Of a DNA stretch of 64,000 nt, positions 1-64,000 are shown one piece after another. Within the stretch, counting starts at the first letter, position 1. The number at the start of each line of letters is the position of its first letter. Both the position numbers and the translations under genes were made by a program. Source of the stretch: an uncultured Candidatus Saccharibacteria bacterium (GTDB taxonomy: Bacteria; Patescibacteriota; Minisyncoccia; Phycocordibacterales; UBA5272); the NCBI GenBank assembly GCA_964457775.1, contig CAYWEW010000006.1:10805-74804 (forward strand). Reading direction: 5' to 3'. The notes below the pieces were generated by a model that worked only from the letters and a program-made list of their open reading frames with translations, searched no databases and had not been told where the DNA came from.

Positions 1-236
1 TCGAAGGTTATGGAGCAGCTCACATACTCCGTGAAATGTTAACAGTAAAGTCTGACGATATCGTTGGTCGTTCACAGGCATTCGATAGTATTATTAAAGG
101 TGAAGATGTTAAGGAACCTAATACTCCTGCGTCATTTACAGTTATGTTGAATACTCTCCGAGGTCTTGCTCTTGATGTCGAGCCAAGAAAAATTACTAAC
201 AATGAAGCCCCAGTGCTTGGTGAATCATCACTATAA
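1..236 (+). CDS. rpoB: DNA-directed RNA polymerase beta subunit, C-terminal fragment (5' end lies outside the window)
   Basis: The frame reading in from position 3 translates ...EGYGAAHILREMLTVKSDDIVGRSQAFDSIIKGEDVKEPNTPASF..., which matches the conserved RpoB C-terminus (GAA..LQEMLTVKSDD). The stop is at 234-236 and rpoC follows immediately. Confidence 0.85.
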   Translation, partial: EGYGAAHILREMLTVKSDDIVGRSQAFDSIIKGEDVKEPNTPASFTVMLNTLRGLALDVEPRKITNNEAPVLGESSL

Positions 237-257
237 AAATCGTAATCATTAACTTAT

Positions 258-3200
258 ATGAAAACAATCGACACAAATAATTTTGACGGCTTGTCAATCA
301 AGATTGCTTCTCCAGAAGCGATTCGTGCTTGGTCATTTGGTGAGGTTACGAAACCAGAAACGATTAACTATCGTACTGGACGTAGTGAGCGTTATGGACT
401 TTTTGATGAAAGAATATTCGGACCTGAAAAGGATTATGAATGTTATTGTGGGAAGTATCGTCGTATTCGCTTTAAGGATATTGTTTGTGAGAAGTGTGGA
501 GTTGAAGTAACAAAGTCTATTGTTCGTCGTGAAAGAATGGGACACATTGAGCTTGCATCTCCTGTTGCTCATATTTGGTTCCTTCGTACTGTGCCTTCAC
601 GTATCGCTCTTATTCTTGCTCAACCAGTAGGGGATGTAGAGAAAGTCGTGTACTTCGCTGGATATGTTGTAAAATCTGTTAATCAAACAGCAAAGGAAGA
701 AATTCTTTCAAATCTTGATTCAGAATTTAAGGCAAAAATAAAATCAGCAAATGACGAAAAGACACAAGATAAACTTCGTGAACTTCTAACATCAACAAAG
801 AAGGAAATTGATGAAATCAAACCAAATAAAATCTTTGATGAATTAACTTATCATCGTTATTCAATGAAATATGGTACATGTTTTGAAGCAGGTATTGGAG
901 CAGACGCTCTTTACGAAATCTTCAAGAAAATGGATCTCAAAGTAATTGAAGCAGAAATCGTTCAACAATTAGTAAAGTGTGGAGCACTTGAACGTGAGAA
1001 GGCTGAGAAACGTCTTTCACTTATCAGAGCATTCCAAATCGCAGGCATTCGTCCAGAATGGATGTTCTTAACAACAATCCCAGTTATTCCTCCAGGTATT
1101 CGCCCTATGGTTGCGCTTGAAGGTGGTCGTTATGCAGCATCAGATGTGAATGATCTTTATCGTCGTGTAATCAACCGAAATAATCGTTTGAAGAAATTGA
1201 TGGAAATTGGCGCACCAGATGTTATTTTAAGAAACGAAAAGCGTATCTTACAAGAAGCAGTTGATGCTCTCATTGATAACTCTGCTCGTCATGGACAAGA
1301 TGCGGTTATGAGTCAATCACAAAAGAGACAATTAAAGTCACTTTCAGATAACTTAAAAGGAAAGCAAGGCCTTCTCCGTGGAAACCTTCTTGGTAAGCGT
1401 GTAGACTATTCTGCTCGTTCAGTTATTGTGGTTGGTCCATCACTAGCACTTAATGAATGTGGTCTTCCAAAGCACATGGCACTTGAACTATTCAAACCAT
1501 TTATTATTTCAAAGATTCTAGAACGTGAACTCGCATTTAACATTCGTGGTGCGAACAAGTTGATAGAAGATGCTATTCCTGAAGTATGGGCAATACTTGA
1601 AGAATGTATTGAAGGAAAGTATGTACTACTTAACCGTGCTCCTACACTTCACCGTTTAGGTATTCAAGCATTCAACCCTCGTCTTATTGAAGGTAATGCT
1701 ATACAACTTCACCCACTAGTTTGTCAGGCTTTTAACGCTGACTTTGACGGTGACCAGATGGCGGTACACTTACCACTATCAGTTGCAGCACAAGACGAAG
1801 CTCGTACACTGATGGCAGCCAATCGTAACCTGTTACGTCCTGGTTCAGGAGACTCTATTGTTAACCCAAGAATGGATATGGTGCTTGGTGTATATTGGAT
1901 GACAAAGTTAATTGCGGGTGAGAAAGGTGAAGGAAAGTATTTCCCAACACCGAATGAAGCAATCACAGCATACGACTTCGATATCGTTTCTTTCCGTGCG
2001 AAGATTATCGTTATGCCAAGTGATAAGCCAAAATATGCACAGTTTGAAGGTAAGCCATTTGAAACAACAATTGGACGTTTACTGTTCAACTCAGTTTTCC
2101 CATCTGACTTCCCATATATGAACGATGAAGTTGGTATTAAGAAAATGAACTCAATTGTCGATAATGTTATTCTTACTTATGGATTAGACTTAGCACCTAC
2201 AATTATCGACAAGATAAAATCTTTCGGTTACAAGTATGCAACTGTTTCAGGTACTACTTGGAATATTGATGCAGTTAAAGTTCCTAAGGAAAAAGACGGC
2301 CTTGTAGCAGATGGATGGTCACAGGCAGGTCGTGTAGAAGATGACTACAATGAAGGTCTTCTCTCAGCTGAAGAACGTTATGAACGTACCATTGATGTAT
2401 GGCAAGGTGTTAGAAGTAAGATTGAAAAGCTTATTCCAGATTCTTTCGAAAAGCATGGCTCAGTATATGATTTGATTAACTCAGGAGCCAGAGGTTCTGT
2501 TGCACAGATTATTCAAATGTCAGGTATGAAGGGTATTATTGTGAACAACTCAGGACGTAACTTGGACTTCCCAGTTATTTCATCATACAAGGAAGGACTT
2601 ACTCCACTAGAATATTTCATTACAACTTATGGTGCTCGTAAAGGTAACTCAGACACGGCTCTTAAAACAGCTCAAGCTGGATACCTTACACGTCGCCTTG
2701 TTGATGTGGCACAGGATGCTATCATTACCGAAATTGATTGTGGTACAAAAGAAAGTAAAATTGTTCGAAAAGAAAACGCTCTCGGAATTGAAGTACCAAT
2801 TTCAAAAAATATTCGTGGACGTATTATTGCAGAAGACATTGTTGTAGATGGGAAAGTTCTTTTCAAGAAGAATCATCTTATCAACAAGGATGATGCTGTA
2901 ATAGTGGAAAACGCAGGAATCACAGAAGCGAGAGTATTTTCACCACTTATGTGTCAGTCACTTCATGGTATTTGTCAAAAGTGTTATGGACTAGATATGG
3001 GACGTAACAAGAAAGTAGACTTAGGTGAAGCTGTCGGTATTGTGGCTGCTCAAGCTATTGGTGAACCAGGAACACAGCTTACTATGCGTACATTCCACGC
3101 CGGAGGTGTGTCTGGAGTCGACATTACACAAGGTCTTCCTCGTGTTGAAGAAATCTTCGAACGTCGTATGCCAAAGAATCCAGCTATTATTGCTCATGAA

Positions 3201-3854
3201 TCTGGTTCCATTATTGGTATGCGTGATGAAGGAAAAGAAAAGATTATTCTTTTACTTGCAGATGATGATGGAGCAAAGGGAAACAAGAGTGGTAAGCAAA
3301 TTGAGTACACAGTACCATATCGTCGTCAGCCAATAGTAAAAGTTGGAGACTCTGTAAAACAAGGTCAAATGATGACAGACGGTTCATGTGATATTGAAGA
3401 ATTATTTACTCATGCAGGAAAGGAAGTTACTGAAGAATATATTGTTAGTGAAATTAACAAAGTGTATGAATTACAAGGTGCCGCAATTTCACGTAAGCAC
3501 GTTGAAGTTATTATCAAGCAAATGCTTGGACGTGTGAAAATTGTTAATCCTGGAGATACACGATTCACACAATCAGATGTTGTTGAAGTATCTAATTTCC
3601 GTGCAGAAAACCTACGTACAAAGACACGTGGTGGAACAGAAGCAAAGGGTCGTCATTTGATACTTGGTATCACTGATGTTGCCCTCTCAACTGATTCGTG
3701 GCTATCTAGTGCTTCATTCCAAAATACTACTAGAGTGCTCATCACAGCATCTACTCGTGGTCAAATGGATGAACTCCGTGGTCTAAAAGAGAACGTTATC
3801 ATCGGCCGCCTTATCCCGGCTGGAACTGGCCTCCGTGGACAAGAAAATAGTTAA
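258..3854 (+). CDS. rpoC: DNA-directed RNA polymerase beta' subunit (1198 aa)
   Basis: Zn-finger [23 protein letters not shown]. The catalytic NADFDGD motif is present. The trigger-loop and C-terminal conserved blocks are also present. Confidence 0.95.
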
Positions 3855-3871
3855 TTAATTCTGATTAAATA

Positions 3872-3905
3872 AACAAAAAACACCTAATATGAGGGTGTTT
3901 TTTGT
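3872..3905 (+). terminator. intrinsic terminator after rpoC
   Basis: Hairpin AAAAACACC-taatatgag-GGTGTTTTTT followed by a T-run. Confidence 0.7.
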
Positions 3906-3933
3906 TTTATTCCATGATATGATGTAATGAATT

Positions 3934-4770
3934 ATGAAACTAGGAATGATTGGGCAGGGGTTTATAGGTAAGGCATATGCTAATGATTTTGAAACGCGTG
4001 GGTACGAAGTAGTACGTTATTCAAATGAAAAAGCATTCATTGATAATAAAGAAGCAATTTCAACATGTGACATAGTTTTTATTGCTGTGCCTACGCCTAC
4101 AACAGTTAAGGGATTCGATTACTCCATCGTCGAGGAAGTTCTTCATCTTGTAGGGAAGAATAAAATTGCTGTAATTAAGTCAACTCTGATACCTGGAACC
4201 ACAGAACAATTACAAGAAAAATTTCAGTCAATTTATTTATTTCATTCACCTGAATTTCTTGTTGCAAAAAATGCTGAGTATGACGCAAAATACCCCGTCA
4301 GAAATATTGTCGGCCACACTAATTTTTCTAAAGATAAAGCTGAATTAGTGCTTTCTGTTTTACCAAGTGCTAAATTTTCAAAAATAATCCCATCAAAAGA
4401 GGCTGAAATGGTTAAGTACATGGGAAACATTTTTCTTACAAAGAAAGTAATATTTGCTAACTTAATTAATGATTTATGTAAAAAAATTGATGTTGATTAT
4501 GAAACAGTAAAAGAGTGTGTTGGAATGGATAATAGAATTACATTAAGTCATTTAAATATTGATCATGATAAGGGTCGGGGAGCGGGAGGTTATTGTTTTA
4601 TTAAAGACTTAGCAGCATTTTCGCAGTTTTATGAAAAAACATTACCTGAAGATCAAGTTGGTAAAGATATATTCAAATCACTGGAGAGAAAAAACATTAA
4701 CCTACTCAAATTATCTAAGAAAGATTTAGAACTACTTAAAGGTGTTTATGGAGAGGGTATTATGGAATAG
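3934..4770 (+). CDS. short UDP-glucose/GDP-mannose dehydrogenase-family protein (NAD-binding and catalytic-Cys region only, 278 aa)
   Basis: N-terminal Rossmann motif MIGQGFIGKAY and VFIAVPTP. The catalytic-Cys motif GGYCFIKD corresponds to GGSC(L/F)PKD. The C-terminal UDP-binding domain is absent. Confidence 0.6.
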   Translation: MKLGMIGQGFIGKAYANDFETRGYEVVRYSNEKAFIDNKEAISTCDIVFIAVPTPTTVKGFDYSIVEEVLHLVGKNKIAVIKSTLIPGTTEQLQEKFQSIYLFHSPEFLVAKNAEYDAKYPVRNIVGHTNFSKDKAELVLSVLPSAKFSKIIPSKEAEMVKYMGNIFLTKKVIFANLINDLCKKIDVDYETVKECVGMDNRITLSHLNIDHDKGRGAGGYCFIKDLAAFSQFYEKTLPEDQVGKDIFKSLERKNINLLKLSKKDLELLKGVYGEGIME

Positions 4771-4896
4771 AAAAGGTCATAAAGATAGCAAGTATTTACT
4801 TATAATTGTGTATAAAAATAGCATAATTGCTAGTTGTTTTTCTATGTGTGAATATGCCTAAATAAATTATATCTTTAATGATATACTTTATATATT

Positions 4897-6567
4897 ATGA
4901 ATTTATCGAAAAAGGTTTTACAGGCTCTGCTTATTTTGGGTTCTATCTCCCTCACCACCTCTTCTGTTTATGCATCAATAACAATAACGTCGCCAAATGG
5001 AGGTGAAAATTGGTCAGGAACAAAAACAATTACTTGGACCAGTGTCGGAACAAGTGGATTCGTAAATATATATAGATGTCTAACATTAGATTGTTCTTCT
5101 ACATCCACAGTTGCAACCAATGTTACAGATACAGGTTCGTCTACCTTTGATACGTCTGGGTTAAACGCTACTAACAAAATTTACATAGAAGATGCATCAG
5201 ATACTTCAATGTCAGATGTTTCGGATAACACATTCAGGATCGATAATACAATTTCTAGCTGTAATGCTTCGATTGGGTCAAATAATACTGGCTCTGCAAG
5301 AATAGCAAAAGTAGGTGATCTTATTACCGTCAACTTTGATACTTGCGAATCAATAAGTTTAGGGACCGTTACTTTTTTTGGAAAAATAATTAATGCTACG
5401 AACATTGGAGGAAATACTTGGTCTGTTTCTACAACGACAACCATGACTGATGATGAAGGTCTTGTTTCTTTTAATATTAATTATACCGACCTTGCGGGTA
5501 ATTCAATGTCACGATCAAGTACAGTTAATGGATCATATGTGATATATGACAAAACATTTCCAGAATCCTCTATATCTTTTTCAACATCAACATTCACAAT
5601 TGGAAGTATGGCTACCGCAACAATTACCTTTAATGAGAAAGTAAGAAACTTTGCAAATGATGACATTATTAGAATTGATAACGGAACACTTTCTACTGCA
5701 ACATCATCTGATGACGGGATCACATGGACAGCGATTTTTACTCCGACAGATGCTACAAGTTCATTAAGTAACGTAGTTGTTATTGATACATCTCTGCTTA
5801 ATGATATTGCAGGAAATACTGGAACAAGTACAGCAACATCTTCAAGCTATATTATTGATACTGAGAGACCTACAGCGACAACATCACTGTCTTCTAATTC
5901 AGTTGGAATTAGTCAGACAATAACCCTAACAATTACCTTTAATGAGAAAGTAAGAAACTTTGCAAATGATGACATTATTAGAATTGATAACGGAACACTT
6001 TCTACTGCAACATCATCTGACGACGGTATAACGTGGAACACTATCTTCACCCCAACATTAGGAATTAGTAATACTATAAGTACCATTGCTATTGGATCAA
6101 GCTACACTGACATTTATGGAAATACCTCAGCAACAGGTACAGTTACTGCGAATTTTATCGTTAATACTCCTACAGTTAGTCAGAGTGGAGGCGGAGGTTT
6201 TTCTGGAGGCGGAGGTGGAGGTTCAGTTGTAACTGTTGTTCAGCAACCTGTAGCTACCACTACACAAAATCAAAATACAGCGCAATCCGTACCCGTAACA
6301 ACTCAAAGTACTCTAAACTTACCAACTGTTCTAGGAGCTTCGATATTTATCTTCTCGAAAAACTTAAAGTTAGAATCTACAGGAAATGATGTGATGGAAT
6401 TACAAAAGTTCTTAACAAAAGAAGGATTTTTCAGCAATAAGCCAACTAAGTATTTTGGTAGACTTACGAAAATTGCATTGATGAAATGGCAGAAAAAAAA
6501 CAATTTGCCAGCGACAGGATATTTTGGTCCTATGTCTAGAGTAACTATAAACAGCAATTCTAATTAA
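4897..6567 (+). CDS. secreted surface protein with Big_5-like Ig repeats, a Gly linker and a C-terminal peptidoglycan-binding (PG_binding_1-like) domain
   Basis: It has a signal peptide. Domains ending in ...D(L/I)AGN(T/S) are repeated, matching the Big_5 signature. A GGGGFSGGGGGGS linker precedes the C-terminus. The C-terminus LESTGNDVMELQKFLTKEGFF...LTKIALMKWQKKNNLPATGYFGP matches the PG_binding_1 pattern. Confidence 0.7.
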   Translation: MNLSKKVLQALLILGSISLTTSSVYASITITSPNGGENWSGTKTITWTSVGTSGFVNIYRCLTLDCSSTSTVATNVTDTGSSTFDTSGLNATNKIYIEDASDTSMSDVSDNTFRIDNTISSCNASIGSNNTGSARIAKVGDLITVNFDTCESISLGTVTFFGKIINATNIGGNTWSVSTTTTMTDDEGLVSFNINYTDLAGNSMSRSSTVNGSYVIYDKTFPESSISFSTSTFTIGSMATATITFNEKVRNFANDDIIRIDNGTLSTATSSDDGITWTAIFTPTDATSSLSNVVVIDTSLLNDIAGNTGTSTATSSSYIIDTERPTATTSLSSNSVGISQTITLTITFNEKVRNFANDDIIRIDNGTLSTATSSDDGITWNTIFTPTLGISNTISTIAIGSSYTDIYGNTSATGTVTANFIVNTPTVSQSGGGGFSGGGGGGSVVTVVQQPVATTTQNQNTAQSVPVTTQSTLNLPTVLGASIFIFSKNLKLESTGNDVMELQKFLTKEGFFSNKPTKYFGRLTKIALMKWQKKNNLPATGYFGPMSRVTINSNSN

Positions 6568-6593
6568 ATTTAAAGTATAATTACTCTTCTATT

Positions 6594-7655
6594 ATGAAAA
6601 AAATACTTGTAACCTTAAAACATGTTTTTATACCTCATGATGAGAATGACTACAAGCCACATTTTTTTCGAGAAGTAAGTGTTTCAATGTTACTTTTTAT
6701 GAGTGTGTTTCTATTAGGGTCTTCTGCGGGCAGTTCATTTTTCATGAAAAAAACTGTTCTTGGTGCTGAAATTGCTTCGTCAGTGCTCATTGACCTTACC
6801 AATGAAAGTAGACTGGCTCAAAACGAGCCCCCTTTAATACGTAACCCAAAACTTGATAGAGCTGCTGAATTGAAAGGTAATGACATGGCTAGTAAGCAAT
6901 ATTTCTCTCATAATAGTCCTGAAGGTGTGACACCATGGCATTGGTTCAGAGAGGTTGGTTATAACTTTCTATTCGCAGGTGAAAATCTAGCAATAAACTT
7001 CTCTGATTCAAGTGAAGTTCAAAGGGCGTGGCTTGAATCTCCAACACATAGAGCAAATATAATGAACGTTGAGTTTCGAGAAATAGGTATCGCAACTATA
7101 AAAGGGGAGTATAACGACTACCCTACTATTTATATTGTTCAAATGTTCGGTACTCCAGCATATGGAAAAATTAAAGAAGACAAGTCATTTTCTGTACAAG
7201 AATATGGAGCGTCATCAACGGTAACTGTCTCTAAAATTACTACATCAGAAAACGTTAAAGGTGCTTCTACTGGAACTGTTGCTGAAGAAGTAACTGCAAA
7301 AACTACGGTCGCTTCGACGAGTAGTTCAACCATACAAACTCCTTCTAATCTTGAAAAAATTGTATCAACACAAGATATTGCCGTTGTAAAGAATACTTCA
7401 GTTGAGATGTCAAAAATCCCAAAACATGTTGTTGTCCCAATGATTTCATATTCTACATGGTATGAGAAAATTCTTTTCAAGTTTTCTTCGTATATTGAAA
7501 TTCTTTACAAAGGATTATTACTTCTTGTGGCATTTGCCCTTGTTACTATGGTTTTAATTGAGATTCGTAAACAGCATTATGTTCATATAATGTATGGTAT
7601 TTTCTTGCTTCTTCTTCTAACACTATTTATTAATATTAATAAGATATTCTTGTAG
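6594..7655 (+). CDS. CAP/SCP (PR-1-like) domain protein with a C-terminal TM anchor
   Basis: CAP-domain blocks are present: NESRLAQNEPPL, AAELKGNDMASKQYFSHNSPEG, FAGENLA and WLESPTHRANIMN. A hydrophobic C-terminal helix follows. Confidence 0.65.
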   Translation: MKKILVTLKHVFIPHDENDYKPHFFREVSVSMLLFMSVFLLGSSAGSSFFMKKTVLGAEIASSVLIDLTNESRLAQNEPPLIRNPKLDRAAELKGNDMASKQYFSHNSPEGVTPWHWFREVGYNFLFAGENLAINFSDSSEVQRAWLESPTHRANIMNVEFREIGIATIKGEYNDYPTIYIVQMFGTPAYGKIKEDKSFSVQEYGASSTVTVSKITTSENVKGASTGTVAEEVTAKTTVASTSSSTIQTPSNLEKIVSTQDIAVVKNTSVEMSKIPKHVVVPMISYSTWYEKILFKFSSYIEILYKGLLLLVAFALVTMVLIEIRKQHYVHIMYGIFLLLLLTLFININKIFL

Positions 7656-7700
7656 AATAGTAAGAAGAAATCATTTGAGCTTTATGGTAAAATAGAGTTC

Positions 7701-9359
7701 ATGAATCCAAAAGATCAGATTAAAGAAAATCTATCTATTACTGAGGTTGTATCTACCTATATCCGCCTCGAAAAGTCAGGGGCTCAGTTTCGTGCCCGTT
7801 GTCCGTTCCACAATGAGAAAACTCCTTCTTTCTATGTTTCACCTGAGAGAAAATCATTTCACTGCTTCGGATGCCAAGCACATGGAGATATTTTTTCTTT
7901 TGTTGAGAAAATTGAGAATATTCCATTTTTTGAAGCACTCAAAATTTTAGCTGACAGAGCCGGTGTACAGTTATTAGATACACAAAAAAATAAAGAAGAC
8001 ACTCGTCTTATCACTCTTTTAAAAGATGTAACAGGACATCTTGAGAAAAATTTAAAAGGCAGCCCCGAGGCAATGAAGTATCTTATTGACAGAGGTTTAA
8101 CTGATGAAACAATAAAAATATTCCACATAGGATATGCCAAAAACGAGTGGCGTGATTTGTTTATTTATCTCGTGTCACTTGGATATACACCTGAAGAAAT
8201 AGAACAAGCCGGCATGACCATAAAAGCACAAGATGATTTTGGGAATACAAAAGGTTGGTATGATAGATTTAGAGGACGTGTCATGTTTCCAATAAGAAAT
8301 GTGTCTGGTGCAACAGTTGGATATTCTGGTCGTATATTACCGTCACTTGTAGACCCATCAGTTGCTCAAGGAAAGTATGTTAATACTCCAGAGACTGCTC
8401 TATATCATAAGTCTAAAATTTTGTTCGGTTATGATACTGCAAAAAAGAGAATGGCAGAAACAAAATCTGTGGTTGTGGTGGAGGGTCAAATGGATTTATG
8501 TATGAGTTATCAGGCAGGTATTCATAATACGGTTGCAGTATCAGGAACGGCCTTTACTGACGAACATATACACATTATTAAGCGTTTTTGTGAAACAGTT
8601 GTACTTTCTTTTGATACTGACACTGCAGGGCAAAATGCTCTCAAAAAAACAGCATTACTTTGTTTATTAGGTGGTTTAGATGTGTATGTGGTGGGTGATA
8701 TTGGTACTAAAGATCCAGCTGATTTAATAAAAGAAAATCCTACTGCTTGGGTTAATGCGATAGAGAACAAAAAACACGTAATTGAATTAATGCTTTCAAG
8801 GATAATTAATGATGGAGAAGATACTCGCGTACAGGGTCAAAGAATAGTGAGCGAAGTGTTACCATTCATTAGGGCAGTACAATCACCAATTGATAGAGCT
8901 CATTTTATTAGAATAGTCTCACAAAAAACTCATATTCCAGAAGCAACATTATCTGAAGAAATATCAAGAGGAGCATTAGCGCAGCCAGATATTATAAAAG
9001 AAGAAGTAATAACCATGCCAAGCAAAGAAAGACTACTTCGTGAAATAATCGCCTTCACAAAACTCACTGATTTACATAAAGACGAAAGAGTTACAGTACT
9101 TGAGATAGACTTTACACAATTCCCAGACACAATCATAGAAGAGGAAATGTTTAAGTTGGAAGAAAAAGTAATAGGGGATAAAGATAAATATTTCAATGAT
9201 TTAATTAAGAGTTTTAAAAAGGAACAACACAAAGAACAATTAATTATCTTGCAACAAAAAATGAGAGTGGATGGTGCAGACAAAGAAGCTATTCTAAAAG
9301 AAATATATGATCATGTAAAAAAGGGACCTGAAGCAATTTACGGTCTTAAAAGTAATTAA
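7701..9359 (+). CDS. dnaG: DNA primase
   Basis: CHC2 zinc finger CPFHNEKTPSFYVSPERKSFHCFGCQAHGD. TOPRIM region VVVVEGQMD...SFDTDTAGQNA. Confidence 0.9.
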   Translation: MNPKDQIKENLSITEVVSTYIRLEKSGAQFRARCPFHNEKTPSFYVSPERKSFHCFGCQAHGDIFSFVEKIENIPFFEALKILADRAGVQLLDTQKNKEDTRLITLLKDVTGHLEKNLKGSPEAMKYLIDRGLTDETIKIFHIGYAKNEWRDLFIYLVSLGYTPEEIEQAGMTIKAQDDFGNTKGWYDRFRGRVMFPIRNVSGATVGYSGRILPSLVDPSVAQGKYVNTPETALYHKSKILFGYDTAKKRMAETKSVVVVEGQMDLCMSYQAGIHNTVAVSGTAFTDEHIHIIKRFCETVVLSFDTDTAGQNALKKTALLCLLGGLDVYVVGDIGTKDPADLIKENPTAWVNAIENKKHVIELMLSRIINDGEDTRVQGQRIVSEVLPFIRAVQSPIDRAHFIRIVSQKTHIPEATLSEEISRGALAQPDIIKEEVITMPSKERLLREIIAFTKLTDLHKDERVTVLEIDFTQFPDTIIEEEMFKLEEKVIGDKDKYFNDLIKSFKKEQHKEQLIILQQKMRVDGADKEAILKEIYDHVKKGPEAIYGLKSN

Positions 9360-9401
9360 AATTGCCTACAATGTTGTTAATAATTATGTGGATAACTTTA
9401 G

Positions 9402-9430
9402 TGGACATATTGTCTAATTTGTAGTATAAT
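9402..9430 (+). promoter_or_regulatory. sigma70-type promoter upstream of rpoD
   Basis: TGGACA (9402-9407), a 17-nt spacer, then TATAAT (9425-9430). Confidence 0.5.
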
Positions 9431-9446
9431 CCCCGATACACGTCAT

Positions 9447-10871
9447 ATGGCGAAAAAAGTATCTTCACAAAAAAAGAGTGTACAGAAAAAAACTACAACA
9501 AAAAATGTAGTCAAAAAATCAAAAACCAATAAGGTGGTATCTTCAAAGAAGACTACCCCTGCAGTGAAAAAATCTCTTGCAAAGAAATCACAAAAAAAGA
9601 CACCAAAGAAGACAACAAAGAAAGTCATACCTACAAAAAAAGTAACTAAGAAAGTAGTTAAGAAAGTAACAAAAAAAGTTATCAAGAAAGAAAAGAAGAT
9701 TGCTCCAAAAAAGCAAACTCCAAAAATAGAGGAAAAACCAAAGTACAAACCAAAAGCTTTCACAATTAAGACAGGTCCATCAAAACCAAAGATTGTTGAA
9801 AAACCAAAGAAAGTAACTACTCGTGATCAAAACGAAGAGGAGCTTCTAAAAAAAGGAAAGGAACGAGGATTCATTACATATGATGAGATTATTCGTTATT
9901 TCCCTACAATTGAGACGGATATTCTTTATCTAGAGGAATTGTATGAAAAGATGAGCGCTGCAGGAATTGACGTTCTAGAAGGTGGAAATCTTCTTGATAT
10001 GGATGATGATCTTCTTAAATTAGAAGGGCGTGATAGTACTCATGATAGTATACAAATGTATTTACGTGAAATTGGTCAATATCCTCTAATTTCAGGAGAT
10101 AATGAACGTGAACTTGCTATTCGTATTGAAAAGGGTGATATGGAAGCTGGAGCATTACTTGCTAAAGCAAACCTCCGTCTTGTTGTTTCCATTGCGAAGA
10201 AATACGTTGGGCGTTCATCTGATCTTACACTTCTTGATCTTATTCAAGAAGGTAACTTAGGGCTCTTTAAAGCAGTTGAAAAGTTCGACTGGAATAAAGG
10301 CTTTAAGTTCTCAACTTATGCTACTTGGTGGATTAGACAAGCAATCACACGTGCGCTTGCTGATCAATCAAGAACAATTCGTATTCCTGTGCACATGGTA
10401 GAAACAATTGCTAAGTACAAACAAGTAGTTCGTCGTCTATCACAAGATCTAGGTCGTGATCCACTCGCAGAGGAAATAGCGGTAGAAATGAATGTTGATG
10501 TTGAAAAAATTCACATTATCGAAAACATTAATCAAGACACTGTTTCACTCGAAAAGCCAATCGGAGACGATGATGACAAGTCCACACTAGGTGAATTTAT
10601 CGCTGATGATAAAATTCTTTCTCCAGACCAAGAAGCGTCACACAGAATTCTTGCTGACCAAATCAATGAAATATTAGATGATCTTTCTCCAAAGGAAAGA
10701 AAGATTGTAGAAATGCGAAATGGCCTCGGTGAGTTCGATGGCGTTATGCACACTCTTGAAGAAGTAGGGGCAGAGTTCGGAGTTACTCGTGAACGTATTC
10801 GTCAAATTGAAGCAAAGGTACATGAAAAGATTCGTTCTCATGATAAATCAGAACGTTTAAGAAATTATTAA
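9447..10871 (+). CDS. rpoD: RNA polymerase sigma-70 factor with a ~125-aa Lys-rich N-terminal extension
   Basis: Regions 1.2 to 4 are conserved ([69 protein letters not shown]). The N-terminus is a KKxxKK low-complexity tail. Confidence 0.92.
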
Positions 10872-10880
10872 TGCATAAAA

Positions 10881-10903
10881 ATATTCAGATCAAATCTGAA
10901 TAT
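10881..10903 (+). terminator. intrinsic terminator after rpoD
   Basis: Palindrome ATATTCAGAT-caa-ATCTGAATAT followed by TTTT. Confidence 0.6.
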
Positions 10904-10920
10904 TTTTATAAAACCAAAAG

Positions 10921-10949
10921 AAAAAACACTTCTTGAGAAGTGTTTTTTC
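10921..10949. terminator. bidirectional terminator hairpin between the convergent rpoD and RRM gene
   Basis: AAAAAACACTTC-ttga-GAAGTGTTTTTT has A/T runs on both sides. Confidence 0.6.
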
Positions 10950-10972
10950 ATTGTGTGTATTTCTAATTTAAA

Positions 10973-11254
10973 TTAGAAAGCACGACGTGGACGATCCTCG
11001 CGAGGTGCGAGTGGACGAGCTACATTTACAGTAAGACGACGTCCTTGGAATTCCTGATCGTGGAACATGGCGATAGCCTTGTTTGCTTCCTCATCAGATG
11101 ACATTTCAACGAAGCCGAAGCCCTTTGAACGGTTAGTCATCTTGTCGATGATAATTTGAGCTGAAAGTACAGTTCCGGCTGCGCCGAAGTGTGCCTTAAG
11201 ATCGTCGTTAGTAGAAGTGTAAGGTATACCACCTATGTAAAGTTTTGAATTCAT
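10973..11254 (-). CDS. RRM-domain RNA-binding protein
   Basis: RNP2 LYIGGIPY and RNP1 KGFGFVEM motifs are present. The protein has an Arg-rich C-terminal tail. Confidence 0.85.
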   Translation of the reverse strand: MNSKLYIGGIPYTSTNDDLKAHFGAAGTVLSAQIIIDKMTNRSKGFGFVEMSSDEEANKAIAMFHDQEFQGRRLTVNVARPLAPREDRPRRAF

Positions 11255-11508
11255 TTATGTTTAGAAACTAATTGTTAATCTAAGCCCTAGCGCACAGTAA
11301 TACAAGTGTAGAAACAGTGTAAAACGTGGAGTTGCTTATAGACTATATACTACCATATTTTATATACAAAAGTCAATAGCTGTTGGGTAGTTATTAGTAA
11401 TTAGCTTGTAGAATATGGCTAAAATAGATTACAGATTCAAGGATTTTGTATCACATCAGAATGTCAGCACTCTTTTCATTGTATATAAAAATATAGAATC
11501 ATTGTATA

Positions 11509-11739
11509 ATGATATATATGAATAAATTTGAATCAAACCAAGGGAATGTAATAAATTTTGAAGAAAAAAAACTTGAACAACTTAAAGATACTGAAGAAAC
11601 ATTTAGAATTGCTATGGTTCAAGCAATAGAAGATCTTGAGCGAGGGCAAATTACAGAGGTTGTATTTGATGATTTGAGGTCTAGATATTTTATAGCAAAG
11701 CAAGAGCGTGAAGATTTTGAATTAAAGTTTAAAATTTAA
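11509..11739 (+). CDS. hypothetical small protein (76 aa)
   Basis: An ORF with a TGTATAAT-like -10 element upstream. No recognisable domain was found. Confidence 0.35.
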   Translation: MIYMNKFESNQGNVINFEEKKLEQLKDTEETFRIAMVQAIEDLERGQITEVVFDDLRSRYFIAKQEREDFELKFKI

Positions 11740-11774
11740 CTTTTACTCCTCAAAAAAATTCTTTGTAAAAAAAA

Positions 11775-13250
11775 TTAGAGTTTTCCCAAATCAAGCGTTT
11801 GAGTTACTCCAATATCTTTTACGAATTCATGTACGTGAGATACAACAATCATTGGACCTTGATAGTTTTTTAGTGCTTCTGCAATAACAGGGATGTGTCT
11901 AAAGTTAATGTGATTAGTTGGTTCATCAAGAATAAGTAGCCCTGGTTTTAGTAGTCTTAAATATGCGAACATAAGTAAACCTTTTTGTCCTTCAGACAAT
12001 AATCCAATTTTTGAAGCTAATTGTTCAGCGCCGAGCAACATACTCGCAGCGGTTCTTCTTAATAACTGATCGTCCAATCTTGCTAGGACTTTTGCTAATT
12101 CTTGATATGATGACTTTTCAAAATCAAGCGTAGAAAAATCTTGACGATAATATCCAACTCTTATACCATCTTGTATGGTTACACCTTTTTCCGTACGCAT
12201 TGCCATTTTTTCAAGTAATGTAGTTTTACCAATTCCGTTTGGTCCAATAATGTGTAACTTATCTCCCTTACGCAACTCAACACTTACTTTTCTTTTAACC
12301 GGTTTTCCATCATGCAAAACTTCAACTGATTCAAAATTCACAATTACACTACCAATATCTTCCTGACAATCAATAGTAAAAGGTTTTATAGTTCGATCTT
12401 CTTTACGAACATCTACTTTACTGTCTTCAAGTTCCTCGACTTCATCGCGTAACTTAGCAGCCAGCTTACGCATCTTACCTCCTTTAAGTGCAAAGAAGTT
12501 AACTTTGTCTTTGTTATTTTGAATCTCTTTTTCCAGTTGAGCGTTCGCTCGTTCAGCGCGTTCAACTTGACGCTTGATATCTTCAACTACCTTAAAGTAA
12601 TTACCAACATATTGTTCTAGTTGATATGTCTGTGTATTTATATAAACAACACCATGAGTGAAAGAGTTAAGGAAGTCTGCGTCGTGAGAAATAACAATCA
12701 CTGTTTTGTCATATGACTTCATAAAGTCAGTTAGAAGTTGTATACCTGCTTTATCAAGGTTGTTTGTTGGTTCATCCAATAATAATATATCTGGTTCCTG
12801 AATTAATGCCTGAGCAATAAGTAGGCGCCCTTTTTGTCCACCAGAGAGGTCTTTAATAGTTTTATCAAGTGGCACATTTAGTTCTACAGTTGCAAATACA
12901 CTTTGAGCTCTTTTATCAATATCATAAACTTTTTCCTTAAATGCAAGTTCCAAAAATTCTCTAACAGTAAGACTCCATTGTGTATGAGAAATGAATTGTT
13001 TCGCAAGAGCAACAGACAATCCTTGACCGATAATTACTCTTCCTTCTTCACAGTGGCGCTCACCCATAATTAGTGAAAATAGGGTAGACTTACCAGCACC
13101 ATTTGGTCCCATTAGAGTAAGCTTAATTCCTTTACGCACGACAAAATTAGTCTCAAACAGAATTGGTTTGTTTTCACTGTAATTAAAAGTAACGTCTTCG
13201 AAACGAAGAACGACTTCACCTCCAGAAGGGATTTGTTTTTCGACAGCCAT
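11775..13250 (-). CDS. ABC-F family ATPase (tandem ABC domains, no TM domain)
   Basis: Two Walker A motifs (GPNGAGKST and GPNGIGKTT). Signature motifs LSGGQKGRL and LSEGQKGLL. A coiled-coil linker is present. Confidence 0.9.
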   Translation of the reverse strand: MAVEKQIPSGGEVVLRFEDVTFNYSENKPILFETNFVVRKGIKLTLMGPNGAGKSTLFSLIMGERHCEEGRVIIGQGLSVALAKQFISHTQWSLTVREFLELAFKEKVYDIDKRAQSVFATVELNVPLDKTIKDLSGGQKGRLLIAQALIQEPDILLLDEPTNNLDKAGIQLLTDFMKSYDKTVIVISHDADFLNSFTHGVVYINTQTYQLEQYVGNYFKVVEDIKRQVERAERANAQLEKEIQNNKDKVNFFALKGGKMRKLAAKLRDEVEELEDSKVDVRKEDRTIKPFTIDCQEDIGSVIVNFESVEVLHDGKPVKRKVSVELRKGDKLHIIGPNGIGKTTLLEKMAMRTEKGVTIQDGIRVGYYRQDFSTLDFEKSSYQELAKVLARLDDQLLRRTAASMLLGAEQLASKIGLLSEGQKGLLMFAYLRLLKPGLLILDEPTNHINFRHIPVIAEALKNYQGPMIVVSHVHEFVKDIGVTQTLDLGKL

Positions 13251-13405
13251 TTTAGATAGTTATTAGTTGGTAGTTACTGGTTTGTAGTTTAAATACAATT
13301 CGATAACAATAATAAATGGCCTAGTGGCCAGATGGTTATAGGATAACACAAAAAGTTACTTTTGTCAGCTTTTTAAAGGAAATTGTGATATAATTATAAA
13401 ATTAT

Positions 13406-14266
13406 ATGGAACCCACTTTAAATCTAAACGACATTGTCGTTATGTATCATGCTCATTGTCCAGATGGAATGGCTTCAGCTTGGAGTGCTTGGAAAAAACT
13501 TGGTGACTCCGCAAGTTATATCCCAGTTTCTGATAGGAACGTGCCTCCAGAAGGTCTTGTTAATAAAGAGCTATATATATTAGATTTTTGCTATCCTGCA
13601 GAAGTTTTAAAAAAACTTGAAAATGCTAATAAAAAAGTTGTCGTTCTTGATCATCATGTGAGTTCAAAGGATGACGTAATGTCAATTACTGGAGGAGTTT
13701 TTGATAATACTCGTTCAGGAGCAGGGATGGCATGGGATTATTTTTTTGAGGGGATTCCACGGCCTAAACTTATAAACTATATAGAAATTGGCGATCTTAA
13801 TCCTCATAATTTACCTGAAGGAGAACATTTATCACAAAGAATAATATCAACTCCATTTAGTATGAAAGATTATGGTGATCTAATTTCTAGATATGAAATT
13901 GATCCAGATGCTCTTATAAATGAAGGCAAGGCAATTGATTTGTATGTTGCACGTCTATTTGATATGGCACTAGATGACTATGAACTTGTTTCATTTGAAG
14001 GTTACACTATGCCGGCGATTAATATTGCTCTACCTCTAACTACAAAATCTCAACTACTTATGAAGATGTATGAGTTGGTACCTCCAATTGCAATGTCGTA
14101 TCGTCATGAAAATGGACTTTGGAAAGTTTCATTACGCAGTGATGGCTCTGTTGATTGTTCAGCACTTGCATCCAAATATGGAGGGGGTGGGCATAAGGCA
14201 TCAGCTGGATTTGTTTTGAAGTCAGACAGCCCACTTCCTTTTTTAAGGTTTATTGCTAGTGATTAG
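13406..14266 (+). CDS. DHH/DHHA1 phosphoesterase (NrnA-like nanoRNase/pAp phosphatase)
   Basis: Motifs HAHCPDGMAS, VLDHH and GGGGHKASAG (DHHA1 GGGH..AAG). Confidence 0.8.
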   Translation: MEPTLNLNDIVVMYHAHCPDGMASAWSAWKKLGDSASYIPVSDRNVPPEGLVNKELYILDFCYPAEVLKKLENANKKVVVLDHHVSSKDDVMSITGGVFDNTRSGAGMAWDYFFEGIPRPKLINYIEIGDLNPHNLPEGEHLSQRIISTPFSMKDYGDLISRYEIDPDALINEGKAIDLYVARLFDMALDDYELVSFEGYTMPAINIALPLTTKSQLLMKMYELVPPIAMSYRHENGLWKVSLRSDGSVDCSALASKYGGGGHKASAGFVLKSDSPLPFLRFIASD

Positions 14267-14368
14267 TTCACGGTATAATTATTCTCCAAGTTTATCTCCT
14301 ACATATATACCAACCCACAACAACTTAACCAGTTGCCATGAAAAGTGTCATGTTTTATTTTGAACCTA

Positions 14369-15070
14369 TTATTTGGTTATTTCAATTAACGTGTCATTAG
14401 AAACTTTAAAGTATCTTGATGTCAATATTGTCGGTTTAGTTGTCATAGGGGATTCAATCGGTCTGTCGAAGTACTTAACCACAATTTCACCATTTACAAA
14501 TTCAGTTGTTTTGGGAACAACTCTATCACCAATCAATGCTCCGTTAGTTCCTTCATATTCACCATTTTCATTCAGTATAGCAACTACAAGATAATAAAAG
14601 GCCCCAACCCCTGAGTTGTCACTAGTAATAATAAATGCAGAGTCTATTCTATTATCTTCATTAATGTCTACTCTTAACTCATTTCCGAAATACCTAACTG
14701 TCGTTGTTGATAATATATTATTGATTAGATCTACTTTGGTTGCGGTCCCGTTATCAAGATTAAACATTCTTCCTTCTATGTCGTAAGAAGTATTCTTTGG
14801 ATTAGTTTTTTTTGCTATTAATGTTGTTGTCGAGACTATAGTTTCCGATGCAGTTTGAGATGTATTAACAAAAACCTTTCCAGGGATTTTACACTGTTCT
14901 GGATAAGTTGTGAGTATTTGGTATCCAGCAGAAACGCATTCATCAAAATTTGTTATTGATAAATGTTTTTTTTGAGCTTGCTTGAAATATAAGTATGCAA
15001 CAAAAAGAAATATTATGAGTGATAAATACAGAAATATTCTTACACCACGCTTCAAGGTTCTTTTTTTCAT
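14369..15070 (-). CDS. hypothetical membrane-anchored exported protein
   Basis: N-terminal signal-anchor MKKRTLKRGVRIFLYLSLIIFLFVAYLYF. It is the last gene of the histidine-kinase operon. Confidence 0.5.
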   Translation of the reverse strand: MKKRTLKRGVRIFLYLSLIIFLFVAYLYFKQAQKKHLSITNFDECVSAGYQILTTYPEQCKIPGKVFVNTSQTASETIVSTTTLIAKKTNPKNTSYDIEGRMFNLDNGTATKVDLINNILSTTTVRYFGNELRVDINEDNRIDSAFIITSDNSGVGAFYYLVVAILNENGEYEGTNGALIGDRVVPKTTEFVNGEIVVKYFDRPIESPMTTKPTILTSRYFKVSNDTLIEITK

Positions 15071-15092
15071 AATAACTATATAATACTATATT

Positions 15093-16883
15093 TTACTGAA
15101 CACCGTTGTTTATTACAAAGGAAACAGTAAAGCAGGTTCCTTCACCAAGTTTTGAAGAAACAGATAGTGTTCCACCCATTTTTTCTACTAACTCTTTGGT
15201 AATGAATAAACCAAGACCGGTTCCTTCAATAGTAGTATTTTTTACATCACCAGCACGGAAGAATTTTTCAAATAAATGTTTTTGATCCTCTTCTGACATT
15301 CCACGACCATTATCTTTAATTGAGGTATGAACAAAATTATCTATTACTTCATGAGAAATAACAATTGTACCATTATCATTTCCATATTTAATGGCATTAG
15401 AAACAAAATTCATAATAACCTCTTTGAAGCTACCGACGTTTATATTAACCATAGGTAATTCCGGTGGTCGATTATATGTTATGGTTATGTTTCTTTTTAG
15501 TGCAAGAGGGTGAGCTTCATCTATGATTGCAGATATTTCTTTTCTAATATCTGCTGGCGAGATAGAAATCTCTAATTTACCTGCTTCAGAACGAGCCACT
15601 TTCAACAAATCATTAACAAGGTTAACAAGCCTCTCATTTGATTTTTTGACAGGGGAAAGCAAGTGTTCCATTTCTGGTGCAATTATTCCTCCATTGCCAT
15701 CAAAAATTAGTTCCATATATCCTTTAATAGCAGTTACAGGGGCACGTAACTCATGAGCGGCGACGTACACGAATTCATTTTTAAGTTCTTCTAATCTTTT
15801 TAAACCAACTGTCATACCATTAAATGATTCAGCAAGTTCCTCTAATTCATCGTTTGTTGAAATTGTTACTTGTTTATCAAAATTACCATTCTCAATTTCC
15901 TTAGCTTGTTCCTCTAAGGCTTTAATTGGTTTTACTAATCTATTGGCAAATAATAATGCCATAAATAAAACAATAATTATACTAATAATAATTGTCATAA
16001 GAACAGTGTTTCTAAAGTCTTCTATTATTTTATCTGACTCAGAAATTGGCCACTCAACCATAAGTGCCCAATTTAAATTTGGAATAATATTTACCGCACG
16101 ACCAGAGCTTACAACTGGCACAGAATCAATTATACTCACATAGCGGTCAGTGGAAGATAGGCCGTCGAATATTTTTCCGTTTAAAACATCAGTTACTCTG
16201 TTCCAACCGTAATAATCTAGTTTATTGGCTCTATTTGACACCACAGGGGTGCCTTTATTATCAAATAGTAATATATAGCCAGTTTCATAAACATTGACCT
16301 TCTCAAGCATTTTTATGAGTGGTTCAACTGAGACTTCAGCAATGACAACGTTAAATATTTCATTATTCAAAGTTAAAGGCACAGCGATTGAAACTACTTG
16401 TCCTTGCATTGTTGTGTGAACCTCAGTAATAACCGTCTCACCGGACATTGCTCTTTTGAACAACGGTAATTCAGAAAGATAGAGCAAAGAAGTGGAAGTG
16501 CTAACTCTTGAATACTTTGCTTTTTCTTTACCATCTTCTCCAATCAGGCTTGCTTCCATAATTGCGGTGTTGCTTTCAACAAATTTTCTCACATAGTCTT
16601 GCCTCCAAGTGGAACTAACATTTTCTGTTATTGTATTTTTGTCCAATGTATCTAGATTTGTTGACAGTGTGTCAATAATTTTACTAAAAAAATCAGTAGT
16701 TATGTTTGAAGCGTTGTTAAGTGCTTGATGTTCAATAACAGATATGTTTTTTTTGTGAGTATTTGAAATATTTAAAAGAGAAACTACACCAAGACCTAAA
16801 ATAGGAATACAAGAAATAACAATAAACAAAAAAATAAATGTATACCGTAGCTGACCTCTTTTCTTGTGTTCTTGTATAGGCAT
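15093..16883 (-). CDS. sensor histidine kinase (TM, extracytoplasmic sensor, HAMP, HisKA, HATPase_c)
   Basis: H-box AAHELRAPVTAIKGY. N and G boxes NAIKYGNDNG and GTGLGLFITKELVE. Two TM segments flank a ~250-aa extracytoplasmic domain. Confidence 0.85.
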   Translation of the reverse strand: MPIQEHKKRGQLRYTFIFLFIVISCIPILGLGVVSLLNISNTHKKNISVIEHQALNNASNITTDFFSKIIDTLSTNLDTLDKNTITENVSSTWRQDYVRKFVESNTAIMEASLIGEDGKEKAKYSRVSTSTSLLYLSELPLFKRAMSGETVITEVHTTMQGQVVSIAVPLTLNNEIFNVVIAEVSVEPLIKMLEKVNVYETGYILLFDNKGTPVVSNRANKLDYYGWNRVTDVLNGKIFDGLSSTDRYVSIIDSVPVVSSGRAVNIIPNLNWALMVEWPISESDKIIEDFRNTVLMTIIISIIIVLFMALLFANRLVKPIKALEEQAKEIENGNFDKQVTISTNDELEELAESFNGMTVGLKRLEELKNEFVYVAAHELRAPVTAIKGYMELIFDGNGGIIAPEMEHLLSPVKKSNERLVNLVNDLLKVARSEAGKLEISISPADIRKEISAIIDEAHPLALKRNITITYNRPPELPMVNINVGSFKEVIMNFVSNAIKYGNDNGTIVISHEVIDNFVHTSIKDNGRGMSEEDQKHLFEKFFRAGDVKNTTIEGTGLGLFITKELVEKMGGTLSVSSKLGEGTCFTVSFVINNGVQ

Positions 16884-16889
16884 GTATTT

Positions 16890-17660
16890 TTATAACCCCA
16901 TTTTTTTAAGAGTTTCGTTATTAATGTATGTTGCGGATATTGGTATATTTACTTGGCCCATAATATCTTTATTTGTTACAAGACTAACATTGGTTTGCTG
17001 ACCATCTTTATATACGTAAGATGACAATTTGTAATTATCTGGAAGGCCTAGTGTGTGATAAAACTCATGGGCTAAAAATGTAGTCCCGGTATCTTTATAC
17101 ACATCATCAGTAAGATATGGTCTAGAAATTAAAAAGAAATCATCATTTCCCGCAGCTCCTTTACCTTCGAAAATAACTAAGTATACATTTCTGGCTGATT
17201 TATCAATAACTACATCTGACTCCGGGTATAGTTCACCTGTAGGGGTTAACAACCTTCTTGTAATTTCTTCTTTAACTGGGGTAAGAGCTTCATTGTCATC
17301 GTACTCAAATAAATTTTCATACTCCTTCAATTTTTTTTCACCTACTATTATTTTCTCAACGAATTTATAACTAATTTTTGAAGTATTGTAAAATTGAACA
17401 TTATGAAAATCAACTAAACTTTTCAAATGTTCTTCCGCATTTTTCTTCCAGTTAGTATCCTCTTTGACTGTAATGTCTTTAGGAATAAAATATATTATAT
17501 TTATATTTATTTTTTCTATAGACAAATCATCATTTCCATACATATGAGGTTTTGGACTAACTAACAAGGGTTTTTTGTCCACTTTACTAACTCCCACAAA
17601 AGAAGCTAAAGATATTAGAGAGGCGATAAGAAAAGTAGAAATTAATATAATACTTCTCAT
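16890..17660 (-). CDS. secreted zinc metalloprotease (HExxHxxGxxD, snapalysin/M7-like metzincin variant)
   Basis: Signal peptide present. Motif AHEFYHTLGLPD fits HExxHxxGxxD. It lies 3 nt from the upstream gene and 6 nt from the downstream gene. Confidence 0.6.
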   Translation of the reverse strand: MRSIILISTFLIASLISLASFVGVSKVDKKPLLVSPKPHMYGNDDLSIEKININIIYFIPKDITVKEDTNWKKNAEEHLKSLVDFHNVQFYNTSKISYKFVEKIIVGEKKLKEYENLFEYDDNEALTPVKEEITRRLLTPTGELYPESDVVIDKSARNVYLVIFEGKGAAGNDDFFLISRPYLTDDVYKDTGTTFLAHEFYHTLGLPDNYKLSSYVYKDGQQTNVSLVTNKDIMGQVNIPISATYINNETLKKMGL

Positions 17661-17663
17661 GCA

Positions 17664-20600
17664 TTATAAATTACTACTAGCAATTATTTCATTAATTTTC
17701 TTCCTTGTTGCTTCACCTACTATTCCAGTTCCAGTTTTGTAACCATTAGGAATTAGGATTTCCTCCTTGTAATAGTTTTGAAAACGAGTAACAGCATTTC
17801 TTGTTAATTTACCATAGTAACCTGTAATAGGACCGGTTACGTAAAATCCGTCCACTTTAAGAGCCTTTTGAAGGGCTGTTACATCATCTCCCTTACTTCC
17901 GAAAAGTAATTTACGAGTAATTTGACCAGTTGATACTTGTCCAGGTGGCAATGCCAAAGAATTAGATTTATTTTTAGAAGCGAACTTATCACCAAGTACA
18001 GTGGTAGCTATTTGATTTCCATTACTAGACTCATTACCAGCGGTATCAACAGCTCTTACTGTGTAATAGTAGGTTTTTCCAATAATTGAATATGTTTTAT
18101 CTATAAAAGAAGAAGAGAATACTTCCGCGGCAATAAGATCACCATAACTCCCAATTTTTTCAGAGCGATAAACTTTAGCGTGATGAAAATCATTCTGTGG
18201 ATTATTCCAAGTAATTTTTACATCCGTCGGTGTAACAGCATCTGTAACTATATTAGTAGGGGAGGAAGGGGCGGTGGTGTCAGCAGACGCAATAAGTGCA
18301 AACCTTGTTAAGTGTTGAACAAACAATGTAAAAGTTTTTTTACTTTTATCAATTGTAAATTTTGGCACAGAAACCCACGTTCCTATCTTCTCATCAAAGT
18401 AACTAGGGATAAGATTCTCAACACTTATGCCTTGAGCGCGCAACTCGTCCTCATCATAAGGAAGTGTAATTTTTGCCTCTGAGGATAGTGTGGTTACATT
18501 AACCCCTGTACTATTTTTAATGGTGATATCATACACAGTGCTTATAACTTCAGCAGACTTTTGAGAAGGTGCCTCTGTTGTAGGTTTAACTTGAACATCA
18601 ATTGATCCAGATGAGTTTGTTGAATTTGGTGGGAGTGTGATGCTTGCACCATCTGTAGCCTCCACCTTAACTGTCTCTGTTGTTGCAATTTTTGAACTAA
18701 CTGTCTGTGGAAGACTTTCAAAATTATTTTTCATGAAAAATAATGATACAGGGGATGAGTATGTATTTTTTGTAATCAGTATTTCAGTTGTTTCGTATGA
18801 TTTACTATCTTTGTCTTTATTTGCAGAAATATGCCAAGTGTCATTTGATGCAAGTAAAAGTGAAAATTCTCCATCAACAGAAGAATGTGTGGATTTTGAT
18901 CCACCATTATCTGACCATGCAGAAATATGAGCATTAGTTGTTAGACCATCATCAAACTTTGTTGCACCTCTTAGTTCAAAAACATTTAATACGTCTTTCT
19001 TTTTTAAAACAAAAGTAATTATTTTAGTCTCGTTATCATTAATCGAAACAGTTTGTTTTTCAGCTGGAACATAAGGTAAAGTATCAATGAACGCTGTATT
19101 CACAATATAGTTTCCAGCCTTAAGTAAGGCAGAAGTATTTCCAGTCGCATCAGTTGTTAAGGTATTCATTCTTATATTATCGTTACTACTTATTACAACT
19201 CCGATGTTTGGAACAGGGTTACCCAATTCGTCCTTAACAATAGTTCTTAATGTCGATACCAAGGGTCTTGCAGAAAAATTAACAACTTTATCAGTTTCAG
19301 AAACAACTACAATACTATTATCAACAACCCAAGATCCGTTACTTGTGTTCCCGTCTAATACACTTAATGTATATGTCCCCCCCGGAACAGATAATGAATA
19401 TTTTCCAAAAATGTCTGTAATTGCAGTAACTGATTTTGCATCATTGTATGCAGTAACTCTAGCTCCTACAACAAATTTACTATCAGGAAGCGATATCACA
19501 CCTGATATATTTCTTAGGGGTGCTTCTGCAATAACAATTGATGCAGTAGCTGAATCTGAACACCCCAAGTTATTAGTACACGCAGAAATACTATAAGTAT
19601 ATGTCCCAGAAGAAAGTCCTGTATCATCATATGTAGAACTTTGAGAAGTCCTATAGCCTTGCGTTGATCCTTGTGTTAAGGATTGTGCATTTGACCATAA
19701 CGGGGTTCTAGTAATTTTAAAATAATCCTCGTTGTTAGATTCATCTATCCAAGATAATTTTACATTTGATAAATTATTATAAGTTAACAATATATTTGCA
19801 ACAGCCCTAGATGGACTTTTTGGTTTTGAGATTACTGGTTCAGGTATAATTATTTGAACAAAAGGAGCAAAGTCAGAACAAATTGTAGAACTAGAAACAG
19901 AACAAGATTGAACAGAATATTTGTAAGCACCATAAGATAATGTTCCTAAACTATATGGACTAGTTTTATTATTCTCTTGAGCCCCAGTAATAATATTTTT
20001 TACATTATATGTAAAGCCAGTATTTGCTGACCAAGAAAAATTTGCACTACCGTTTGTTGATGTTGCAATAAAAAGCCCTGAAGGGGTGATAGGACGAGGA
20101 ATCGTTGGATTTATTACTGCTGTATTAATTTCCGGAATTACTATATATGTTGTAGATGACGCTGAACAATTGGTTTCACTAATACATGCCAAAACATTGT
20201 ATATGTATGTACCATGAGGAAGATTTACCCCAACAATTTTAGAATTCGAATCAGACGTAAAAGTTGATAAACTGCCTTGCCCTTGTTGTCCACCAACAAT
20301 CTTATATGCATTAGCTCCAGTTACATAATCCCAAGAAATAATAGTAACTATTCCATCTAAGCTAGAAGATGTTGCAATTTTAGTATTGTTAGGTTTATTT
20401 AGTGTCGTAGGTGTTATTGGAATAACTGGTATATTTACTTGTGGACTAAAATAAACTAACCCAGAACAAGTCACTTCATTACAAGCATCTATACTATAAG
20501 TATAATTACCAGGTGATAAATTTGTATCAGCGTAAGTCGTATTTCCAGCACTTCTAGTAGATATGAGTACAGAGGTGCCACTTGCTGGACCTGATCTGTA

Positions 20601-21476
20601 GATTCTGAATATTGTTTCATTACTAGACCTATCTACCCAGTTTAGTGTTACTGAGTTAGTGGAAGTAGAAATACCATTAGTAGTAATTGGTTTCTCGATT
20701 ATAGTTGGAACTACAGTAATTTGAGGAATAGTTACAGATTTGACTGGTGAATAGGAACATAAATCACCGTTACATACTTTGATTTTATAATTATAAATAA
20801 TACCAGGCTCAACACTATAATCAGAATATGATGACATTGTTGTGCTGTTAAGAGTCGTTGGTATTTCGTTTTCAATACCATTGCTGTATTTTATTATTTT
20901 TGTAGAATTTGTAGTACCTACAGTGTTATAATTATTCCATTGTAAAATGACGTAATTTCTTGTTACCCCACCATCTGTCGTTGATGTAGCAATTGTGGCA
21001 CTTAAGGTAGTTGGTGCAATAGGAGCAGTAGGTGTAGTTATCTGTGTTGTTTCTGTTGTAGATGTTAATACTAGTGGATATTCTATGCTTCTTACCTCTT
21101 GACTTTGATTCATTGCACCTGATCCTGAAATATTATTTGTGTTCAAAGTGTTACTAAAAGTAGAAACAACTTGATACGCTAATGATATACCAGTTGGTAA
21201 TTCTGTGACATCAATACAAGAAGATATTGAATCATTGGATAATGTTCCTGAACAGCCTGAGTCAAACTCCTTATAGTATGAGCTGTAATTACTTGTAGAC
21301 TTAATTATAACATAATCACTAAGTGACCTAGCGTCTTTTTGCCAATTAATTTTCGCACTATTTGTTGATGTTTTTTGAGCATTAACATTGCTTATTTGCG
21401 ATGCAAAAGTAATTGAAATTTGACCAAAAGAAACAATTGACGCAGCAAATAATATTACAATAGCTCCTTTTTTCAT
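17664..21476 (-). CDS. large secreted surface protein (1270 aa) with FN3/Ig-like repeats, carboxypeptidase-regulatory-like beta-sandwiches and a C-terminal PG_binding_1-like domain
   Basis: Signal peptide present. The protein has repeated T/S-rich Ig-like modules. The C-terminus GDDVTALQKALKVDGFYVTGPITGYYGKLTRNAVTRFQ matches the peptidoglycan-binding pattern. Confidence 0.75.
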   Translation of the reverse strand: MKKGAIVILFAASIVSFGQISITFASQISNVNAQKTSTNSAKINWQKDARSLSDYVIIKSTSNYSSYYKEFDSGCSGTLSNDSISSCIDVTELPTGISLAYQVVSTFSNTLNTNNISGSGAMNQSQEVRSIEYPLVLTSTTETTQITTPTAPIAPTTLSATIATSTTDGGVTRNYVILQWNNYNTVGTTNSTKIIKYSNGIENEIPTTLNSTTMSSYSDYSVEPGIIYNYKIKVCNGDLCSYSPVKSVTIPQITVVPTIIEKPITTNGISTSTNSVTLNWVDRSSNETIFRIYRSGPASGTSVLISTRSAGNTTYADTNLSPGNYTYSIDACNEVTCSGLVYFSPQVNIPVIPITPTTLNKPNNTKIATSSSLDGIVTIISWDYVTGANAYKIVGGQQGQGSLSTFTSDSNSKIVGVNLPHGTYIYNVLACISETNCSASSTTYIVIPEINTAVINPTIPRPITPSGLFIATSTNGSANFSWSANTGFTYNVKNIITGAQENNKTSPYSLGTLSYGAYKYSVQSCSVSSSTICSDFAPFVQIIIPEPVISKPKSPSRAVANILLTYNNLSNVKLSWIDESNNEDYFKITRTPLWSNAQSLTQGSTQGYRTSQSSTYDDTGLSSGTYTYSISACTNNLGCSDSATASIVIAEAPLRNISGVISLPDSKFVVGARVTAYNDAKSVTAITDIFGKYSLSVPGGTYTLSVLDGNTSNGSWVVDNSIVVVSETDKVVNFSARPLVSTLRTIVKDELGNPVPNIGVVISSNDNIRMNTLTTDATGNTSALLKAGNYIVNTAFIDTLPYVPAEKQTVSINDNETKIITFVLKKKDVLNVFELRGATKFDDGLTTNAHISAWSDNGGSKSTHSSVDGEFSLLLASNDTWHISANKDKDSKSYETTEILITKNTYSSPVSLFFMKNNFESLPQTVSSKIATTETVKVEATDGASITLPPNSTNSSGSIDVQVKPTTEAPSQKSAEVISTVYDITIKNSTGVNVTTLSSEAKITLPYDEDELRAQGISVENLIPSYFDEKIGTWVSVPKFTIDKSKKTFTLFVQHLTRFALIASADTTAPSSPTNIVTDAVTPTDVKITWNNPQNDFHHAKVYRSEKIGSYGDLIAAEVFSSSFIDKTYSIIGKTYYYTVRAVDTAGNESSNGNQIATTVLGDKFASKNKSNSLALPPGQVSTGQITRKLLFGSKGDDVTALQKALKVDGFYVTGPITGYYGKLTRNAVTRFQNYYKEEILIPNGYKTGTGIVGEATRKKINEIIASSNL

Positions 21477-21572
21477 AAGTTTTATAGATGTGGTAATAAT
21501 ATGATTTATATACTGAGTATATATCAGAATACTATATAAAAATTAGACTTTATCTTTTACATGTGTATATCC

Positions 21573-21603
21573 TAAATATAAAAAAGACTCTGTTCGTTTA
21601 TGT
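21573..21603 (-). terminator. intrinsic terminator downstream of the lipoprotein gene
   Basis: On the minus strand, GGGACTCTG-aacataaacgaa-CAGAGTC is followed by a T-run. Confidence 0.6.
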
Positions 21604-21635
21604 TCAGAGTCCCCAATTATTCTATTCATGATGTC

Positions 21636-21881
21636 CTATTTCATTAAAACAAATACATTTTCTTCAACTCCAATTTTGGTTGCTACTCTGTATTCAGAGA
21701 TGTTTATGCCACCCTCATGTATTTCAAGCTTTAACTCAGATGTGTTGACCGAGCTGTTATAAGCTGAACTATAGCTAGGAGAATTTTGATCTTTTAACAC
21801 TGTTACTTTCGTTGAATTATTAGTTATGGTGCAAGCAGATAGGATGAGTACAGTAAAAGAGATCAAGATATATTTTTTCAT
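21636..21881 (-). CDS. small lipoprotein
   Basis: Probable start MKKYILISFTVLILSAC with lipobox L-S-A-C. The longer ORF-track start is unlikely. Confidence 0.5.
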   Translation of the reverse strand: MKKYILISFTVLILSACTITNNSTKVTVLKDQNSPSYSSAYNSSVNTSELKLEIHEGGINISEYRVATKIGVEENVFVLMK

Positions 21882-22008
21882 GAAAATCCCCATAATTATT
21901 ACAAATAAGAACAAATAGATCTCATTAAAAATAACATGTTTATAGGCGGTAGTCAATTCTACACTCTCTGTTTTTTAATGTAGGATTTTTTGTTACAATG
22001 TAATCAAC

Positions 22009-23142
22009 ATGAAACTCAAATTAATTGTATTGTTACTGCTCGTCACTATAGTAGCTATTTTATATTTGAAATACTATAACAAAGATGAAGTCTTTAGTAA
22101 AAGTGATTTTGAAGTTCAGACTGAGCAGGTTCTGGGTGCTTCAACAACATCAAGAACCAGTCAATTAAAATCTGAAAGCAAACTTGTTGGCTCTGCTACC
22201 CCTGAGAAAAAGTATATCGATAACCTTTCTTGGGTTGCCCAAACATTTAACAATTGTTCTTCTGTTGGATTAATGATTACACTTTCACATTGGGGTATTG
22301 TGGATACACAAGAAAAGATAGCTGAAGCAACAAGGCCTTGGAATAACCTTAAAGGGGATAACGATGATAAATCTGTAACATTACATGAATTGGCAAAATA
22401 TGCAGAATCGAAACATGGAATGATTACATATGTGAGACCAAATGGTGATATTGAGACTCTTAAGAAGTTTGTGGCTAATGATATTCCAGTGTTAACAAGA
22501 GCTCTTATGTATCCAAAGGACGACATTGTTCATTATAGAGTAATACGTGGTTATGATGATGTTAAAAAAATAGTTATAAACACGGACGGAGTTGAGGGAA
22601 AGAATAAGCCGTATTCATACGATGACTGGATGTATATGTGGAAAGACTTCAATTATTCTTACCTTATAATTGTTCCAAAGGAAAAGAGGGGGCTTGCCGA
22701 GAAGCTACTGGGTGAAGATCTAGACGAAAAGAAAGCTTGGTCAAAAGCCAAAGATAGAGCTTTGAAAGATCTGTCTTTAAATAGTAGTGATTTAAAAGTT
22801 AATTATAATGTAATAACAGCAATGTATTATCTTGGTGAACATGAAAATGTTGTAAAGGAATTTGAAAAAATAGAGAATAAACTTACAAGAAGAAAACTTT
22901 GGTATCAATCTGAACCAATTGAAGCCTATTTTAAATTAGAAAACTATGATCGTGTAATTGAACTTGTTGATTATATTGCAAATGATAATAACAAATCCAT
23001 ATCTGAGCTGTATGTACTTAAAGGTAAAATTCTAGAAAAAAGAATGGATGTTAAAGGTGCAAAAGCGGAATACGAAAAAGCGATATATTATAATAAGCAC
23101 CTTCAGTCAGCCAAAGATGCATTAGAATTAATGAATATTTGA
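22009..23142 (+). CDS. membrane-anchored C39-like (papain-fold) cysteine peptidase domain protein with C-terminal TPR repeats
   Basis: N-terminal TM helix. Q...NNCSSVG contains the Cys with oxyanion Gln, and H-YRVIRGYDD contains the His, fitting Peptidase_C39_2-like architecture. The C-terminal half is TPR-like. Confidence 0.55.
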   Translation: MKLKLIVLLLLVTIVAILYLKYYNKDEVFSKSDFEVQTEQVLGASTTSRTSQLKSESKLVGSATPEKKYIDNLSWVAQTFNNCSSVGLMITLSHWGIVDTQEKIAEATRPWNNLKGDNDDKSVTLHELAKYAESKHGMITYVRPNGDIETLKKFVANDIPVLTRALMYPKDDIVHYRVIRGYDDVKKIVINTDGVEGKNKPYSYDDWMYMWKDFNYSYLIIVPKEKRGLAEKLLGEDLDEKKAWSKAKDRALKDLSLNSSDLKVNYNVITAMYYLGEHENVVKEFEKIENKLTRRKLWYQSEPIEAYFKLENYDRVIELVDYIANDNNKSISELYVLKGKILEKRMDVKGAKAEYEKAIYYNKHLQSAKDALELMNI

Positions 23143-23186
23143 TTTTAAGTATTCACAATTCTATTTACTAATTAATAAAATAAAAT

Positions 23187-23387
23187 ATGATAAAAAACGT
23201 TGGAAATGTTGATAAAATAATCAGAATTATCCTCGCTGTTGGTGCAGTTTATTTGTACATGAGTAGTACGGTTACAGGTGCTCTTGGAATTGTTATGTTG
23301 GTTGTTTCGGTTACACTTGTTCTAACAAGTATACTGAGCTTTTGTCCACTATATAAAGTATTTGGTGTTTCTACCTGCAAAGCTTAG
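23187..23387 (+). CDS. DUF2892 (YgaP-like) small membrane protein
   Basis: IIRIILAVGAV...CPLYKVFGVSTC matches the DUF2892 consensus (RxxRxxxG...CPxYxxxGxxTC). Confidence 0.6.
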   Translation: MIKNVGNVDKIIRIILAVGAVYLYMSSTVTGALGIVMLVVSVTLVLTSILSFCPLYKVFGVSTCKA

Positions 23388-23404
23388 TAATTTGTTTATT
23401 AAAT

Positions 23405-23440
23405 AAAAATCACATCTTACAAAGATGTGATTTTTATTAT
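23405..23440. terminator. bidirectional terminator hairpin
   Basis: AAAAATCACATCTT-acaa-AGATGTGATTTTT sits between convergent genes. Confidence 0.65.
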
Positions 23441-23446
23441 ATTACT

Positions 23447-24208
23447 TTAGCTAATTTGTTTTTTTGCAAATCCTTCAAAAGCTTTTAGAACTTCAACTGG
23501 CACCATATAAACAACTGTATTTGATTGATCAGAAGACATGTCATTAATTGATTGTAATGTTCGAAGATGAAGTGCTCCTGGTGTTCCAGAAAGCATCAAA
23601 GCAGCTTTTGAAATATTTTCTGACGCGGCCAATTCTCCTTCAGAATTAATAATCACAGCACGCTTTTCTCTTTCAGCTTCTGCTTGCTTACCAATGGTTC
23701 TTTCCATTTCTGGTGGCAAACTAACATCTTTTAACTCCACATTTTGAACTTTAAGTCCCCAAGCATCTGTTTCTTTGTCGACTATTTCTCTAATTCTGTC
23801 AGCAATTTTATCTCTGCTTGAAAGAAGTTCGTCTAACGTAACTTCACCTACAATATTTCTCATTGTGGTTTGAGCGTACTGAGAGATTGCATATCTAAAA
23901 TCTTCAACTTCAATTATTGCTTTTTCTGCATCACTAACTTTATAATAAATAACAGCATTAACTTTTACTGAAACATTATCTCTTGTAATTGCATTTTGAT
24001 CGGGGACATCCACAGCTTTTATTCTGATATCAACTTTTTGATAACCTTGAATAACTGGAATAACTATTCTCCAACCTGGCTCCATTATTGAACTGAACTT
24101 ACCAAATGTGAACTTTACACCTCTTTCATATTGGTTAATTTGGCGAATACTTATCACAATAAGAAACAAAGCCGGAAACAAAATAACGTAGGTCATATAA
24201 TTAATCAA
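23447..24208 (-). CDS. SPFH/band-7 (stomatin/prohibitin-like) protein
   Basis: N-terminal TM helix and an SPFH core (YERGVKFTFGKF...VDIRIKAVDVPDQNAITRDNVSVKVNAVIYYKV), followed by a coiled-coil. Confidence 0.85.
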   Translation of the reverse strand: MINYMTYVILFPALFLIVISIRQINQYERGVKFTFGKFSSIMEPGWRIVIPVIQGYQKVDIRIKAVDVPDQNAITRDNVSVKVNAVIYYKVSDAEKAIIEVEDFRYAISQYAQTTMRNIVGEVTLDELLSSRDKIADRIREIVDKETDAWGLKVQNVELKDVSLPPEMERTIGKQAEAEREKRAVIINSEGELAASENISKAALMLSGTPGALHLRTLQSINDMSSDQSNTVVYMVPVEVLKAFEGFAKKQIS

Positions 24209-24258
24209 TAAAATAATAAAAATCTATAGTTTAAAGTATATTCCTAAAATTAGAAATA

Positions 24259-25929
24259 TCAAATTAATTCTCTATTTTTAACAATAGTTGGAGTTTTTGT
24301 TAACATTAGCCCAATAAGAATGATTGTAAATATAACAAAAGCTAAGAGGTAAACTACATTATTTTCTGATAATGTTTTATAAAGCACAAAAGAACTAATA
24401 GCTCCGTAGATAAGTGATATCGCTGTAAAGAATAGTCCTGGCATACTTGTGCTTGTTGTCTCCGGATCGTCAGTTTCTCTACTTGGGAAAACAGCACCAA
24501 GAGATAGTCCAAAAGTTACAATCAACATAATTGTAGAAACAAAGAGTAGTGTTGAATAAAATGCATGAGTGAATATCACCCCAATAACGGCATTATTAAT
24601 ATAGTTCATTACTATACCAACAAAAACAAAAAACAGAGTATAGAATAAATATTTACCAAAAAATATTTTAGTAAAACTAAGAGGGGCACTTCCCAATATC
24701 CAGGCGGTTTTCTTTTCTGTGCTAAACGAAGGGAAAACAAAACGTAAGGCAAATGAACTTATAAAATAAACAGCAATAAGATACTGCAATAATTGCAATA
24801 CTATAATTCTTTGTGACATGTCAGGTTGATGTCTCTGTATATTTTGATTCATTATTACATTTGTGCCTATCTGTAATAGCCAAATAAATAAAAGAAACAA
24901 AAACCAAAGTACACCTTTAAAATTTCTACTAGAAATCAAAGCTTCCTTTTGGAAAAGTGAAAAAATTTTACCTCCACTGAAACTATAAGTAATTTTATTT
25001 GTAGAGGATAAAACATTATCGGTGTTCGAATTTCCTTCTTGGAATCTTTGCCAAAGCATATAAAACAGGGAAGTGGTCTTTAAAAAAACAAATATAGAAA
25101 TAAGAGAAATCACAAACACAATTACAAGATAAAAAATAGCACCACTGGTTTGATTGATTTGCCAATTTATTATCTCCATTGCAACTGGGTGAGTTGGTAA
25201 ATAAGTGAAGTTGCTTGCCATATTTGAAATACTTACCAGAGAACTTACTTCATCTGCCTTAAAAATCTTATACAAATCAATACTTTTAAATATTTTCCAA
25301 ACAGCAAAAATCGAGGAAGAAAATATTAAGATTAAAAGTAAGATTAAGCCTCTAAAAGAGAATTTAATGTAATTTAATTTTCTGGAAAGAAAGTGATAGA
25401 TGAAACTGACCAAAATTATTACAATTAACGCCAAAGCATTCAGGAATAACAATAATAGAAATATAGTAATTATAATCGAAAAAATACCGATAGTGCTCAA
25501 ATCATAAACCTTATTAAGAGCAAGAATTGCCGGTAAAAACATTATTAATAAAGGTAGCGAAGAACTCATAACACCTTTTATGAAAACAACTTTTGGAAAT
25601 ATGCTAAATTTTGGTGAACTTAATACCCAATTATTGTTTTCACTACGAAATAGATTAAAAATACCCGAAATAGTTGAGCTAAACATAATAATTCCAGCAA
25701 GAACTAACAAAAATAATTCATACAAAAATAGTGATAGAGCTAATCTTATATCTTCTTCGGCACCAGCATTAATATATCTAAATCCTGAGACAAAAAAATG
25801 ATAAATACCTAGACTCACAAAAACAAACACTGAGAAAAACAACAAACTAGTAATTGTTTTTGCTAGCGTTTTAGTTTTAAAATATTTTATTATTTTTTCT
25901 AATTCAAATTTTAAAAAAAGCCTAAGCAT
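24259..25929 (-). CDS. ABC transporter permease (polytopic membrane protein, ABC-2-like)
   Basis: More than 12 predicted TM helices. It lies immediately downstream of the ABC ATPase gene on the same strand. Confidence 0.6.
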   Translation of the reverse strand: MLRLFLKFELEKIIKYFKTKTLAKTITSLLFFSVFVFVSLGIYHFFVSGFRYINAGAEEDIRLALSLFLYELFLLVLAGIIMFSSTISGIFNLFRSENNNWVLSSPKFSIFPKVVFIKGVMSSSLPLLIMFLPAILALNKVYDLSTIGIFSIIITIFLLLLFLNALALIVIILVSFIYHFLSRKLNYIKFSFRGLILLLILIFSSSIFAVWKIFKSIDLYKIFKADEVSSLVSISNMASNFTYLPTHPVAMEIINWQINQTSGAIFYLVIVFVISLISIFVFLKTTSLFYMLWQRFQEGNSNTDNVLSSTNKITYSFSGGKIFSLFQKEALISSRNFKGVLWFLFLLFIWLLQIGTNVIMNQNIQRHQPDMSQRIIVLQLLQYLIAVYFISSFALRFVFPSFSTEKKTAWILGSAPLSFTKIFFGKYLFYTLFFVFVGIVMNYINNAVIGVIFTHAFYSTLLFVSTIMLIVTFGLSLGAVFPSRETDDPETTSTSMPGLFFTAISLIYGAISSFVLYKTLSENNVVYLLAFVIFTIILIGLMLTKTPTIVKNRELI

Positions 25930-25938
25930 ATTTATTAA

Positions 25939-26658
25939 TTAAGCTAGTTTTTTATAAACCTCTTCTAAAGTTGAATTTTCTCCTAACGCTGCTTTTTGTC
26001 TCAGTTCTGTTATTGTTCCTACAGCAGTTAATTTACCATTTTTTAAGATTCCGATGCGATGTGATATTTCTTGTGCGACAGGAAGGGTGTGTGTCACTAA
26101 TAATACAGAACCACCATTGTTCGCATAATCTACAAAAAGTTTTTTTGCAATTTCAGCACCCATTGGATCGAGCCCGACAACAGGTTCGTCAATTAGCAAC
26201 AATTTTGGATGATGAGATAGTGCAGTAATGATGCTGAATTTTTGTTTATTTCCCCTTGAGTGTTCTTCAAAGTACTTTTTTTCCAAACCGTTTAAATTGA
26301 AAATATCTAATAATTTTTTCAAATTATGTGAAGATTTATTTTCTTTTACGTCGAATAGTGATTGAGTAAAATGTAAAAATTCTTCTCCTGTCATATATGG
26401 CCAAACAGATGGTTCATCCGGTATATATCCAATTTGAGCTTTTGCTTTTTCTGGATTCTTTACAATATTGTATTCACCAACAATAATATCTCCACTTGTT
26501 GGTTTAAGTAAGCCAACAATACTTTTAATAATTGTAGTTTTACCTGAGCTGTTAGGTCCAATAAGTGAAAAAATTTCTCCCTCCTTAATATCAAAGCTTA
26601 CACCATCAATGGCTTTATTATTACCAAAATATTTTGTGAGATTATTTATTTTAAGCAT
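25939..26658 (-). CDS. ABC transporter ATP-binding protein
   Basis: Walker A GPNSSGKTT, signature HSRGNKQKFSI and Walker B LLLIDEPVVGLD. Confidence 0.9.
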   Translation of the reverse strand: MLKINNLTKYFGNNKAIDGVSFDIKEGEIFSLIGPNSSGKTTIIKSIVGLLKPTSGDIIVGEYNIVKNPEKAKAQIGYIPDEPSVWPYMTGEEFLHFTQSLFDVKENKSSHNLKKLLDIFNLNGLEKKYFEEHSRGNKQKFSIITALSHHPKLLLIDEPVVGLDPMGAEIAKKLFVDYANNGGSVLLVTHTLPVAQEISHRIGILKNGKLTAVGTITELRQKAALGENSTLEEVYKKLA

Positions 26659-26809
26659 AATTTCAGTATATTAAATATATATAGATTGTGCTAGGCATTC
26701 GCAATTACAATTCAGTAAAAAAATGTTTTTCATATTGTTGTGTAAAAACAAACCCCCCGACAGTGTAGTTGTCAGGGGGCAATGAAGTGTGATGTTCTCG
26801 ATTACTTCA

Positions 26810-27202
26810 TCATTTGATACCGTATACGATGCGGATGAGGGCACGAAGCGCTCTCGGGAGGTTCCGACCATTCTCGTAACGAGAACCACCGGATTGAGTG
26901 ACGCCGACAGCCATCCAGAAATCTTTTTGATTGAGGCCGATTTTTTGACGTACCTCTTTCAGCTTTTTGGGTGACAAAGGTTTGAAGTTCGGCTTCACCT
27001 TGTCGTTGTACACGAAACGAATGAGTGCACGTACGAACTTCGGAATGTTTCTACTGCTTTCATAGCGAGAACCACCGGATTGAGTGACACCCAAAGCCCA
27101 CCAGAATTTACCCTGGTTGAGCTTAAGTTTCCGTCGTCTCTCCTTCAGTTTTCCTGCTATGAATGTTTTGAAACAAGGTTTCTTTTGCCCGATTGGGGAC
27201 AT
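26810..27202 (-). CDS. single-chain tandem XRE-type HTH DNA-binding protein (two HTH repeats)
   Basis: Two repeats of LNQ(G/K)xFWxA(L/V)GVTQSGGSRYExxRN(I/L)PxxxRALIRxVY, matching the XRE-HTH pattern G.SQS.VSR.E.G.R.P. The repeat is also visible at nucleotide level (cgagaaccaccggattgagtgac twice). GC is about 50% against a genome value of about 35%. Confidence 0.6.
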   Translation of the reverse strand: MSPIGQKKPCFKTFIAGKLKERRRKLKLNQGKFWWALGVTQSGGSRYESSRNIPKFVRALIRFVYNDKVKPNFKPLSPKKLKEVRQKIGLNQKDFWMAVGVTQSGGSRYENGRNLPRALRALIRIVYGIK

Positions 27203-27288
27203 ATATACTTCCTTTCGTAAGTTTATGGACAGAACTACATTTTTACACTATAATATATAGTCAACATTGTCAATAATTTCTTATAGTA

Positions 27289-27735
27289 TTATTTCTCAAC
27301 TCTTTTTCTTAATTCATCTATCACAGCCTTCTCCCAGTACTTCATTGAATACCAACCAATGAGAGGTTTTGCAACTATTCTTAGCCACTGTTTATGAATA
27401 GCGACTTGATACAGATAATCAATTTGAGTCCCGTCCCTATGTTCAGACATTATGAATTCTTCATGACCAGAAGTTCCGAACTTAGGGCTTACATTATCAG
27501 AAATGTAACCTTTTCCAGGAAGGATTGTGGTTTTCATTTTTACTGGAAAATTTTGGCCAAATGATTTTGCGGTTGCATTCATTTCTAAATAATTTCCTTC
27601 ACGTTTAGTTACGCGTATAGAGTCTGCAACTTTTGGAAAATATTTAGGGAAATTTTCAAAGTCAGACATGATTTTAAATACATCTGATATTGGTGCTTTT
27701 ATAATCCATTTAGCACGAAGAGTAATATCTTTCAT
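27289..27735 (-). CDS. SRPBCC (polyketide cyclase/START-like) family protein
   Basis: Polyketide_cyc2-like pattern: IKAPISDVFKIMSDFENFPKYFP... Confidence 0.65.
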   Translation of the reverse strand: MKDITLRAKWIIKAPISDVFKIMSDFENFPKYFPKVADSIRVTKREGNYLEMNATAKSFGQNFPVKMKTTILPGKGYISDNVSPKFGTSGHEEFIMSEHRDGTQIDYLYQVAIHKQWLRIVAKPLIGWYSMKYWEKAVIDELRKRVEK

Positions 27736-27785
27736 ATATAAAAAAGTGTAGCAGAAAAATTAAAAATATAAAATGTAAATATATA

Positions 27786-27824
27786 AAAAGCCACCGACAA
27801 GCGATGGCTTTCGGTGGAAAAAAT
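27786..27824 (-). terminator. intrinsic terminator of the island family GCCACCGA..TCGGTGGC
   Basis: Minus-strand RNA CCACCGAAAGCCAUCGCUUGUCGGUGGCUUUUUAUAUA. Confidence 0.65.
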
Positions 27825-27831
27825 TATTTCA

Positions 27832-28041
27832 TTAATCAGGAATTATGACATCCTTCCATGATTGTGGAATGAGTTTGCTATCGATTCCAAAACTTTTTCC
27901 GCACGCTTCACAACTTACTTCGAATGTAGAGGAGTGATGAGAAATTTCATTGTAGTGTATATCTTTTGAAAAGACACCAAGTGAAGATTTGCAACGTGGG
28001 CACTCGACTGTGATGTAATTGTTATTCTTCAAAACTTTCAT
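27832..28041 (-). CDS. small zinc-ribbon protein
   Basis: CPRC...CEAC motifs. The start is taken at MKVLKNNNY, which is preceded by GGAGA. Confidence 0.5.
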   Translation of the reverse strand: MKVLKNNNYITVECPRCKSSLGVFSKDIHYNEISHHSSTFEVSCEACGKSFGIDSKLIPQSWKDVIIPD

Positions 28042-28096
28042 TTGTATCTCCATGTGTGTAAGAGGTCAACAAACATAATGGGTGGGAGGTTTGGGA

Positions 28097-28369
28097 TTAT
28101 CTTTCTAAGGGAATGAGTATTAATCCGGGGTTTTTCCCAGTTGATTCCCAATCAATCCTGTAGCCCATTTTAGCAAAATGTTCCTCTGAATATTTTCTGA
28201 TGTATCCCAACCGCATTTTCCACCAATTATCAAAGGCAGAGAATTGAGCTGAAGCTGACCAGAAATTCATCGTCATCGGATTTTTATTTTCTGCGTCAAA
28301 TTTTGCAAGAGCATCCAGACATTCTTTCTTCCACTCGTCAGCAGTTTTCTCGGTGAGAAGGGTTTGCAT
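28097..28369 (-). CDS. hypothetical small protein (90 aa)
   Basis: TTGACA-N18-TATTAT promoter at about 28400-28430, AGGAGA RBS, and a terminator of the island family downstream. Confidence 0.5.
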   Translation of the reverse strand: MQTLLTEKTADEWKKECLDALAKFDAENKNPMTMNFWSASAQFSAFDNWWKMRLGYIRKYSEEHFAKMGYRIDWESTGKNPGLILIPLER

Positions 28370-28495
28370 TACGGTCTCCTAAAGGAACAATACTCACATA
28401 ATACAATGATTATCTATATGTTGTCAAGTTATTTAAGAGATGGGTAAATTTATTTATATTCAATAAAATAACAGTACAGTGGTTAATATATAAAT

Positions 28496-28530
28496 GAAAG
28501 CCACCGACAAGCGATGGCTTTCGGTGGTGT
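28496..28530 (-). terminator. intrinsic terminator (island family)
   Basis: The same CCACCGA-loop-TCGGTGG hairpin, followed by T-rich sequence on the minus strand. Confidence 0.6.
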
Positions 28531-28545
28531 TTAAGTTTGAGTTAT

Positions 28546-29187
28546 TCAGTAAATAATATTTGCATCATACAATGCAGTAATCAGCTTCCTTCTGTCTGGA
28601 TTATAAACAAACATTTTCTCTTTGATTTCTGAAGGTGCGAGAGCTCGTGCTTCTCCTTCTTTTTCATTCACACGATGGAGCGCGTCATAGACATCAGCAA
28701 TGGCAACAATACGGCCGTACTCACGAATCAAGAGCTTGGTAGTCTGTCTATAATTATGAAGATATTGAGGTAGAACATCAGGGTAACCATCATCTTGGAA
28801 CTTGTGATGCCAGAGCATAGCCTCTGCTGTGAAATCAAAGCGTCCACGCAAGAGTCGATATCCATCCAAAACATGGTTCTCAATTTCTTCCTGGTCTTTT
28901 TCACTCCATGTACCAACTTTACCGAGCACATCAAGACATGTCTGACATTTACCAAGATCATGTAGTGCCCCTGCAAGGAAAAGTGGTTTTGATTCATGAT
29001 GAGTAAAATTACCAATCTTCATTGCGAGCAAACCCACACGAAGTGAATGCTCGTAGTGGAAACGAGTGACTGCGCTTTTGTCTCGCAACGGTGCGAGTAT
29101 AGAGCGTAAATGATTTTGGTTGGTTGTTGTTATCCCGATTGCTTTGGCAGTTTCCCAAAACGTAACTTCCGTCTTCGATGTTTTCAT
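28546..29187 (-). CDS. stand-alone HD-GYP domain protein (213 aa)
   Basis: Motifs HYEHSLRV, ALHDLGK, WHHKFQDDGYP (HHExxDGxGYP) and IADVYDALHRV. Confidence 0.7.
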   Translation of the reverse strand: MKTSKTEVTFWETAKAIGITTTNQNHLRSILAPLRDKSAVTRFHYEHSLRVGLLAMKIGNFTHHESKPLFLAGALHDLGKCQTCLDVLGKVGTWSEKDQEEIENHVLDGYRLLRGRFDFTAEAMLWHHKFQDDGYPDVLPQYLHNYRQTTKLLIREYGRIVAIADVYDALHRVNEKEGEARALAPSEIKEKMFVYNPDRRKLITALYDANIIY

Positions 29188-29371
29188 TAGTTATTATCCT
29201 TTCTGAAATTGAACTATTTCTAATATAAAACTATATAACAGGGGGAGGTTTGTCAAGCTAATAATCTATTATTTGTGGAAAATATAATGTGTGGTCAGTA
29301 CATAAAACAAGAAACCGCCAAAGCAATTTCTTGCTAGCGGTTATGAGAATATTGTAAAACTGATTTCTAAT

Positions 29372-29647
29372 TCAACGCAATATATAACTGTGAAGAAACT
29401 GACCAACGAACCCCAAGTTGTTCACATGGTACCAAGTTGTCCACGCTGAAACAAAAAAGAAAGGAGTGGAGATCAAAATAATCATATGGGGGATTCCGTC
29501 CAGTCCTCGACCTTTAATGTCTATTCCAACATAAACATAAAAACATGTGTTGAGCACTGTCAGTGTGATCAAAACTATAGTGGAAAAAGTCGAGGCAACG
29601 AACCAACCTGCAAAAACGAGAGCAGTAATCACAAAAATTTGTAACAT
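29372..29647 (-). CDS. small integral membrane protein (3 TM)
   Basis: Hydrophobic protein. It lies 11 nt downstream of the preceding gene and is probably bicistronic with it. Confidence 0.45.
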   Translation of the reverse strand: MLQIFVITALVFAGWFVASTFSTIVLITLTVLNTCFYVYVGIDIKGRGLDGIPHMIILISTPFFFVSAWTTWYHVNNLGFVGQFLHSYILR

Positions 29648-29658
29648 CTATACTCCTC

Positions 29659-29892
29659 TTATTTGAAATGAATAGTTAGTTCTGTGGGGTCATAGCATCC
29701 TACCGTTCCATCTTTATGCTTGACTTCATAGCACAGTCCATGAGAATCGTGGTGAGCTATGACTTCACCTTCAACCCCCCACTTACGTCGTTTTTTTCCT
29801 TCTTCAGTCCATGAATCAGCATTTGCTTCATCTTCTTGAGTGGTTCTAACGAGAGTTCCAGGAGAAATGGGTGGGTATTTTCCCGCGTTCAC
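29659..29892 (-). CDS. hypothetical small protein (GTG start)
   Basis: Strong promoter TTGACA-N17/18-TTATAAT at 29941-29970 and an AGGAA RBS. No recognisable domain. Confidence 0.5.
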   Translation of the reverse strand: MNAGKYPPISPGTLVRTTQEDEANADSWTEEGKKRRKWGVEGEVIAHHDSHGLCYEVKHKDGTVGCYDPTELTIHFK

Positions 29893-29940
29893 TGAGATTC
29901 CTTTCTAATCGATTATGTTTAAATGAAAAAGAACAAAAGC

Positions 29941-29970
29941 ATTATAACAATAAATATTAGCTTTTGTCAA
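29941..29970 (-). promoter_or_regulatory. sigma70 promoter for the 29659..29892 unit
   Basis: Minus strand TTGACAaaagctaatatttattgTTATAATgcTTTTGTTCTTT. Confidence 0.6.
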
Positions 29971-30058
29971 TTTTTAAATGATATCACGTGATGGAAATTA
30001 TTATATAAAACAAGAAGTCGCCACTAAGGTGACCCTTGTGGCGACTGTTGCAAAAACT

Positions 30059-30244
30059 TCACGATACAAGTTCTTTAGTGGTAGGAATTGTATTCTTACC
30101 ACAGTCAGGGCATTTTACTCCCTTTAACCCAACACTAATTAGTGTGGTAAACTTTTTCCATCTGGACTGTTTCTCCAAAGATTCAACAATACGACGACCT
30201 TCCCACTGGCAGTGAGGGCATTTTAGTCTTTTTTCAAGAGTCAC
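30059..30244 (-). CDS. small zinc-ribbon protein (probable GTG start)
   Basis: CPHC...CPDC motifs. The ORF-track ATG overlaps the -10 box, so a GTG start after GGAGAAAGAT is used. A terminator lies downstream. Confidence 0.5.
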   Translation of the reverse strand: MTLEKRLKCPHCQWEGRRIVESLEKQSRWKKFTTLISVGLKGVKCPDCGKNTIPTTKELVS

Positions 30245-30374
30245 ATCTTTCTCCAAAACGAACAATAATCTCATAATACAATGATTGTATATTTCTTGTC
30301 AATTATATCAAATAGCAGTAATTATATTCATAATACTTGATTGGAAGTAAACGTGAAAATGTCGGGAGCAAATA

Positions 30375-30410
30375 GAAACCACCGAACGCGCGGTGGCTTT
30401 CGGTGGGGAG
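30375..30410 (-). terminator. intrinsic terminator (island family)
   Basis: Minus strand CCACCGAA-agccaccgcgcg-TTCGGTGG followed by TTTCTATTT. Confidence 0.6.
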
Positions 30411-30418
30411 TTGATTTC

Positions 30419-30634
30419 TTAATCATCGCCAAAAAGTGCATCGCCAATGGCGGCGCCAATGAAGTCTCCTCCGACCAGTCCGCCGATTAACGTGCTATCA
30501 GTTACAGCACCAACAACGAAGCTTGTAAAAAAATCGCCATCATCTTCGTATGACACTTGACGGTATGCAACTGGACACTTGTGACTTTGTCCAGGATGAA
30601 GGATAGTCCCGCACCTGCATTTTTTCTGACTCAT
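30419..30634 (-). CDS. small peptide with an N-terminal Cys/His cluster and a C-terminal glycine-zipper hydrophobic segment (71 aa)
   Basis: MSQKKCRCGTILHPGQSHKCP ... GGLVGGDFIGAAIGDALFG (GxxxG repeats). GAGG RBS. TTGACA-N17-TATACT promoter. Confidence 0.5.
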   Translation of the reverse strand: MSQKKCRCGTILHPGQSHKCPVAYRQVSYEDDGDFFTSFVVGAVTDSTLIGGLVGGDFIGAAIGDALFGDD

Positions 30635-30700
30635 GGTAACCTCATGGATTATTAAAGAACAAAAATAGTATACCATAATATACTGAATCTGTCAACAAAG

Positions 30701-30770
30701 TTCCAATTAGTAAACAAGCTCCAAACCTTTGAAAAGGGGAAGTATGGGAGTGTGATGAGAGCATAAAAAC
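30701..30770. repeat. conserved promoter-upstream element, copy A (degenerate)
   Basis: Aligns to the 68-nt family GCTCCAACTGGTAAACAAGTTCAGAACTTTTGATTGGAGGAAGTATGAGAATGTGGTGAGTATATAAAA. Confidence 0.5.
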
Positions 30771-30822
30771 AAGAAACCGCCAGATCATACTGATCCAGCG
30801 GCAGAATTGCTTTATTCATATA

Positions 30823-31365
30823 TCAAGAATTAAAAGCAAATCTCCATATTCGTTGTAGTACACTAATCCTTTTACCGTAACGTAAACCATTATCGTATTC
30901 GTAACCATGTTTAACTAATGGCAACGTACCCTCTTCAACAAGGGGAATGCACGATTCACCACCAAGTTCAATAACCCCAGGTATATCAATCCAATTACTC
31001 AAAGACTCTGTTTTAACCCAAAATCCGCGACCTGGATTAAAGTATGTATCAACACTTATCTCACTACTGTCATTGATTCTAATTGGCTTTAACAACATTA
31101 TCTCATTAATACACATAACGAATGCACTACTTCGAAGACGGTACACAATGCTGCAGTGTAGAAGTGCTCCAACTGTACAAAACGGTATGATTGCATCATA
31201 TTGTGCCCTATACTTCTGTTCACCACAGCAACCAGCGATAATGAGAGCAATTACAACCTTGTGACCCATGCTATCTTCTAGGTCGCAAGAGAAAACTGTA
31301 TTATTACCTTCACGTATTTCTGCTTTTCGTACAACGAAATCTCGGTAGATATCTTCGTGTACCAT
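30823..31365 (-). CDS. hypothetical protein (180 aa) from MVHEDIYRDF
   Basis: AAGGAGA RBS and TTGACA-N17-TAGAGT promoter. The longer ORF-track start would run through the promoter. Confidence 0.5.
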   Translation of the reverse strand: MVHEDIYRDFVVRKAEIREGNNTVFSCDLEDSMGHKVVIALIIAGCCGEQKYRAQYDAIIPFCTVGALLHCSIVYRLRSSAFVMCINEIMLLKPIRINDSSEISVDTYFNPGRGFWVKTESLSNWIDIPGVIELGGESCIPLVEEGTLPLVKHGYEYDNGLRYGKRISVLQRIWRFAFNS

Positions 31366-31431
31366 GACGAGTCTCCTTAATTTAAAGAACAAAATTACTC
31401 TATAATTTCGGGATTTGATTGTCAAGTAGTC

Positions 31432-31500
31432 GCTCCAACTGGTATGCAAGTTCAGAACGTTTGATTGGAGGAAGTATGAGAATGTGGTGAGTATATAAAA
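31432..31500. repeat. conserved promoter-upstream element, copy B
   Basis: gctccaactggtatgcaagttcagaacgtttgattggaggaagtatgagaatgtggtgagtatataaaa. Confidence 0.7.
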
Positions 31501-31541
31501 GCAAAACCCCACCTAAGCAATGATTGCTTAGGTGGAGTGAA

Positions 31542-31901
31542 TTAAACCTGATATTCTTGTAAATTAAGTAAGTCAAAAATTTTCACTCGTACAAGATTTT
31601 CAATTTGCTCAGGAGATTCGTTACCTTCAAGAACAATGATTTTCTCTTGAGTAACTCCATCTTCCAACAATAGAGCAACGTATCCTTCACGCGTCTGACC
31701 AGAAGTGAATGTCGTATATTCTCCAATGACTACAACAACATTATCTTTGCCAAATCTCTTAACACGCATTAATCCGAGTACATCAGTTGAAGCAAAATGC
31801 AGACGTTCCAAACCCCAACCACCAACTCTTCTGGAAAGAAGGTCAAATTTTTCTCGGTTTTGATCTTGAACACAAATTATCTCAAACATACTGGGTGGCA
31901 T
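31542..31901 (-). CDS. hypothetical protein (119 aa)
   Basis: GGAGG RBS. Promoter TTTACA-N17-TATAGT with an embedded palindrome. Terminator CCACCTAAGCAAT-cat-TGCTTAGGTGG downstream. Confidence 0.5.
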   Translation of the reverse strand: MPPSMFEIICVQDQNREKFDLLSRRVGGWGLERLHFASTDVLGLMRVKRFGKDNVVVVIGEYTTFTSGQTREGYVALLLEDGVTQEKIIVLEGNESPEQIENLVRVKIFDLLNLQEYQV

Positions 31902-31924
31902 ATTGCCTCCGTTATTAAAAGAAC

Positions 31925-31954
31925 AAAAACACTATACCATAGTATAGTGTTTTT
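31925..31954. promoter_or_regulatory. 12-6-12 perfect inverted repeat (candidate operator) overlapping the -10 of the 31542..31901 promoter
   Basis: AAAAACACTATA-CCATAG-TATAGTGTTTTT. The -35 (tgtaaa on the plus strand) is at 31954-31959 and the -10 at 31931-31936. Confidence 0.6.
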
Positions 31955-31965
31955 GTAAATATCAA

Positions 31966-32034
31966 GCTCCAAACAGTACACAGGTTCAGAACATTTGATT
32001 GGAAGAAGTATGAGAATACGGTAGGTATATAAAA
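31966..32034. repeat. conserved promoter-upstream element, copy C
   Basis: gctccaaacagtacacaggttcagaacatttgattggaagaagtatgagaatacggtaggtatataaaac. Confidence 0.65.
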
Positions 32035-32075
32035 CAGGAAACCGCCGAAGCAGTCCTGTTTTGCTTGGCGGTGAA

Positions 32076-32216
32076 TCACCCCATTGCGGCACGTGACTTG
32101 CCGGTGTAATAGCAACCGCTGTTGCCGCCGGTGTAGGTACGTCCATCGTGGTAGTAATCGCAGGCAACTTCGTATTCGTAGTTGCCACATCTTTGCCAAA
32201 AGGTGACGGTGCTCAT
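32076..32216 (-). CDS. 46-aa Cys/Tyr/Gly-rich peptide
   Basis: MSTVTFWQRCGNYEYEVACDYYHDGRTYTGGNSGCYYTGKSRAAMG. GGAGA RBS. Perfect TTGACA-N17-TATAAT promoter at 32248-32276. Confidence 0.45.
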   Translation of the reverse strand: MSTVTFWQRCGNYEYEVACDYYHDGRTYTGGNSGCYYTGKSRAAMG

Positions 32217-32247
32217 CAAAAATCTCCTGGTTAAAATGACAAATACC

Positions 32248-32276
32248 ATTATACATAATATAATAGTATTTGTCAA
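32248..32276 (-). promoter_or_regulatory. consensus sigma70 promoter of the 46-aa peptide unit
   Basis: Minus strand TTGACAaatactattatattatgTATAAT. Confidence 0.65.
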
Positions 32277-32282
32277 TATGGT

Positions 32283-32349
32283 GCTCCAACTGGTAAACAA
32301 GTTCAGAACTTTTGATTGGAGGAAAGTGAATGTAACTGGTATATAAAAT
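32283..32349. repeat. conserved promoter-upstream element, copy D
   Basis: gctccaactggtaaacaagttcagaacttttgattggaggaaagtgaatgtaactggtatataaaat. Confidence 0.7.
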
Positions 32350-32401
32350 AAAAAAAACACCCCGATCTATGTCGGGGTCGCTTTGTGAAGTGGAGCAGGG
32401 C

Positions 32402-32758
32402 TTACGCCGAATCTTCTTCAAACTCGAGTTCGAATTCTCGATCGCCGAGAGGGTTGTTGTAGTCCGGCATGAACCGCATTGATCGCCTAGCGTCGACTGG
32501 CGAGTAATGGATCTCATAGTCGTTATCATCGCCGTTGCGGGTCTCGTCGTAGATCAGTCGTTGGAGTTCTTCGGCTTTTGGCGTGATAATCCGCAAGCTC
32601 TTCTCTTCGCCCATTCGGCCACGCTGAACCTTCGAGATTTCATACGGCTTACCACGTTGCTTGAGGAATTCGATCATCGCCTCGCGCTCACGCTCGTAGT
32701 TGCCCACGAACACATCCAAACAGTGGGATGTCTCAACTTCGGTGCTGGTTTCGCTCAT
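32402..32758 (-). CDS. acidic hypothetical protein (118 aa), GC-enriched
   Basis: Start at MSETSTEV preceded by AAAGGAA. GC is about 50%. Terminator CCCCGA-catagat-TCGGGG followed by T8. Confidence 0.5.
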   Translation of the reverse strand: MSETSTEVETSHCLDVFVGNYEREREAMIEFLKQRGKPYEISKVQRGRMGEEKSLRIITPKAEELQRLIYDETRNGDDNDYEIHYSPVDARRSMRFMPDYNNPLGDREFELEFEEDSA

Positions 32759-32887
32759 GATACTATTCCTTTCGTATTGAACAATGAGTACCAACAACAC
32801 TAATACAGTATTATATTTTTGTCAAACAAGTTCTAAACCCTAATTGGGTAAATGAAAAACACCTTATGTAAAAGGTGCTTTTCAAGT

Positions 32888-32926
32888 GCTCCAACTGGTA
32901 AACAAGTTCAGAACTTTTGATTGGGC
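32888..32926. repeat. conserved promoter-upstream element, copy E (half-copy)
   Basis: gctccaactggtaaacaagttcagaacttttgattggg. A further degenerate fragment lies at 32821-32852. Confidence 0.55.
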
Positions 32927-33032
32927 AAAAATAAAATAACAACATTTAATTATAACCTTTACAAATTAATAAGTAGTGATAGTATAAAGAATAGTAGTTA
33001 TGTTTAATTTCATTTTTATTCGGAGATGAATA

Positions 33033-33221
33033 ATGTTTTACTTGTATAAAACTTTGTTTCGTAATGTGATTACATCTTTCCTACTTATTAATTTGCTTCT
33101 AATTGCAAATTGTAGTGGTGAGAGCGATGGACATGTTTGTGGTTGTGGTTGTGGACGATGGATACCAAAGGAACGTCCCAGTCAGTGTGATGAAAATGGG
33201 AATTATAATGGAAATTATTAA
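33033..33221 (+). CDS. small Cys-rich exported (lipoprotein-like) peptide, 62 aa
   Basis: Signal peptide with LIANC. CGCGCG cluster. GGAGA RBS. TTTACA-N16-TAGTAT promoter. Terminator AAAAAACACC-atta-GGGTGTTTTTT at 33230-33262. Confidence 0.4.
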   Translation: MFYLYKTLFRNVITSFLLINLLLIANCSGESDGHVCGCGCGRWIPKERPSQCDENGNYNGNY

Positions 33222-33419
33222 TTCATTCCAAAAAAACACCATTAGGGTGTTTTTTATTTTATCAGTTCGATGGGTGATCGTTCAGCTAGTTGGTATTTTA
33301 TTTCATAACTTCGTTATTCATAAAACACCCAACTTCTCGACTCCGAGGAAAACCAACAAAATTTTTTCTAAAAATATTTGAGCTCAATTTTTAGAAAGAA
33401 ATTGTGTAGACCGTTTTCC

Positions 33420-33468
33420 GTTCGATCCCTACGTAAAGAAGGTAATCCTTCTTTACTACCCACCGAGC
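33420..33468 (+). repeat. inverted partial copy of the tRNA-Asn 3' end (T-arm plus acceptor) interrupted by a 24-nt palindrome
   Basis: GTTCGATCCCTAC[GTAAAGAAGGTAATCCTTCTTTAC]TACCCACCGAGC against the tRNA sequence GGTTCGATCCCTACCCACCGAGC. TAC is duplicated at the insertion point. Confidence 0.7.
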
Positions 33469-33505
33469 CAAATGAAAAACACCCCGTAAGGGATGCTTTT
33501 CATTT

Positions 33506-33576
33506 GGCTCCAACTGGTAAACAAGTTCAGAACTTTTGATTGGAGGAAATATAAAGAGGTGTTGAGTATATAAAAA
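33506..33576. repeat. conserved promoter-upstream element, copy F
   Basis: gctccaactggtaaacaagttcagaacttttgattggaggaaatataaagaggtgttgagtatataaaaag. Confidence 0.7.
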
Positions 33577-33610
33577 GAAAGCCACCGAATGCGCGATGGC
33601 TTTCGGTGGT
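33577..33610 (-). terminator. intrinsic terminator (island family) downstream of the pilin gene
   Basis: AAAGCCACCGAATGCGCGATGGCTTTCGGTGG. On the minus strand the hairpin is followed by a T-run. Confidence 0.6.
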
Positions 33611-33627
33611 GTTTGTGAATTAACTGA

Positions 33628-33945
33628 TTACTTGTTTGCAGGGCATTCACTGAATTCGTAGTTGAACAGTATAGAAGTATCCAGACAGTACTCTTTTCGG
33701 GAGCCGTCTTTGTTTTCAACCTGCAGGACTGATTTGTCAAAAATATTTCGCTGAGTGGTAAGAATCTTTGAAACACTGGAATGCGAAACTTGAAGCTCGC
33801 GCAGGGCGCTATCGGTCTGAAACCAAAAGTTTCCCTGACATACTGTTTTTATTGCAAACACCCAACCAACAACGACAATGATGAAAATAATTACAAAGAC
33901 AGTCAAAAGTTCAATCAAAGTAAAACCGCGATTATGACTTTTCAT
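33628..33945 (-). CDS. type IV pilin/pseudopilin-like protein (prepilin N-terminal methylation motif)
   Basis: MKSHNRG/FTLIELLTVFVIIFIIVVVG is a class III signal with G-F-T-L-I-E. Two Cys residues lie in the C-terminal part. Confidence 0.7.
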   Translation of the reverse strand: MKSHNRGFTLIELLTVFVIIFIIVVVGWVFAIKTVCQGNFWFQTDSALRELQVSHSSVSKILTTQRNIFDKSVLQVENKDGSRKEYCLDTSILFNYEFSECPANK

Positions 33946-33981
33946 ATCTCACTCCTCAAAATAGTTAATGAACAATAGAAC

Positions 33982-34011
33982 AAAAACACTCTACCATAAT
34001 AGAGTGTTTTT
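33982..34011. promoter_or_regulatory. 12-6-12 perfect inverted repeat (candidate operator) overlapping the pilin promoter
   Basis: AAAAACACTCTA-CCATAA-TAGAGTGTTTTT. The -35 (tgtaaa) is at 34011-34016 and the -10 at 33988-33993. Compensatory changes relative to the 31925 copy preserve the dyad. Confidence 0.6.
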
Positions 34012-34023
34012 GTAAATAGCTGA

Positions 34024-34095
34024 GCTCGGTGGGTAGGGATCGAACCTACGACCAATTCGTTAACAGCGAACTGCTCTACCGCTGAGCTACCACCG
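34024..34095 (-). tRNA. tRNA-Asn (anticodon GTT)
   Basis: Minus strand: acceptor TCGGTGG/CCACCGA, D-arm GCTC-AGCGGTA-GAGC, anticodon stem GTTCG/CGAAT with loop CTGTTAA, T-arm GTAGG-TTCGATC-CCTAC, discriminator G. CCA is not encoded. Confidence 0.85.
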
Positions 34096-34285
34096 AATAT
34101 TTTATTATTTACACAATATTTTACTATAAAAGTATTCCACTCCTATTTCAAATGTATTCATAATAATACACAAAAAAGTGATTTTTTGCAAGAAGAATTT
34201 TTGTGTATAAGTTAAGCAAGATAAAATTATGAAAATAAAAATCCCTGCATTTTGCAGAGATTTTTAGTGATTATTCACACATTAA

Positions 34286-34993
34286 TTAATGTGTATGGTG
34301 CTCAAGTCTTCTAAACAGATGAGCAACGGCCATTACTGAAACAGGAATAGTAAGAATAAGCCCAACACCAAAGGCGAGAAATCCTAGAGTATTAAGAACA
34401 GCAACAATAACAAAAAATCCTAGTAGCTGCCAAAATGCACAACAAGTCAATCTGTATGCGTGTTTAATAATATCAACTATTTTCATATTCTCGTTTTCAA
34501 GTAGAACGTAAGGGTAAAACTTAAAGCGGATTGCAATATAAATAGCAGGTACGAACATTAGAGTTGTTGTAAGTAATACCATCAAAAGTTTTCCATTAAG
34601 TGCTGAAAAACCATTTAAGAACACTGAACCAATTGTTATTGACATTGCTGCAATAAATGGAATTATAAACACAGAAACTGCCGCTACATAAATAACAGTA
34701 AGAACTAAAAATTTAACAACTAGATTTGGTGAACGTAATCTGTTGAACATATCTTCAAATGAAAAGCTACCATCACGAACCATAATAAGTGACATTGATA
34801 GTAGTGATAACGCACATAGTAGTGCAGTTAATTGTTCCAAAAAGGGAACCAATCTAACCGCACTCATAATTACTGCATAAATCACAAACATACAAGCCAA
34901 AAACCACGCATGTTGTTTTGTTTTAGACCATGCGAAACTAAATATTTCTTCGAAATTAATTTGTTGTTTTGTCATATGTTTAAAGTATAACAA
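34286..34993 (-). CDS. polytopic membrane protein (DUF975-like)
   Basis: Six or more TM helices. No catalytic motif recognised. Confidence 0.5.
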   Translation of the reverse strand: MLYFKHMTKQQINFEEIFSFAWSKTKQHAWFLACMFVIYAVIMSAVRLVPFLEQLTALLCALSLLSMSLIMVRDGSFSFEDMFNRLRSPNLVVKFLVLTVIYVAAVSVFIIPFIAAMSITIGSVFLNGFSALNGKLLMVLLTTTLMFVPAIYIAIRFKFYPYVLLENENMKIVDIIKHAYRLTCCAFWQLLGFFVIVAVLNTLGFLAFGVGLILTIPVSVMAVAHLFRRLEHHTH

Positions 34994-35118
34994 AATATAA
35001 TTAAATTCAATGTAATATTTGTGTGGAAACTGTGCATAAACTTTACCTATACGAAGAGTATCTTTTTGTTATATACTATGTAGTGTAAATAACATTATTA
35101 GTATTTTCAAAAAACAAT

Positions 35119-35481
35119 ATGCATATAATAATTACTGGTGTACACATGGAAATGACAGATGCAATACGTGAGTATGCACTTGATAAAATGAGTTCACTCG
35201 ATAAGTTTGTTTCTAAGGATGACACAAGTTCAAAGCTCTCACTTGAACTTTCCAAGACTACTAACCACCATACACATGGCGCTTTCTTTCAGGCAGAAGC
35301 CCAGCTTCATATTAGTGGAAAGACTACAACATTGCGAACAACTCAAGACGATCTATATAAAGCAATTGATATTTTGAAAGACATGTTATCTCGTGAACTT
35401 GTTCAACATAAAGACAAAGAAAGATCAACATTTAGACGTGGGGCTCACAAGGTAAAAGCGTTGTTTAAGAAATTAATTTAA
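35119..35481 (+). CDS. hpf: ribosome hibernation-promoting factor / ribosome-associated inhibitor A family
   Basis: MHIIITGVHMEMTDAIREYALDKMSSLDKF aligns to the HPF N-terminus (MxLNITGhnvEiT.AlR.yv..K...L.ky). Confidence 0.75.
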   Translation: MHIIITGVHMEMTDAIREYALDKMSSLDKFVSKDDTSSKLSLELSKTTNHHTHGAFFQAEAQLHISGKTTTLRTTQDDLYKAIDILKDMLSRELVQHKDKERSTFRRGAHKVKALFKKLI

Positions 35482-35485
35482 AAAT

Positions 35486-36202
35486 ATGGAGGAAGATGTA
35501 AAATTAACATATATAACTGTAACCATACTCATACTTATTTTGGGAGGGGTAGCATATTTTCTACAGAGAAATATTTCATTACCACAGGTTCAAGTTGATT
35601 CTAATTCGACAACTACCGAAATTGTAAAAAGATTAAGTAATAATACTTCGCAAACAAAACCACTAGTTGCCACATCTACATATAATTCTACTACTACAAA
35701 TATGCAAATTCCAGAAAAAATAAATAGTGCGGTTATTACAACAAATAAAGGAGTGATTGAAATTGAATTCACAAAAGATTCACCTGAAACTGTGAAGAAC
35801 TTTGCAAAACTTGCACTTAGTCATTTTTATGATGGGACAAGATTCCATAGAGTAATAAAAGACTTCATGATACAAGGAGGAGACCCACTTTCAAAGGATG
35901 TTGCTAATAAGAATAGTTGGGGTACTGGTGGACCAGGTTATTCATTTAAAGACGAAATACACGAAGGTGATACTTTTCCACAAGGAACACTCGCAATGGC
36001 AAATTCTGGCCCATCAACTAATGGTAGTCAGTTCTTTATAGTAACTGCTATTGCTGGGACACCTTGGCTTATCGGTAAACATACTGTGTTTGGTCATATT
36101 ACAAGTGGTCTAGATGTTGCACTTAGAATTAATAATCTACAAACTGATGGCAGGGACCAACCTACACAAGATGTGATTGTTGAGAAAATTGAAATTAAGT
36201 AA
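35486..36202 (+). CDS. peptidyl-prolyl cis-trans isomerase, cyclophilin type, with an N-terminal membrane anchor
   Basis: FHRVIKDFMIQGGDP, GTLAMANSGPSTNGSQFFI and HTVFGHITSGLDV. Confidence 0.85.
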   Translation: MEEDVKLTYITVTILILILGGVAYFLQRNISLPQVQVDSNSTTTEIVKRLSNNTSQTKPLVATSTYNSTTTNMQIPEKINSAVITTNKGVIEIEFTKDSPETVKNFAKLALSHFYDGTRFHRVIKDFMIQGGDPLSKDVANKNSWGTGGPGYSFKDEIHEGDTFPQGTLAMANSGPSTNGSQFFIVTAIAGTPWLIGKHTVFGHITSGLDVALRINNLQTDGRDQPTQDVIVEKIEIK

Positions 36203-36209
36203 ATAGTTT

Positions 36210-36245
36210 TAAAGTTTAAAAAAGATAAAAGCGCGACAAATAGTC
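36210..36245. terminator. bidirectional terminator
   Basis: AAAAGCGCGAC-aaatag-TCGCGCTTTTTT. Confidence 0.7.
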
Positions 36246-36259
36246 GCGCTTTTTTGAAT

Positions 36260-36586
36260 TCATAATTTTCCAAGCATTCTATCGATAATCATTTCTCGTA
36301 TTATCCCAAACTGATCTTCTTCTGGTAAAGATTTGAATTTTTCATTTGCAAGTTCTCTTTTACTAATTTCAAATAAAAAACCATCCTGATTTACACCTAA
36401 AACATATGTCCATTCTTTTTTGAAGTCTTCAAAATCAAATATCTCTTTTCTTTCATTTGTCGCATGTATTACAATCGATCTTCTTGGTTTTGACACAACA
36501 AAAAAATTAAAGCTGTGTATGTTTTGGCCAATCAATTCTTGAATATCATGTGTATGCGGAAAACCATGAGAATACAACATCTCCAT
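36260..36586 (-). CDS. hypothetical protein (108 aa)
   Basis: An ORF lying between terminators. No recognisable domain. Confidence 0.45.
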   Translation of the reverse strand: MEMLYSHGFPHTHDIQELIGQNIHSFNFFVVSKPRRSIVIHATNERKEIFDFEDFKKEWTYVLGVNQDGFLFEISKRELANEKFKSLPEEDQFGIIREMIIDRMLGKL

Positions 36587-36778
36587 TTCATTTCTCCTTT
36601 AGTGTAACGAACTTATCGAATTACTCTAACAAAATTAGTAATTATTAGCAATTTATTCATTGTATTTGTTGCTAGTAGCTACATGTTAAAAGCTAAAAGC
36701 TGTTTACCCTGTTAAATAAAATTTGAAGACACTACTCACTTCAAATTTTAATTTTAAAACTTAAAGTTTTTAAATTAT

Positions 36779-37666
36779 TTAACAGGGTAAATATCCTCTC
36801 TTAAAACTCTCCCAATTCATTTCTTTTTTTCCTTCTGGGATTACAGAAATAATCACATCTTGTGCAGTGTCAGTTTCTTCAATTGGTGTTGTAAGGTCTA
36901 CACTTGTAATTTTGACTCTAGTTTCTTTATCATTGTGATTGATGAAAAAGTATATTCCTGGCCAAGGGGTAAGTGATCTATATTTTCTCCTTACGGTTAT
37001 TGCATCAGTTTCTAAGGATATTTCACCTAAATCCTTTGTAATTTTTTTACAAATGGTTGCAACACCATGGTTTTGCTCTTTCGGCATTAGTGAACCATTT
37101 AAATATGATGGTAGAATTTGTACAAGAAGTTCCCCACCGATTTGGCCACATTCTACTTCTAACTCTCTCGCCGTTGCCTCTCCGTTAATATCAAATGCAT
37201 TTTGAACAAGTATTGGTCCATGGTCCATTTCATTGTCTAATTTTATTATAGTCACACCTGTGGTCATATAACCATCAAGCAAAACTGATTCAATAGGGGA
37301 CGGACCTCTATACATTGGTAGTAATGATGGGTGGACATTAAGCGCTCCGTGCTTAGGAATACTTAGAATATTTTCTGGAATTATTTTTCCATATGAGGCA
37401 ACAATGAACAATTCACAATTCATAGATTTTAGTTTGAGATTAAAATCCTCATCAGTTAATTTTTCTGGTTGTAATACTTTTATACCTTTCATCTCTGCCC
37501 ATGTCTTAATATGTGGTGCTGTTAATTGCATATGGCGACCTTGCATACTATCAGGTTTTGTAACTATCACTTTTGGAACATATCCAGCACGAACAAGGGA
37601 AGCAAGTACGCTTTCAGCTAGTGGTCCTGTTCCAAAAAATGCAAAATTAATTGATTTGTTATGCAT
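36779..37666 (-). CDS. fmt: methionyl-tRNA formyltransferase
   Basis: FFGTGPLAESVL and HPSLLPMYRGPSPI. A C-terminal domain is present. It lies immediately downstream of def. Confidence 0.85.
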   Translation of the reverse strand: MHNKSINFAFFGTGPLAESVLASLVRAGYVPKVIVTKPDSMQGRHMQLTAPHIKTWAEMKGIKVLQPEKLTDEDFNLKLKSMNCELFIVASYGKIIPENILSIPKHGALNVHPSLLPMYRGPSPIESVLLDGYMTTGVTIIKLDNEMDHGPILVQNAFDINGEATARELEVECGQIGGELLVQILPSYLNGSLMPKEQNHGVATICKKITKDLGEISLETDAITVRRKYRSLTPWPGIYFFINHNDKETRVKITSVDLTTPIEETDTAQDVIISVIPEGKKEMNWESFKRGYLPC

Positions 37667-37673
37667 GTTAAAA

Positions 37674-38231
37674 TTATTTGTTTTGCTTATCTACTTTTCT
37701 TTTTAATTCTCCTGCTTTTATTTCATCTTCAGTGAACTCTTCAAAATCAAATCCATGATCGATAAATAAAACACCATCCAAATGATCTATTTCATGTTGG
37801 AATATATGCGCAATCAGTCCTGTGCCTCCATAACTAAACTTATTTCCTTCTACGTCATATGCTTCAACAGTTGCAGATAATGAGCGTGTTGTTTTGCCGT
37901 ATATCCATCTTACAGAAAGACATCCTTCCTGCATAGTTGCACTTTTTTTGGAAATCTTGGTTATACGAGGATTAATAAAAATCAGAGGTTTCCATTTTGC
38001 ATCTGGAGAATATGCCTCGGGCGAAATAACAAATATTCTAAGAGGTAGAGCAATTTGTGGAGCAGCCAGTGCTACACCGTCTGATTCTTTAGCTAAAGCT
38101 GACTGCATAGCTTCAATTATCTCCTTTAAACTTGACGAACCGAACTCATCCTTCTTCACAAGCCTAGCTTCTTGTCTTAAAGGATTCTTTTTATCGTCAT
38201 CTATTTGAATGATGGTGTTTTTTACTTTCAT
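37674..38231 (-). CDS. def: peptide deformylase
   Basis: Motifs GVALAAPQI, EGCLSV and HEIDHLDG. Confidence 0.88.
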   Translation of the reverse strand: MKVKNTIIQIDDDKKNPLRQEARLVKKDEFGSSSLKEIIEAMQSALAKESDGVALAAPQIALPLRIFVISPEAYSPDAKWKPLIFINPRITKISKKSATMQEGCLSVRWIYGKTTRSLSATVEAYDVEGNKFSYGGTGLIAHIFQHEIDHLDGVLFIDHGFDFEEFTEDEIKAGELKRKVDKQNK

Positions 38232-38271
38232 AAGACTACTTTATCATATTTTTGTAAAGACATGAAATATT

Positions 38272-40137
38272 CTAGATAAAGAAATGTAATGGGTTAACTA
38301 TAGGATTTCCTCCTTGAACAATTTGCTTTACTCTATCTCTTACTTGTTGATTGTTTAACCACTCAGATTCTTTAATATGAATAAAAAGCAATGTAACACC
38401 GCGACCTTGTTCAAACCATTCAACTACATATGGTTCAAGCTCCTGTTCCATGCGTGTACGTAAATCATTTGGCAAATTATCAAATGAAGCTTTTATAACA
38501 GTATAGTATGGTGGAAGAAGGAAATGCTCACGTTCTTTTAATAAATGATCATAGACTTCTCTGAAGCTTGGAGATACTAATTGTTTCATTACTGGGGTGT
38601 TCTTTAAACGTGTCTGCAGTATTAATTTGTTTTCGTGTATTCCATTTATAGCTTTAATTTTTTCGGACATTTCTGTAATCAAATTTAAAACTTTCTCATC
38701 GGTTCTATATTCAGGTAGTGAAAAAAGTGAGTCAAGAGAAAGAATAATAATTGCATCACACTTTTGAATTACATTTTGAGCCATTTCTGTTCCAATCAAA
38801 ACTCCGTATGGAGCATCTAACCATTCTTTGTAAACTTTCTTAACCTTGTTCTTAGTATTCGTATGTTCTCCATCAATTATAAATGTAGGTATTTTTAGTC
38901 TATTTAATTCTTCCTGTACTCCGTCTGTTGAAATGCCCAATAATGCCATTCGCCAACCACCACAATGTCTACAAGCAAGAGTAGTGTCCTCGTCTAGGTG
39001 AACTACATGTTCACAGTTATGACAAATATACGTCCTTACTCCTCCTATTTTGTGCAAAACATATGGTCTATTGCAATTTGCACAAGTGTACAATGTCCCA
39101 CAATCTGAACAAATTGTTGTCGGGTACATACCTTTTCTGTGCGCGTAAAGAAAGTAATGGCCTCGTTCGTGGACTTTTGCTGAATGTAAAATCGATAATG
39201 CGGTGCGAGATAAATATGGGCTAGCACTTTTATTCTCATCAATCATTGGTATAACTAGTACTGATGAATCGTTTCTATACTGCAGCGGGACAATCTCGTG
39301 AGCGTTTTTTTGTTTATATAGCATGTGAGCACGAAGAGATAACATGTGTGATCCCAATATACATGGAATCTGACTTCCGTGAGCTAATGATTCTATAACA
39401 AATCTCATGTCATAACCATTATCGCCATGAGTATAATAATATTGACTATGTTCTCTTTCAATAATTATCAAACCCAAATCATCTCTAACCCAAGGTAATA
39501 ATGAAGGGGTGGACAGTATAAGTAGTGGGTGCTTGTTTTCTATTATTTCTTTGTGAGCGTCTTTGTATTGTTTTTCAGTTAATCCACTATGTAAAGATAT
39601 AACATAATCATCAATTCCACGAGCAAGTTCACCGCGAGCATATTCCAAGTCAGTAATAGTTGGAAAAAACATAACAAGTGATTTCTTTTTGGAAAAAACT
39701 TCTCTAATTGTTGTTTTGTATCTTGTGATACGAGTATCATAACTTTGTTCTAATAACAAAAGTTCGTATCCTTTACCGTCTAGTGGCTGTAAAATTGAGG
39801 TTAAGCTTTCAAAAGATTTTTCTGAAAGTAAGTCGTGCAAAATAGTTCCTATTGGACGAAGTAAACAAGATGAACTGTATGAAATAGCTTTCCATATTTT
39901 TTGATTCAAAAATTCTTTTGTAATAACCTTAGAAACTTTCTTTATATTAAACGAGGCATGTCTTAAGGATTGCCTTTCTTCTTCGGCATCTCTTGCTTCG
40001 AGTACTAGAGCTCTACAGACACGCCGTTTAATAGTAATTTCTACTAAGTCACCTGCGCTCACGTTGTCTTTAGAAAAATAGGAAAGTTCTTCGTAGGGAA
40101 TTCCGTGGGTTAATGGAGCGACAGTAAGTACACGCAT
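38272..40137 (-). CDS. priA: primosomal protein N' (replication restart helicase)
   Basis: Helicase core present. A Cys-rich zinc-binding insert CSDCGTLYTCANCNRPYVLH...CHNCEHV...CRHCGG is characteristic of PriA. Confidence 0.85.
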   Translation of the reverse strand: MRVLTVAPLTHGIPYEELSYFSKDNVSAGDLVEITIKRRVCRALVLEARDAEEERQSLRHASFNIKKVSKVITKEFLNQKIWKAISYSSSCLLRPIGTILHDLLSEKSFESLTSILQPLDGKGYELLLLEQSYDTRITRYKTTIREVFSKKKSLVMFFPTITDLEYARGELARGIDDYVISLHSGLTEKQYKDAHKEIIENKHPLLILSTPSLLPWVRDDLGLIIIEREHSQYYYTHGDNGYDMRFVIESLAHGSQIPCILGSHMLSLRAHMLYKQKNAHEIVPLQYRNDSSVLVIPMIDENKSASPYLSRTALSILHSAKVHERGHYFLYAHRKGMYPTTICSDCGTLYTCANCNRPYVLHKIGGVRTYICHNCEHVVHLDEDTTLACRHCGGWRMALLGISTDGVQEELNRLKIPTFIIDGEHTNTKNKVKKVYKEWLDAPYGVLIGTEMAQNVIQKCDAIIILSLDSLFSLPEYRTDEKVLNLITEMSEKIKAINGIHENKLILQTRLKNTPVMKQLVSPSFREVYDHLLKEREHFLLPPYYTVIKASFDNLPNDLRTRMEQELEPYVVEWFEQGRGVTLLFIHIKESEWLNNQQVRDRVKQIVQGGNPIVNPLHFFI

Positions 40138-40272
40138 AATGTAGTTCAGTATACAGCAAACTAGGGTGTATTGTCAGTAGTTTTTATATGATAAAAGTCA
40201 TTGTTTTTATTGAGTTTTATAGAAAATTAATAGCTATAAAATGCGAAATATTTATGTTATAATGGGAAAATT

Positions 40273-41286
40273 ATGGGATTTTTCTTCAAGAAGCTCGGTA
40301 TCGATTTAGGAACTGCCAACACTCTAGTATATGTACCAGGTAAAGGTGTTGTACTTGTTGAGCCATCTGTTGTTGCTGTTTCTCAATCAGATAATAAAAT
40401 TATGGCTGTTGGAGCTGAGGCAAAAGACATGATTGGAAAGACTCCTGATTCTATAATTGCTTATCGTCCTATGCGTGATGGAGTTATCGCTGATTATCGT
40501 GTTACAGAAGCGATGCTTAGATATTATATTAATAAGGCTCTCGGTGGATTTAATCTTTTTAAGCCTGATGTAATGATATCAGTTCCAGCAGGAGTAACAT
40601 CAACTGAACGTCGTGCTGTTATTGAAGCTGCACTCAAAGCTGGTGCAAGAAATGCATATATTGTTAAAGAGCCGATTCTCGCTGCTATTGGTGCCGGCAT
40701 TCCTATTCATGAGGCACAAGGTAGAATGATTGTAGATATTGGTGGTGGAACAACAGATGTTGCTGTTATTTCTCTTGGAGGAATTGTTTGTAGTACTTCT
40801 GTTAAGTGCGCGGGTAATAAAATTGACCAGGCTATTATTGATTACATTAAGAAGACGTATAATCTTGCAATCGGTGACCAAACTGCTGAAGAAATAAAAA
40901 TAAAAATTGGCTCAGCGTTACCAGTTGAAGATGAACTGTCTATTAAGGTTAAAGGTAGAGATTTTATTGCTGGACTTCCTCGTACTGTTGAAATTAGAAC
41001 AAATGAAATAGTGAAAGCAATTGATAAGGAATTACGTATGATGATAAAAGCAATTAAGGATGTATTACAAGAGACACCTCCGGAACTTGCTTCTGATATT
41101 ATTGATAACGGAATTATTATGAGTGGAGGGTCATCAATATTGCGTCATTTCCCTGATCTTGTTGAACGTAGAACAGGGGTTAAGGCAGTGCTAGCAGAAG
41201 ATGCTTTTTATTGTGTGGTTAAAGGGACAGGTATTGCTCTTGAACATTTAGACACATACAAGAGAAGTATATTTACAAAACGGTAA
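40273..41286 (+). CDS. mreB: rod-shape-determining actin homologue
   Basis: LGIDLGTANTLVY and DIGGGTTDVAVISLGG. Full actin-fold alignment. Confidence 0.92.
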   Translation: MGFFFKKLGIDLGTANTLVYVPGKGVVLVEPSVVAVSQSDNKIMAVGAEAKDMIGKTPDSIIAYRPMRDGVIADYRVTEAMLRYYINKALGGFNLFKPDVMISVPAGVTSTERRAVIEAALKAGARNAYIVKEPILAAIGAGIPIHEAQGRMIVDIGGGTTDVAVISLGGIVCSTSVKCAGNKIDQAIIDYIKKTYNLAIGDQTAEEIKIKIGSALPVEDELSIKVKGRDFIAGLPRTVEIRTNEIVKAIDKELRMMIKAIKDVLQETPPELASDIIDNGIIMSGGSSILRHFPDLVERRTGVKAVLAEDAFYCVVKGTGIALEHLDTYKRSIFTKR

Positions 41287-41289
41287 AAT

Positions 41290-41325
41290 AAAAAACCGCA
41301 TGCGACTGCATACGGTTTGGGGGTT
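41290..41325 (+). terminator. intrinsic terminator after mreB
   Basis: AACCGCATGC-gact-GCATACGGTT followed by TGGGGGTTTTCTTT. Confidence 0.6.
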
Positions 41326-41502
41326 TTCTTTACCGCGATAAGGATCCTGCACGGGATACTTCGAATATTATTTGTATTCGAACAGAAGGTTTTACCCTTG
41401 GCATAGACTACGCCTTTTGAGCGCTTGCACTCATCGCAGCAAAGTTAGTTTAACATACTTTTAAATTAAATTTCTAGTCTCTGTTATACTTAAATTATAA
41501 AT

Positions 41503-42177
41503 ATGAATTTGAAATTAAAAGACTTACCAAATCATCACGCTGTCCTCTTAGTTGATAGTGATAGAGAAACTACCGGAATATCTTTGTTTGAGGAGCTTAA
41601 TAATATTTCTTTAGCTCACAAATTTTTTAATCATAAAGTACTTGATATTGAATCAGCAAGAAGTATTATTACTTGGGCACTTACTCCATATAATGATGAA
41701 AAAATTGCTTTAATTTCTTTTAACACAATAGGAGTAGAAGCTCAAAATGCGCTACTAAAAATTTTGGAGGAGCCGAAGTTTGGAGTGAAATTTATTTTAT
41801 TAACAAGTAATAAAGCAAATATTATAAATACTGTTTTATCGAGAGTTTTGATAATTGAGAACAAGGAAGATACTCAAAATAATAGGTTAATTAAAGAAGT
41901 TAGTAATTTTGTATCAACACAGTCTGAATTGAGAATGAAGCTTCCATTTGTTATTGATATTATTTCACGTGTTGAGAAAACTAATGGCAAAGAAAGAAAG
42001 GATAAAGAGGATTTACGTATTTTTATTCTTACTCTCGCATCAGAACTAGAAAATAAAAATATACCTCCAAAATACACAAATGAAACATTAGAAATCGCTT
42101 CATATGTGTCTGACCCCTCATCTAGCGGTAAAGCACTTTTGGAATACCTCTCATTATTACTTCCAGTTTCAAAATAG
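41503..42177 (+). CDS. holB: DNA polymerase III delta' subunit-like (short clamp-loader AAA+ protein)
   Basis: NALLKILEEP ... FILLTS ... NTVLSRV matches the HolB box (NALLKtLEEPp...FiL.t....l..TI.SRc). There is no intact Walker A. Confidence 0.6.
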   Translation: MNLKLKDLPNHHAVLLVDSDRETTGISLFEELNNISLAHKFFNHKVLDIESARSIITWALTPYNDEKIALISFNTIGVEAQNALLKILEEPKFGVKFILLTSNKANIINTVLSRVLIIENKEDTQNNRLIKEVSNFVSTQSELRMKLPFVIDIISRVEKTNGKERKDKEDLRIFILTLASELENKNIPPKYTNETLEIASYVSDPSSSGKALLEYLSLLLPVSK

Positions 42178-42211
42178 TGATATACTAGATGACATTAACT
42201 AATATAAAATT

Positions 42212-42769
42212 ATGCCTTACGATTTTTCACAGGTTCAGACACAAAAAGGAGCAATACTTGAATGGTTAAAAAGCGAGTACCGTTCAATTTCTACAGGTAG
42301 AGCAACCCCGCAAGTGCTCGATCTTGTTCATATTGATTTATATGGAGCCCGTACACAAATAGCGCATGCTGGAAGTGTAACTATTGAAGACCCTCGTACG
42401 CTCCGTGTTTCACCTTGGGACAAGACAATTGTTGGACAAATGGAGAAAGCCATAAATGATGCGGACTTAGGACTATCTGTTGCATCTGACGCAGAAGGGC
42501 TTCGTGTACATTTCCCAGCACTAACAACAGAAACTCGACAGAAATTAGTAAAGCTTTTAAAGGAGAGACTCGAAGAAGCAAGAGTTCGTGTACGTTCTAT
42601 GAGAGAAGACACAAATAAAGATATAGACAATCGCGCAAAAGACGGGGAGTATGGAGAAGATGAGCAACATAGATATAGAGAAGAAATGCAGAGAATTGTT
42701 GATGGAACAAATGCAGAACTTGAGGAGTTGTTCATGAAAAAAGAGAAAGAGGTGATGGGAGGGGAATAA
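42212..42769 (+). CDS. frr: ribosome recycling factor
   Basis: Full-length RRF pattern (ISTGRATPQVLD...VSPWD...AINDADLGL). Confidence 0.9.
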   Translation: MPYDFSQVQTQKGAILEWLKSEYRSISTGRATPQVLDLVHIDLYGARTQIAHAGSVTIEDPRTLRVSPWDKTIVGQMEKAINDADLGLSVASDAEGLRVHFPALTTETRQKLVKLLKERLEEARVRVRSMREDTNKDIDNRAKDGEYGEDEQHRYREEMQRIVDGTNAELEELFMKKEKEVMGGE

Positions 42770-42786
42770 TTATTGTAGATAAAATA

Positions 42787-42822
42787 AAAAATCTAGCAAC
42801 CGATTCCGGTGCTAGATTTTGA
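42787..42822. terminator. bidirectional terminator
   Basis: AAAATCTAGCA-accgattccggt-GCTAGATTTT. Confidence 0.7.
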
Positions 42823-42840
42823 TAAGAAACAACTAAATTT

Positions 42841-44505
42841 TTATAGCCACTTGAGAATCATATCGAAAAGACTTTCAGTACGGAATGGCTTCATCATGTA
42901 GTCACTCATTCCAGAAGCCATACATTTTTCTCTATCTTCAGAAAAAACATTTGCTGTCACGGCAATAATGGGTGTGTCTTGATAATTGGGTAGTTTTCTT
43001 ATCTCTGATGTCGCATCTAACCCATCAAGTATTGGCATCTGCATATCCATGAGAATTAAATGATACTTTGACATCTTGCACATTTGTACTGCCTCCTTTC
43101 CATTCTGTGCAGTATCAACCCTAAGACCAATCAAGTTAAGCGCTTCAACTACTACGTATCGATTAATTGGTTCATCATCAACAATGAGAATTTTTTTATC
43201 TTTGTGATATTTTTGCAATATTTCTTCAGTGGGGGTGCCTTCATCCTGTCTTAATATGTTTGGCCTGATTTCTACTTTTTTAAGACAAGCAGTAAACCAA
43301 AAAGTGCTACCTACGCCAAGAACACTCTTTACACCAGCATGACCACCCATTAGATTCGAAATTCTCTTTACAATTGACAACCCGAGTCCAGTTCCTCCAT
43401 ACTTGCGAGTGGTTGAACTGTCAGCTTGTTCAAAAATGTTAAATACTCGAGTAGTATCTTCTGATGAAATTCCTATCCCGGTATCTTTAACTTCGAAATA
43501 CACCATTAAATTATCTCTTGTCTCAGACTCTATTCTAGCACTGACTGATATAGAGCCAGTTTCTGTGAACTTTACTGCGTTTCCAATTAAATTAATAAGT
43601 GCTTGTTGTAGATGAGATCTATCACCTGCTAAGTTACCTGGCCAGTTGATAGTCTCACTTATTACTAGTTCCAAACCTTTTGATTTAGCAGTTGTTGATT
43701 GAATAGACACAGCATTAGCTAATGAGACATTTATATCAACTGGTTTTTCTTCTAATAGAATCATTCCGGCTTCAATTTTTGATATGTCGAGAATATTATT
43801 TATAACACCAAGCAGATGCACTCCAGAATCTTTAATTATGTTAACATAACGCATCTGCTCGGGAGTTAAGTTTTTTCTGAGCAGTATGTCCGCCATACCT
43901 AGAACTCCGTTCATTGGAGTACGAATTTCATGACTCATGTTAGCTAGAAAAGTACTTTTAGCTTTATTTGCTACCTCTGCTGCTTCTTTTGCTTCGAGTA
44001 GTTCATTAGTACGAACCTCAACTAGTGATTCAAGATGATTTTTATATTGATTAATTGCCTCGACATTCTTTTTGTTTTCAGTAATGTCAATTTTGACAGC
44101 AATAAAGTGAGTAATTTTGCCATTGCTATCAAATAAACCTGAAATTACACTGTACTCCCAGAAAAGCTCACCATTTTTCTTACGATTACATATCTCTCCT
44201 CGCCACTCTTTTCCTTGTAATATTAATCCCCACATTTCTCTGTATACTTCGTTTGGAGTTGTGTTTGACTTGAAGATTCTAGGGTTTTGACCTATCACTT
44301 CTTCACTGGTGTATCCAGTCAATTCTTCAAAACGAGGATTAACATATTCAATGTCACCATTTCTATCTGTTATAACAATAGAATTTGGGCTTTGTTCAAC
44401 AACACGAGAAAGAATTCGTAATTTTTCTTCGGCCAACTTGCGCCGGCCAGGTAAATGTCTATACTCAGTCATGCTATTTCTCCTTAGAGTTATCGAATAC
44501 ATCAA
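42841..44505 (-). CDS. hybrid sensor histidine kinase (PAS, HisKA, HATPase_c, C-terminal receiver)
   Basis: PAS core. H-box SHEIRTPMNGVLGM. G-box GGTGLGLSI. Receiver domain ILIVDDEPINR...LILMDMQMP...PIIAVTANVF. Confidence 0.85.
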   Translation of the reverse strand: MMYSITLRRNSMTEYRHLPGRRKLAEEKLRILSRVVEQSPNSIVITDRNGDIEYVNPRFEELTGYTSEEVIGQNPRIFKSNTTPNEVYREMWGLILQGKEWRGEICNRKKNGELFWEYSVISGLFDSNGKITHFIAVKIDITENKKNVEAINQYKNHLESLVEVRTNELLEAKEAAEVANKAKSTFLANMSHEIRTPMNGVLGMADILLRKNLTPEQMRYVNIIKDSGVHLLGVINNILDISKIEAGMILLEEKPVDINVSLANAVSIQSTTAKSKGLELVISETINWPGNLAGDRSHLQQALINLIGNAVKFTETGSISVSARIESETRDNLMVYFEVKDTGIGISSEDTTRVFNIFEQADSSTTRKYGGTGLGLSIVKRISNLMGGHAGVKSVLGVGSTFWFTACLKKVEIRPNILRQDEGTPTEEILQKYHKDKKILIVDDEPINRYVVVEALNLIGLRVDTAQNGKEAVQMCKMSKYHLILMDMQMPILDGLDATSEIRKLPNYQDTPIIAVTANVFSEDREKCMASGMSDYMMKPFRTESLFDMILKWL

Positions 44506-44595
44506 ACAACTATTTCTATTTTTAACTCTAACTACTTCTTTGATTTATGTCAACCACAACACAGATTGAGAGTTGTTGTGGTAAACTAAATATCA

Positions 44596-45756
44596 ATGTC
44601 AATTTCAGCGATATTTTTATTCATACTTATACTTCTAGTTCTTGTTATTGTCCATGAGTTTGGACATTTTATTGTTGCAAAATTAACAAACATGAGAGTG
44701 GATGAATTTGCTTTCGGGTTTCCACCACGGATATTTTCAAAAAAAATAGGGGAGACTACCTATTCTATAAATTCACTACCACTAGGTGGTTATGTTTCAA
44801 TTTGGGGGGAAACTGGCGAATCGGCAGACGATTCAGCAGAGTCGCGTCTGGACGCGGGTCCTGGAACAAATAGCCATAGCAAATCTTACGACAGGGCAAA
44901 GAACAACCCACGAGCTTTTTCTAATCGTCCGTGGTGGGCACAGTTGCTGGTGCTTGTTGCTGGCGTAACCATGAACATGTTACTCGCGTGGATAATTTTT
45001 ATAGGTATATCTTACGGTGAAATACAAATGAGTACTGATGATGAAACCTATGGCAAATTAGTAAAAAATCCTTCCTTAATGGTCACTGATGCCGCACTTG
45101 AAAGTCCTGCTTATAAAGCTGGACTTGTCCCTGGATCAATATTGTTAAAAGTAAAAAGTTCAGGTAAAGATGCGAATTTAACAACAGCGTCATCATTGGT
45201 GGCATTTATTGGCTCACATCAAAATGATTCGATTGATATTTCATACAAGACTCCAGATAATATAACTAACGAGACAACTATCGCGGCCGTATATGGCATT
45301 GTTCCAGATAAGAAAGTAATTGGAATATCAGTTGAAAGCGTTGGGACACTTAACACTAACCCAATTCAAGCATTAAAAATTGGAACAGAGAGAACTTATA
45401 ACATTACAGTGATGACACTGGATGGTTTGAAAACTTTAGTTACTTCTATCTTTAATGGAGAAAGTGTAATGAGTTCACTTTCCGGTCCAGTTGGTATTGC
45501 AAAAATTGTAGGTCAAACATCAACATATGGTTATGTTGCAGTATTAACTCTCACCGCAATATTGTCCATCAACTTAGCAATATTTAATATACTTCCATTA
45601 CCAGCTTTAGATGGTGGAAGAATTATTGTAGTTATTGTAGAAACAGTTACTAAAAGAAGGGTTCCTTTTAAATATTATTCTTGGGTGAATATGATAGGTT
45701 TCTCTTTGCTAATGTTGTTACTTATAATTGTTACGATACATGATGTTAGAGGGTAA
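44596..45756 (+). CDS. rseP: site-2 protease (M50, RseP-like) with PDZ domain
   Basis: HEFGHFIVAK (HExxH). LAIFNILPLPALDGG (LDG motif). An internal PDZ domain is present. Confidence 0.8.
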   Translation: MSISAIFLFILILLVLVIVHEFGHFIVAKLTNMRVDEFAFGFPPRIFSKKIGETTYSINSLPLGGYVSIWGETGESADDSAESRLDAGPGTNSHSKSYDRAKNNPRAFSNRPWWAQLLVLVAGVTMNMLLAWIIFIGISYGEIQMSTDDETYGKLVKNPSLMVTDAALESPAYKAGLVPGSILLKVKSSGKDANLTTASSLVAFIGSHQNDSIDISYKTPDNITNETTIAAVYGIVPDKKVIGISVESVGTLNTNPIQALKIGTERTYNITVMTLDGLKTLVTSIFNGESVMSSLSGPVGIAKIVGQTSTYGYVAVLTLTAILSINLAIFNILPLPALDGGRIIVVIVETVTKRRVPFKYYSWVNMIGFSLLMLLLIIVTIHDVRG

Positions 45757-45873
45757 ATAAGTCTTAAAGTTGAAAATCAAAAGTCTATAAAGTATAAATA
45801 CATTAATTTGTATTTACTTTTTACTTTATAGACTTTACAGACTTTTTACTAAAAATTATGCTATAATTTTTCT

Positions 45874-47154
45874 ATGAGACAATCAAAACTATACACAAAA
45901 ACAAGAAAAGATGCACCAAAAGATGAGGTTTCCACAAATGCAATCTTACTTACTCGTGCTGGGTACATACATAAAGAAATGGCCGGTGTATATACAATGT
46001 TACCACTTGGTCTTCGTGTGTTAACAAAAGTTGAAAGTATTATTCGTCGTCATATGGATGAGATTGGAAATGAGCTTTTGATGACAGCTTTATCACCTAA
46101 AGACACGTGGGAAAAGACCGGAAGATTAGAAAGTATTGATGTGTTAATGAAAACAGTTCCAGCTAACAAAATATCAGAAGAAAAATCTTCCTCTTCATAT
46201 ATTCTCGGTTCTACACATGAAGAAATGATTACACCTATAGCTCAAGAGTATTCTCGATCCTACAAAGATTTGCCTTCAGCTTTTTACCAAATACAAACAA
46301 AGTTTCGAAATGAGGCAAGGGCAAAATCAGGACTGCTTCGTGGTCGCGAATTTAGAATGAAGGATTTGTATAGTTTTCATAAAGATGCCGATGATCTTAA
46401 TCGTTATTATGATGAGGCAAAAAAGGTGTATATGAATATTTTTAATGAAATTGGAATAGGTGACGACACCTTCATAACACTTGCTGGGGGTGGTGATTTT
46501 ACAAAGGATTTTTCACATGAGTTCCAGACTCTATGTGATGCAGGAGAGGACACTATTTTTTTGGATAGAAAGAATAAGATTGCTTACAACAAGGAGGTTA
46601 CTGACGAAGCAACAGCAAAAAAACTCGGAGTCGATTTTTCTAAAATGGAACAGGTAAAGGCGTGTGAAATTGGAAACATTTTCCCACTAAATACAAAGTT
46701 TTCAAAAGCATTTGATTATACATACACTGATGACACAGGAACGAAGAGAGATGTATACATGGGATGCTACGGTATTGGACCAACACGACTTATGGGGGTT
46801 GTTGTAGAAAAGTTTGCAGATAGTAAGGGTCTTATTTGGCCAGAAAGTATTGCTCCATTTTCAGTACACTTAATTGTACTTGGTAGAGATAGAGATAGTG
46901 AGGCACATAAGACAGCAGAGAAAATTTATGAAGCATTAAATAAAAGTCATGTTGAGGTTCTGTTTGATGACAGGGAAGCATCAGCCGGGGAGAAGTTCGC
47001 AGACAGCGATTTGATCGGTATACCTATGCGAGTTGTTGTAAGTGACAAGTCTCTAGAAAAAGGAGGGGTTGAATTGAAAGAGAGAAAAGTGGAAGATTCT
47101 GAAATTATTACTGTGGACCAACTCATTAAAATGTATACAAGACCTTGTTGTTAA
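45874..47154 (+). CDS. proS: prolyl-tRNA synthetase (short form without an inserted editing domain)
   Basis: Class II motif 2 FRNEARAKSGLLRGREFRMKDLYSFH. Motif 3 region GCYGIGPTRLMG. The length is 426 aa. Confidence 0.82.
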   Translation: MRQSKLYTKTRKDAPKDEVSTNAILLTRAGYIHKEMAGVYTMLPLGLRVLTKVESIIRRHMDEIGNELLMTALSPKDTWEKTGRLESIDVLMKTVPANKISEEKSSSSYILGSTHEEMITPIAQEYSRSYKDLPSAFYQIQTKFRNEARAKSGLLRGREFRMKDLYSFHKDADDLNRYYDEAKKVYMNIFNEIGIGDDTFITLAGGGDFTKDFSHEFQTLCDAGEDTIFLDRKNKIAYNKEVTDEATAKKLGVDFSKMEQVKACEIGNIFPLNTKFSKAFDYTYTDDTGTKRDVYMGCYGIGPTRLMGVVVEKFADSKGLIWPESIAPFSVHLIVLGRDRDSEAHKTAEKIYEALNKSHVEVLFDDREASAGEKFADSDLIGIPMRVVVSDKSLEKGGVELKERKVEDSEIITVDQLIKMYTRPCC

Positions 47155-48112
47155 ATCTAGTATAAATTGTAGGCAATATAGACTTTCTGCTATTTCTAAT
47201 AGATTAATCTTTTTATTTTACAATGGTATAATTACTTATGTAATATTCAAGGTAAACTATATGTGCATTAATACTATTTATGGTTTTTGTAAATCTGTAA
47301 CAAATATTATTGCTCAATACTTAATCTTAGATCAAACTATTTCTTATTAATATTAAAGAGGTGCTGAGTTGTGCTTAACAAATGTAATTGTCATCCAAGA
47401 TGGAATACATTAAATGATGTTCTAAGTAGTATTGGCAAAGTACCGTAGCTAATTATTACTACTTAGAGACACTAGTAATAACTTGCTATATATAGGGCAT
47501 TTTGGATGACATCTACATCAACTCACTTGTGTACAACATGCTTAAAATCGATTTTTAAGGCACGTAATATATGGAAATGCCTAAAATATACTAGTCTGGA
47601 AAGTATTCAAGTAATAGACAGAAATTTTAGAAAATTTTATAGATGTGGATTGGTAATCAAACTAAGATGAAATAATTTAATGAATGGAAGGGAGTCATAA
47701 AAACTGTAATAGATTAAACATACTTGCTATATAGAGTAGGGAACAATAGCTCCGCATACTTCTATGTAAATCTTGTGTTGATGTATAGTTATATATTATA
47801 TGGTGTTTTATTATATGGCTAATGTCGCACAATATATCTTTTACGACTATGTATTACAAATAACTACTGTATCGCTTGATATTCATACAATTATATAGAA
47901 TGACTAATGAGTCAAACATTGAGCAGAAAACTTCTAAGTCCAAGTTAACTGTGTGTGACAAAATAGTACTAGTTACCGAGAAAATAATAGTAAGATTATT
48001 GGAACAAAATTATTTTACCTGATATTTAAGAAGTACATTCAAATTTAATATTACGAAAATTGCAAACATATTATTAATTGCACTTGTCCCCTATTATAAA
48101 AAATAAAATAAA

Positions 48113-51100
48113 TTATTCTTCGGCTTTAATACACCCTAAATCCTTAATTCTATCTCTTGTTAATTTGTCTGCTTCACCTGTAACTGTAAGACTGTTGTCC
48201 TCCTGGAACTTTTTAACTGCTTTTTTTGTTATATTTAAGAAGTTGCCAGTTACTTTAGTGTTGAAGTATCCTTGCTTTCGGAGATAATACTGTAATTGTG
48301 ACACTTCACCGTTAGTATTATTATCTCTTTTACCATATAACATTTTACTTTTCATGTTAGTACACATTGATTCAGTAAAAGCGCCGAGTACCATGCCATG
48401 ATTTATGTTTCCAGAATTAACAAGCGCGAGAGTATTGTCATTGTAAAGTGTTCCGACATTACCACCTCCACCTCTTCTTCGTGTTGGAGTAGTTGTTGAT
48501 TGTTGTGTTGTGGTAGTAGCAGTAGATTCAGTTATAGTGCTTGTGGACGTAGGACTACCATCTGCTCCACCACCAGTCACTGTCGTAGTTGCTACAACAG
48601 AAGGAAGTTCAAAATTTAGAGTTCTTCCTCCTCCTCCTCCACCTGCATTATATCTAAATATTCTAGACATTGTAGTAATCTGAGGTGTTGCAGAATAAGT
48701 AAAATCAGAAGCGTCCCCATTATTTGACAACCTAAAACAGTAAACCGACCCTGGCAATATATCTCCAGTTGAGCGTATTAAGTACTCAATTTCAGTGTAT
48801 TCACCTTCGTAAAGAACCGTAGGACGAGAAAGACTGTTAAAGGTTTGCATTCTTCCTGTTCTAAACACTTTTCCATTTGGAACACTTATTCCACTTGAAT
48901 GTGTTGTTGACGCGCTATCACTTACATATGAAGATGTGTCTATTTTGAAATGTTCATTAGTATAATCACTTGGTCTTGGCACAGCAGTCCATGAAGTACA
49001 AGAACCATATGAGTACTCCAGCTGATAACGTTTATTAATTAATGATGTTGTGTGGTTGGTAACAACGAAACGCAATCTAATTTTGTCTCCAGTAATAAAA
49101 TCACTAGCCATTGGCGTGTTTTCTGCAATATTATAGGTAGCAGATGATTCATCTCCATTGTCTTGTCTTAGACGATAGGAAGTTACAGTTACATTTGATG
49201 CACCCACATTAGGAGTAGAAGGAGATCCTTCAATTGATGAGACTGCGGTATAGACAGTACCGCTCTTGGTAAATACTTTGAAGTAATATGCGGTACTATT
49301 AGATAATCCAGTAGCTATACATGAGTCATAAGTAGATGTAGCTATTGTAGAATCGACACAGGCAACAGTTGCAGATCCTATAATGTCATTTGTTGAGTAT
49401 GTTGCCCCATTAGATGGACTATCAGTAATTGTCTGGGTTGAACGTAGGACTATTACTTGATTAAATGACGGGTTAGATGGAATAGTATAATCAATAGTTG
49501 CTTGAGAGTTGTTTGGGGTAACAGTCAAGTCTTCGAGATTGGTAGATCCCGATTCCTGGGAGCTTGCTGTAGGAACTGTTGGAATCATGATGGATTCAGC
49601 GAATGCTGCGTAGATGTAAGTTGCTCCTGTTGAATTATACCCACTACCATTGTCTCGCGCTTTAAATCCATTAGCAAGAATATCTATTCGTCCGGTTGTC
49701 GTATCATCCGCATTTGATGAGTTAGCGTACAACAAATAGTTTGCCGAGTTGTAACCTGCACGAGTTGTGTCGAATATATTCCAATGCTCTGTTCCACCAT
49801 CAATACGCTTTGTTAAAATATATCTCGGCTTGAATCCTGTATAAACAAAAGCTCCGTCTGAATTTCCATTACCGGTGTAACTTCCGAATTTAGAGTACCC
49901 AGGCACTTCTGACCAAACATAAGCAACATAGGTGTACCCACTAGCGCTAACACCAGTATTACCTCCAAGGTTCAAAACTGAATCAGTTGATGTTGCGTAA
50001 AATCTTGTAGAATCGTTCGTTAGTGAAGCTGCCTGACTAAGAGCTAACCAATATGTTCCTCCTCCAAAATTACTATTCCATGTGTACCAATTCTCTGCGC
50101 CACCGGACCTCGCTTTTACAATAGCAAAATTTGGTGCAGTGCCCAACCCATGACCGACGGTCTTGTTGTCACCATTACCAGAACTTGACCCTGAATATGA
50201 AACAATAGAGAATCCCGCAGTAGGATTAGCTGATACTGTTGAAGTAATGGTTCCTGATGTGTCTGTGGTCGTAGCCCCACTCGCCTTCCAATTCCACGAG
50301 ACAAAGGTGTCTCCATTGAAATTCACACGACCTGACCCAGCGTTATCAGTACCAACAGTAAATCCGTCGGAATTAAACGATGTTAATCCATACCCTGAAG
50401 CTTCTGCTGTTTCAGTATTTGTTGTATCAGATTCAAGATGTTTTCGTGCTCCACGTACAGAATCAATAATATTACTACTTGCTGATGTGTTTCTATCTTT
50501 TATCCAGACTAAATCTGGTTGAAAATCAAGACCTGTTATTGATTGTGTACTTCCCGTCCCCGTATATGTCGCCACATCAAAATACAGGTTAGGTTTTAAA
50601 ATTACCGGGGTTGATAGATTTGCAGTAGAGAGAGATTTGAATCCTTCGGGTGGAGTATAGGTAAATGATTTTTGACCGAAGTTGGCAGTAAAATAATTTC
50701 CTCCACCATACGAAGCCATTGCTGGAACAAAAACACCAGATAAAGAACTAAAGGCAACCCCCTGTGACACTCCATTTTTATAGAAAGTTAGCGTTCCAGC
50801 ATCCATATCTAAAGCTGTTCCAATAACATCACCATTAGTATAGGTGGAGCCATAAGCAGTACCAGAATTACTGGTATACTTTTGCCCATTTTGATCGTAT
50901 GAATAACTTAACGAATCACTTCCAGGGAAATATCCATTGGCATAGGTACTAAGACTTGCAGGAGAGATGCCAACATCAGTTCCAACTGATACAGCTCCAA
51001 TATTAGTTTCCCAGTACCATTTCCCAGAAGAAACACCAATGGTTCCTAATTTTGTTTGACTATTTGCAGTAAGCGCACTAAAACGTAAATTACCAAGAGA

Positions 51101-54100
51101 AAGTGTTCCTGCGCTCAAAGTTAAAGCGTTAAGTGTAGCAAAATTATTAAGAGGAGTATCCGTCACTTGATTGTTGGTAGATGTTATCCCACCGTTTGAA
51201 GCCCAGTTATTTGAATTACCTGAACTGTCTGCGCCGACTTGATTACTATTACTGAAATTCAGACGGAATCCATTATTTCCATATGAGCCAATGTACTTCT
51301 TTGGAATCCAATTGCCTGTCGAGGAAGAAGTCTCTCCGAATGATGCTGGTGTTAACTGTTGTCCATCAATAAAATTAACATCCGATAAATAGCCGTCATA
51401 ATAATGTGCACCTGTAGCTTTTGCAACTTGATGTGATATTGCAGAATTAAAACCTTGTGAATAATTTAAAGCGGGGTAATTTGCAGAAGAGAAGGAAGTT
51501 ATTTGCGTCCCATTAGAAAAGATTTTGACTCTATCCGATGATACGGCTTGAGTTGTGTCCACTGCAAGCACAATATGATACCAAGCAGATGGGTCACGAA
51601 AAACTTGTGTAGTGTTTAGATTACTACTAACTGCAGCATTGTTATAATATTGAATATGGTCATTTAAATCAAAAATAAGTTCATCCGTTGTACCTGGTGC
51701 AGCAAACAATGCTGGATAACCAGACGTCAATTTACTGCGCTTGACCCAACCTGACCATGTAAATTTTTTATTATCAGTTGGAGTAGAAAATGTTCTGTTA
51801 AGATACTGACTCTGCGCACTATCAAACATAAGTGAATTCGTAAGGCTGTCAGTCGTGAAGGTAGAGTCAGATGAGTAAGCAGTACCATAGGAGTTGGTAG
51901 CATAAGCACTATAGTAATAAGTGGTAGAAGTAGCGAGACCAGTAATAGATACAGTGAACACTCCAGTAGTTGTACCTGTACCTGCTGTACAGTTAGTGAT
52001 AGGTGCAGGAGTAGAACCATAACACACCCCACGTGATGTTATGTTAGAACTTCCTATAGTGTCTACTGTTCCACCTATTACTGCAGTTGTTTCTGTTGTC
52101 GATGTTGCTGTAGGAGATGAGAGTGTGGGGAGAGATGGTACTGTTGGGACCATGACAGATTCAGCAAAGGCGGCGTAGATAAATGTGCCACCATTGGTGT
52201 TTAGATATGATATTGATGACCTAATCTTAAAACCATTAGACAAGATATCTCTATCATACGCATGATCAGGACTCTCCCCTTGTGAGAGGTTTGGAAAAAG
52301 TGGATTATAATTCACATTGTATGAGTCTCTTTTTGTATCAATAATATGCCAATCATTTGTAGAATCTGTTCTTTTAATCATTATCCAACGTGGTTTAAAT
52401 CCTGTGTAGATGAATGGTCCATCCGCAGAGCCATTACCAGTATAACTACCAAATTTTGAGTAGCCTTGAACTTCAGCAAATGAGTAAGCAACTAGATCTG
52501 CACCACTAGCTAAAGGTGTAGAGGTTAGGCCAAATGTTGTCGTTGACCATGCCCCACTCCAATTTGATGAACCATTTGATTGTGCTGCTGTTGTTGATAA
52601 ATCAAGATAATAGTCAGCGCCTGTTAATTTTTGATGCCAAACATTCCAGCCTGTAGTACCAACATTGTCTCTAGACTTGAATATCACCATTGTTGGGGTT
52701 GCGTTCAATCCATGACCAACTGTTCCAGTAGAACCAGATCCTGTAAATGTAGCAACAGAGAAACCTGCGGTTTGATTTGCAGAAACAACACTTGTGACAG
52801 TCCCAGAAGTATTTGTTGTTGTGGAATTGCCTGCTTTCCATAGCCAATCAACATAGGTAGCCCCATTTGCGTTATTATCACTATCATTTGCATTAAGGGT
52901 GTACCCATCTGCTGTCGAAGAGAAAGAGTGAAGCGATGGTGCTCCACCATTATATGCTTCATATCCTGTAGTGTTAGAGCTTAGTGACTTACTCCCACCA
53001 AAACCTCGTACAGCATCCTGAAGATAGTGGTTTGTAGAACCACTACGTCCTTTACTCCATATTAAATCAGGCTGAAACACTAATCCTGATTTTGTATACC
53101 CTATTGCTGTGCCCGTACGAGTTACAACATCAAAATGTTGATTTGGTTTTAAAATGGTCGGAGCCGGGAGGTTTGCAGTAGAGAGAGACTTGAATCCTGT
53201 TGGTGGGGTGTAGGAGAAGGACTTTTGACCGAAGTTAAGTGTAGCTGATTCAGTTTCAGCATCAGGATTTACTCTAAAAATCGGGAAATAACCGGTAACA
53301 CTGGAAGATGCGAAAGTATGACCTCCACTATTTGTTACTGGATTACTTCCATTGTTCCATGTTCCATTTTTACCAAACCAAACTTTTCTAAGTGATGGAC
53401 TTACGGCAACCATTATAGTGTCACTTGTAGTATAACTAACACCATCTGATGTAGAGCTACCAGGAATTTTGATATAATCCCCTCCACCATGAGCAATTAC
53501 TGCAGCTGCATCACTACCAGAACCAGCAGATGTTTGAAATATATTTCTATTGGTTTCTATGTCCCAGTCAACAACACCAACTTGGCTTGATGAAATAGTT
53601 CTAGTAGTATTATTTAGTTTTGCTTCAAAATATGTGTCAAAATCTTTTATTGGCATGCTTGCCATAACACCATAAATATTATAGTAGCCACCACCAAGTG
53701 AGGAAGTTAAATTACCCTTAGTTAATGAGAGCGAGGAAGATCTCTGAAGTGGGTTTAATGTTGCAAAGTTATTAAATGGAGTATCAATAAATTGATTCGT
53801 TGTTGAACTCATACTACCGTTCGTTGTCCATGTATTTGCTGTAGTGTGTGTAGAGTCAATTGGTGCAGTATCAAGACCAAGAGCAGTACTACTACTGAAA
53901 TTAAGATGAAATCCATTTACTCCATAAGTGCCTTGATATGATTTTGGAATCCAGTTGCCAGTGTTACTGTCTGATTTTCCAAAGTAACTTGGAGTAAGAG
54001 CTTGGCCGTCGACGAAGTTAACATCGGCCATGTATACATCGGAGTAATCAGCGGAATCCATTTTAGAAATATAATGGGCGTTCGCAGCATTAATACCACC

Positions 54101-55654
54101 TGATGCATTCTGTGTTGGGTTGTTGGTGGTTTCGAAAGATGTTTCTTCTACACCATTTACATATATTCTGACTCTTGAATTTGCGGTAGAGGTTGCTGAA
54201 TCATAGACAACAATAATATGTTGCCAGGTTGAAGGATCTCTAAACACTTTGTTTGTTTTTCTCCATGTTGTATTGTATCCACTAACAGAAAGATTATCTC
54301 CTGAAACAAAACCAACTCTTGTAAAGGAATCGTTGTTATTTGCGCTATACCCAAGAAATATTGACTCACCTCCTGCTGGAGTAGTTCTGTTTTTCTTTAC
54401 CCATCCACTCCATGTCCATTTTTTATTATCCGTTGGTGTAGAAAATGTCCTATTCAAATACTGACTACTTGCACTATCAAACATAATGGAGTTCGTGAGA
54501 CCTTCTGTTGTAAAAACCCCATCCGCAGAAGTAGATGTACCGTATGAGTTCGTTGCATATGAACGATAAAAATATGTAGTGGATGTTGCAAGGTTAGACA
54601 AAGTCATACTAAAGTCTCCAGTTGCTGTACCACCTTCTGCAACACAGTTAGTTGGGTAACGAGTTGTTCCATAACAAATACCACGAGATGTAATTGATGC
54701 TCCTCCAATTGATATGAGAGAACCACTGAATGTAGCTGATGATTCTGCAACATAAGAAACCGACGTCGATGTCGCAAGTACTGCTAGGTTAGAGTCTGGT
54801 GTAAGGTAACGAATAATTACAATACCAGAACCACCGTCACCACGCGTTGGGAAATATCCTCCTCCTCCACCACCGGTACCACTTGTTCCATTCTGACCTT
54901 CAGCACCTCCCCCTCCTGTACCACCTGAAGAACCTCCTGTGTTTCTTCCACCACCACCACCTGCATACCATGTCGCCGTGCCACTTATTGAAGATGAAAG
55001 TCCATCTCCTCCGTAACCAGAAGAGTCTGTACTTCCTGCCTCACCTGCACCACCACCACCACCTGCTTGTGGACTTCCCGGTGAACCACCGTTATTTCCT
55101 TGCCCAGATGTCCCCGATCCAGCAGAACCACCATAACCTGCACCACCACCCGATCCACCGTTACGACCAACTTCTGCTCCGTCATTTCCACCTCCACCTC
55201 CACCACCAAGTGCAGTAATATTACCAAGAACGGAACTGCTTCCATTAGTACCATACCAGTTAGGTGAATTATCGCCCCCCATACCACCACCACCCACAAC
55301 CACCGTGTATGAGTTTCCTGAATAAAAAGTAGTTGTCCCATTTCCGGTCAACATTCCTCCACCTCCACCACCTCCACCACCACCAGTACCACCACCACCT
55401 CCACCAGCAACAACTAAATAATCGATAGAAGTAACATTAAGAGGAATTGTAAAGGTTGTAGTACCAGTTGATGTAAATGTTTGCACTGTATATCCACCTG
55501 CATATGAAGGAGAAGACCGAGGATTTATTCCACTAGAATCTGTATATGTTACTGTTTGTGCAAAAGTAACAAAGGGAGTAGAAAAAAATAAGAAAAGGAA
55601 AAAAAGGAAAAATTTCCTTACATAACGATTTCGAGAAAATAACCCTGTATCCAT
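48113..55654 (-). CDS. giant secreted surface protein (2513 aa) with poly-Gly tracts, two ~790-aa paralogous modules and a C-terminal PG_binding_1-like domain
   Basis: Signal peptide present. Modules repeat (FDSA.SQYLNRTFSTPTDNKK.TWSGWVK..., FGQKSF.YTPP.GFKSLSTANL, YSKFGSYTGNG..DG.F.YTGFKPR, IYAAFAES.M.PTVP). The C-terminus GEVSQLQYYLRKQGYF...LNITKKAVKKFQEDNSLTVTG matches the peptidoglycan-binding pattern. Confidence 0.8.
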   Translation of the reverse strand: MDTGLFSRNRYVRKFFLFFLFLFFSTPFVTFAQTVTYTDSSGINPRSSPSYAGGYTVQTFTSTGTTTFTIPLNVTSIDYLVVAGGGGGGTGGGGGGGGGGMLTGNGTTTFYSGNSYTVVVGGGGMGGDNSPNWYGTNGSSSVLGNITALGGGGGGGNDGAEVGRNGGSGGGAGYGGSAGSGTSGQGNNGGSPGSPQAGGGGGAGEAGSTDSSGYGGDGLSSSISGTATWYAGGGGGRNTGGSSGGTGGGGAEGQNGTSGTGGGGGGYFPTRGDGGSGIVIIRYLTPDSNLAVLATSTSVSYVAESSATFSGSLISIGGASITSRGICYGTTRYPTNCVAEGGTATGDFSMTLSNLATSTTYFYRSYATNSYGTSTSADGVFTTEGLTNSIMFDSASSQYLNRTFSTPTDNKKWTWSGWVKKNRTTPAGGESIFLGYSANNNDSFTRVGFVSGDNLSVSGYNTTWRKTNKVFRDPSTWQHIIVVYDSATSTANSRVRIYVNGVEETSFETTNNPTQNASGGINAANAHYISKMDSADYSDVYMADVNFVDGQALTPSYFGKSDSNTGNWIPKSYQGTYGVNGFHLNFSSSTALGLDTAPIDSTHTTANTWTTNGSMSSTTNQFIDTPFNNFATLNPLQRSSSLSLTKGNLTSSLGGGYYNIYGVMASMPIKDFDTYFEAKLNNTTRTISSSQVGVVDWDIETNRNIFQTSAGSGSDAAAVIAHGGGDYIKIPGSSTSDGVSYTTSDTIMVAVSPSLRKVWFGKNGTWNNGSNPVTNSGGHTFASSSVTGYFPIFRVNPDAETESATLNFGQKSFSYTPPTGFKSLSTANLPAPTILKPNQHFDVVTRTGTAIGYTKSGLVFQPDLIWSKGRSGSTNHYLQDAVRGFGGSKSLSSNTTGYEAYNGGAPSLHSFSSTADGYTLNANDSDNNANGATYVDWLWKAGNSTTTNTSGTVTSVVSANQTAGFSVATFTGSGSTGTVGHGLNATPTMVIFKSRDNVGTTGWNVWHQKLTGADYYLDLSTTAAQSNGSSNWSGAWSTTTFGLTSTPLASGADLVAYSFAEVQGYSKFGSYTGNGSADGPFIYTGFKPRWIMIKRTDSTNDWHIIDTKRDSYNVNYNPLFPNLSQGESPDHAYDRDILSNGFKIRSSISYLNTNGGTFIYAAFAESVMVPTVPSLPTLSSPTATSTTETTAVIGGTVDTIGSSNITSRGVCYGSTPAPITNCTAGTGTTTGVFTVSITGLATSTTYYYSAYATNSYGTAYSSDSTFTTDSLTNSLMFDSAQSQYLNRTFSTPTDNKKFTWSGWVKRSKLTSGYPALFAAPGTTDELIFDLNDHIQYYNNAAVSSNLNTTQVFRDPSAWYHIVLAVDTTQAVSSDRVKIFSNGTQITSFSSANYPALNYSQGFNSAISHQVAKATGAHYYDGYLSDVNFIDGQQLTPASFGETSSSTGNWIPKKYIGSYGNNGFRLNFSNSNQVGADSSGNSNNWASNGGITSTNNQVTDTPLNNFATLNALTLSAGTLSLGNLRFSALTANSQTKLGTIGVSSGKWYWETNIGAVSVGTDVGISPASLSTYANGYFPGSDSLSYSYDQNGQKYTSNSGTAYGSTYTNGDVIGTALDMDAGTLTFYKNGVSQGVAFSSLSGVFVPAMASYGGGNYFTANFGQKSFTYTPPEGFKSLSTANLSTPVILKPNLYFDVATYTGTGSTQSITGLDFQPDLVWIKDRNTSASSNIIDSVRGARKHLESDTTNTETAEASGYGLTSFNSDGFTVGTDNAGSGRVNFNGDTFVSWNWKASGATTTDTSGTITSTVSANPTAGFSIVSYSGSSSGNGDNKTVGHGLGTAPNFAIVKARSGGAENWYTWNSNFGGGTYWLALSQAASLTNDSTRFYATSTDSVLNLGGNTGVSASGYTYVAYVWSEVPGYSKFGSYTGNGNSDGAFVYTGFKPRYILTKRIDGGTEHWNIFDTTRAGYNSANYLLYANSSNADDTTTGRIDILANGFKARDNGSGYNSTGATYIYAAFAESIMIPTVPTASSQESGSTNLEDLTVTPNNSQATIDYTIPSNPSFNQVIVLRSTQTITDSPSNGATYSTNDIIGSATVACVDSTIATSTYDSCIATGLSNSTAYYFKVFTKSGTVYTAVSSIEGSPSTPNVGASNVTVTSYRLRQDNGDESSATYNIAENTPMASDFITGDKIRLRFVVTNHTTSLINKRYQLEYSYGSCTSWTAVPRPSDYTNEHFKIDTSSYVSDSASTTHSSGISVPNGKVFRTGRMQTFNSLSRPTVLYEGEYTEIEYLIRSTGDILPGSVYCFRLSNNGDASDFTYSATPQITTMSRIFRYNAGGGGGGRTLNFELPSVVATTTVTGGGADGSPTSTSTITESTATTTTQQSTTTPTRRRGGGGNVGTLYNDNTLALVNSGNINHGMVLGAFTESMCTNMKSKMLYGKRDNNTNGEVSQLQYYLRKQGYFNTKVTGNFLNITKKAVKKFQEDNSLTVTGEADKLTRDRIKDLGCIKAEE

Positions 55655-55951
55655 ATGATTAAGTATATACGTAACACCCAGAATATCTGGGAGAAAGCTG
55701 TGGATAAAAACCTTATAAAATAAGGATTATTTTGCACAAAATATTATTTACCGTTGTACATTAACTTTCTGTATTTTGTAATAATTAAAATACATATATA
55801 TAGTTACATTAATTGTGGTCTGTATATCAGTAATTTCATAGGAGCTAATTTCAGTGTATTAAGCAGTGTATAAATTTTGATCAACTGTTGAAGGAATATT
55901 TCTCTAATTAATGTGGTGTGCTGTTAATTTTTACGAGAAAATTTAAAAATC

Positions 55952-58900
55952 TTATGGTGTGGTACTTGTAGATTCTGTAGTAGGGGTAGTTGTTTCGGGA
56001 AGAACTTGCTCTGTCGTGGTCCATGTGTCCGCTCCATCTGTAACTACTTCTGAAGATGAGGAAGTGACGGTTTCTGTTGTTGTACTATTTGCATCTCCTG
56101 CTACCACTGGTTCTTGAATAAGAATATTCGTTGTTGTGCCTGTTCCTTGGTTTACGTTTACGTTGTTATTGAGAAGTGATTTTAATTGTTCTTCTGTAAC
56201 ACAAGTACTTCCTACACAGACTTTTTCTTCCGCATAAACATTTTTCGCAAAGATAGTATCAATATAAGCTACCACCGCAGTAACCTTAACTGCAATGAAG
56301 GAGTTGATGACTTCGATACCGTTAGCTAGAGCTGAGGTGATTGTTGAAGTAATTGATGTAGGAGTGGAGTCTGTTGAGGTAGCATAGGTGATTTCCTCCA
56401 GTCCTGCAAGATTAGATACAGTGACAGTACGATTGGTATTTTCGATAAGGACGAGGACTGTTGAGGTAGACGATGAATCCACTGCGTCAGAGAGTGCTCG
56501 GCCGAGCACTCTACCACTTGTTATTTGTTTGGTAGCATATCCTTCTGTTGTAGTAGAAAGAGTAAGATAGTCCCCTTTCTTGATTATGCCGTTTTCATTA
56601 GTAACTTTTACTGGAACACGACCAGTTAATGCTACGGGGATACTATATCCTTCAGTTGATGATGAGAAGGTTGCACCTAGTATGATACCAGCGTTAGTAG
56701 TAACAATACCTAATATATCATCACCTCCTTCTGCACTCTTGATGCCTGACATATCATAGGATGTACCCGTTGTTACACTTGATCCATGAGGATTCCATGC
56801 ATAAGTTGAGGAGGAGAATGATACGACAGTACCAGCATCGAGTGATTCTGATGACTTGAATACTTCTGCAATGTCAGCAGCACTATCAATATCAAAGCCT
56901 GTTGCTCTAATGCGTCCTGATACACGCATGATTTCGTCCCCTATTTGTGTGCCATCATTTCCTATTCCAACAAGACCAAGTGAGGTAATTGTCATTGCTC
57001 CTGAGGTTGCATTAGATGTATTAATCACACTATTAATTGACGAAATTTGAGATTGTAAATTTGTGGTACTAGCATTAATGACAGAAAGCATAGATGCAAA
57101 AGTAGATGAGGCTTCTGCGTAATTAGAGGTAACTATGTTGGCAAGTGCATATATTGATGATGATGCGACTTCATTATTATTATTAACTGTATTAGTTAAT
57201 ATAAACAACGAAGAAGAAGCTTGTAGAACGTTTAGATTCAATTCTTGAAGAGCTTTGATTGTAGGAACAACTAGAGATGCGTAATCAACACCATAAACAT
57301 CCCCGAGAGTCTCGTCATTATAAACAGTACCAACAGAGTCAGGGAACAATGACTGTACTTCCTGAGCAATGAACCCAGTATGAGTTGATGTTTGGTTGCG
57401 TCCTGACACACCATTCCAATTAAATGTTACAGGTCTTAAATTCATAACATTACTTAATATTGAACTACTAAGGTTAGTTATGTTCTGCTTAAGTCTTTCA
57501 TCTGATGTACAGTTAGTAGCCCCTGTTCCACTACCGATAGTACAAGTAGTACCAGAACCAACAATTGTTACATTACCAGTAGAAGCGATTGAGAACATTG
57601 ATACCCCAGTTGAGGAAGATATATTAAGCGGGGATAAACCTGATGTGGATTGTACATTTAACATGGATGTAGCTGAGGATGTACCTATTGATGTTTTTCC
57701 ATCGTTATTAATAGCAAATTTTGTTATGTCATTCTTTTGGAAATCTGCAAACTTACCACTGAAGCTTCCACCATTTGCTCCAATGTCCATATATAATGCA
57801 GTCCCAGTGTAACTAGAAATTTCTTGATAGATTTGTGCAAGATACGGCGCAGTTGTAACTGTGGAAGAGTACAGTCTCAAAATATCACCATCTGTTGTTC
57901 CAGTATTCTCCCCATAAAGTGCTGCTGGGGCAGATAACTCACCTCCAAGACCAGTTGTGAAGGCTTGGATACCAAATGTGTGACCTGATGTCCTTATACC
58001 AGTATTGATACCATAGCTATTTGTTCCAGCATCAGATACGACTTCGATACCACGAACAGTATTTGATAGAGCTGTGTTATCTATGGTTCTTATAATCTGA
58101 CCTACTGCTGTGTTAGCAACTGATGTAGGAATATTATTTACAACAAATCTATTACCCACCTGCACCCCTCCTGCACTTGGGTTGAAGGTGAAGTTACCAT
58201 GTATGCCTGCGATTGATGTTGTAGCTCCATCTATTGCATTATTTACTGATGTATCGAAGAACATCTTAGCGAGAGAGAACGGGGTTGTGGTTCCGAACAT
58301 GAGTGTTGTTGCAGTAGTTGTAGCAAGAGTTGAAGTACCTGTTACACCGAATGTGCCGGAAACACTCAGAAGGTAATTAGGGGTAGATGAACCAATTCCT
58401 ACATTACCATTAGAAGTAATTGTCATTCTATCTGTAATTGAACCGCCAACACTTCTTGTTTGAAATGTAAGCATGCCACCTATTCCAGTTGCAGAATCAG
58501 ATATTGTACCAGTAGATGAAGAGACGATTCCTGTAGCTTGAACGTATTGATTTGTTGCTCCAACATAGCCGTAACTATTTATATTAAGAAGAGCGTCACC
58601 TGAAGTAATAGCTGTTGGGGAAGTAACAGTACCTCGAGATTTACGAGAGTTTATAGCGTAAGGAACAGCATCATCAACCCCTTTTGAAAATCTAACTTCA
58701 CCAGCCTTCCATCTAGTGTTCTCGATACTTGATACTGTGAGACCAAGTTCATTTGCAGCAGCACGAAATAGACCAAGATTACTATCATTAAAATACAGAG
58801 CCGGGGAACCTGCAGAACCAGGTTGCATAACTCCAACTTGAAGTACAACTCGTAAATATTCAGTGGCACTTTGACTGAGAGAAATTGCACTGTTACTTGA

Positions 58901-61900
58901 TAAGTTCAAAAAAGTTCCATCCCAAGACATTCCATTTGCAGGAGAAGAAGCAAATGAGTATGATGGAAGTGAATTAGATCCATTAGGTACAAGAATTTGA
59001 CCACTTCCAATTGTAAGTGATCCTGCTGGCGTTGATGACCCTATGCCTACATTCCCATTCGCGAGAATAGAGAAAAGTGATGAACCGGATGAAGAAGCTA
59101 CTTCGAATGGATTCGTAGAACCTCTACCACGTAATGTGAGTGTCGCTCCTGGTGTAGTAGTTCCGATACCTACATTCACTGCATCTGTTGAAGTACCTCC
59201 TAATATGATTGCGTTTGACATACCGACACGAGCGTCTTTACCTATTGCCCAGGCGTTAGTAAGAGCAGATGTTGATGCTACTGTTTCTGCACGAGAGGCT
59301 TGATAGCCAATGAAGCCAGAATAAGAATCGATGACAGAGCGTTGGTCTACAGTTATTCCATCTCCTCGACCGGATTGATGACCAAAAGCAATATTATAGC
59401 TTCCTCCACTATTATAATTTAAACTACTATAACCTTGAGCAAGATTGAACGATCCTGATATGTTTCCAGAAAGAGCACCCACCCCTTGTGCGATATTATA
59501 TTGACCGGATACATTTGAATAAAGAGCACTACCACCTAATGCAATGTTATTACTACCAGTCATACGATTGGTACTGTTTCCATACATTGCCTGGTAACCA
59601 ATCGCTGTGTTAAAGGATGCTGTAGAACTGTTTTGAAGTGCTAAATTTCCTATCGCGACGTTCCATGATCCAGTAGTGTTTAAATTAAGAGCGTTCGCAC
59701 CTTGTGCAATATTATTTGAACCTGTTGTATTCGAATAAAGAGCACTATTTCCAACTGCAAAGTTATCACCTCCTGACATAAGATCGGTACTACTACCATA
59801 CATTGCTTGATATCCAATTGCTGTGTTATTTGATGCAGTAGAACTGTAACGAAGTGCTTGATAACCTTGAGCAAGATTATAATTACCTGTTGTATTTGAG
59901 TAAAGAGAGAAAAACCCATGCGCAGTGTTACCTACTCCAGTTATATTAGATGAGAGTGCTGAGTTTCCAGCTGCAAAGTTATTCCCACCTGTCATAAGGT
60001 TTGTTGTACTGCCAAACATTGCTGAAGATCCAATTGCTATATTATTAGACGCTGTAGAACTGTACATAATAGCACTAGCACCTAATGCAACATTACTTGC
60101 GCCTGTAGTATTGGAATAAAGAGCACTATACCCTTGCGCAATGTTATATTGACCAGATGTATTTGAGTAGAGAGCGCTATCACCGACAGCAAAGTTACCA
60201 TTACCTGTCATGAAGGATGTACTAGAGCCATAAAGAGCGTTTCTTCCTAGTGCGATATTAAAAAGAAATACTGATGAAGTGCTTATATTTGTTAATGCCC
60301 CATTACCAACCGCAATAGAATTTGATGGTGCAACAGTAGATGAAGGTCCACCATTAATAAATACATTTGCAGAAGTAGAGGTACCGAGGACAAGACCACC
60401 AAGTGAGTTAACAGTAAGGAGGTTGTGTCCGGTAGATGATGCTACGGTGAATGGATTCACCCCATCTCGACCTTGAACAGAGAGAGTTGCAATTGGGGTG
60501 GACGAACCGACCCCTACATTTCCATTTGCGAGAATAGTGAATAGTGTAGCACCAGATGAGGATGCGACTGTTAGTAAATTCTTAGTAGTAGTACCTTGTA
60601 TAAAGAGTGACGAATCCCCTGTTGATGTTCCGATATTAAGTCTATTGTTTCCCGCGTCTGCAAAGAGTAGTGGGTATGTAGAGGTGCCTACGGTTAAATT
60701 GCCGTAAACTGATGAATTATTATGTGACTGGAAACCATTTGATATGGTTAATCCACCCGCAAGAGAAAGACTTCCTTGTGTTGTTATATCATTACGCACA
60801 TGAAGATTGCCTGTCTCAAGAGAATGTACTAAAGCTGAAGTGGTTTCTAATCCCCCTATATCATAAGTTAACATCGTACTAGTCAAATAATTTACTACAT
60901 ATAAATACTTACCAGAGATAGACACCTTAGTAGGAGAATCACCTGTTTGATGATATGAAATAACCCTAGGCGAAGCAGGGTTAGATATATCAACAACCGA
61001 AACACCTCCTGGATTACTTTCAGTAGTAACATATGCATATCTTCCAGAAACAACAACATGAGCAGCATTATTAATACTTACACTTGAAGTAGCGACTGGC
61101 ACTGATGGATTTGATATGTCAATCACAGACAAAGTGTTACTTCCTTTGTTTGCCACATACGCATACCTTCCAGAGACAGCAACAGAACTTGGATTAGACC
61201 CGACAGGTGTCGTGCTTGCGATTGTAGGTTTTGTCGGATTAGAAATATCAATAATAGATAATGTGCTACTACTATAATTAGTAACATATGCATATTTCCC
61301 TGACACATCAACAGAGTTTGGGTTAGTTCCTGTTGTTATTGTAGACACAACACTCAACGAACTCGGATTAGAAATATCAATAATAGACATTGATCTATTA
61401 TCATAATTAGCAACATACGCATACCCACCAGAAATATCTATTGATGTGGGACCCATTCCTGCTGTAGAAAATATCGAGACAGCTGAAAGTGATTTTGGTT
61501 TAGAAATATCAATAACAGTTATATTGTTACTTGAATACGCTGTCACATATGCATATGAACCTGCGATTGCGATAGAGGCAGGTGTCTGAATATTACCACT
61601 TGCATATGTAGAAAGTAACACCGACAAAGAAGGAACCGAAACATCATACCCAGAAAAACTACAACAATTAGAATAAGTAACATACGCATAATTACCTACA
61701 GTAAATACCGCTCTAGGGTTACTTCCTACTGCAGTCGTTGACACCAGTCTCATTCCGATAGTGCTCGTTGCTATATTCTGAATATTTCCATAAACATCTA
61801 ATGCTATTGGAGAAGATGATGACATTGCTATAAATGTCGACGTACCATGTACTGTGAGTTTTGAATTATTTGCTTGAGTTGAAGTACCAATCAAAGTGCC

Positions 61901-64000
61901 TCCATTCGCAAGCACTTTGAATAATGACGATGTTGCACCACCTGCTGATGTAGTAGATGCAATATCAAAGAGTGAGGAGGTGCCTCCGAACGATGATTGG
62001 ACAGAGAACTTAGCAGATGGTGTGGTTGTACCAATCCCGACATTTCCATTTACAACATCGAGTACCATAGTACCTAGTGTTTGATAATTTGCCCCACCAA
62101 GATAAACCTTGTCATCACTACCCACACGGAGTACTCCAAGATAACTATTATTAGCATTATTTGGTGCTATTATCGCCTTATTATTTGGAATAACGATTTC
62201 ATTTCCTTGGAAAGCACTACCTGAATTGCTGAGAAGGTCTACACCAAGAGAAATTGCTCTACCGCTTGTCAGTGATCCAAGTTGTGTGACGGAGTATGCA
62301 CCAGAACTAGAACCATATCCGAAATAACTTGACTTGATCAAATCAACACCACCAACAGCAGATATCCAAGTACTAGTAGAGATTGTTATCGCACCTGTTT
62401 GGGAAACATTGAATAGTGACACTCCTGTTGACGAAGCCACATTAAATGGATTAACCCCTACTCTTCCTTGTACATTAAATGAGTAAGAAGATGAAGTTGC
62501 ATTAATACCCGCTACTGTACCATTGTCTAAGAGTGATGATGTTCCTAGTGTTGTAGATGTGAGCCAACGAGTAGCGAATCCTAATTCTCCTCCTGTTACA
62601 CCTGCACCAATACCTCCTTGTATACCGAGAGATGACGTAGATACCCAGAGTGTAGATGTACCTGTTGACCAGAGTAGTTGACCGAGTGTGCCAGCAGTAT
62701 TGACAGAATCCATGAAGTTACCAGTGAGACGGAGGCCTCCTTGGACTTGGAGTTTTTGGGATGGGGTCGTCGTTCCAATACCAATATTGCCATTCGGGAA
62801 GTTTACAGAAGTTATTGCAGTAGATCCTGGCGTACGATAAATTTCAACAGCAGAAACTGGATTAGCTTTTGAATCATCAACAGTTTCAAGCGCCCAGAGA
62901 TCATTTGAATTTATTCTTGCACGCCAATACTTAGAGCCGGGAGTAGTATCCGGTCGGTACCAGTAAATTGAGGGTGAATAAGCACCTGGGCCTTCTATTG
63001 TTAGACCAACATTTTGTACATTTACATGAAGTGGAGATAGAGGTGTCGTCACCCCAATCCCCACATACCCACTTGTATTCCAAATACCAGATCCAGGGAA
63101 GTATGTATTACCAGTTACAGTTAATCCACCCGTAGTAGAAGCATTAGTAAGTGTAGTCTTACCAGAGACATCTAAAGTAGCAGAGAAGTTAGCAGAGGTA
63201 CCTGAGAATGTTCCCCCAGTAAAGGATGTTCCTGTAATAGCTCCTAGGTTAGCAAGTGTTGAATAGAGTGTGGTAGCAGTTAAAGCAGTAGATGAAGCAA
63301 GCGTAGATGATGCATATGTTGTAGTGATTCTGTTTGCTGTGATATCTCCTGTGGTAGTAAGGGTTCCTACGGTGAGATTTGATGTGGAAGCTGTAGTAGC
63401 AGAGAGGTTAGAGATCGTAGTAGTAGCAAGTGATACTGTGCCTGTTGCTGTAAGATTCCCTGTTGTAAGAGCGAGGAAGTTAGGAGATGCACTAACTGAA
63501 AGTACATTCCCGGCCCATGAGAGATTAGTGCCGGACGATATACGTGATGATGGTGTTGTGTAGAAGGTAAAGAGGTTAGAAGTAGAAGCAGTGAGAGGGA
63601 TAGAATAATTTAATGATGGTGCAACAGAGAATGTATGAGTACCTCCTCCTACGTTAGTTGATACAAATATATCAAGACCTGTTCCATTTGTTGTTGTAGC
63701 AAATGTTTGAGCGCCAACAGAGCCATTAAGAGAAGCAACAACACCAGAAGCACCAGCGTCAGTTCCACATGAGAATTGTCCTGTGGTAGTACTGTAGAGT
63801 AGTTTTTGTGTAGTAAGGTCACACGCAATGAGACCTGCACCTTTAAGTGTAGAACTGAAGTATCCATTGGTAGTAGTGGAGTTAATAAAGTCTGTTGAGG
63901 TAGCGTAAATACTGTTAGTGGTAATTGTTGTTGCAGTAGCATTAGTAGCTGTGAGATTGGTTGAGTTTAGAGTAGTAACTGTTGATGAAGAAGAGAATAG
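55952..64000 (-). CDS. giant tail-fibre-like surface protein (more than 2680 aa, 5' end outside the window) with Hep_Hag-like repeats and an internal peptidase-S74 intramolecular-chaperone domain
   Basis: The frame upstream of the ORF-track start (63064) stays open to position 64000. NxAxGxxAL..NTTG repeats are present. S74 signature: SDERLKQNI...LRPVTFNW...HTGFIAQEVQ...GVDY..L (SDERLK lies on the minus strand at about 57486-57503). Confidence 0.8.
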   Translation of the reverse strand, partial: LFSSSSTVTTLNSTNLTATNATATTITTNSIYATSTDFINSTTTNGYFSSTLKGAGLIACDLTTQKLLYSTTTGQFSCGTDAGASGVVASLNGSVGAQTFATTTNGTGLDIFVSTNVGGGTHTFSVAPSLNYSIPLTASTSNLFTFYTTPSSRISSGTNLSWAGNVLSVSASPNFLALTTGNLTATGTVSLATTTISNLSATTASTSNLTVGTLTTTGDITANRITTTYASSTLASSTALTATTLYSTLANLGAITGTSFTGGTFSGTSANFSATLDVSGKTTLTNASTTGGLTVTGNTYFPGSGIWNTSGYVGIGVTTPLSPLHVNVQNVGLTIEGPGAYSPSIYWYRPDTTPGSKYWRARINSNDLWALETVDDSKANPVSAVEIYRTPGSTAITSVNFPNGNIGIGTTTPSQKLQVQGGLRLTGNFMDSVNTAGTLGQLLWSTGTSTLWVSTSSLGIQGGIGAGVTGGELGFATRWLTSTTLGTSSLLDNGTVAGINATSSSYSFNVQGRVGVNPFNVASSTGVSLFNVSQTGAITISTSTWISAVGGVDLIKSSYFGYGSSSGAYSVTQLGSLTSGRAISLGVDLLSNSGSAFQGNEIVIPNNKAIIAPNNANNSYLGVLRVGSDDKVYLGGANYQTLGTMVLDVVNGNVGIGTTTPSAKFSVQSSFGGTSSLFDIASTTSAGGATSSLFKVLANGGTLIGTSTQANNSKLTVHGTSTFIAMSSSSPIALDVYGNIQNIATSTIGMRLVSTTAVGSNPRAVFTVGNYAYVTYSNCCSFSGYDVSVPSLSVLLSTYASGNIQTPASIAIAGSYAYVTAYSSNNITVIDISKPKSLSAVSIFSTAGMGPTSIDISGGYAYVANYDNRSMSIIDISNPSSLSVVSTITTGTNPNSVDVSGKYAYVTNYSSSTLSIIDISNPTKPTIASTTPVGSNPSSVAVSGRYAYVANKGSNTLSVIDISNPSVPVATSSVSINNAAHVVVSGRYAYVTTESNPGGVSVVDISNPASPRVISYHQTGDSPTKVSISGKYLYVVNYLTSTMLTYDIGGLETTSALVHSLETGNLHVRNDITTQGSLSLAGGLTISNGFQSHNNSSVYGNLTVGTSTYPLLFADAGNNRLNIGTSTGDSSLFIQGTTTKNLLTVASSSGATLFTILANGNVGVGSSTPIATLSVQGRDGVNPFTVASSTGHNLLTVNSLGGLVLGTSTSANVFINGGPSSTVAPSNSIAVGNGALTNISTSSVFLFNIALGRNALYGSSTSFMTGNGNFAVGDSALYSNTSGQYNIAQGYSALYSNTTGASNVALGASAIMYSSTASNNIAIGSSAMFGSTTNLMTGGNNFAAGNSALSSNITGVGNTAHGFFSLYSNTTGNYNLAQGYQALRYSSTASNNTAIGYQAMYGSSTDLMSGGDNFAVGNSALYSNTTGSNNIAQGANALNLNTTGSWNVAIGNLALQNSSTASFNTAIGYQAMYGNSTNRMTGSNNIALGGSALYSNVSGQYNIAQGVGALSGNISGSFNLAQGYSSLNYNSGGSYNIAFGHQSGRGDGITVDQRSVIDSYSGFIGYQASRAETVASTSALTNAWAIGKDARVGMSNAIILGGTSTDAVNVGIGTTTPGATLTLRGRGSTNPFEVASSSGSSLFSILANGNVGIGSSTPAGSLTIGSGQILVPNGSNSLPSYSFASSPANGMSWDGTFLNLSSNSAISLSQSATEYLRVVLQVGVMQPGSAGSPALYFNDSNLGLFRAAANELGLTVSSIENTRWKAGEVRFSKGVDDAVPYAINSRKSRGTVTSPTAITSGDALLNINSYGYVGATNQYVQATGIVSSSTGTISDSATGIGGMLTFQTRSVGGSITDRMTITSNGNVGIGSSTPNYLLSVSGTFGVTGTSTLATTTATTLMFGTTTPFSLAKMFFDTSVNNAIDGATTSIAGIHGNFTFNPSAGGVQVGNRFVVNNIPTSVANTAVGQIIRTIDNTALSNTVRGIEVVSDAGTNSYGINTGIRTSGHTFGIQAFTTGLGGELSAPAALYGENTGTTDGDILRLYSSTVTTAPYLAQIYQEISSYTGTALYMDIGANGGSFSGKFADFQKNDITKFAINNDGKTSIGTSSATSMLNVQSTSGLSPLNISSSTGVSMFSIASTGNVTIVGSGTTCTIGSGTGATNCTSDERLKQNITNLSSSILSNVMNLRPVTFNWNGVSGRNQTSTHTGFIAQEVQSLFPDSVGTVYNDETLGDVYGVDYASLVVPTIKALQELNLNVLQASSSLFILTNTVNNNNEVASSSIYALANIVTSNYAEASSTFASMLSVINASTTNLQSQISSINSVINTSNATSGAMTITSLGLVGIGNDGTQIGDEIMRVSGRIRATGFDIDSAADIAEVFKSSESLDAGTVVSFSSSTYAWNPHGSSVTTGTSYDMSGIKSAEGGDDILGIVTTNAGIILGATFSSSTEGYSIPVALTGRVPVKVTNENGIIKKGDYLTLSTTTEGYATKQITSGRVLGRALSDAVDSSSTSTVLVLIENTNRTVTVSNLAGLEEITYATSTDSTPTSITSTITSALANGIEVINSFIAVKVTAVVAYIDTIFAKNVYAEEKVCVGSTCVTEEQLKSLLNNNVNVNQGTGTTTNILIQEPVVAGDANSTTTETVTSSSSEVVTDGADTWTTTEQVLPETTTPTTESTSTTP

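Follow-up and report, generated by a model that had tools for sequence, protein, structure and literature searches.

The genomes of Patescibacteria (CPR) are tiny, and the route by which they gain or shuffle accessory genes is poorly understood. In the 64,000-nt stretch of Saccharibacteria DNA analyzed here (hereafter, the window), the 3' end of a tRNA-Asn gene recurs in inverted orientation, split by a hairpin, inside an array of small genes, which raises the question of what kind of event or element placed it there. The first-pass annotation of the window had offered three readings (the scar of an integrated island that was later inverted, an invertible segment, or a miniature palindromic element inserted into an older attachment-site remnant), and had marked the region as an integration hotspot. 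The features of the locus are collected in Table 1.

Table 1. Features of the tRNA-Asn locus and the adjoining cassette array (positions are those of the window)
Feature	Position	Strand	Remarks
Array of ~13 small, mostly orphan genes	27776-34023	-	Between tRNA-Asn and conserved SRPBCC/ABC genes; 77-nt element at intervals
62-aa lipoprotein-like ORF and its terminator	33033-33255	+	Sole + strand gene of the array
Candidate decayed second arm or direct-repeat remnant, TCGATGGGT...GATCG	33267-33280	+	Not statistically supported
Inverted copy, part 1, GTTCGATCCCTAC	33420-33432	+	T-loop and T-stem 3' strand; exact match, 0 expected by chance
hp1, GTAAAGAAGG TAAT CCTTCTTTAC	33433-33456		10-bp stem, 4-nt loop, at the T-stem/acceptor junction; perfect hairpin by folding
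Repeated TAC and inverted copy, part 2, CCACCGAGC	33457-33468	+	Acceptor 3' strand, discriminator G, next C
hp2, terminator-like bidirectional hairpin	33465-33510		At its base, GAGC (end of the inverted copy) pairs with GCTC (start of the 77-nt element)
77-nt cassette-junction element	33507-33583	-	Reads ...CCTCCAATCAAAAGTTCTGAACTTGTTTACCAGTTGGAGC on the - strand
Intrinsic terminator of the pilin-like gene	33577-33604	-	Terminator prediction; repeat family D4
105-aa gene with type IV pilin-like N-terminal methylation motif	33628-33945	-	Pfam N_methyl, E = 1.2e-6
Promoter of the pilin cassette (TTTACA, 17 nt, TAGAGT)	33980-34016	-	Starts 7 nt past the tRNA end
tRNA-Asn (GTT)	34024/5-34096	-	ARAGORN; Rfam tRNA 69.8 bits; source of the copied last 22 nt (34024-34045)

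An inverted, hairpin-split copy of the tRNA-Asn 3' end

The recurrence itself was borne out by pattern searches. Within the window, GTTCGATCCCTAC-N(0-30)-CCACCGAGC had two exact matches, namely the tRNA (34024-34045, - strand) and the inverted copy (33420-33468, + strand), with no match expected in shuffled sequence (100 shuffles). The last 22 nt of the tRNA gene are reproduced exactly, and no further copy of the tRNA end was found in the 64 kb at up to three mismatches. The copy is interrupted at the T-stem/acceptor junction, by 27 nt made up of a hairpin (hp1) and a repeated TAC. The description of this hairpin as a 24-nt perfect palindrome had to be corrected: it is a 10-bp stem closed by a 4-nt TAAT loop, and at up to three mismatches its sequence has a single match in the window, on the + strand only. 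The two tRNA-end copies lie 555 nt apart and enclose what had been listed between them (a hairpin, one copy of a repeated element, a terminator, the pilin unit and a palindrome). The copy reads GAGCCA, which resembles a mature tRNA with its CCA and is absent from the other copies of the unit described below; the idea of a primer-binding site copied from a mature tRNA was put down to chance, no other copy having this sequence.

One conceivable origin is a convergent tRNA-Asn pseudogene, of which the copy would be the remnant, sharing a bidirectional terminator with the intact gene, and a terminator-like hairpin does follow the copy on the + strand. However, the match starts abruptly at the T-loop, the structure of the unit family described below shows that the arm paired with it complements the tRNA end and is not a tRNA 5' half, and no tRNA-like remainder was detected upstream by ARAGORN or Infernal (E up to 10, positions 27000-34200), the search returning one tRNA only. 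An origin of this kind is extremely improbable.

The cassette array and its junction element

Most genes of the array have their own promoter and their own terminator. The 77-nt junction element occurs in six copies (that of Table 1 and others at 30700, 31432, 31966, 32283 and 32886), the remaining junctions consisting of a terminator only, and the 62-aa lipoprotein-like ORF shares one inter-element interval with the inverted tRNA end. The element shows no folding signal (z about 0), unlike attC sites, its 19-nt core is also present in Chlamydiota, and its sequence was not found in the published papers searched. Two kinds of identity were considered for it and set aside: a mini-ORF (a frame ending in VQNF-stop occurs in Chlamydiota and in some Patescibacteria copies, with starts and frames unconserved in Patescibacteria), and a decayed tRNA, attC or dif site (no cloverleaf, no folding and no convincing likeness by eye).

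Beside the inverted copy, hp2 folds better on the - strand, through G.T pairs (-32.3 vs. -25.9 kcal/mol; z = -7 to -7.7), and the segment comprising hp2, the 77-nt element and the terminator matches the L029b junction, in one of the loci compared (L029 2621-2773), with 84% identity across 155 nt. A 34-nt palindrome at 33980-34013 overlaps the promoter of the pilin cassette. The short stretch at 33267-33280 was set aside as an unproven second arm or direct repeat, its local alignment score being reached by 8% of shuffles and at many positions of the window.

The designation of the locus as an integration hotspot was upheld by its relatives, which differ in content, recombinase elements and inversions between conserved flanks (a DUF975 gene and tRNA-Asn on one side, SRPBCC-ABC on the other). 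The content between these flanks differs and ranges from 1.7 to >6 kb; two relatives carry large serine recombinase elements at the locus, with the unit absent alongside them, and in two relatives the entire tRNA-array segment is inverted. In the window, no recombinase, integrase or invertase was detected with Pfam in 10 array and 20 flanking ORFs (the shortest array ORFs and several large ORFs being excluded), the segment bounded by the inverted repeats holds the pilin-like gene only and no recombinase, and none was found next to the arrays of L009 and L080. Searches with blastn of positions 33400-33620 against 50,697 phage records gave no match, and the IMG/VR matches to the element core (two) and to the unit pattern (one) were judged to be chance hits in unrelated coding sequence. 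A strict two-arm pattern had one match in metagenomes, the locus L106, and is too strict to gauge abundance. A protein search of genome contigs with the DUF975 protein gave no match, nor did an exact look-up of its TTG-start form, probably on account of a different called start. The literature search for integrons or islands in Saccharibacteria and Patescibacteria returned no relevant paper; the "hypervariation" described in Gracilibacteria concerns a coding repeat unrelated to this locus (PMC6851277).

A family of structured units at tRNA genes of Patescibacteria

The loci compared were fetched through the junction element or by synteny, so that frequencies among them are biased. They contain a unit of ~147-160 nt which, when complete, lies immediately 3' of a tRNA gene and shows, along the tRNA strand, the tRNA 3' end, hp2, the hp1-split inverted copy, a conserved helix (GGGGTCGCGAAA...TTTTGTGACC) whose tip varies and which forms G.U pairs on the tRNA-parallel strand, and lastly the tRNA 3' end again, as a direct repeat starting within the T-loop. 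Because the tRNA 3' end lies at one side and the direct repeat at the other, the complete unit is a mini-insert in a tRNA gene, flanked by a regenerated and a displaced tRNA end. The direct-orientation distal copy that an island boundary would call for is lacking in the window but present in the complete units of relatives, in agreement with the earlier proposal that the feature descends from a duplication of the tRNA 3' end.

In L106, units follow tRNA-Lys, tRNA-Leu and tRNA-Cys, the acceptor and T parts of each matching its own neighbouring tRNA, and perfect direct repeats of 20, 22 and 13 nt bound the 147-160-nt units at the three genes. Past tRNA-Asn, an inverted, hairpin-split copy occurs in L029 (at 44 nt) and in L112 (44-45 nt in the two loci). 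Nearly identical backbones are found at different tRNAs (L106-Lys and L112-Asn; L106-Leu and L029-Asn), which speaks for mobility. One half of the copies are remote from any tRNA and stand within cassette arrays, and the acceptor-like end pairing is missing in a subfamily formed by L079, L080 and L086.

In all units hp1 is a short perfect hairpin at the T-stem/acceptor junction, its usual loop reading CTGC on the tRNA-parallel strand and GCAG on the opposite one. Perfect hairpins with a G[CA]AG loop and 8 bp or more in the stem numbered 13 in the 835 kb of fetched loci, where we estimated about 0.2 to be expected by chance; all 13 were in Patescibacteria loci and each was the hp1 of a unit (loop GCAG in 12, GAAG in one). 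When the window copy was included, 12 distinct stems were counted among 14, all of them (14/14) Watson-Crick paired. This conserved position with compensated stems in 14 copies, together with the single occurrence of the 24-nt hairpin in the window, argues against the suggestion that the hairpin is a MITE inserted into an attachment remnant.

The RNAalifold consensus comprised 30 pairs, 13 of them compensatory, with one G.U pair invariant in 7/7 sequences. Covariation reached 0.42, compared with 0.15 for shuffled sequences and no more than 0.08 for slid controls, and compensatory change was seen in 29/30 pairs. The tRNA-parallel strand folded better in six of the seven units (totals of -335 vs. 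-290 kcal/mol), and motifs of the apical and internal loops were conserved. A covariance model (R1) built for this family of tRNA-end mini-inserts, as defined in the present analysis, found nine additional copies at E<=1e-6. Rfam searches of the window and eight loci, at both gathering and E-value thresholds, returned tRNAs and chance matches only, and no description of the unit was found in literature searches. The ~150-nt element, present beside tRNA genes and in cassette arrays of Patescibacteria, is apparently undescribed.

The array has in this way two conserved non-coding parts, the tRNA-end unit and the 77-nt junction element, neither of which is in Rfam or in the papers searched. If they are recombination sites, they would represent a new gene-capture route for a major branch of the bacteria that is largely uncultivated; if the unit is an RNA, it would be a new class of tRNA-mimicking RNA linked to tRNA genes. 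For practical use, model R1 and the hp1 signature are markers by which variable regions of CPR genomes, and points where their assemblies break, can be located.

The window copy as a truncated unit

The window feature is best described as a truncated copy of this family in which only the first half (hp2, the inverted copy and hp1) has been kept. The tRNA end is split by hp1 at the same position as in 13 other copies, and the terminator-like hp2 lies beside the inverted copy (33465-33510). The hp1 loop is TAAT and not the GCAG of the family, and neither the conserved helix nor a significant distal direct repeat was found. Against R1 the copy scored 9.2 bits, with only its 5' half aligned and 52 model positions deleted, and a spurious match in the same stretch scored higher; its membership is thus based on architecture and genomic context.

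The pilin cassette and the 77-nt junction element now separate the tRNA end (...CCACCGAGC/, the slash marking the junction) from hp2, and the insert ends in ...TTGGAGC/. Comparison of the window with the empty sites of L029 and L112 supports the view that the pilin cassette was inserted at this point, as does the 84% identity to the L029b junction; where the empty ...CCACCGAGC site would join, hp2 reads CAAATGAAAAG. A circular or alternative cassette junction would read ...CCAGTTGGAGC/TCAGCTATTTAC. The NCBI contig stops at 34027, where the sequences of the tRNA (GCTC/GGTGGG) and of the element (GCTC/CAACTGG) part; an assembly branch is expected at this position because the two diverge exactly there.

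Both inversion readings of the first-pass annotation, an attachment-type scar inverted secondarily and a pilin segment switching between two inverted tRNA ends, have circumstances in their favour, in that the inverted 22-nt repeats flank the pilin unit, whole tRNA-array segments are inverted in relatives, and integrating elements occupy tRNA-Asn. A secondary inversion of attR is nevertheless unneeded, because every complete unit includes both the hairpin-bearing inverted copy and the direct repeat, and in L029 and L112 the 44-45 nt that separate it from the tRNA leave nothing to invert. A switch lacks support: one repeat has the 27-nt interruption, neither an invertase nor an integrase was detected among the window ORFs scanned, and the three contigs spanning the tRNA-pilin junction (L002, L003 and L005, from the NCBI assembly and two SRA samples) agree in arrangement. 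Readings of this type are highly improbable.

The inverted copy is identical to the tRNA-Asn end at 22/22 positions, though the remainder of the unit is missing from the window, an identity that the view of a decaying relic, in its simple form, does not explain. Another possibility is that the feature is a functionless by-product of replication, in which template switching at the tRNA terminator hairpin lengthened the palindrome outwards and duplicated the tRNA end as an inverted copy; agreement of that copy with whichever tRNA adjoins it would then follow automatically from hairpin-templated correction. The tRNA end, hp2 and the inverted copy do form one near-perfect palindrome (30 bp at 100% in L106; 80% in L029). 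Template switching leaves unexplained, however, the fixed position, conserved loop and compensated stems of hp1, the conserved helix with its invariant G.U pairs, the direct repeats, and the presence of the same backbone at different tRNAs and in different genomes. Such an origin is disfavoured by the covariation data and appears improbable.

Integrative element or structured RNA

As a whole, the observations are best explained if the window feature is a truncated copy of a miniature integrative element whose folded single strand mimics a tRNA end, an explanation that we hold with about as much confidence as doubt. The unit would be such a non-autonomous element or would supply its attachment part. 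In single-stranded form, the tRNA-parallel strand would fold by pairing of the inverted copy with the tRNA-end repeat, giving a duplex resembling the 3' end of a tRNA gene, in which hp1 and an asymmetric loop may act as the unpaired landmarks of a folded site. A recombinase supplied in trans could use this site in a manner comparable to that of integron attC and CTX-phage attP, and repeated insertion at the tRNA end would build a cassette array and push older units away, where they would decay. Counting against this explanation, no circular or excised form of the unit was seen, no recombinase was detected in the window ORFs scanned or beside the L009 and L080 arrays, the large serine recombinases of relatives occur at this tRNA in the absence of the unit, and the junction element, in contrast to attC, does not fold.

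The main rival to the integrative-unit reading is that the tRNA-parallel strand gives rise to a structured RNA, either a 3' trailer of the tRNA transcript that acts in cis or a tRNA-like small RNA, of which the window copy would be a broken gene. Its acceptor and T stems would be copied from the neighbouring tRNA, hp1 would replace the D and anticodon arms, and the long helix would replace the T-loop. The strong covariation, the invariant G.U pairs on one strand and the conserved apical and internal loop motifs are what an RNA would show, pairing between the 5' and 3' ends rebuilds the acceptor and T stems of the tRNA next to the unit, and a unit stands beside all three tRNAs in L106. The strand-specific G.U pairs, which suit an RNA no less than single-stranded DNA, weigh to that extent against the integrative reading. 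The favoured strand of the unit starts right after a terminator-like hairpin (GC-rich stem and T-run, by eye), leaving no room for a promoter; the copies far from tRNAs in cassette arrays, the loss of acceptor-like end pairing in the L079, L080 and L086 subfamily, and the absence of an Rfam match also count against it, and direct repeats of the tRNA end are a signature of DNA insertion. An RNA is possible but, on this balance, somewhat unlikely.

Comparison with known systems

Islands and prophages that target tRNA genes through tyrosine integrases leave a regenerated tRNA end and a displaced fragment (Islander, PMC4383910), and phage Ms6 crosses over in the T-loop (PMC1762012). Complete units likewise have a regenerated 3' end and a displaced direct repeat starting in the T-loop, and the tRNA at which they lie serves other integrating elements too. 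They differ from islands in their size (~150 nt), in having no integrase, in the extra inverted, hairpin-split copy, in the helix with strand-specific G.U pairs, and in the use of one backbone for various tRNAs. The tycheposons of Prochlorococcus are variable islands at tRNA genes of a streamlined genome, in which tyrosine or large serine recombinases take part and cargo gathers beside the tRNA; variable content accumulates next to a tRNA in a streamlined genome here too. Tycheposons are kilobase-scale, with hallmark integrase and replication genes and direct partial tRNA repeats, and they are not known to have a hairpin-split inverted copy or a 77-nt junction element.

Like MITE, REP and BIME repeats, the units are small, non-coding, multi-copy, hairpin-rich and non-autonomous, but they lack MITE-type terminal inverted repeats, their ends copy the target tRNA, and their location is linked to tRNA ends and cassette junctions. 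Taken by itself, the 24-nt hairpin is single-copy in the window, and the hairpins of relatives differ in sequence at the same position, unlike MITEs. The tRNA-like domain of tmRNA and the Y-RNA YrlA resemble the unit in that paired ends reproduce an acceptor stem on a T stem; the unit differs from both in having no T-loop (its bases paired or replaced by the long helix), in matching no Rfam family and in copying the neighbouring tRNA.

Integron attC sites are folded single-stranded sites with unpaired landmarks (PMC2727003, PMC5027507). As in integrons, small mobile gene units are arrayed here in one orientation, and the proposed site, like attC, would be a strand-specific, imperfect hairpin that carries a bulged base or branch, ends in a variable tip and is better conserved in structure than in sequence. 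Hallmarks of integrons are otherwise missing: no IntI gene or other integrase was present in the ORFs scanned, no RYYYAAC/GTTRRRY attC cores were found, and the 77-nt element that stands at most junctions in place of a hairpin shows no folding (z about 0). The majority of cassettes come with a promoter and a terminator of their own, and insertion is at a tRNA end rather than at attI. An undescribed integron-like capture system in Patescibacteria, in which self-contained cassettes (promoter, gene, terminator and 77-nt junction element) and ~150-nt folded units resembling a tRNA 3' end are inserted at tRNA ends by a trans-acting recombinase on single-stranded hairpins and so build hypervariable arrays, may be suggested only tentatively, and we consider it rather doubtful. 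Were it to exist, the junction core shared with Chlamydiota would imply a mobile system that crosses phyla.

The proposed folding has a further parallel in the CTX phage. In Val et al. (2005, Mol Cell), the folded single-stranded attP of this phage is reported to mimic dif, the target of XerCD. The target of the unit is a tRNA 3' end and not dif, and no phage genes are present; in both cases, two inverted target-like sequences with a spacer would fold to mimic the target, and the integrated pair stays beside the regenerated target.

A split, inverted copy of the tRNA-Asn end

The 3'-terminal 22 nt of tRNA-Asn (GTTCGATCCCTAC followed by CCACCGAGC) recurred on the opposite strand of the window, interrupted by 27 nt, and this split pattern was found in 0 of 100 shuffles, which bears out the inverted duplicate described in the first-pass annotation. 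A convergent tRNA pseudogene would be a very improbable origin of the copy. Within the interruption, the sequence previously taken for a perfect 24-nt palindrome proved to be a hairpin (hp1; GTAAAGAAGG TAAT CCTTCTTTAC) whose stem spans 10 bp and whose loop has 4 nt; a repeated TAC makes up the rest. The proposed searches for further copies yielded none in the 64-kb window, either of the hairpin, which was single-copy, or of the tRNA-Asn end at up to 3 mismatches. The two tRNA-end copies were separated by 555 nt. Along the minus strand, the first feature after the tRNA was a promoter that a 34-nt palindrome overlaps; next came a 105-aa gene carrying the N-methylation motif of pilins and its intrinsic terminator, and beyond these lay a copy of a repeated element (~77 nt) and a second hairpin (hp2).

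Positions of the features described in the window
Feature	Position	Strand
tRNA-Asn(GTT)	34024-34096	-
Inverted copy of the tRNA-Asn 3' end	33420-33468	+
hp2, strong terminator-like hairpin	33465-33510	
Array of ~13 small, mostly orphan genes	27.8-34.0 kb	-
Cassette-junction element, six copies, non-folding	30700-33583	
Junction unit	32829-32924	
Palindromic promoter regions	29927-29971, 30653-30697, 31917-31961, 32234-32278, 33974-34018	
130-aa protein, two RsaL-like HTH domains (HTH_92, E = 2e-42)	26810-27202	-
Very large ORF, 2513 aa	48113-55654	-
Adjacent very large ORF, 2370 aa	55952-63064	-
Overlap of two metagenome contigs	33901-34027	

A family of tRNA-end units in Patescibacteria

Among the loci fetched from relatives and metagenomes, the metagenome contig L106 carried one inverted copy each at tRNA-Lys, tRNA-Leu and tRNA-Cys, every copy matching its own adjacent tRNA in the acceptor part as well as in the T part. 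In L029, tRNA-Asn was followed by a 44-nt terminator hairpin and then by GCTCAGTGGG-AATAAACCAAActgcTTTGGTTTAT-GTTAGGGATCGAAT, an arrangement shared by L112 with a different hairpin stem, while L009, L028, L079, L080 and L086 held copies within cassette arrays, on fetched stretches without a tRNA. When the fetched loci (835 kb) were screened for perfect stems of at least 8 bp with a G[CA]AG loop, 13 matches were obtained (chance expectation ~0.2, by our estimate), 13/13 being the hp1 structure and all lying in Patescibacteria loci. Including the window copy, 12 of the 14 hp1 stems were distinct and all were fully Watson-Crick (consensus GCAAGTGAC-GCAG-GTCACTTGC). The hairpin was always located at the T-stem/acceptor junction; this fixed position and the variety of stems exclude a MITE-like element dropped into an old att site. 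Neutral extension of a palindrome seems an improbable source of the inverted copy.

Along the tRNA strand, the unit consisted of the tRNA end, the terminator hp2, the inverted copy with hp1, AATA(C)GG, a helix whose tip varies (GGGGTCGCGAAA...TTTTGTGACC), and the displaced tRNA end, followed in Leu by its own terminator. The tRNA 3' ends of L106 were perfectly repeated in direct orientation (Leu 20 nt, Cys 22 nt, Lys 13 nt), the repeats starting inside the T-loop at a copy spacing of 147-160 nt. Such a layout, with a regenerated target and a displaced fragment, is the signature left by tRNA-directed integration. Moreover, near-identical backbones accompanied different tRNAs on different contigs (L106-Lys and L112-Asn; L106-Leu and L029-Asn), indicating that the backbone moves or recombines among tRNA sites.

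In the predicted fold, the inverted copy would pair with the displaced direct repeat, restoring the duplex of acceptor and T stem, from which hp1 branches off. The tRNA-parallel strand folded better in 6 of 7 complete units (totals for the seven, -335 vs. -290 kcal/mol; 22 vs. 7 G.U pairs), and RNAalifold on this strand gave 30 pairs, 13 with compensatory change; one G.U pair was invariant in 7/7 and would become an A.C mismatch on the opposite strand. The covariance model R1 detected nine more copies at E<=1e-6 in Patescibacteria loci. In the model-fitted alignment, which includes some weak matches and whose fitting makes all of the following figures lean towards structure, 91.5% of cells were paired (68.7% in shuffles), compensatory change was seen at 29/30 pairs, and covariation was 0.42 (0.15 in shuffles, <=0.08 in slid controls). 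The main rival explanation, albeit an unlikely one, is that the tRNA-parallel strand yields a structured RNA. Two points argue against it: a terminator-like hairpin immediately precedes the unit, and copies far from tRNAs make up half of the total. No Rfam family matched the unit, and it was not found in the literature searched. The data demonstrate a conserved, strand-specifically folded unit that copies tRNA ends and is bounded by tRNA-end direct repeats, occupying tRNA genes and cassette junctions within variable regions.

The window copy and its locus

The inverted copy in the window is a truncated member of this apparently undescribed family. Its alignment to R1 covered the 5' half alone (acceptor complement, hp1, T complement), with 52 conserved-helix positions deleted, and scored 9.2 bits, less than a spurious match nearby; a putative second arm in the window (33267-33280) was not significant, and the hp1 loop was atypical, so the copy is classed as truncated and atypical. 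Three features tie it to the family: a split point identical to that of the family, the adjoining hp2, and 84% identity over 155 nt between hp2 + element + terminator and the L029 junction preceding a decayed unit. The unit abutted the tRNA in L029 and L112; in the window, the pilin cassette (the one with the 105-aa gene) and the 77-nt element were placed exactly between ...CCACCGAGC and hp2, the insert terminating in ...CCAGTTGGAGC. Every element copy ended in GGAGC or a close variant, followed by the promoter of the next cassette or by a hairpin. This arrangement would be consistent with a promoter-gene-terminator-element unit having inserted where the tRNA ends in GAGC. The 22/22 identity of the inverted copy to the tRNA, despite loss of the remaining unit, is unexplained; it could stem from gene conversion involving the tRNA, or else the event could be very recent.

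Two contigs of the NCBI metagenome assembly GCA_013558375.1 corresponded to the window and overlapped by exactly 127 nt. One of them stopped at 34027, including 4 nt of the tRNA 3' end; the second began beyond pilin codon 15. Position 34027 was the last base common to the tRNA (GCTC, then GGTGGG) and the element (GCTC, then CAACTGG), which may hint that the population contains another version of this junction. The overlap looks like an assembly-graph branch, possibly reflecting population variants of the cassette or its junction.

The window belongs to a patescibacterium. Homologues of the adjacent DUF975 membrane protein were labelled Gracilibacteria or Pacebacteria, and the best syntenic genome record was a Paceibacterota MAG. 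In relatives, the conserved flanks PriA-Def-Fmt-PPIase-HPF-DUF975-tRNA-Asn and SRPBCC-ABC enclosed differing content, amounting to 1.7 kb in L110 and L111 and ~4 kb in L113. The whole tRNA-to-SRPBCC segment was inverted in L113 (7833-12461), as was the tRNA-Asn-plus-array segment relative to the flanks in L029 (1-5022), and large serine recombinase elements lay directly at the tRNA in L007/L008 and an ENA ERZ1426853 contig. The first-pass annotation was therefore partly right: the integration hotspot holds, on account of this variable content between conserved flanks, the recombinase elements and the inversions, and the MITE-in-att-site reading of the hairpin falls. Its other readings, a secondarily inverted attR or an invertible pilin segment, appear very improbable for the tRNA-end copy.

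In two of the relatives (L007 11036-12553; ENA ERZ1426853), the large serine recombinase genes (505 and 564 aa) directly followed the orthologous tRNA-Asn, one of them accompanied by a primase-polymerase. In L007 (10852-10988) and L008, the tRNA-Asn 5' end plus 7 upstream bases (TAAATATTCCGTGGTAGCTC, 20 nt) was directly repeated 117 nt upstream, suggesting a second kind of mini-insert, in this case 5' of the tRNA.

The cassette array and its junction element

Most array genes had a TTGACA-type promoter and a terminator, and many were followed by TTTTATATAC and then the element (...CCTCCAATCAAAAGTTCTGAACTTGTTTACCAGTTGGAGC); no recombinase genes were detected among the window ORFs scanned. Among GTDB species-representative genomes, 97 stretches contained the 19-nt element core (GTTCAGAACNTTTGATTGG) exactly; most were from Chlamydiota MAGs, with Patescibacteria next. 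The Chlamydiota form, [A/T]TGGAGGTGGAGAGACGC-GTTCAGAACTTTTGATTGG, was present in several copies per MAG, often after a terminator and with a start codon ~10 nt downstream; the nucleotide conservation of the core across phyla is unexplained. In a Chlamydiae MAG (L033 6275-6871), two cores bracketed a match to the cspA 5' UTR thermoregulator (48 bits, below the Rfam gathering score of 78), which suggests cassette-like units in Chlamydiae as well.

The junction unit, composed of the element, a hairpin and another, partial copy of the element that supplies a TTGACA box, was 95% identical over 96 nt to L009 3223-3318 (Saccharibacteria MAG) and 89-94% identical to two other MAGs. The single cassette gene shared with the same Saccharibacteria MAG showed a lower nucleotide identity (78%), suggesting recent exchange of the junction unit or strong constraint on it. 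Promoter regions overlapped by 30-34-nt palindromes (e.g. ACAAAAACACTCTA...TAGAGTGTTTTTGT) preceded several cassettes and may represent an operator common to them; the region that follows the tRNA additionally scored as terminator-like. The RsaL-like HTH protein, located just beyond the SRPBCC gene bordering the array, could be their regulator.

Proposed mechanism and comparison with known systems

We tentatively propose, as a reading nearly as likely to hold as to fail, that the unit is a miniature, non-autonomous integrative unit, whose single-stranded fold would mimic the 3' end of a tRNA gene. A recombinase supplied in trans would act on the folded unit, and one insertion after another at the tRNA end would have built the array. 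The family has a fair chance of representing a new gene-capture system of CPR bacteria. The folded attP of the CTX phage is one analogue of such a folded site, and integron attC sites are another (PMC2727003). The process itself would be of a known kind, tRNA-directed integration: the regenerated target and displaced fragment are as in the islands catalogued in Islander (PMC4383910) and the T-loop crossover as in phage Ms6 (PMC1762012), whereas the insert, unlike those of known tRNA-directed integration, is ~150 nt long and gene-free.

Follow-up and report, generated by a model that had tools for sequence, protein, structure and literature searches.

Introduction

CPR bacteria (Patescibacteria) are believed to lead a life attached to other microbes. 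Little is known of the machinery by which they attach, and most of their giant surface proteins lack annotation. To our knowledge, every S74 domain tested so far in which the SDxxxK motif is kept cleaves itself, including the internal domain of MYRF. Release of the D4 domain of phage phi29 gp12 reportedly needs ATP, according to the 2009 gp12 structure paper of Xiang and co-workers. D4 acts as a trimerisation autochaperone (bioRxiv 10.1101/216911). Chromosomally encoded, S74-terminated fibres are found in Bdellovibrio bacteriovorus, a bacterium that lives on other bacteria: in Bd3182, one of these MAT fibres, cleavage takes place at S782 and is blocked in an S782A mutant (PMC10769870). MAT proteins begin with a signal peptide, after which comes a beta-rich domain of ~130 aa that is conserved among them (PMC10769870); the N-terminus of our protein lies off the window, by which we mean the whole stretch of 64,000 nucleotides that was analysed. 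Here we describe a giant fibre-like protein from a CPR chromosome whose C-terminal end appears to combine both kinds of phage chaperone.

A giant mosaic protein encoded by a bacterial chromosome

The protein is encoded by a minus-strand open reading frame that is stop-free from 63997 to 55955, some 8 kb of continuous frame, and still open at the end of the window; its stop codon is TAA at 55952-55954. The whole ORF, and its main parts upstream of the S74 serine, are:

55952..64000, minus strand: giant fibre-like ORF of at least 2,681 codons plus the TAA stop, N-terminus beyond the window
60878..61780, minus strand: LVIVD-repeat beta-propeller region (PF08309, E 1.5e-37, five stretches), with six YAYV blades at a period of ~43
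59342..60259, minus strand: block of period-17 N-x-A-x-G ... NTTG repeats, ~18 copies, residues ~1247-1552
57506..58279, minus strand: conserved domain directly upstream of the S74 serine, residues 1907-2164, which aligns in three relatives (P0002, P0006 and P0025)

A first-pass annotation of this DNA had given the protein more than 2,680 aa and a chromosomal setting. The length agrees with the codon count above, and the setting is confirmed by other genes of the window, which encode rpoC, mreB, an M50 protease and an aminoacyl-tRNA synthetase of class II. An alternative genetic code lengthening the ORF was ruled out, the ORF ending in TAA and TGA serving as a stop elsewhere in the window. A phage or prophage origin was likewise dropped: the neighbours are housekeeping genes, tblastn of the C-terminal 555-aa fragment found no match in 50,697 genomes of cultured phages, and no relative was confirmed when IMG/VR was pattern-scanned with the family profile.

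The same annotation had the protein made of Hep_Hag-like N.A.G..AL..NTTG repeats. The repeats themselves stand (regular-expression matches at positions 1247-1535, spaced by 17 or 21 residues), but since they are confined to residues ~1247-1552 the protein is not 'made of' them, and membership of Hep_Hag/YadA was abandoned, as PF05658 had no match in the whole protein at E≤0.01 and the repeat block alone gave no Pfam match even at E≤10. Elsewhere, YAYV recurs at residues 770 to 987 of the partial protein, within the propeller region, where a TIGR02276 match is weak; five copies of GN(V/I)G(I/V)G(T/S)(T/S)TPxxxL stand at residues 403, 651, 1159, 1648 and 1864; and Ser/Thr-rich stretches are also among the parts. 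Against L002, the closest genome relative, just one match is both long and co-linear, covering residues 1907-2609 at 52% identity; regions further upstream match L002 in short motifs only, so we regard the protein as a mosaic.

An internal S74 chaperone domain

Two features make up the S74 chaperone:

57332..57505, minus strand: Peptidase_S74 core, residues 2165-2222, full-length match to PF13884
57026..57283, minus strand: long alpha-helix in the AF2 model, the helical stalk of the S74 chaperone, residues 2239-2324, outside the Pfam model

The first-pass annotation had recognised an S74 signature here and had named conservation of the Ser-Lys dyad as one check on it. PF13884 matches over profile positions 1-57 of 58 with E 1.3e-16 to 2.2e-17 (61.1-63.5 bits, against a curated cutoff of 22 bits), a score far beyond chance, and the dyad falls on the catalytic positions of the family and is near-invariant in related S74 domains (Ser kept in 57/58, Lys in 58/59). 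The codon of Ser2165 occupies 57503-57505, correcting the 57501-57503 given earlier, and that of Lys2170 occupies 57488-57490. In profile alignments to solved domains, SDERLK stands at profile position 1, opposite SDRRIK (6f45), SDERLK (8jov) and ADLRAK (7dc3, MYRF). Profiles were needed for this comparison: a single-sequence phmmer search of the PDB missed the solved S74 domains and returned only 3gqh, at E 0.18. The internal domain is thus a bona fide S74 intramolecular-chaperone domain.

That it is internal, as had been noted, is borne out by the 516 residues that follow Ser2165; counted from where the Pfam match ends, the number is 459, and the earlier figure of ~420 aa after the domain was too low by either count. 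Approximately 160 of the 516 still belong to an ordinary S74 chaperone, including the helix of ~85 residues. This predicted stalk (residues 113-198 of the 555-residue fragment) has a pLDDT of 70-84 in an AF2 monomer model that is poor as a whole (pLDDT 50) and unusable for fold search, and its heptad-like ASS..L repeat is kept across the family.

A predicted second chaperone of the phi29 gp12 type

The remainder of the protein is made up of:

56876..57025, minus strand: beta-rich linker with VGIGNDGTQIGDEIMRVSGRIRA, residues 2325-2374, ending at the predicted scissile bond Ala2374|Asp2375
56438..56875, minus strand: Peptidase_G2-like autochaperone domain, residues 2375-2520, assigned by homology to the phi29 gp12 C-terminal domain
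56162..56437, minus strand: domain with an invariant Cys pair (VCVGSTCV), here called ct, residues 2521-2612, of no known family
55955..56161, minus strand: Ser/Thr-rich low-complexity C-terminal tail, residues 2613-2681, read from the translation

Several lines of comparison point to a divergent member of the Peptidase_G2 family (PF11962). BLASTP aligned the domain with the C-terminal domain of phi29 gp12 at E 1e-6. PF11962 matched the isolated domain at E 8.6e-5 with 22.5 bits, just under its cutoff of 25, and longer fragments with 15.6-19.5 bits; it matched 15 of 56 relatives at E<0.01 (best E 7e-8), and the family profile in turn retrieved proteins that carry PF11962. Alignment of the family (A2) against a G2 alignment (A4) with hhalign gave a probability of 99.15% and E 4e-19, a comparison that is partly circular in that the CPR profile had itself brought five short G2 proteins into A4, all of them with independent PF11962 matches. 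The AF2 model of the domain (pLDDT 84.9) retrieved 3suc, pre-mature phi29 gp12, as the first Foldseek match in the PDB (E 1.1e-4) and 3gqh_A with a TM-score of 0.55 per target, TM-scores to phi29 gp12 being moderate overall (0.45-0.55); in BFVD, a 'Preneck appendage protein' came first (E 2.6e-10).

The likeness extends to the cleavage motif. The linker aligns with phi29 gp12 ...LNGRIKARDTVTGGNTWS, just ahead of the phi29 cleavage site, which the 2009 gp12 structure paper of Xiang and co-workers reportedly places at S691|D692, the residue numbers being those of the translated phi29 gene. At that point A|D2375-I-A-E2378-V-F of the window protein (motif AADIAEVF) aligns on S|D-F-A-E-Y-F of phi29, with Asp2375 (codon 56873-56875) and Glu2378 (codon 56864-56866) on D692 and E695. 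Relatives keep the Asp in 223/244 cases and the Glu in 240/249 (91-96%), and the motif is shared, as YADLAERY, by proteins that pass PF11962 (P0061, P0071 and P0075-77). By homology and predicted structure, we assign the second domain to the Peptidase_G2 autochaperones, as a divergent member of the phi29 gp12 D4 type that probably has a tandem beta-tulip fold, and it is because this second, unrelated phage-type chaperone appears to come after it that the S74 domain is internal.

Another 161 residues, the ct domain and the tail, follow the G2-like domain. The ct domain is kept throughout the family; both of its cysteines (C264 and C269) are invariant in alignment A2, and the domain gave a local HMM match at E 2.5e-29 and no Pfam match at E≤10; the window protein shares a variant form of it with one relative (P0021). 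The tails of relatives are rich in Ser, Thr and Pro, and four of them carry a Bact_surface_Ig-like domain. What had first been taken for an unexplained stretch after S74 therefore resolves into the rest of the S74 chaperone, a G2-like chaperone, a Cys-pair domain and a low-complexity tail. A transmembrane anchor like that of MYRF was considered and dropped: the sole hydrophobic window after S74, residues 2561-2579 (IEVINSFIAVKVTAVVAYI), is borderline and contains Glu and Lys, and most relatives are polar there.

Recurrence among CPR lineages

Protein clusters (50% identity) matched by a profile of the G2-like and ct domains number 17,326, and both parts are present in most of those that match best. 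Our assignment offers a concrete, testable annotation of how a very large class of CPR surface proteins ends at the C-terminus. Among the 80 GTDB loci listed, all but a few are CPR and the module usually lies at the end of giant proteins; S74 precedes the G2-like domain in 16 of the 80, with ct after it in all 16. The order S74, G2-like, ct was found in 19 of the best 150 of the 17,326 50%-identity cluster representatives, S74 lies directly upstream in about 15% of the closest clusters, and Ser-x4-Lys is kept in 22/23 S74 domains of these representatives. In the closest relatives, 511-608 residues separate S74 from the C-terminus. Relatives also show internal and repeated arrangements (G2-G2, S74-S74 and G2-S74-G2-G2), and complete homologous ORFs have a hydrophobic segment, either a signal or a transmembrane anchor, near the N-terminus. 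All close relatives of the window protein are CPR, in keeping with the description of its owner as an episymbiont.

The comparisons above establish the identity, order and boundaries of the domains and the conservation of both catalytic motifs, and the two-chaperone tail recurs in many CPR lineages. No description of a tandem of two unrelated autoproteolytic chaperones was found in the literature searched and, as far as those searches reach, the arrangement is undescribed.

A proposed route of assembly and its alternatives

We suggest that the protein is probably a mosaic CPR surface fibre, presumably trimeric, whose C-terminal 517 residues form a composite of two self-cleaving intramolecular chaperones in series. 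The protein would be exported and held at the cell by its N-terminus, as proposed from the signal or transmembrane anchor of complete homologues, its own N-terminus being outside the window. With no ATP-driven chaperones outside the cell, the C-terminal module would trimerise first and bring the three chains into register, and folding of the fibre would run from its C-terminal to its N-terminal end. Correct trimerisation would then arm the S74 dyad to cut Thr2164|Ser2165, releasing a fragment of 53.9 kDa and exposing residues 1907-2164, a candidate distal tip; the G2-like site may also cut, at Ala2374|Asp2375, giving pieces of 22.2 and 31.8 kDa. Both proteolytic steps are inferred from motif conservation and homology. 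ATP-dependent release, as reported for phi29 D4, is unlikely for the G2-like domain, because in a bacterium it would be extracellular, where ATP would be absent; this speaks against the scheme.

S74 might alone be catalytic, with the G2-like region a non-cleaving beta-tulip domain for trimerisation or adhesion, either shed together with S74 or serving as a terminal binding knob before shedding. Beta-tulip domains are general modules for trimerisation and protein interaction, and most of them, such as capsid decoration proteins, do not cleave; furthermore, the G2-like domain scores under the Pfam G2 cutoff, is without the insertion of ~50 residues seen in phi29 gp12, and has further conserved sequence after it, with Ig-like domains in some cases, which would not be expected of a disposable C-terminal chaperone. 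Against this, the phi29 cleavage motif D-x-A-E-x-F/Y is kept in 91-96% of ~245-250 relatives and is common to proteins that pass PF11962, and we consider a silent G2-like domain unlikely. Taken further, neither domain might cleave, both remaining as trimerisation nodes in a very long fibre whose last 517 residues would be the distal end of the mature protein. Repeated internal G2-G2, S74-S74 and G2-S74-G2-G2 orders would fit such register-setting nodes, and the Ig-like domains on some tails suggest a functional distal end. However, the catalytic Ser/Lys and Asp/Glu are almost invariant, and self-cleavage has precedents in domains with SDxxxK, including a chromosomal bacterial fibre (PMC10769870) and the internal domain of MYRF, which makes a wholly uncleaved fibre improbable.

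The first-pass annotation had instead suggested, as one possibility beside a processed adhesin, a toxin-delivery module; in such a reading, S74 autoproteolysis would free a C-terminal effector or toxin for use against a host cell. An active S74 domain would indeed free the 53.9 kDa fragment, and no function is known for the ct domain and tail within it, but searches of the 555-residue fragment against Pfam, PHROGs, NCBIfam and PDB sequences yielded only G2 or weak tail-fibre matches and no toxin or enzyme domain, the two chaperone domains account for ~70% of the fragment, and the relatives, in which no toxin domain was found either, add only Ig-like domains. A toxin or enzyme payload was accordingly dropped, and we regard the effector reading as very improbable. 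A fusion of two genes by an assembly error or frameshift, the first encoding a fibre that ended in S74, is scarcely credible: giant repetitive genes are error-prone in metagenome assemblies and nothing more specific speaks for such an artefact, but the frame is unbroken over 8 kb, the S74 helical stalk continues unbroken into the linker, and the same domain order and spacing come back in assemblies made independently of one another, across many samples and lineages.

The series of two self-cleaving chaperones that we favour offers, more tentatively, a broader and rather speculative possibility: CPR may have a general means of folding giant fibres outside the cell, built from serial heterologous self-cleaving chaperones (S74-G2, G2-G2, S74-S74). 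The S74-G2 combination might then amount to a programmed two-step proteolysis, with either cut testing whether its own segment of the trimer is in register, leaving a mature fibre and two released fragments, of which the one formed by the G2-like domain, ct and tail could perhaps be functional. The tandem itself gives a natural system for asking why one intramolecular chaperone falls short, by what means a fibre several thousand residues long can fold extracellularly in the absence of ATP, and which of the exposed tip domains serve in recognition between episymbiont and host.

Comparison with known systems

Set beside described systems, the locus offers a mechanistic link between CPR giant surface proteins and phage tail-spike assembly. 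With the S74 chaperones of phage endosialidases, tail spikes and fibres (MEROPS S74, PF13884; K1F endoNF, T5 pb1, 6f45, 8jov) it shares the full profile, Ser-x4-Lys as the opening of the domain, a long helix after it and, ahead of it, a fibre that is rich in beta structure and has VG(I/N)G..P...L cap motifs. It differs in being encoded by a cell chromosome rather than a phage, and in having 516 residues after the serine, compared with ~100-155 canonically, the close CPR relatives P0027, P0031 and P0036 included.

The likeness to phi29 gp12 D4 (MEROPS G2, PF11962; 3gqh, 3suc) comprises the profile homology at 99.15%, a cleavage motif D-x-A-E-x-F that falls where the alignment puts the phi29 one, agreement of the predicted fold and, upstream of the cleavage site, a similar 'GRI(K/R)A' strand. 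In contrast to D4, the window domain has no insertion of ~50 residues, has Ala rather than Ser before the Asp, as do most members of the G2 family, and is not C-terminal, lying directly downstream of an S74 chaperone with 161 residues after it.

The ICA domain of MYRF (7dc3) is likewise an internal S74 domain, whose self-cleavage parts a large N-terminal from a large C-terminal portion and which therefore demonstrates that S74 tolerates C-terminal extensions. In MYRF, however, the domain is followed by a transmembrane helix and the trimer set free by cleavage binds DNA, whereas the window protein has no convincing transmembrane helix there and its upstream part is a fibre.

The MAT fibres of B. 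bacteriovorus are, like our protein, chromosomal, long, mosaic, phage-like surface fibres with an S74 SDxxxK chaperone (PMC10769870), and their capping-loop motif, V-G-G/N-x-x-x-P-x-x-x-L (PMC10769870), occurs in five copies in the window protein. MAT proteins are of ~1000 aa and end in S74 (PMC10769870), whereas the window protein, at more than 2,681 aa, continues beyond S74 with a G2-like domain, ct and a tail.

An S74 chaperone within a giant chromosomal protein

An S74 chaperone domain of the self-cleaving phage type (Peptidase_S74, PF13884) was recovered in the giant fibre-like protein with 61 bits (cutoff 22; E 1.3e-16) over profile positions 1-57 of 58, and the C-terminal fragment by itself gave E 2.2e-17, bearing out the signature noticed in the first-pass annotation. 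Ser2165 (numbering of the partial protein) occupies profile position 1 and its codon lies at 57503-57505, two bases off the 57501-57503 given earlier; the Lys2170 codon is at 57488-57490. In the family profile, CTSDERLKQNI aligned to SDRRIK of a phage fibre (6f45), SDERLK (8jov) and ADLRAK of the MYRF ICA (7dc3), so that the Ser/Lys dyad is in register with all three of these solved structures, and the misalignment that would have refuted the first-pass reading is absent. In an AF2 model of the C-terminal 555 residues, of low confidence overall (pLDDT 50), one long helix was predicted at fragment residues 113-198 (pLDDT 70-84); it lies outside the Pfam model and corresponds to the helical stalk of canonical S74 chaperones; the S74 chaperone proper would therefore reach about residue 2325, spanning roughly 160 aa. 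Membership of the S74 family is clear save for position in the protein, with 516 residues following Ser2165.

The minus-strand reading frame, closed by TAA at 55952-55954, is stop-free for 2681 codons up to the window edge. Since it is open at that edge and the listed start at 63064 is merely its first GTG, the protein exceeds 2681 aa and its N-terminus lies off the window. The chromosomal setting proposed earlier held, with rpoC, mreB, a class II aminoacyl-tRNA synthetase, an M50 protease and histidine kinases in the same window, and all close homologues belong to Patescibacteria/CPR. Other features of the window were as follows.

48113-55654, minus strand: 2513-aa ORF, the second giant ORF, immediately downstream of the fibre gene; hydrophobic N-terminus, Gly_rich_2, two DUF7483 (E 1e-213), SPRY, C-terminal PG_binding_1
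17664-21476, minus strand: 1270-aa ORF, another large wall-associated protein; CarboxypepD_reg, ChitinaseA_N-like, PG_binding_1
34025-34096, minus strand: tRNA, the sole Rfam hit at gathering level in the window

An AT-rich spacer of 297 bp separates the fibre gene from the 2513-aa ORF, whose product may bind the cell wall and partner the fibre. Between ~28 and 34 kb, GC is higher and only short ORFs occur.

A mosaic upstream region

Upstream of the S74 domain the protein is a mosaic rather than Hep_Hag repeats throughout. The N-x-A-x-G ... NTTG repeats previously extended to the whole protein do exist (~18 copies, period 17), but they are confined to residues ~1247-1552 and matched nothing in Pfam, Hep_Hag included, even at E<=10. 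Mid-fibre lies an insert that is unusual for a trimeric fibre:

60878-61780, minus strand: LVIVD-repeat beta-propeller (Pfam, E 1.5e-37), six YAYV blades with a period of about 43

Five GNVGIGxxTPxxxL motifs fit the capping-loop consensus of Bdellovibrio S74 fibres and MYRF (PMC10769870). In the closest genome relative (L002), the sole long co-linear match to the protein covers residues 1907-2609 (52% identity), indicating that a conserved 258-residue domain and the C-terminal module are joined to variable upstream parts.

A G2-like domain follows the S74 chaperone

Beyond the helical stalk and a 50-residue beta-rich linker (VGIGNDGTQIGDEIMRVSGRIRATGFDIDSAA) lies a second domain, which converging sequence, profile-profile and fold searches identify as a divergent Peptidase_G2 autochaperone of the kind found at the phi29 gp12 C-terminus. 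Early hints were weak (3gqh, E 0.18 by phmmer; PF11962, E 7e-4 by Pfam). BLASTP run directly against the C-terminus of phi29 gp12 gave E 1e-6, pairing SGRIRA...AADIAEVF of the window with NGRIKA...WSDFAEYF, and the CPR domain profile retrieved proteins bearing precomputed PF11962 hits. The isolated domain scored 22.5 bits against PF11962 (E 8.6e-5), slightly below the cutoff of 25; of 56 relatives, 15 matched PF11962 (best E 7e-8). Alignment of the CPR family by hhalign to a G2 alignment, comprising the phi29 gp12 C-terminal domain, Bacillus 'peptidase G2 autoproteolytic cleavage domain' proteins and short G2 forms, reached 99.15% (E 4e-19). Among solved structures, an AF2 model of the domain built on the 56-sequence alignment (pLDDT 84.9) was closest to pre-mature phi29 gp12 (3suc), with a TM of 0.55 per target for 3gqh_A; in a viral model library 'Preneck appendage protein' ranked first (E 2.6e-10). 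Profile-profile comparison, fold and motif thus support G2 membership, which is marginal at Pfam's cutoff and concerns a domain that is not C-terminal.

The phi29 gp12 precursor is reported, in the 2009 structure paper by Xiang and co-workers, to be cut between S691 and D692. We confirmed these residue numbers on the translated gp12 gene; Ala2374|Asp2375 of the window aligns to S691|D692, and Glu2378 to E695.

The G2-like domain extends to about residue 2520 and is followed by the roughly 90-residue ct domain, which carries an invariant Cys pair and matched no known family, and then by a Ser/Thr-rich tail that ends the protein.

56162-56437, minus strand: ct domain, window variant ...AVVAYIDTIFAKNVYAEEKVCVGSTCVTEEQLKSLL, common to the related protein P0021

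The majority form reads ...NANGVAITNIKSLASANGTWSIDENGRIVAKxLCLEDLCIDKNTL; the form in the window and P0021 departs from it except at the Cys pair and the L..LL that comes next.

Recurrence among CPR bacteria

A profile of the G2-like and ct domains matched 17,326 cluster representatives at E<=1e-3, of which 4,981 passed E<=1e-10; many are proteins of 2,000-7,800 aa in which the module sits close to the C-terminal end. Relatives were encoded in 500 stretches of GTDB species genomes, and all but a few of the 80 loci listed were Patescibacteria/CPR by label. Searches of cultured phage genomes and of IMG/VR were negative. Among the best 150 of the 17,326 representatives, 19 had the order S74, G2-like, ct, three more combined S74 with G2-like, and 45 scored as double G2-like, though in some of these a single domain may have been hit in two parts. 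In two-G2 relatives the upstream copy covers only ~100 residues of the profile; nine loci (L005, L007, L011, L017-L019, L042, L049, L074) carry two G2-like domains per ORF, 300-450 residues apart.

Some close S74 relatives place the domain canonically, 96-154 residues from the C-terminus, and others have S74-S74 tandems or a hydrophobic C-terminal tail; from these varied placements, the chaperone modules have evidently been shuffled freely. Related proteins P0025 and P0028 each carry a tandem S74 pair, and in P0035 a hydrophobic tail (FIFLLIFGTAMLLYM) closes the protein ~150 aa from the S74 domain, so that a prokaryotic sequence shows a MYRF-like layout.

In complete homologous ORFs a signal or transmembrane segment stands near the N-terminus, in some after an HTH domain, and a huge extracellular part follows. 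The HTH domains, DNA-binding folds of cytoplasmic type, are MerR in L056 (E 1e-12), HTH_23 in L014 (E 7e-9), HTH_22/23 in L006 and, by weak hits, HTH_17 in L057 and L035; L069 has no Pfam HTH match. A hydrophobic segment near the N-terminus, after the HTH where present, occurs in L057, L035, L056 and L069 and weakly in L006; the hydrophobicity scan called none after the HTH of L014.

A proposed mechanism and its alternatives

Given the N-terminal signal or transmembrane segments, the N-terminus probably anchors the fibres and the C-terminus forms their distal end, as it does in the MAT fibres of Bdellovibrio. S74 and gp12 D4 are both trimerisation chaperones that are removed once the correct trimer has formed (PMC10769870; bioRxiv 10.1101/216911), and on this basis we propose that the composite C-terminal module brings three chains into register. 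This would take place outside the cell, without ATP-dependent chaperones, with fibre folding proceeding towards the N-terminus. The Ser2165/Lys2170 dyad would cut Thr2164|Ser2165, shedding a 53.9 kDa fragment, which the G2-like site may divide in two (22.2 and 31.8 kDa), and uncovering the conserved tip domain (residues 1907-2164). The identity, order, boundaries, motif conservation and recurrence of the domains are observed; we infer both cleavage steps from motif conservation and homology. The release of phi29 gp12 is reportedly ATP-dependent, which cannot apply to an extracellular G2-like domain.

Cleavage might instead be due to S74 only, the G2-like domain being a passive beta-tulip trimeriser or binder. 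The remaining solved-structure matches of its model are indeed beta-tulip capsid decoration proteins; the catalytic residues of the domain are almost invariant in the collected relatives (Asp 223/244, Glu 240/249), and we regard this reading as rather unlikely. That neither domain cleaves is less probable still: S74 works in MYRF despite a large C-terminal extension, S-x4-K is kept in 22 of 23 S74 domains among the best 150 representatives, and collected relatives retain Ser in 57/58 and Lys in 58/59. The first-pass annotation raised the possibility of a processed adhesin or toxin-delivery module, and a large fragment would indeed be shed if S74 is active; searches of the stretch after the S74 core gave no sign of a toxin, an enzyme or a transmembrane segment, and a released effector seems very improbable. 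Joining of unrelated sequences by the assembly is scarcely credible, the order S74 then G2-like recurring within one ORF at 16 of the 80 loci listed (local HMMs; others were G2-G2 or G2 alone). The preferred reading, which we consider moderately likely, remains a composite module that would fold the fibre and then be cut off.

Comparison with known systems

Each domain is individually of a known kind, and the S74-G2 protein is neither a toxin system nor a new principle. In the literature searched, we found neither S74 and G2-type autochaperones in series nor the prevalence with which giant CPR proteins end in the G2-like and ct domains. The tandem offers a specific and testable way into the question of how very long surface fibres are made by CPR cells. 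The closest whole-protein analogues are Bdellovibrio MAT fibres, which, unlike the giant protein, end in S74; for an S74 domain in an internal position, eukaryotic MYRF is the nearest precedent.
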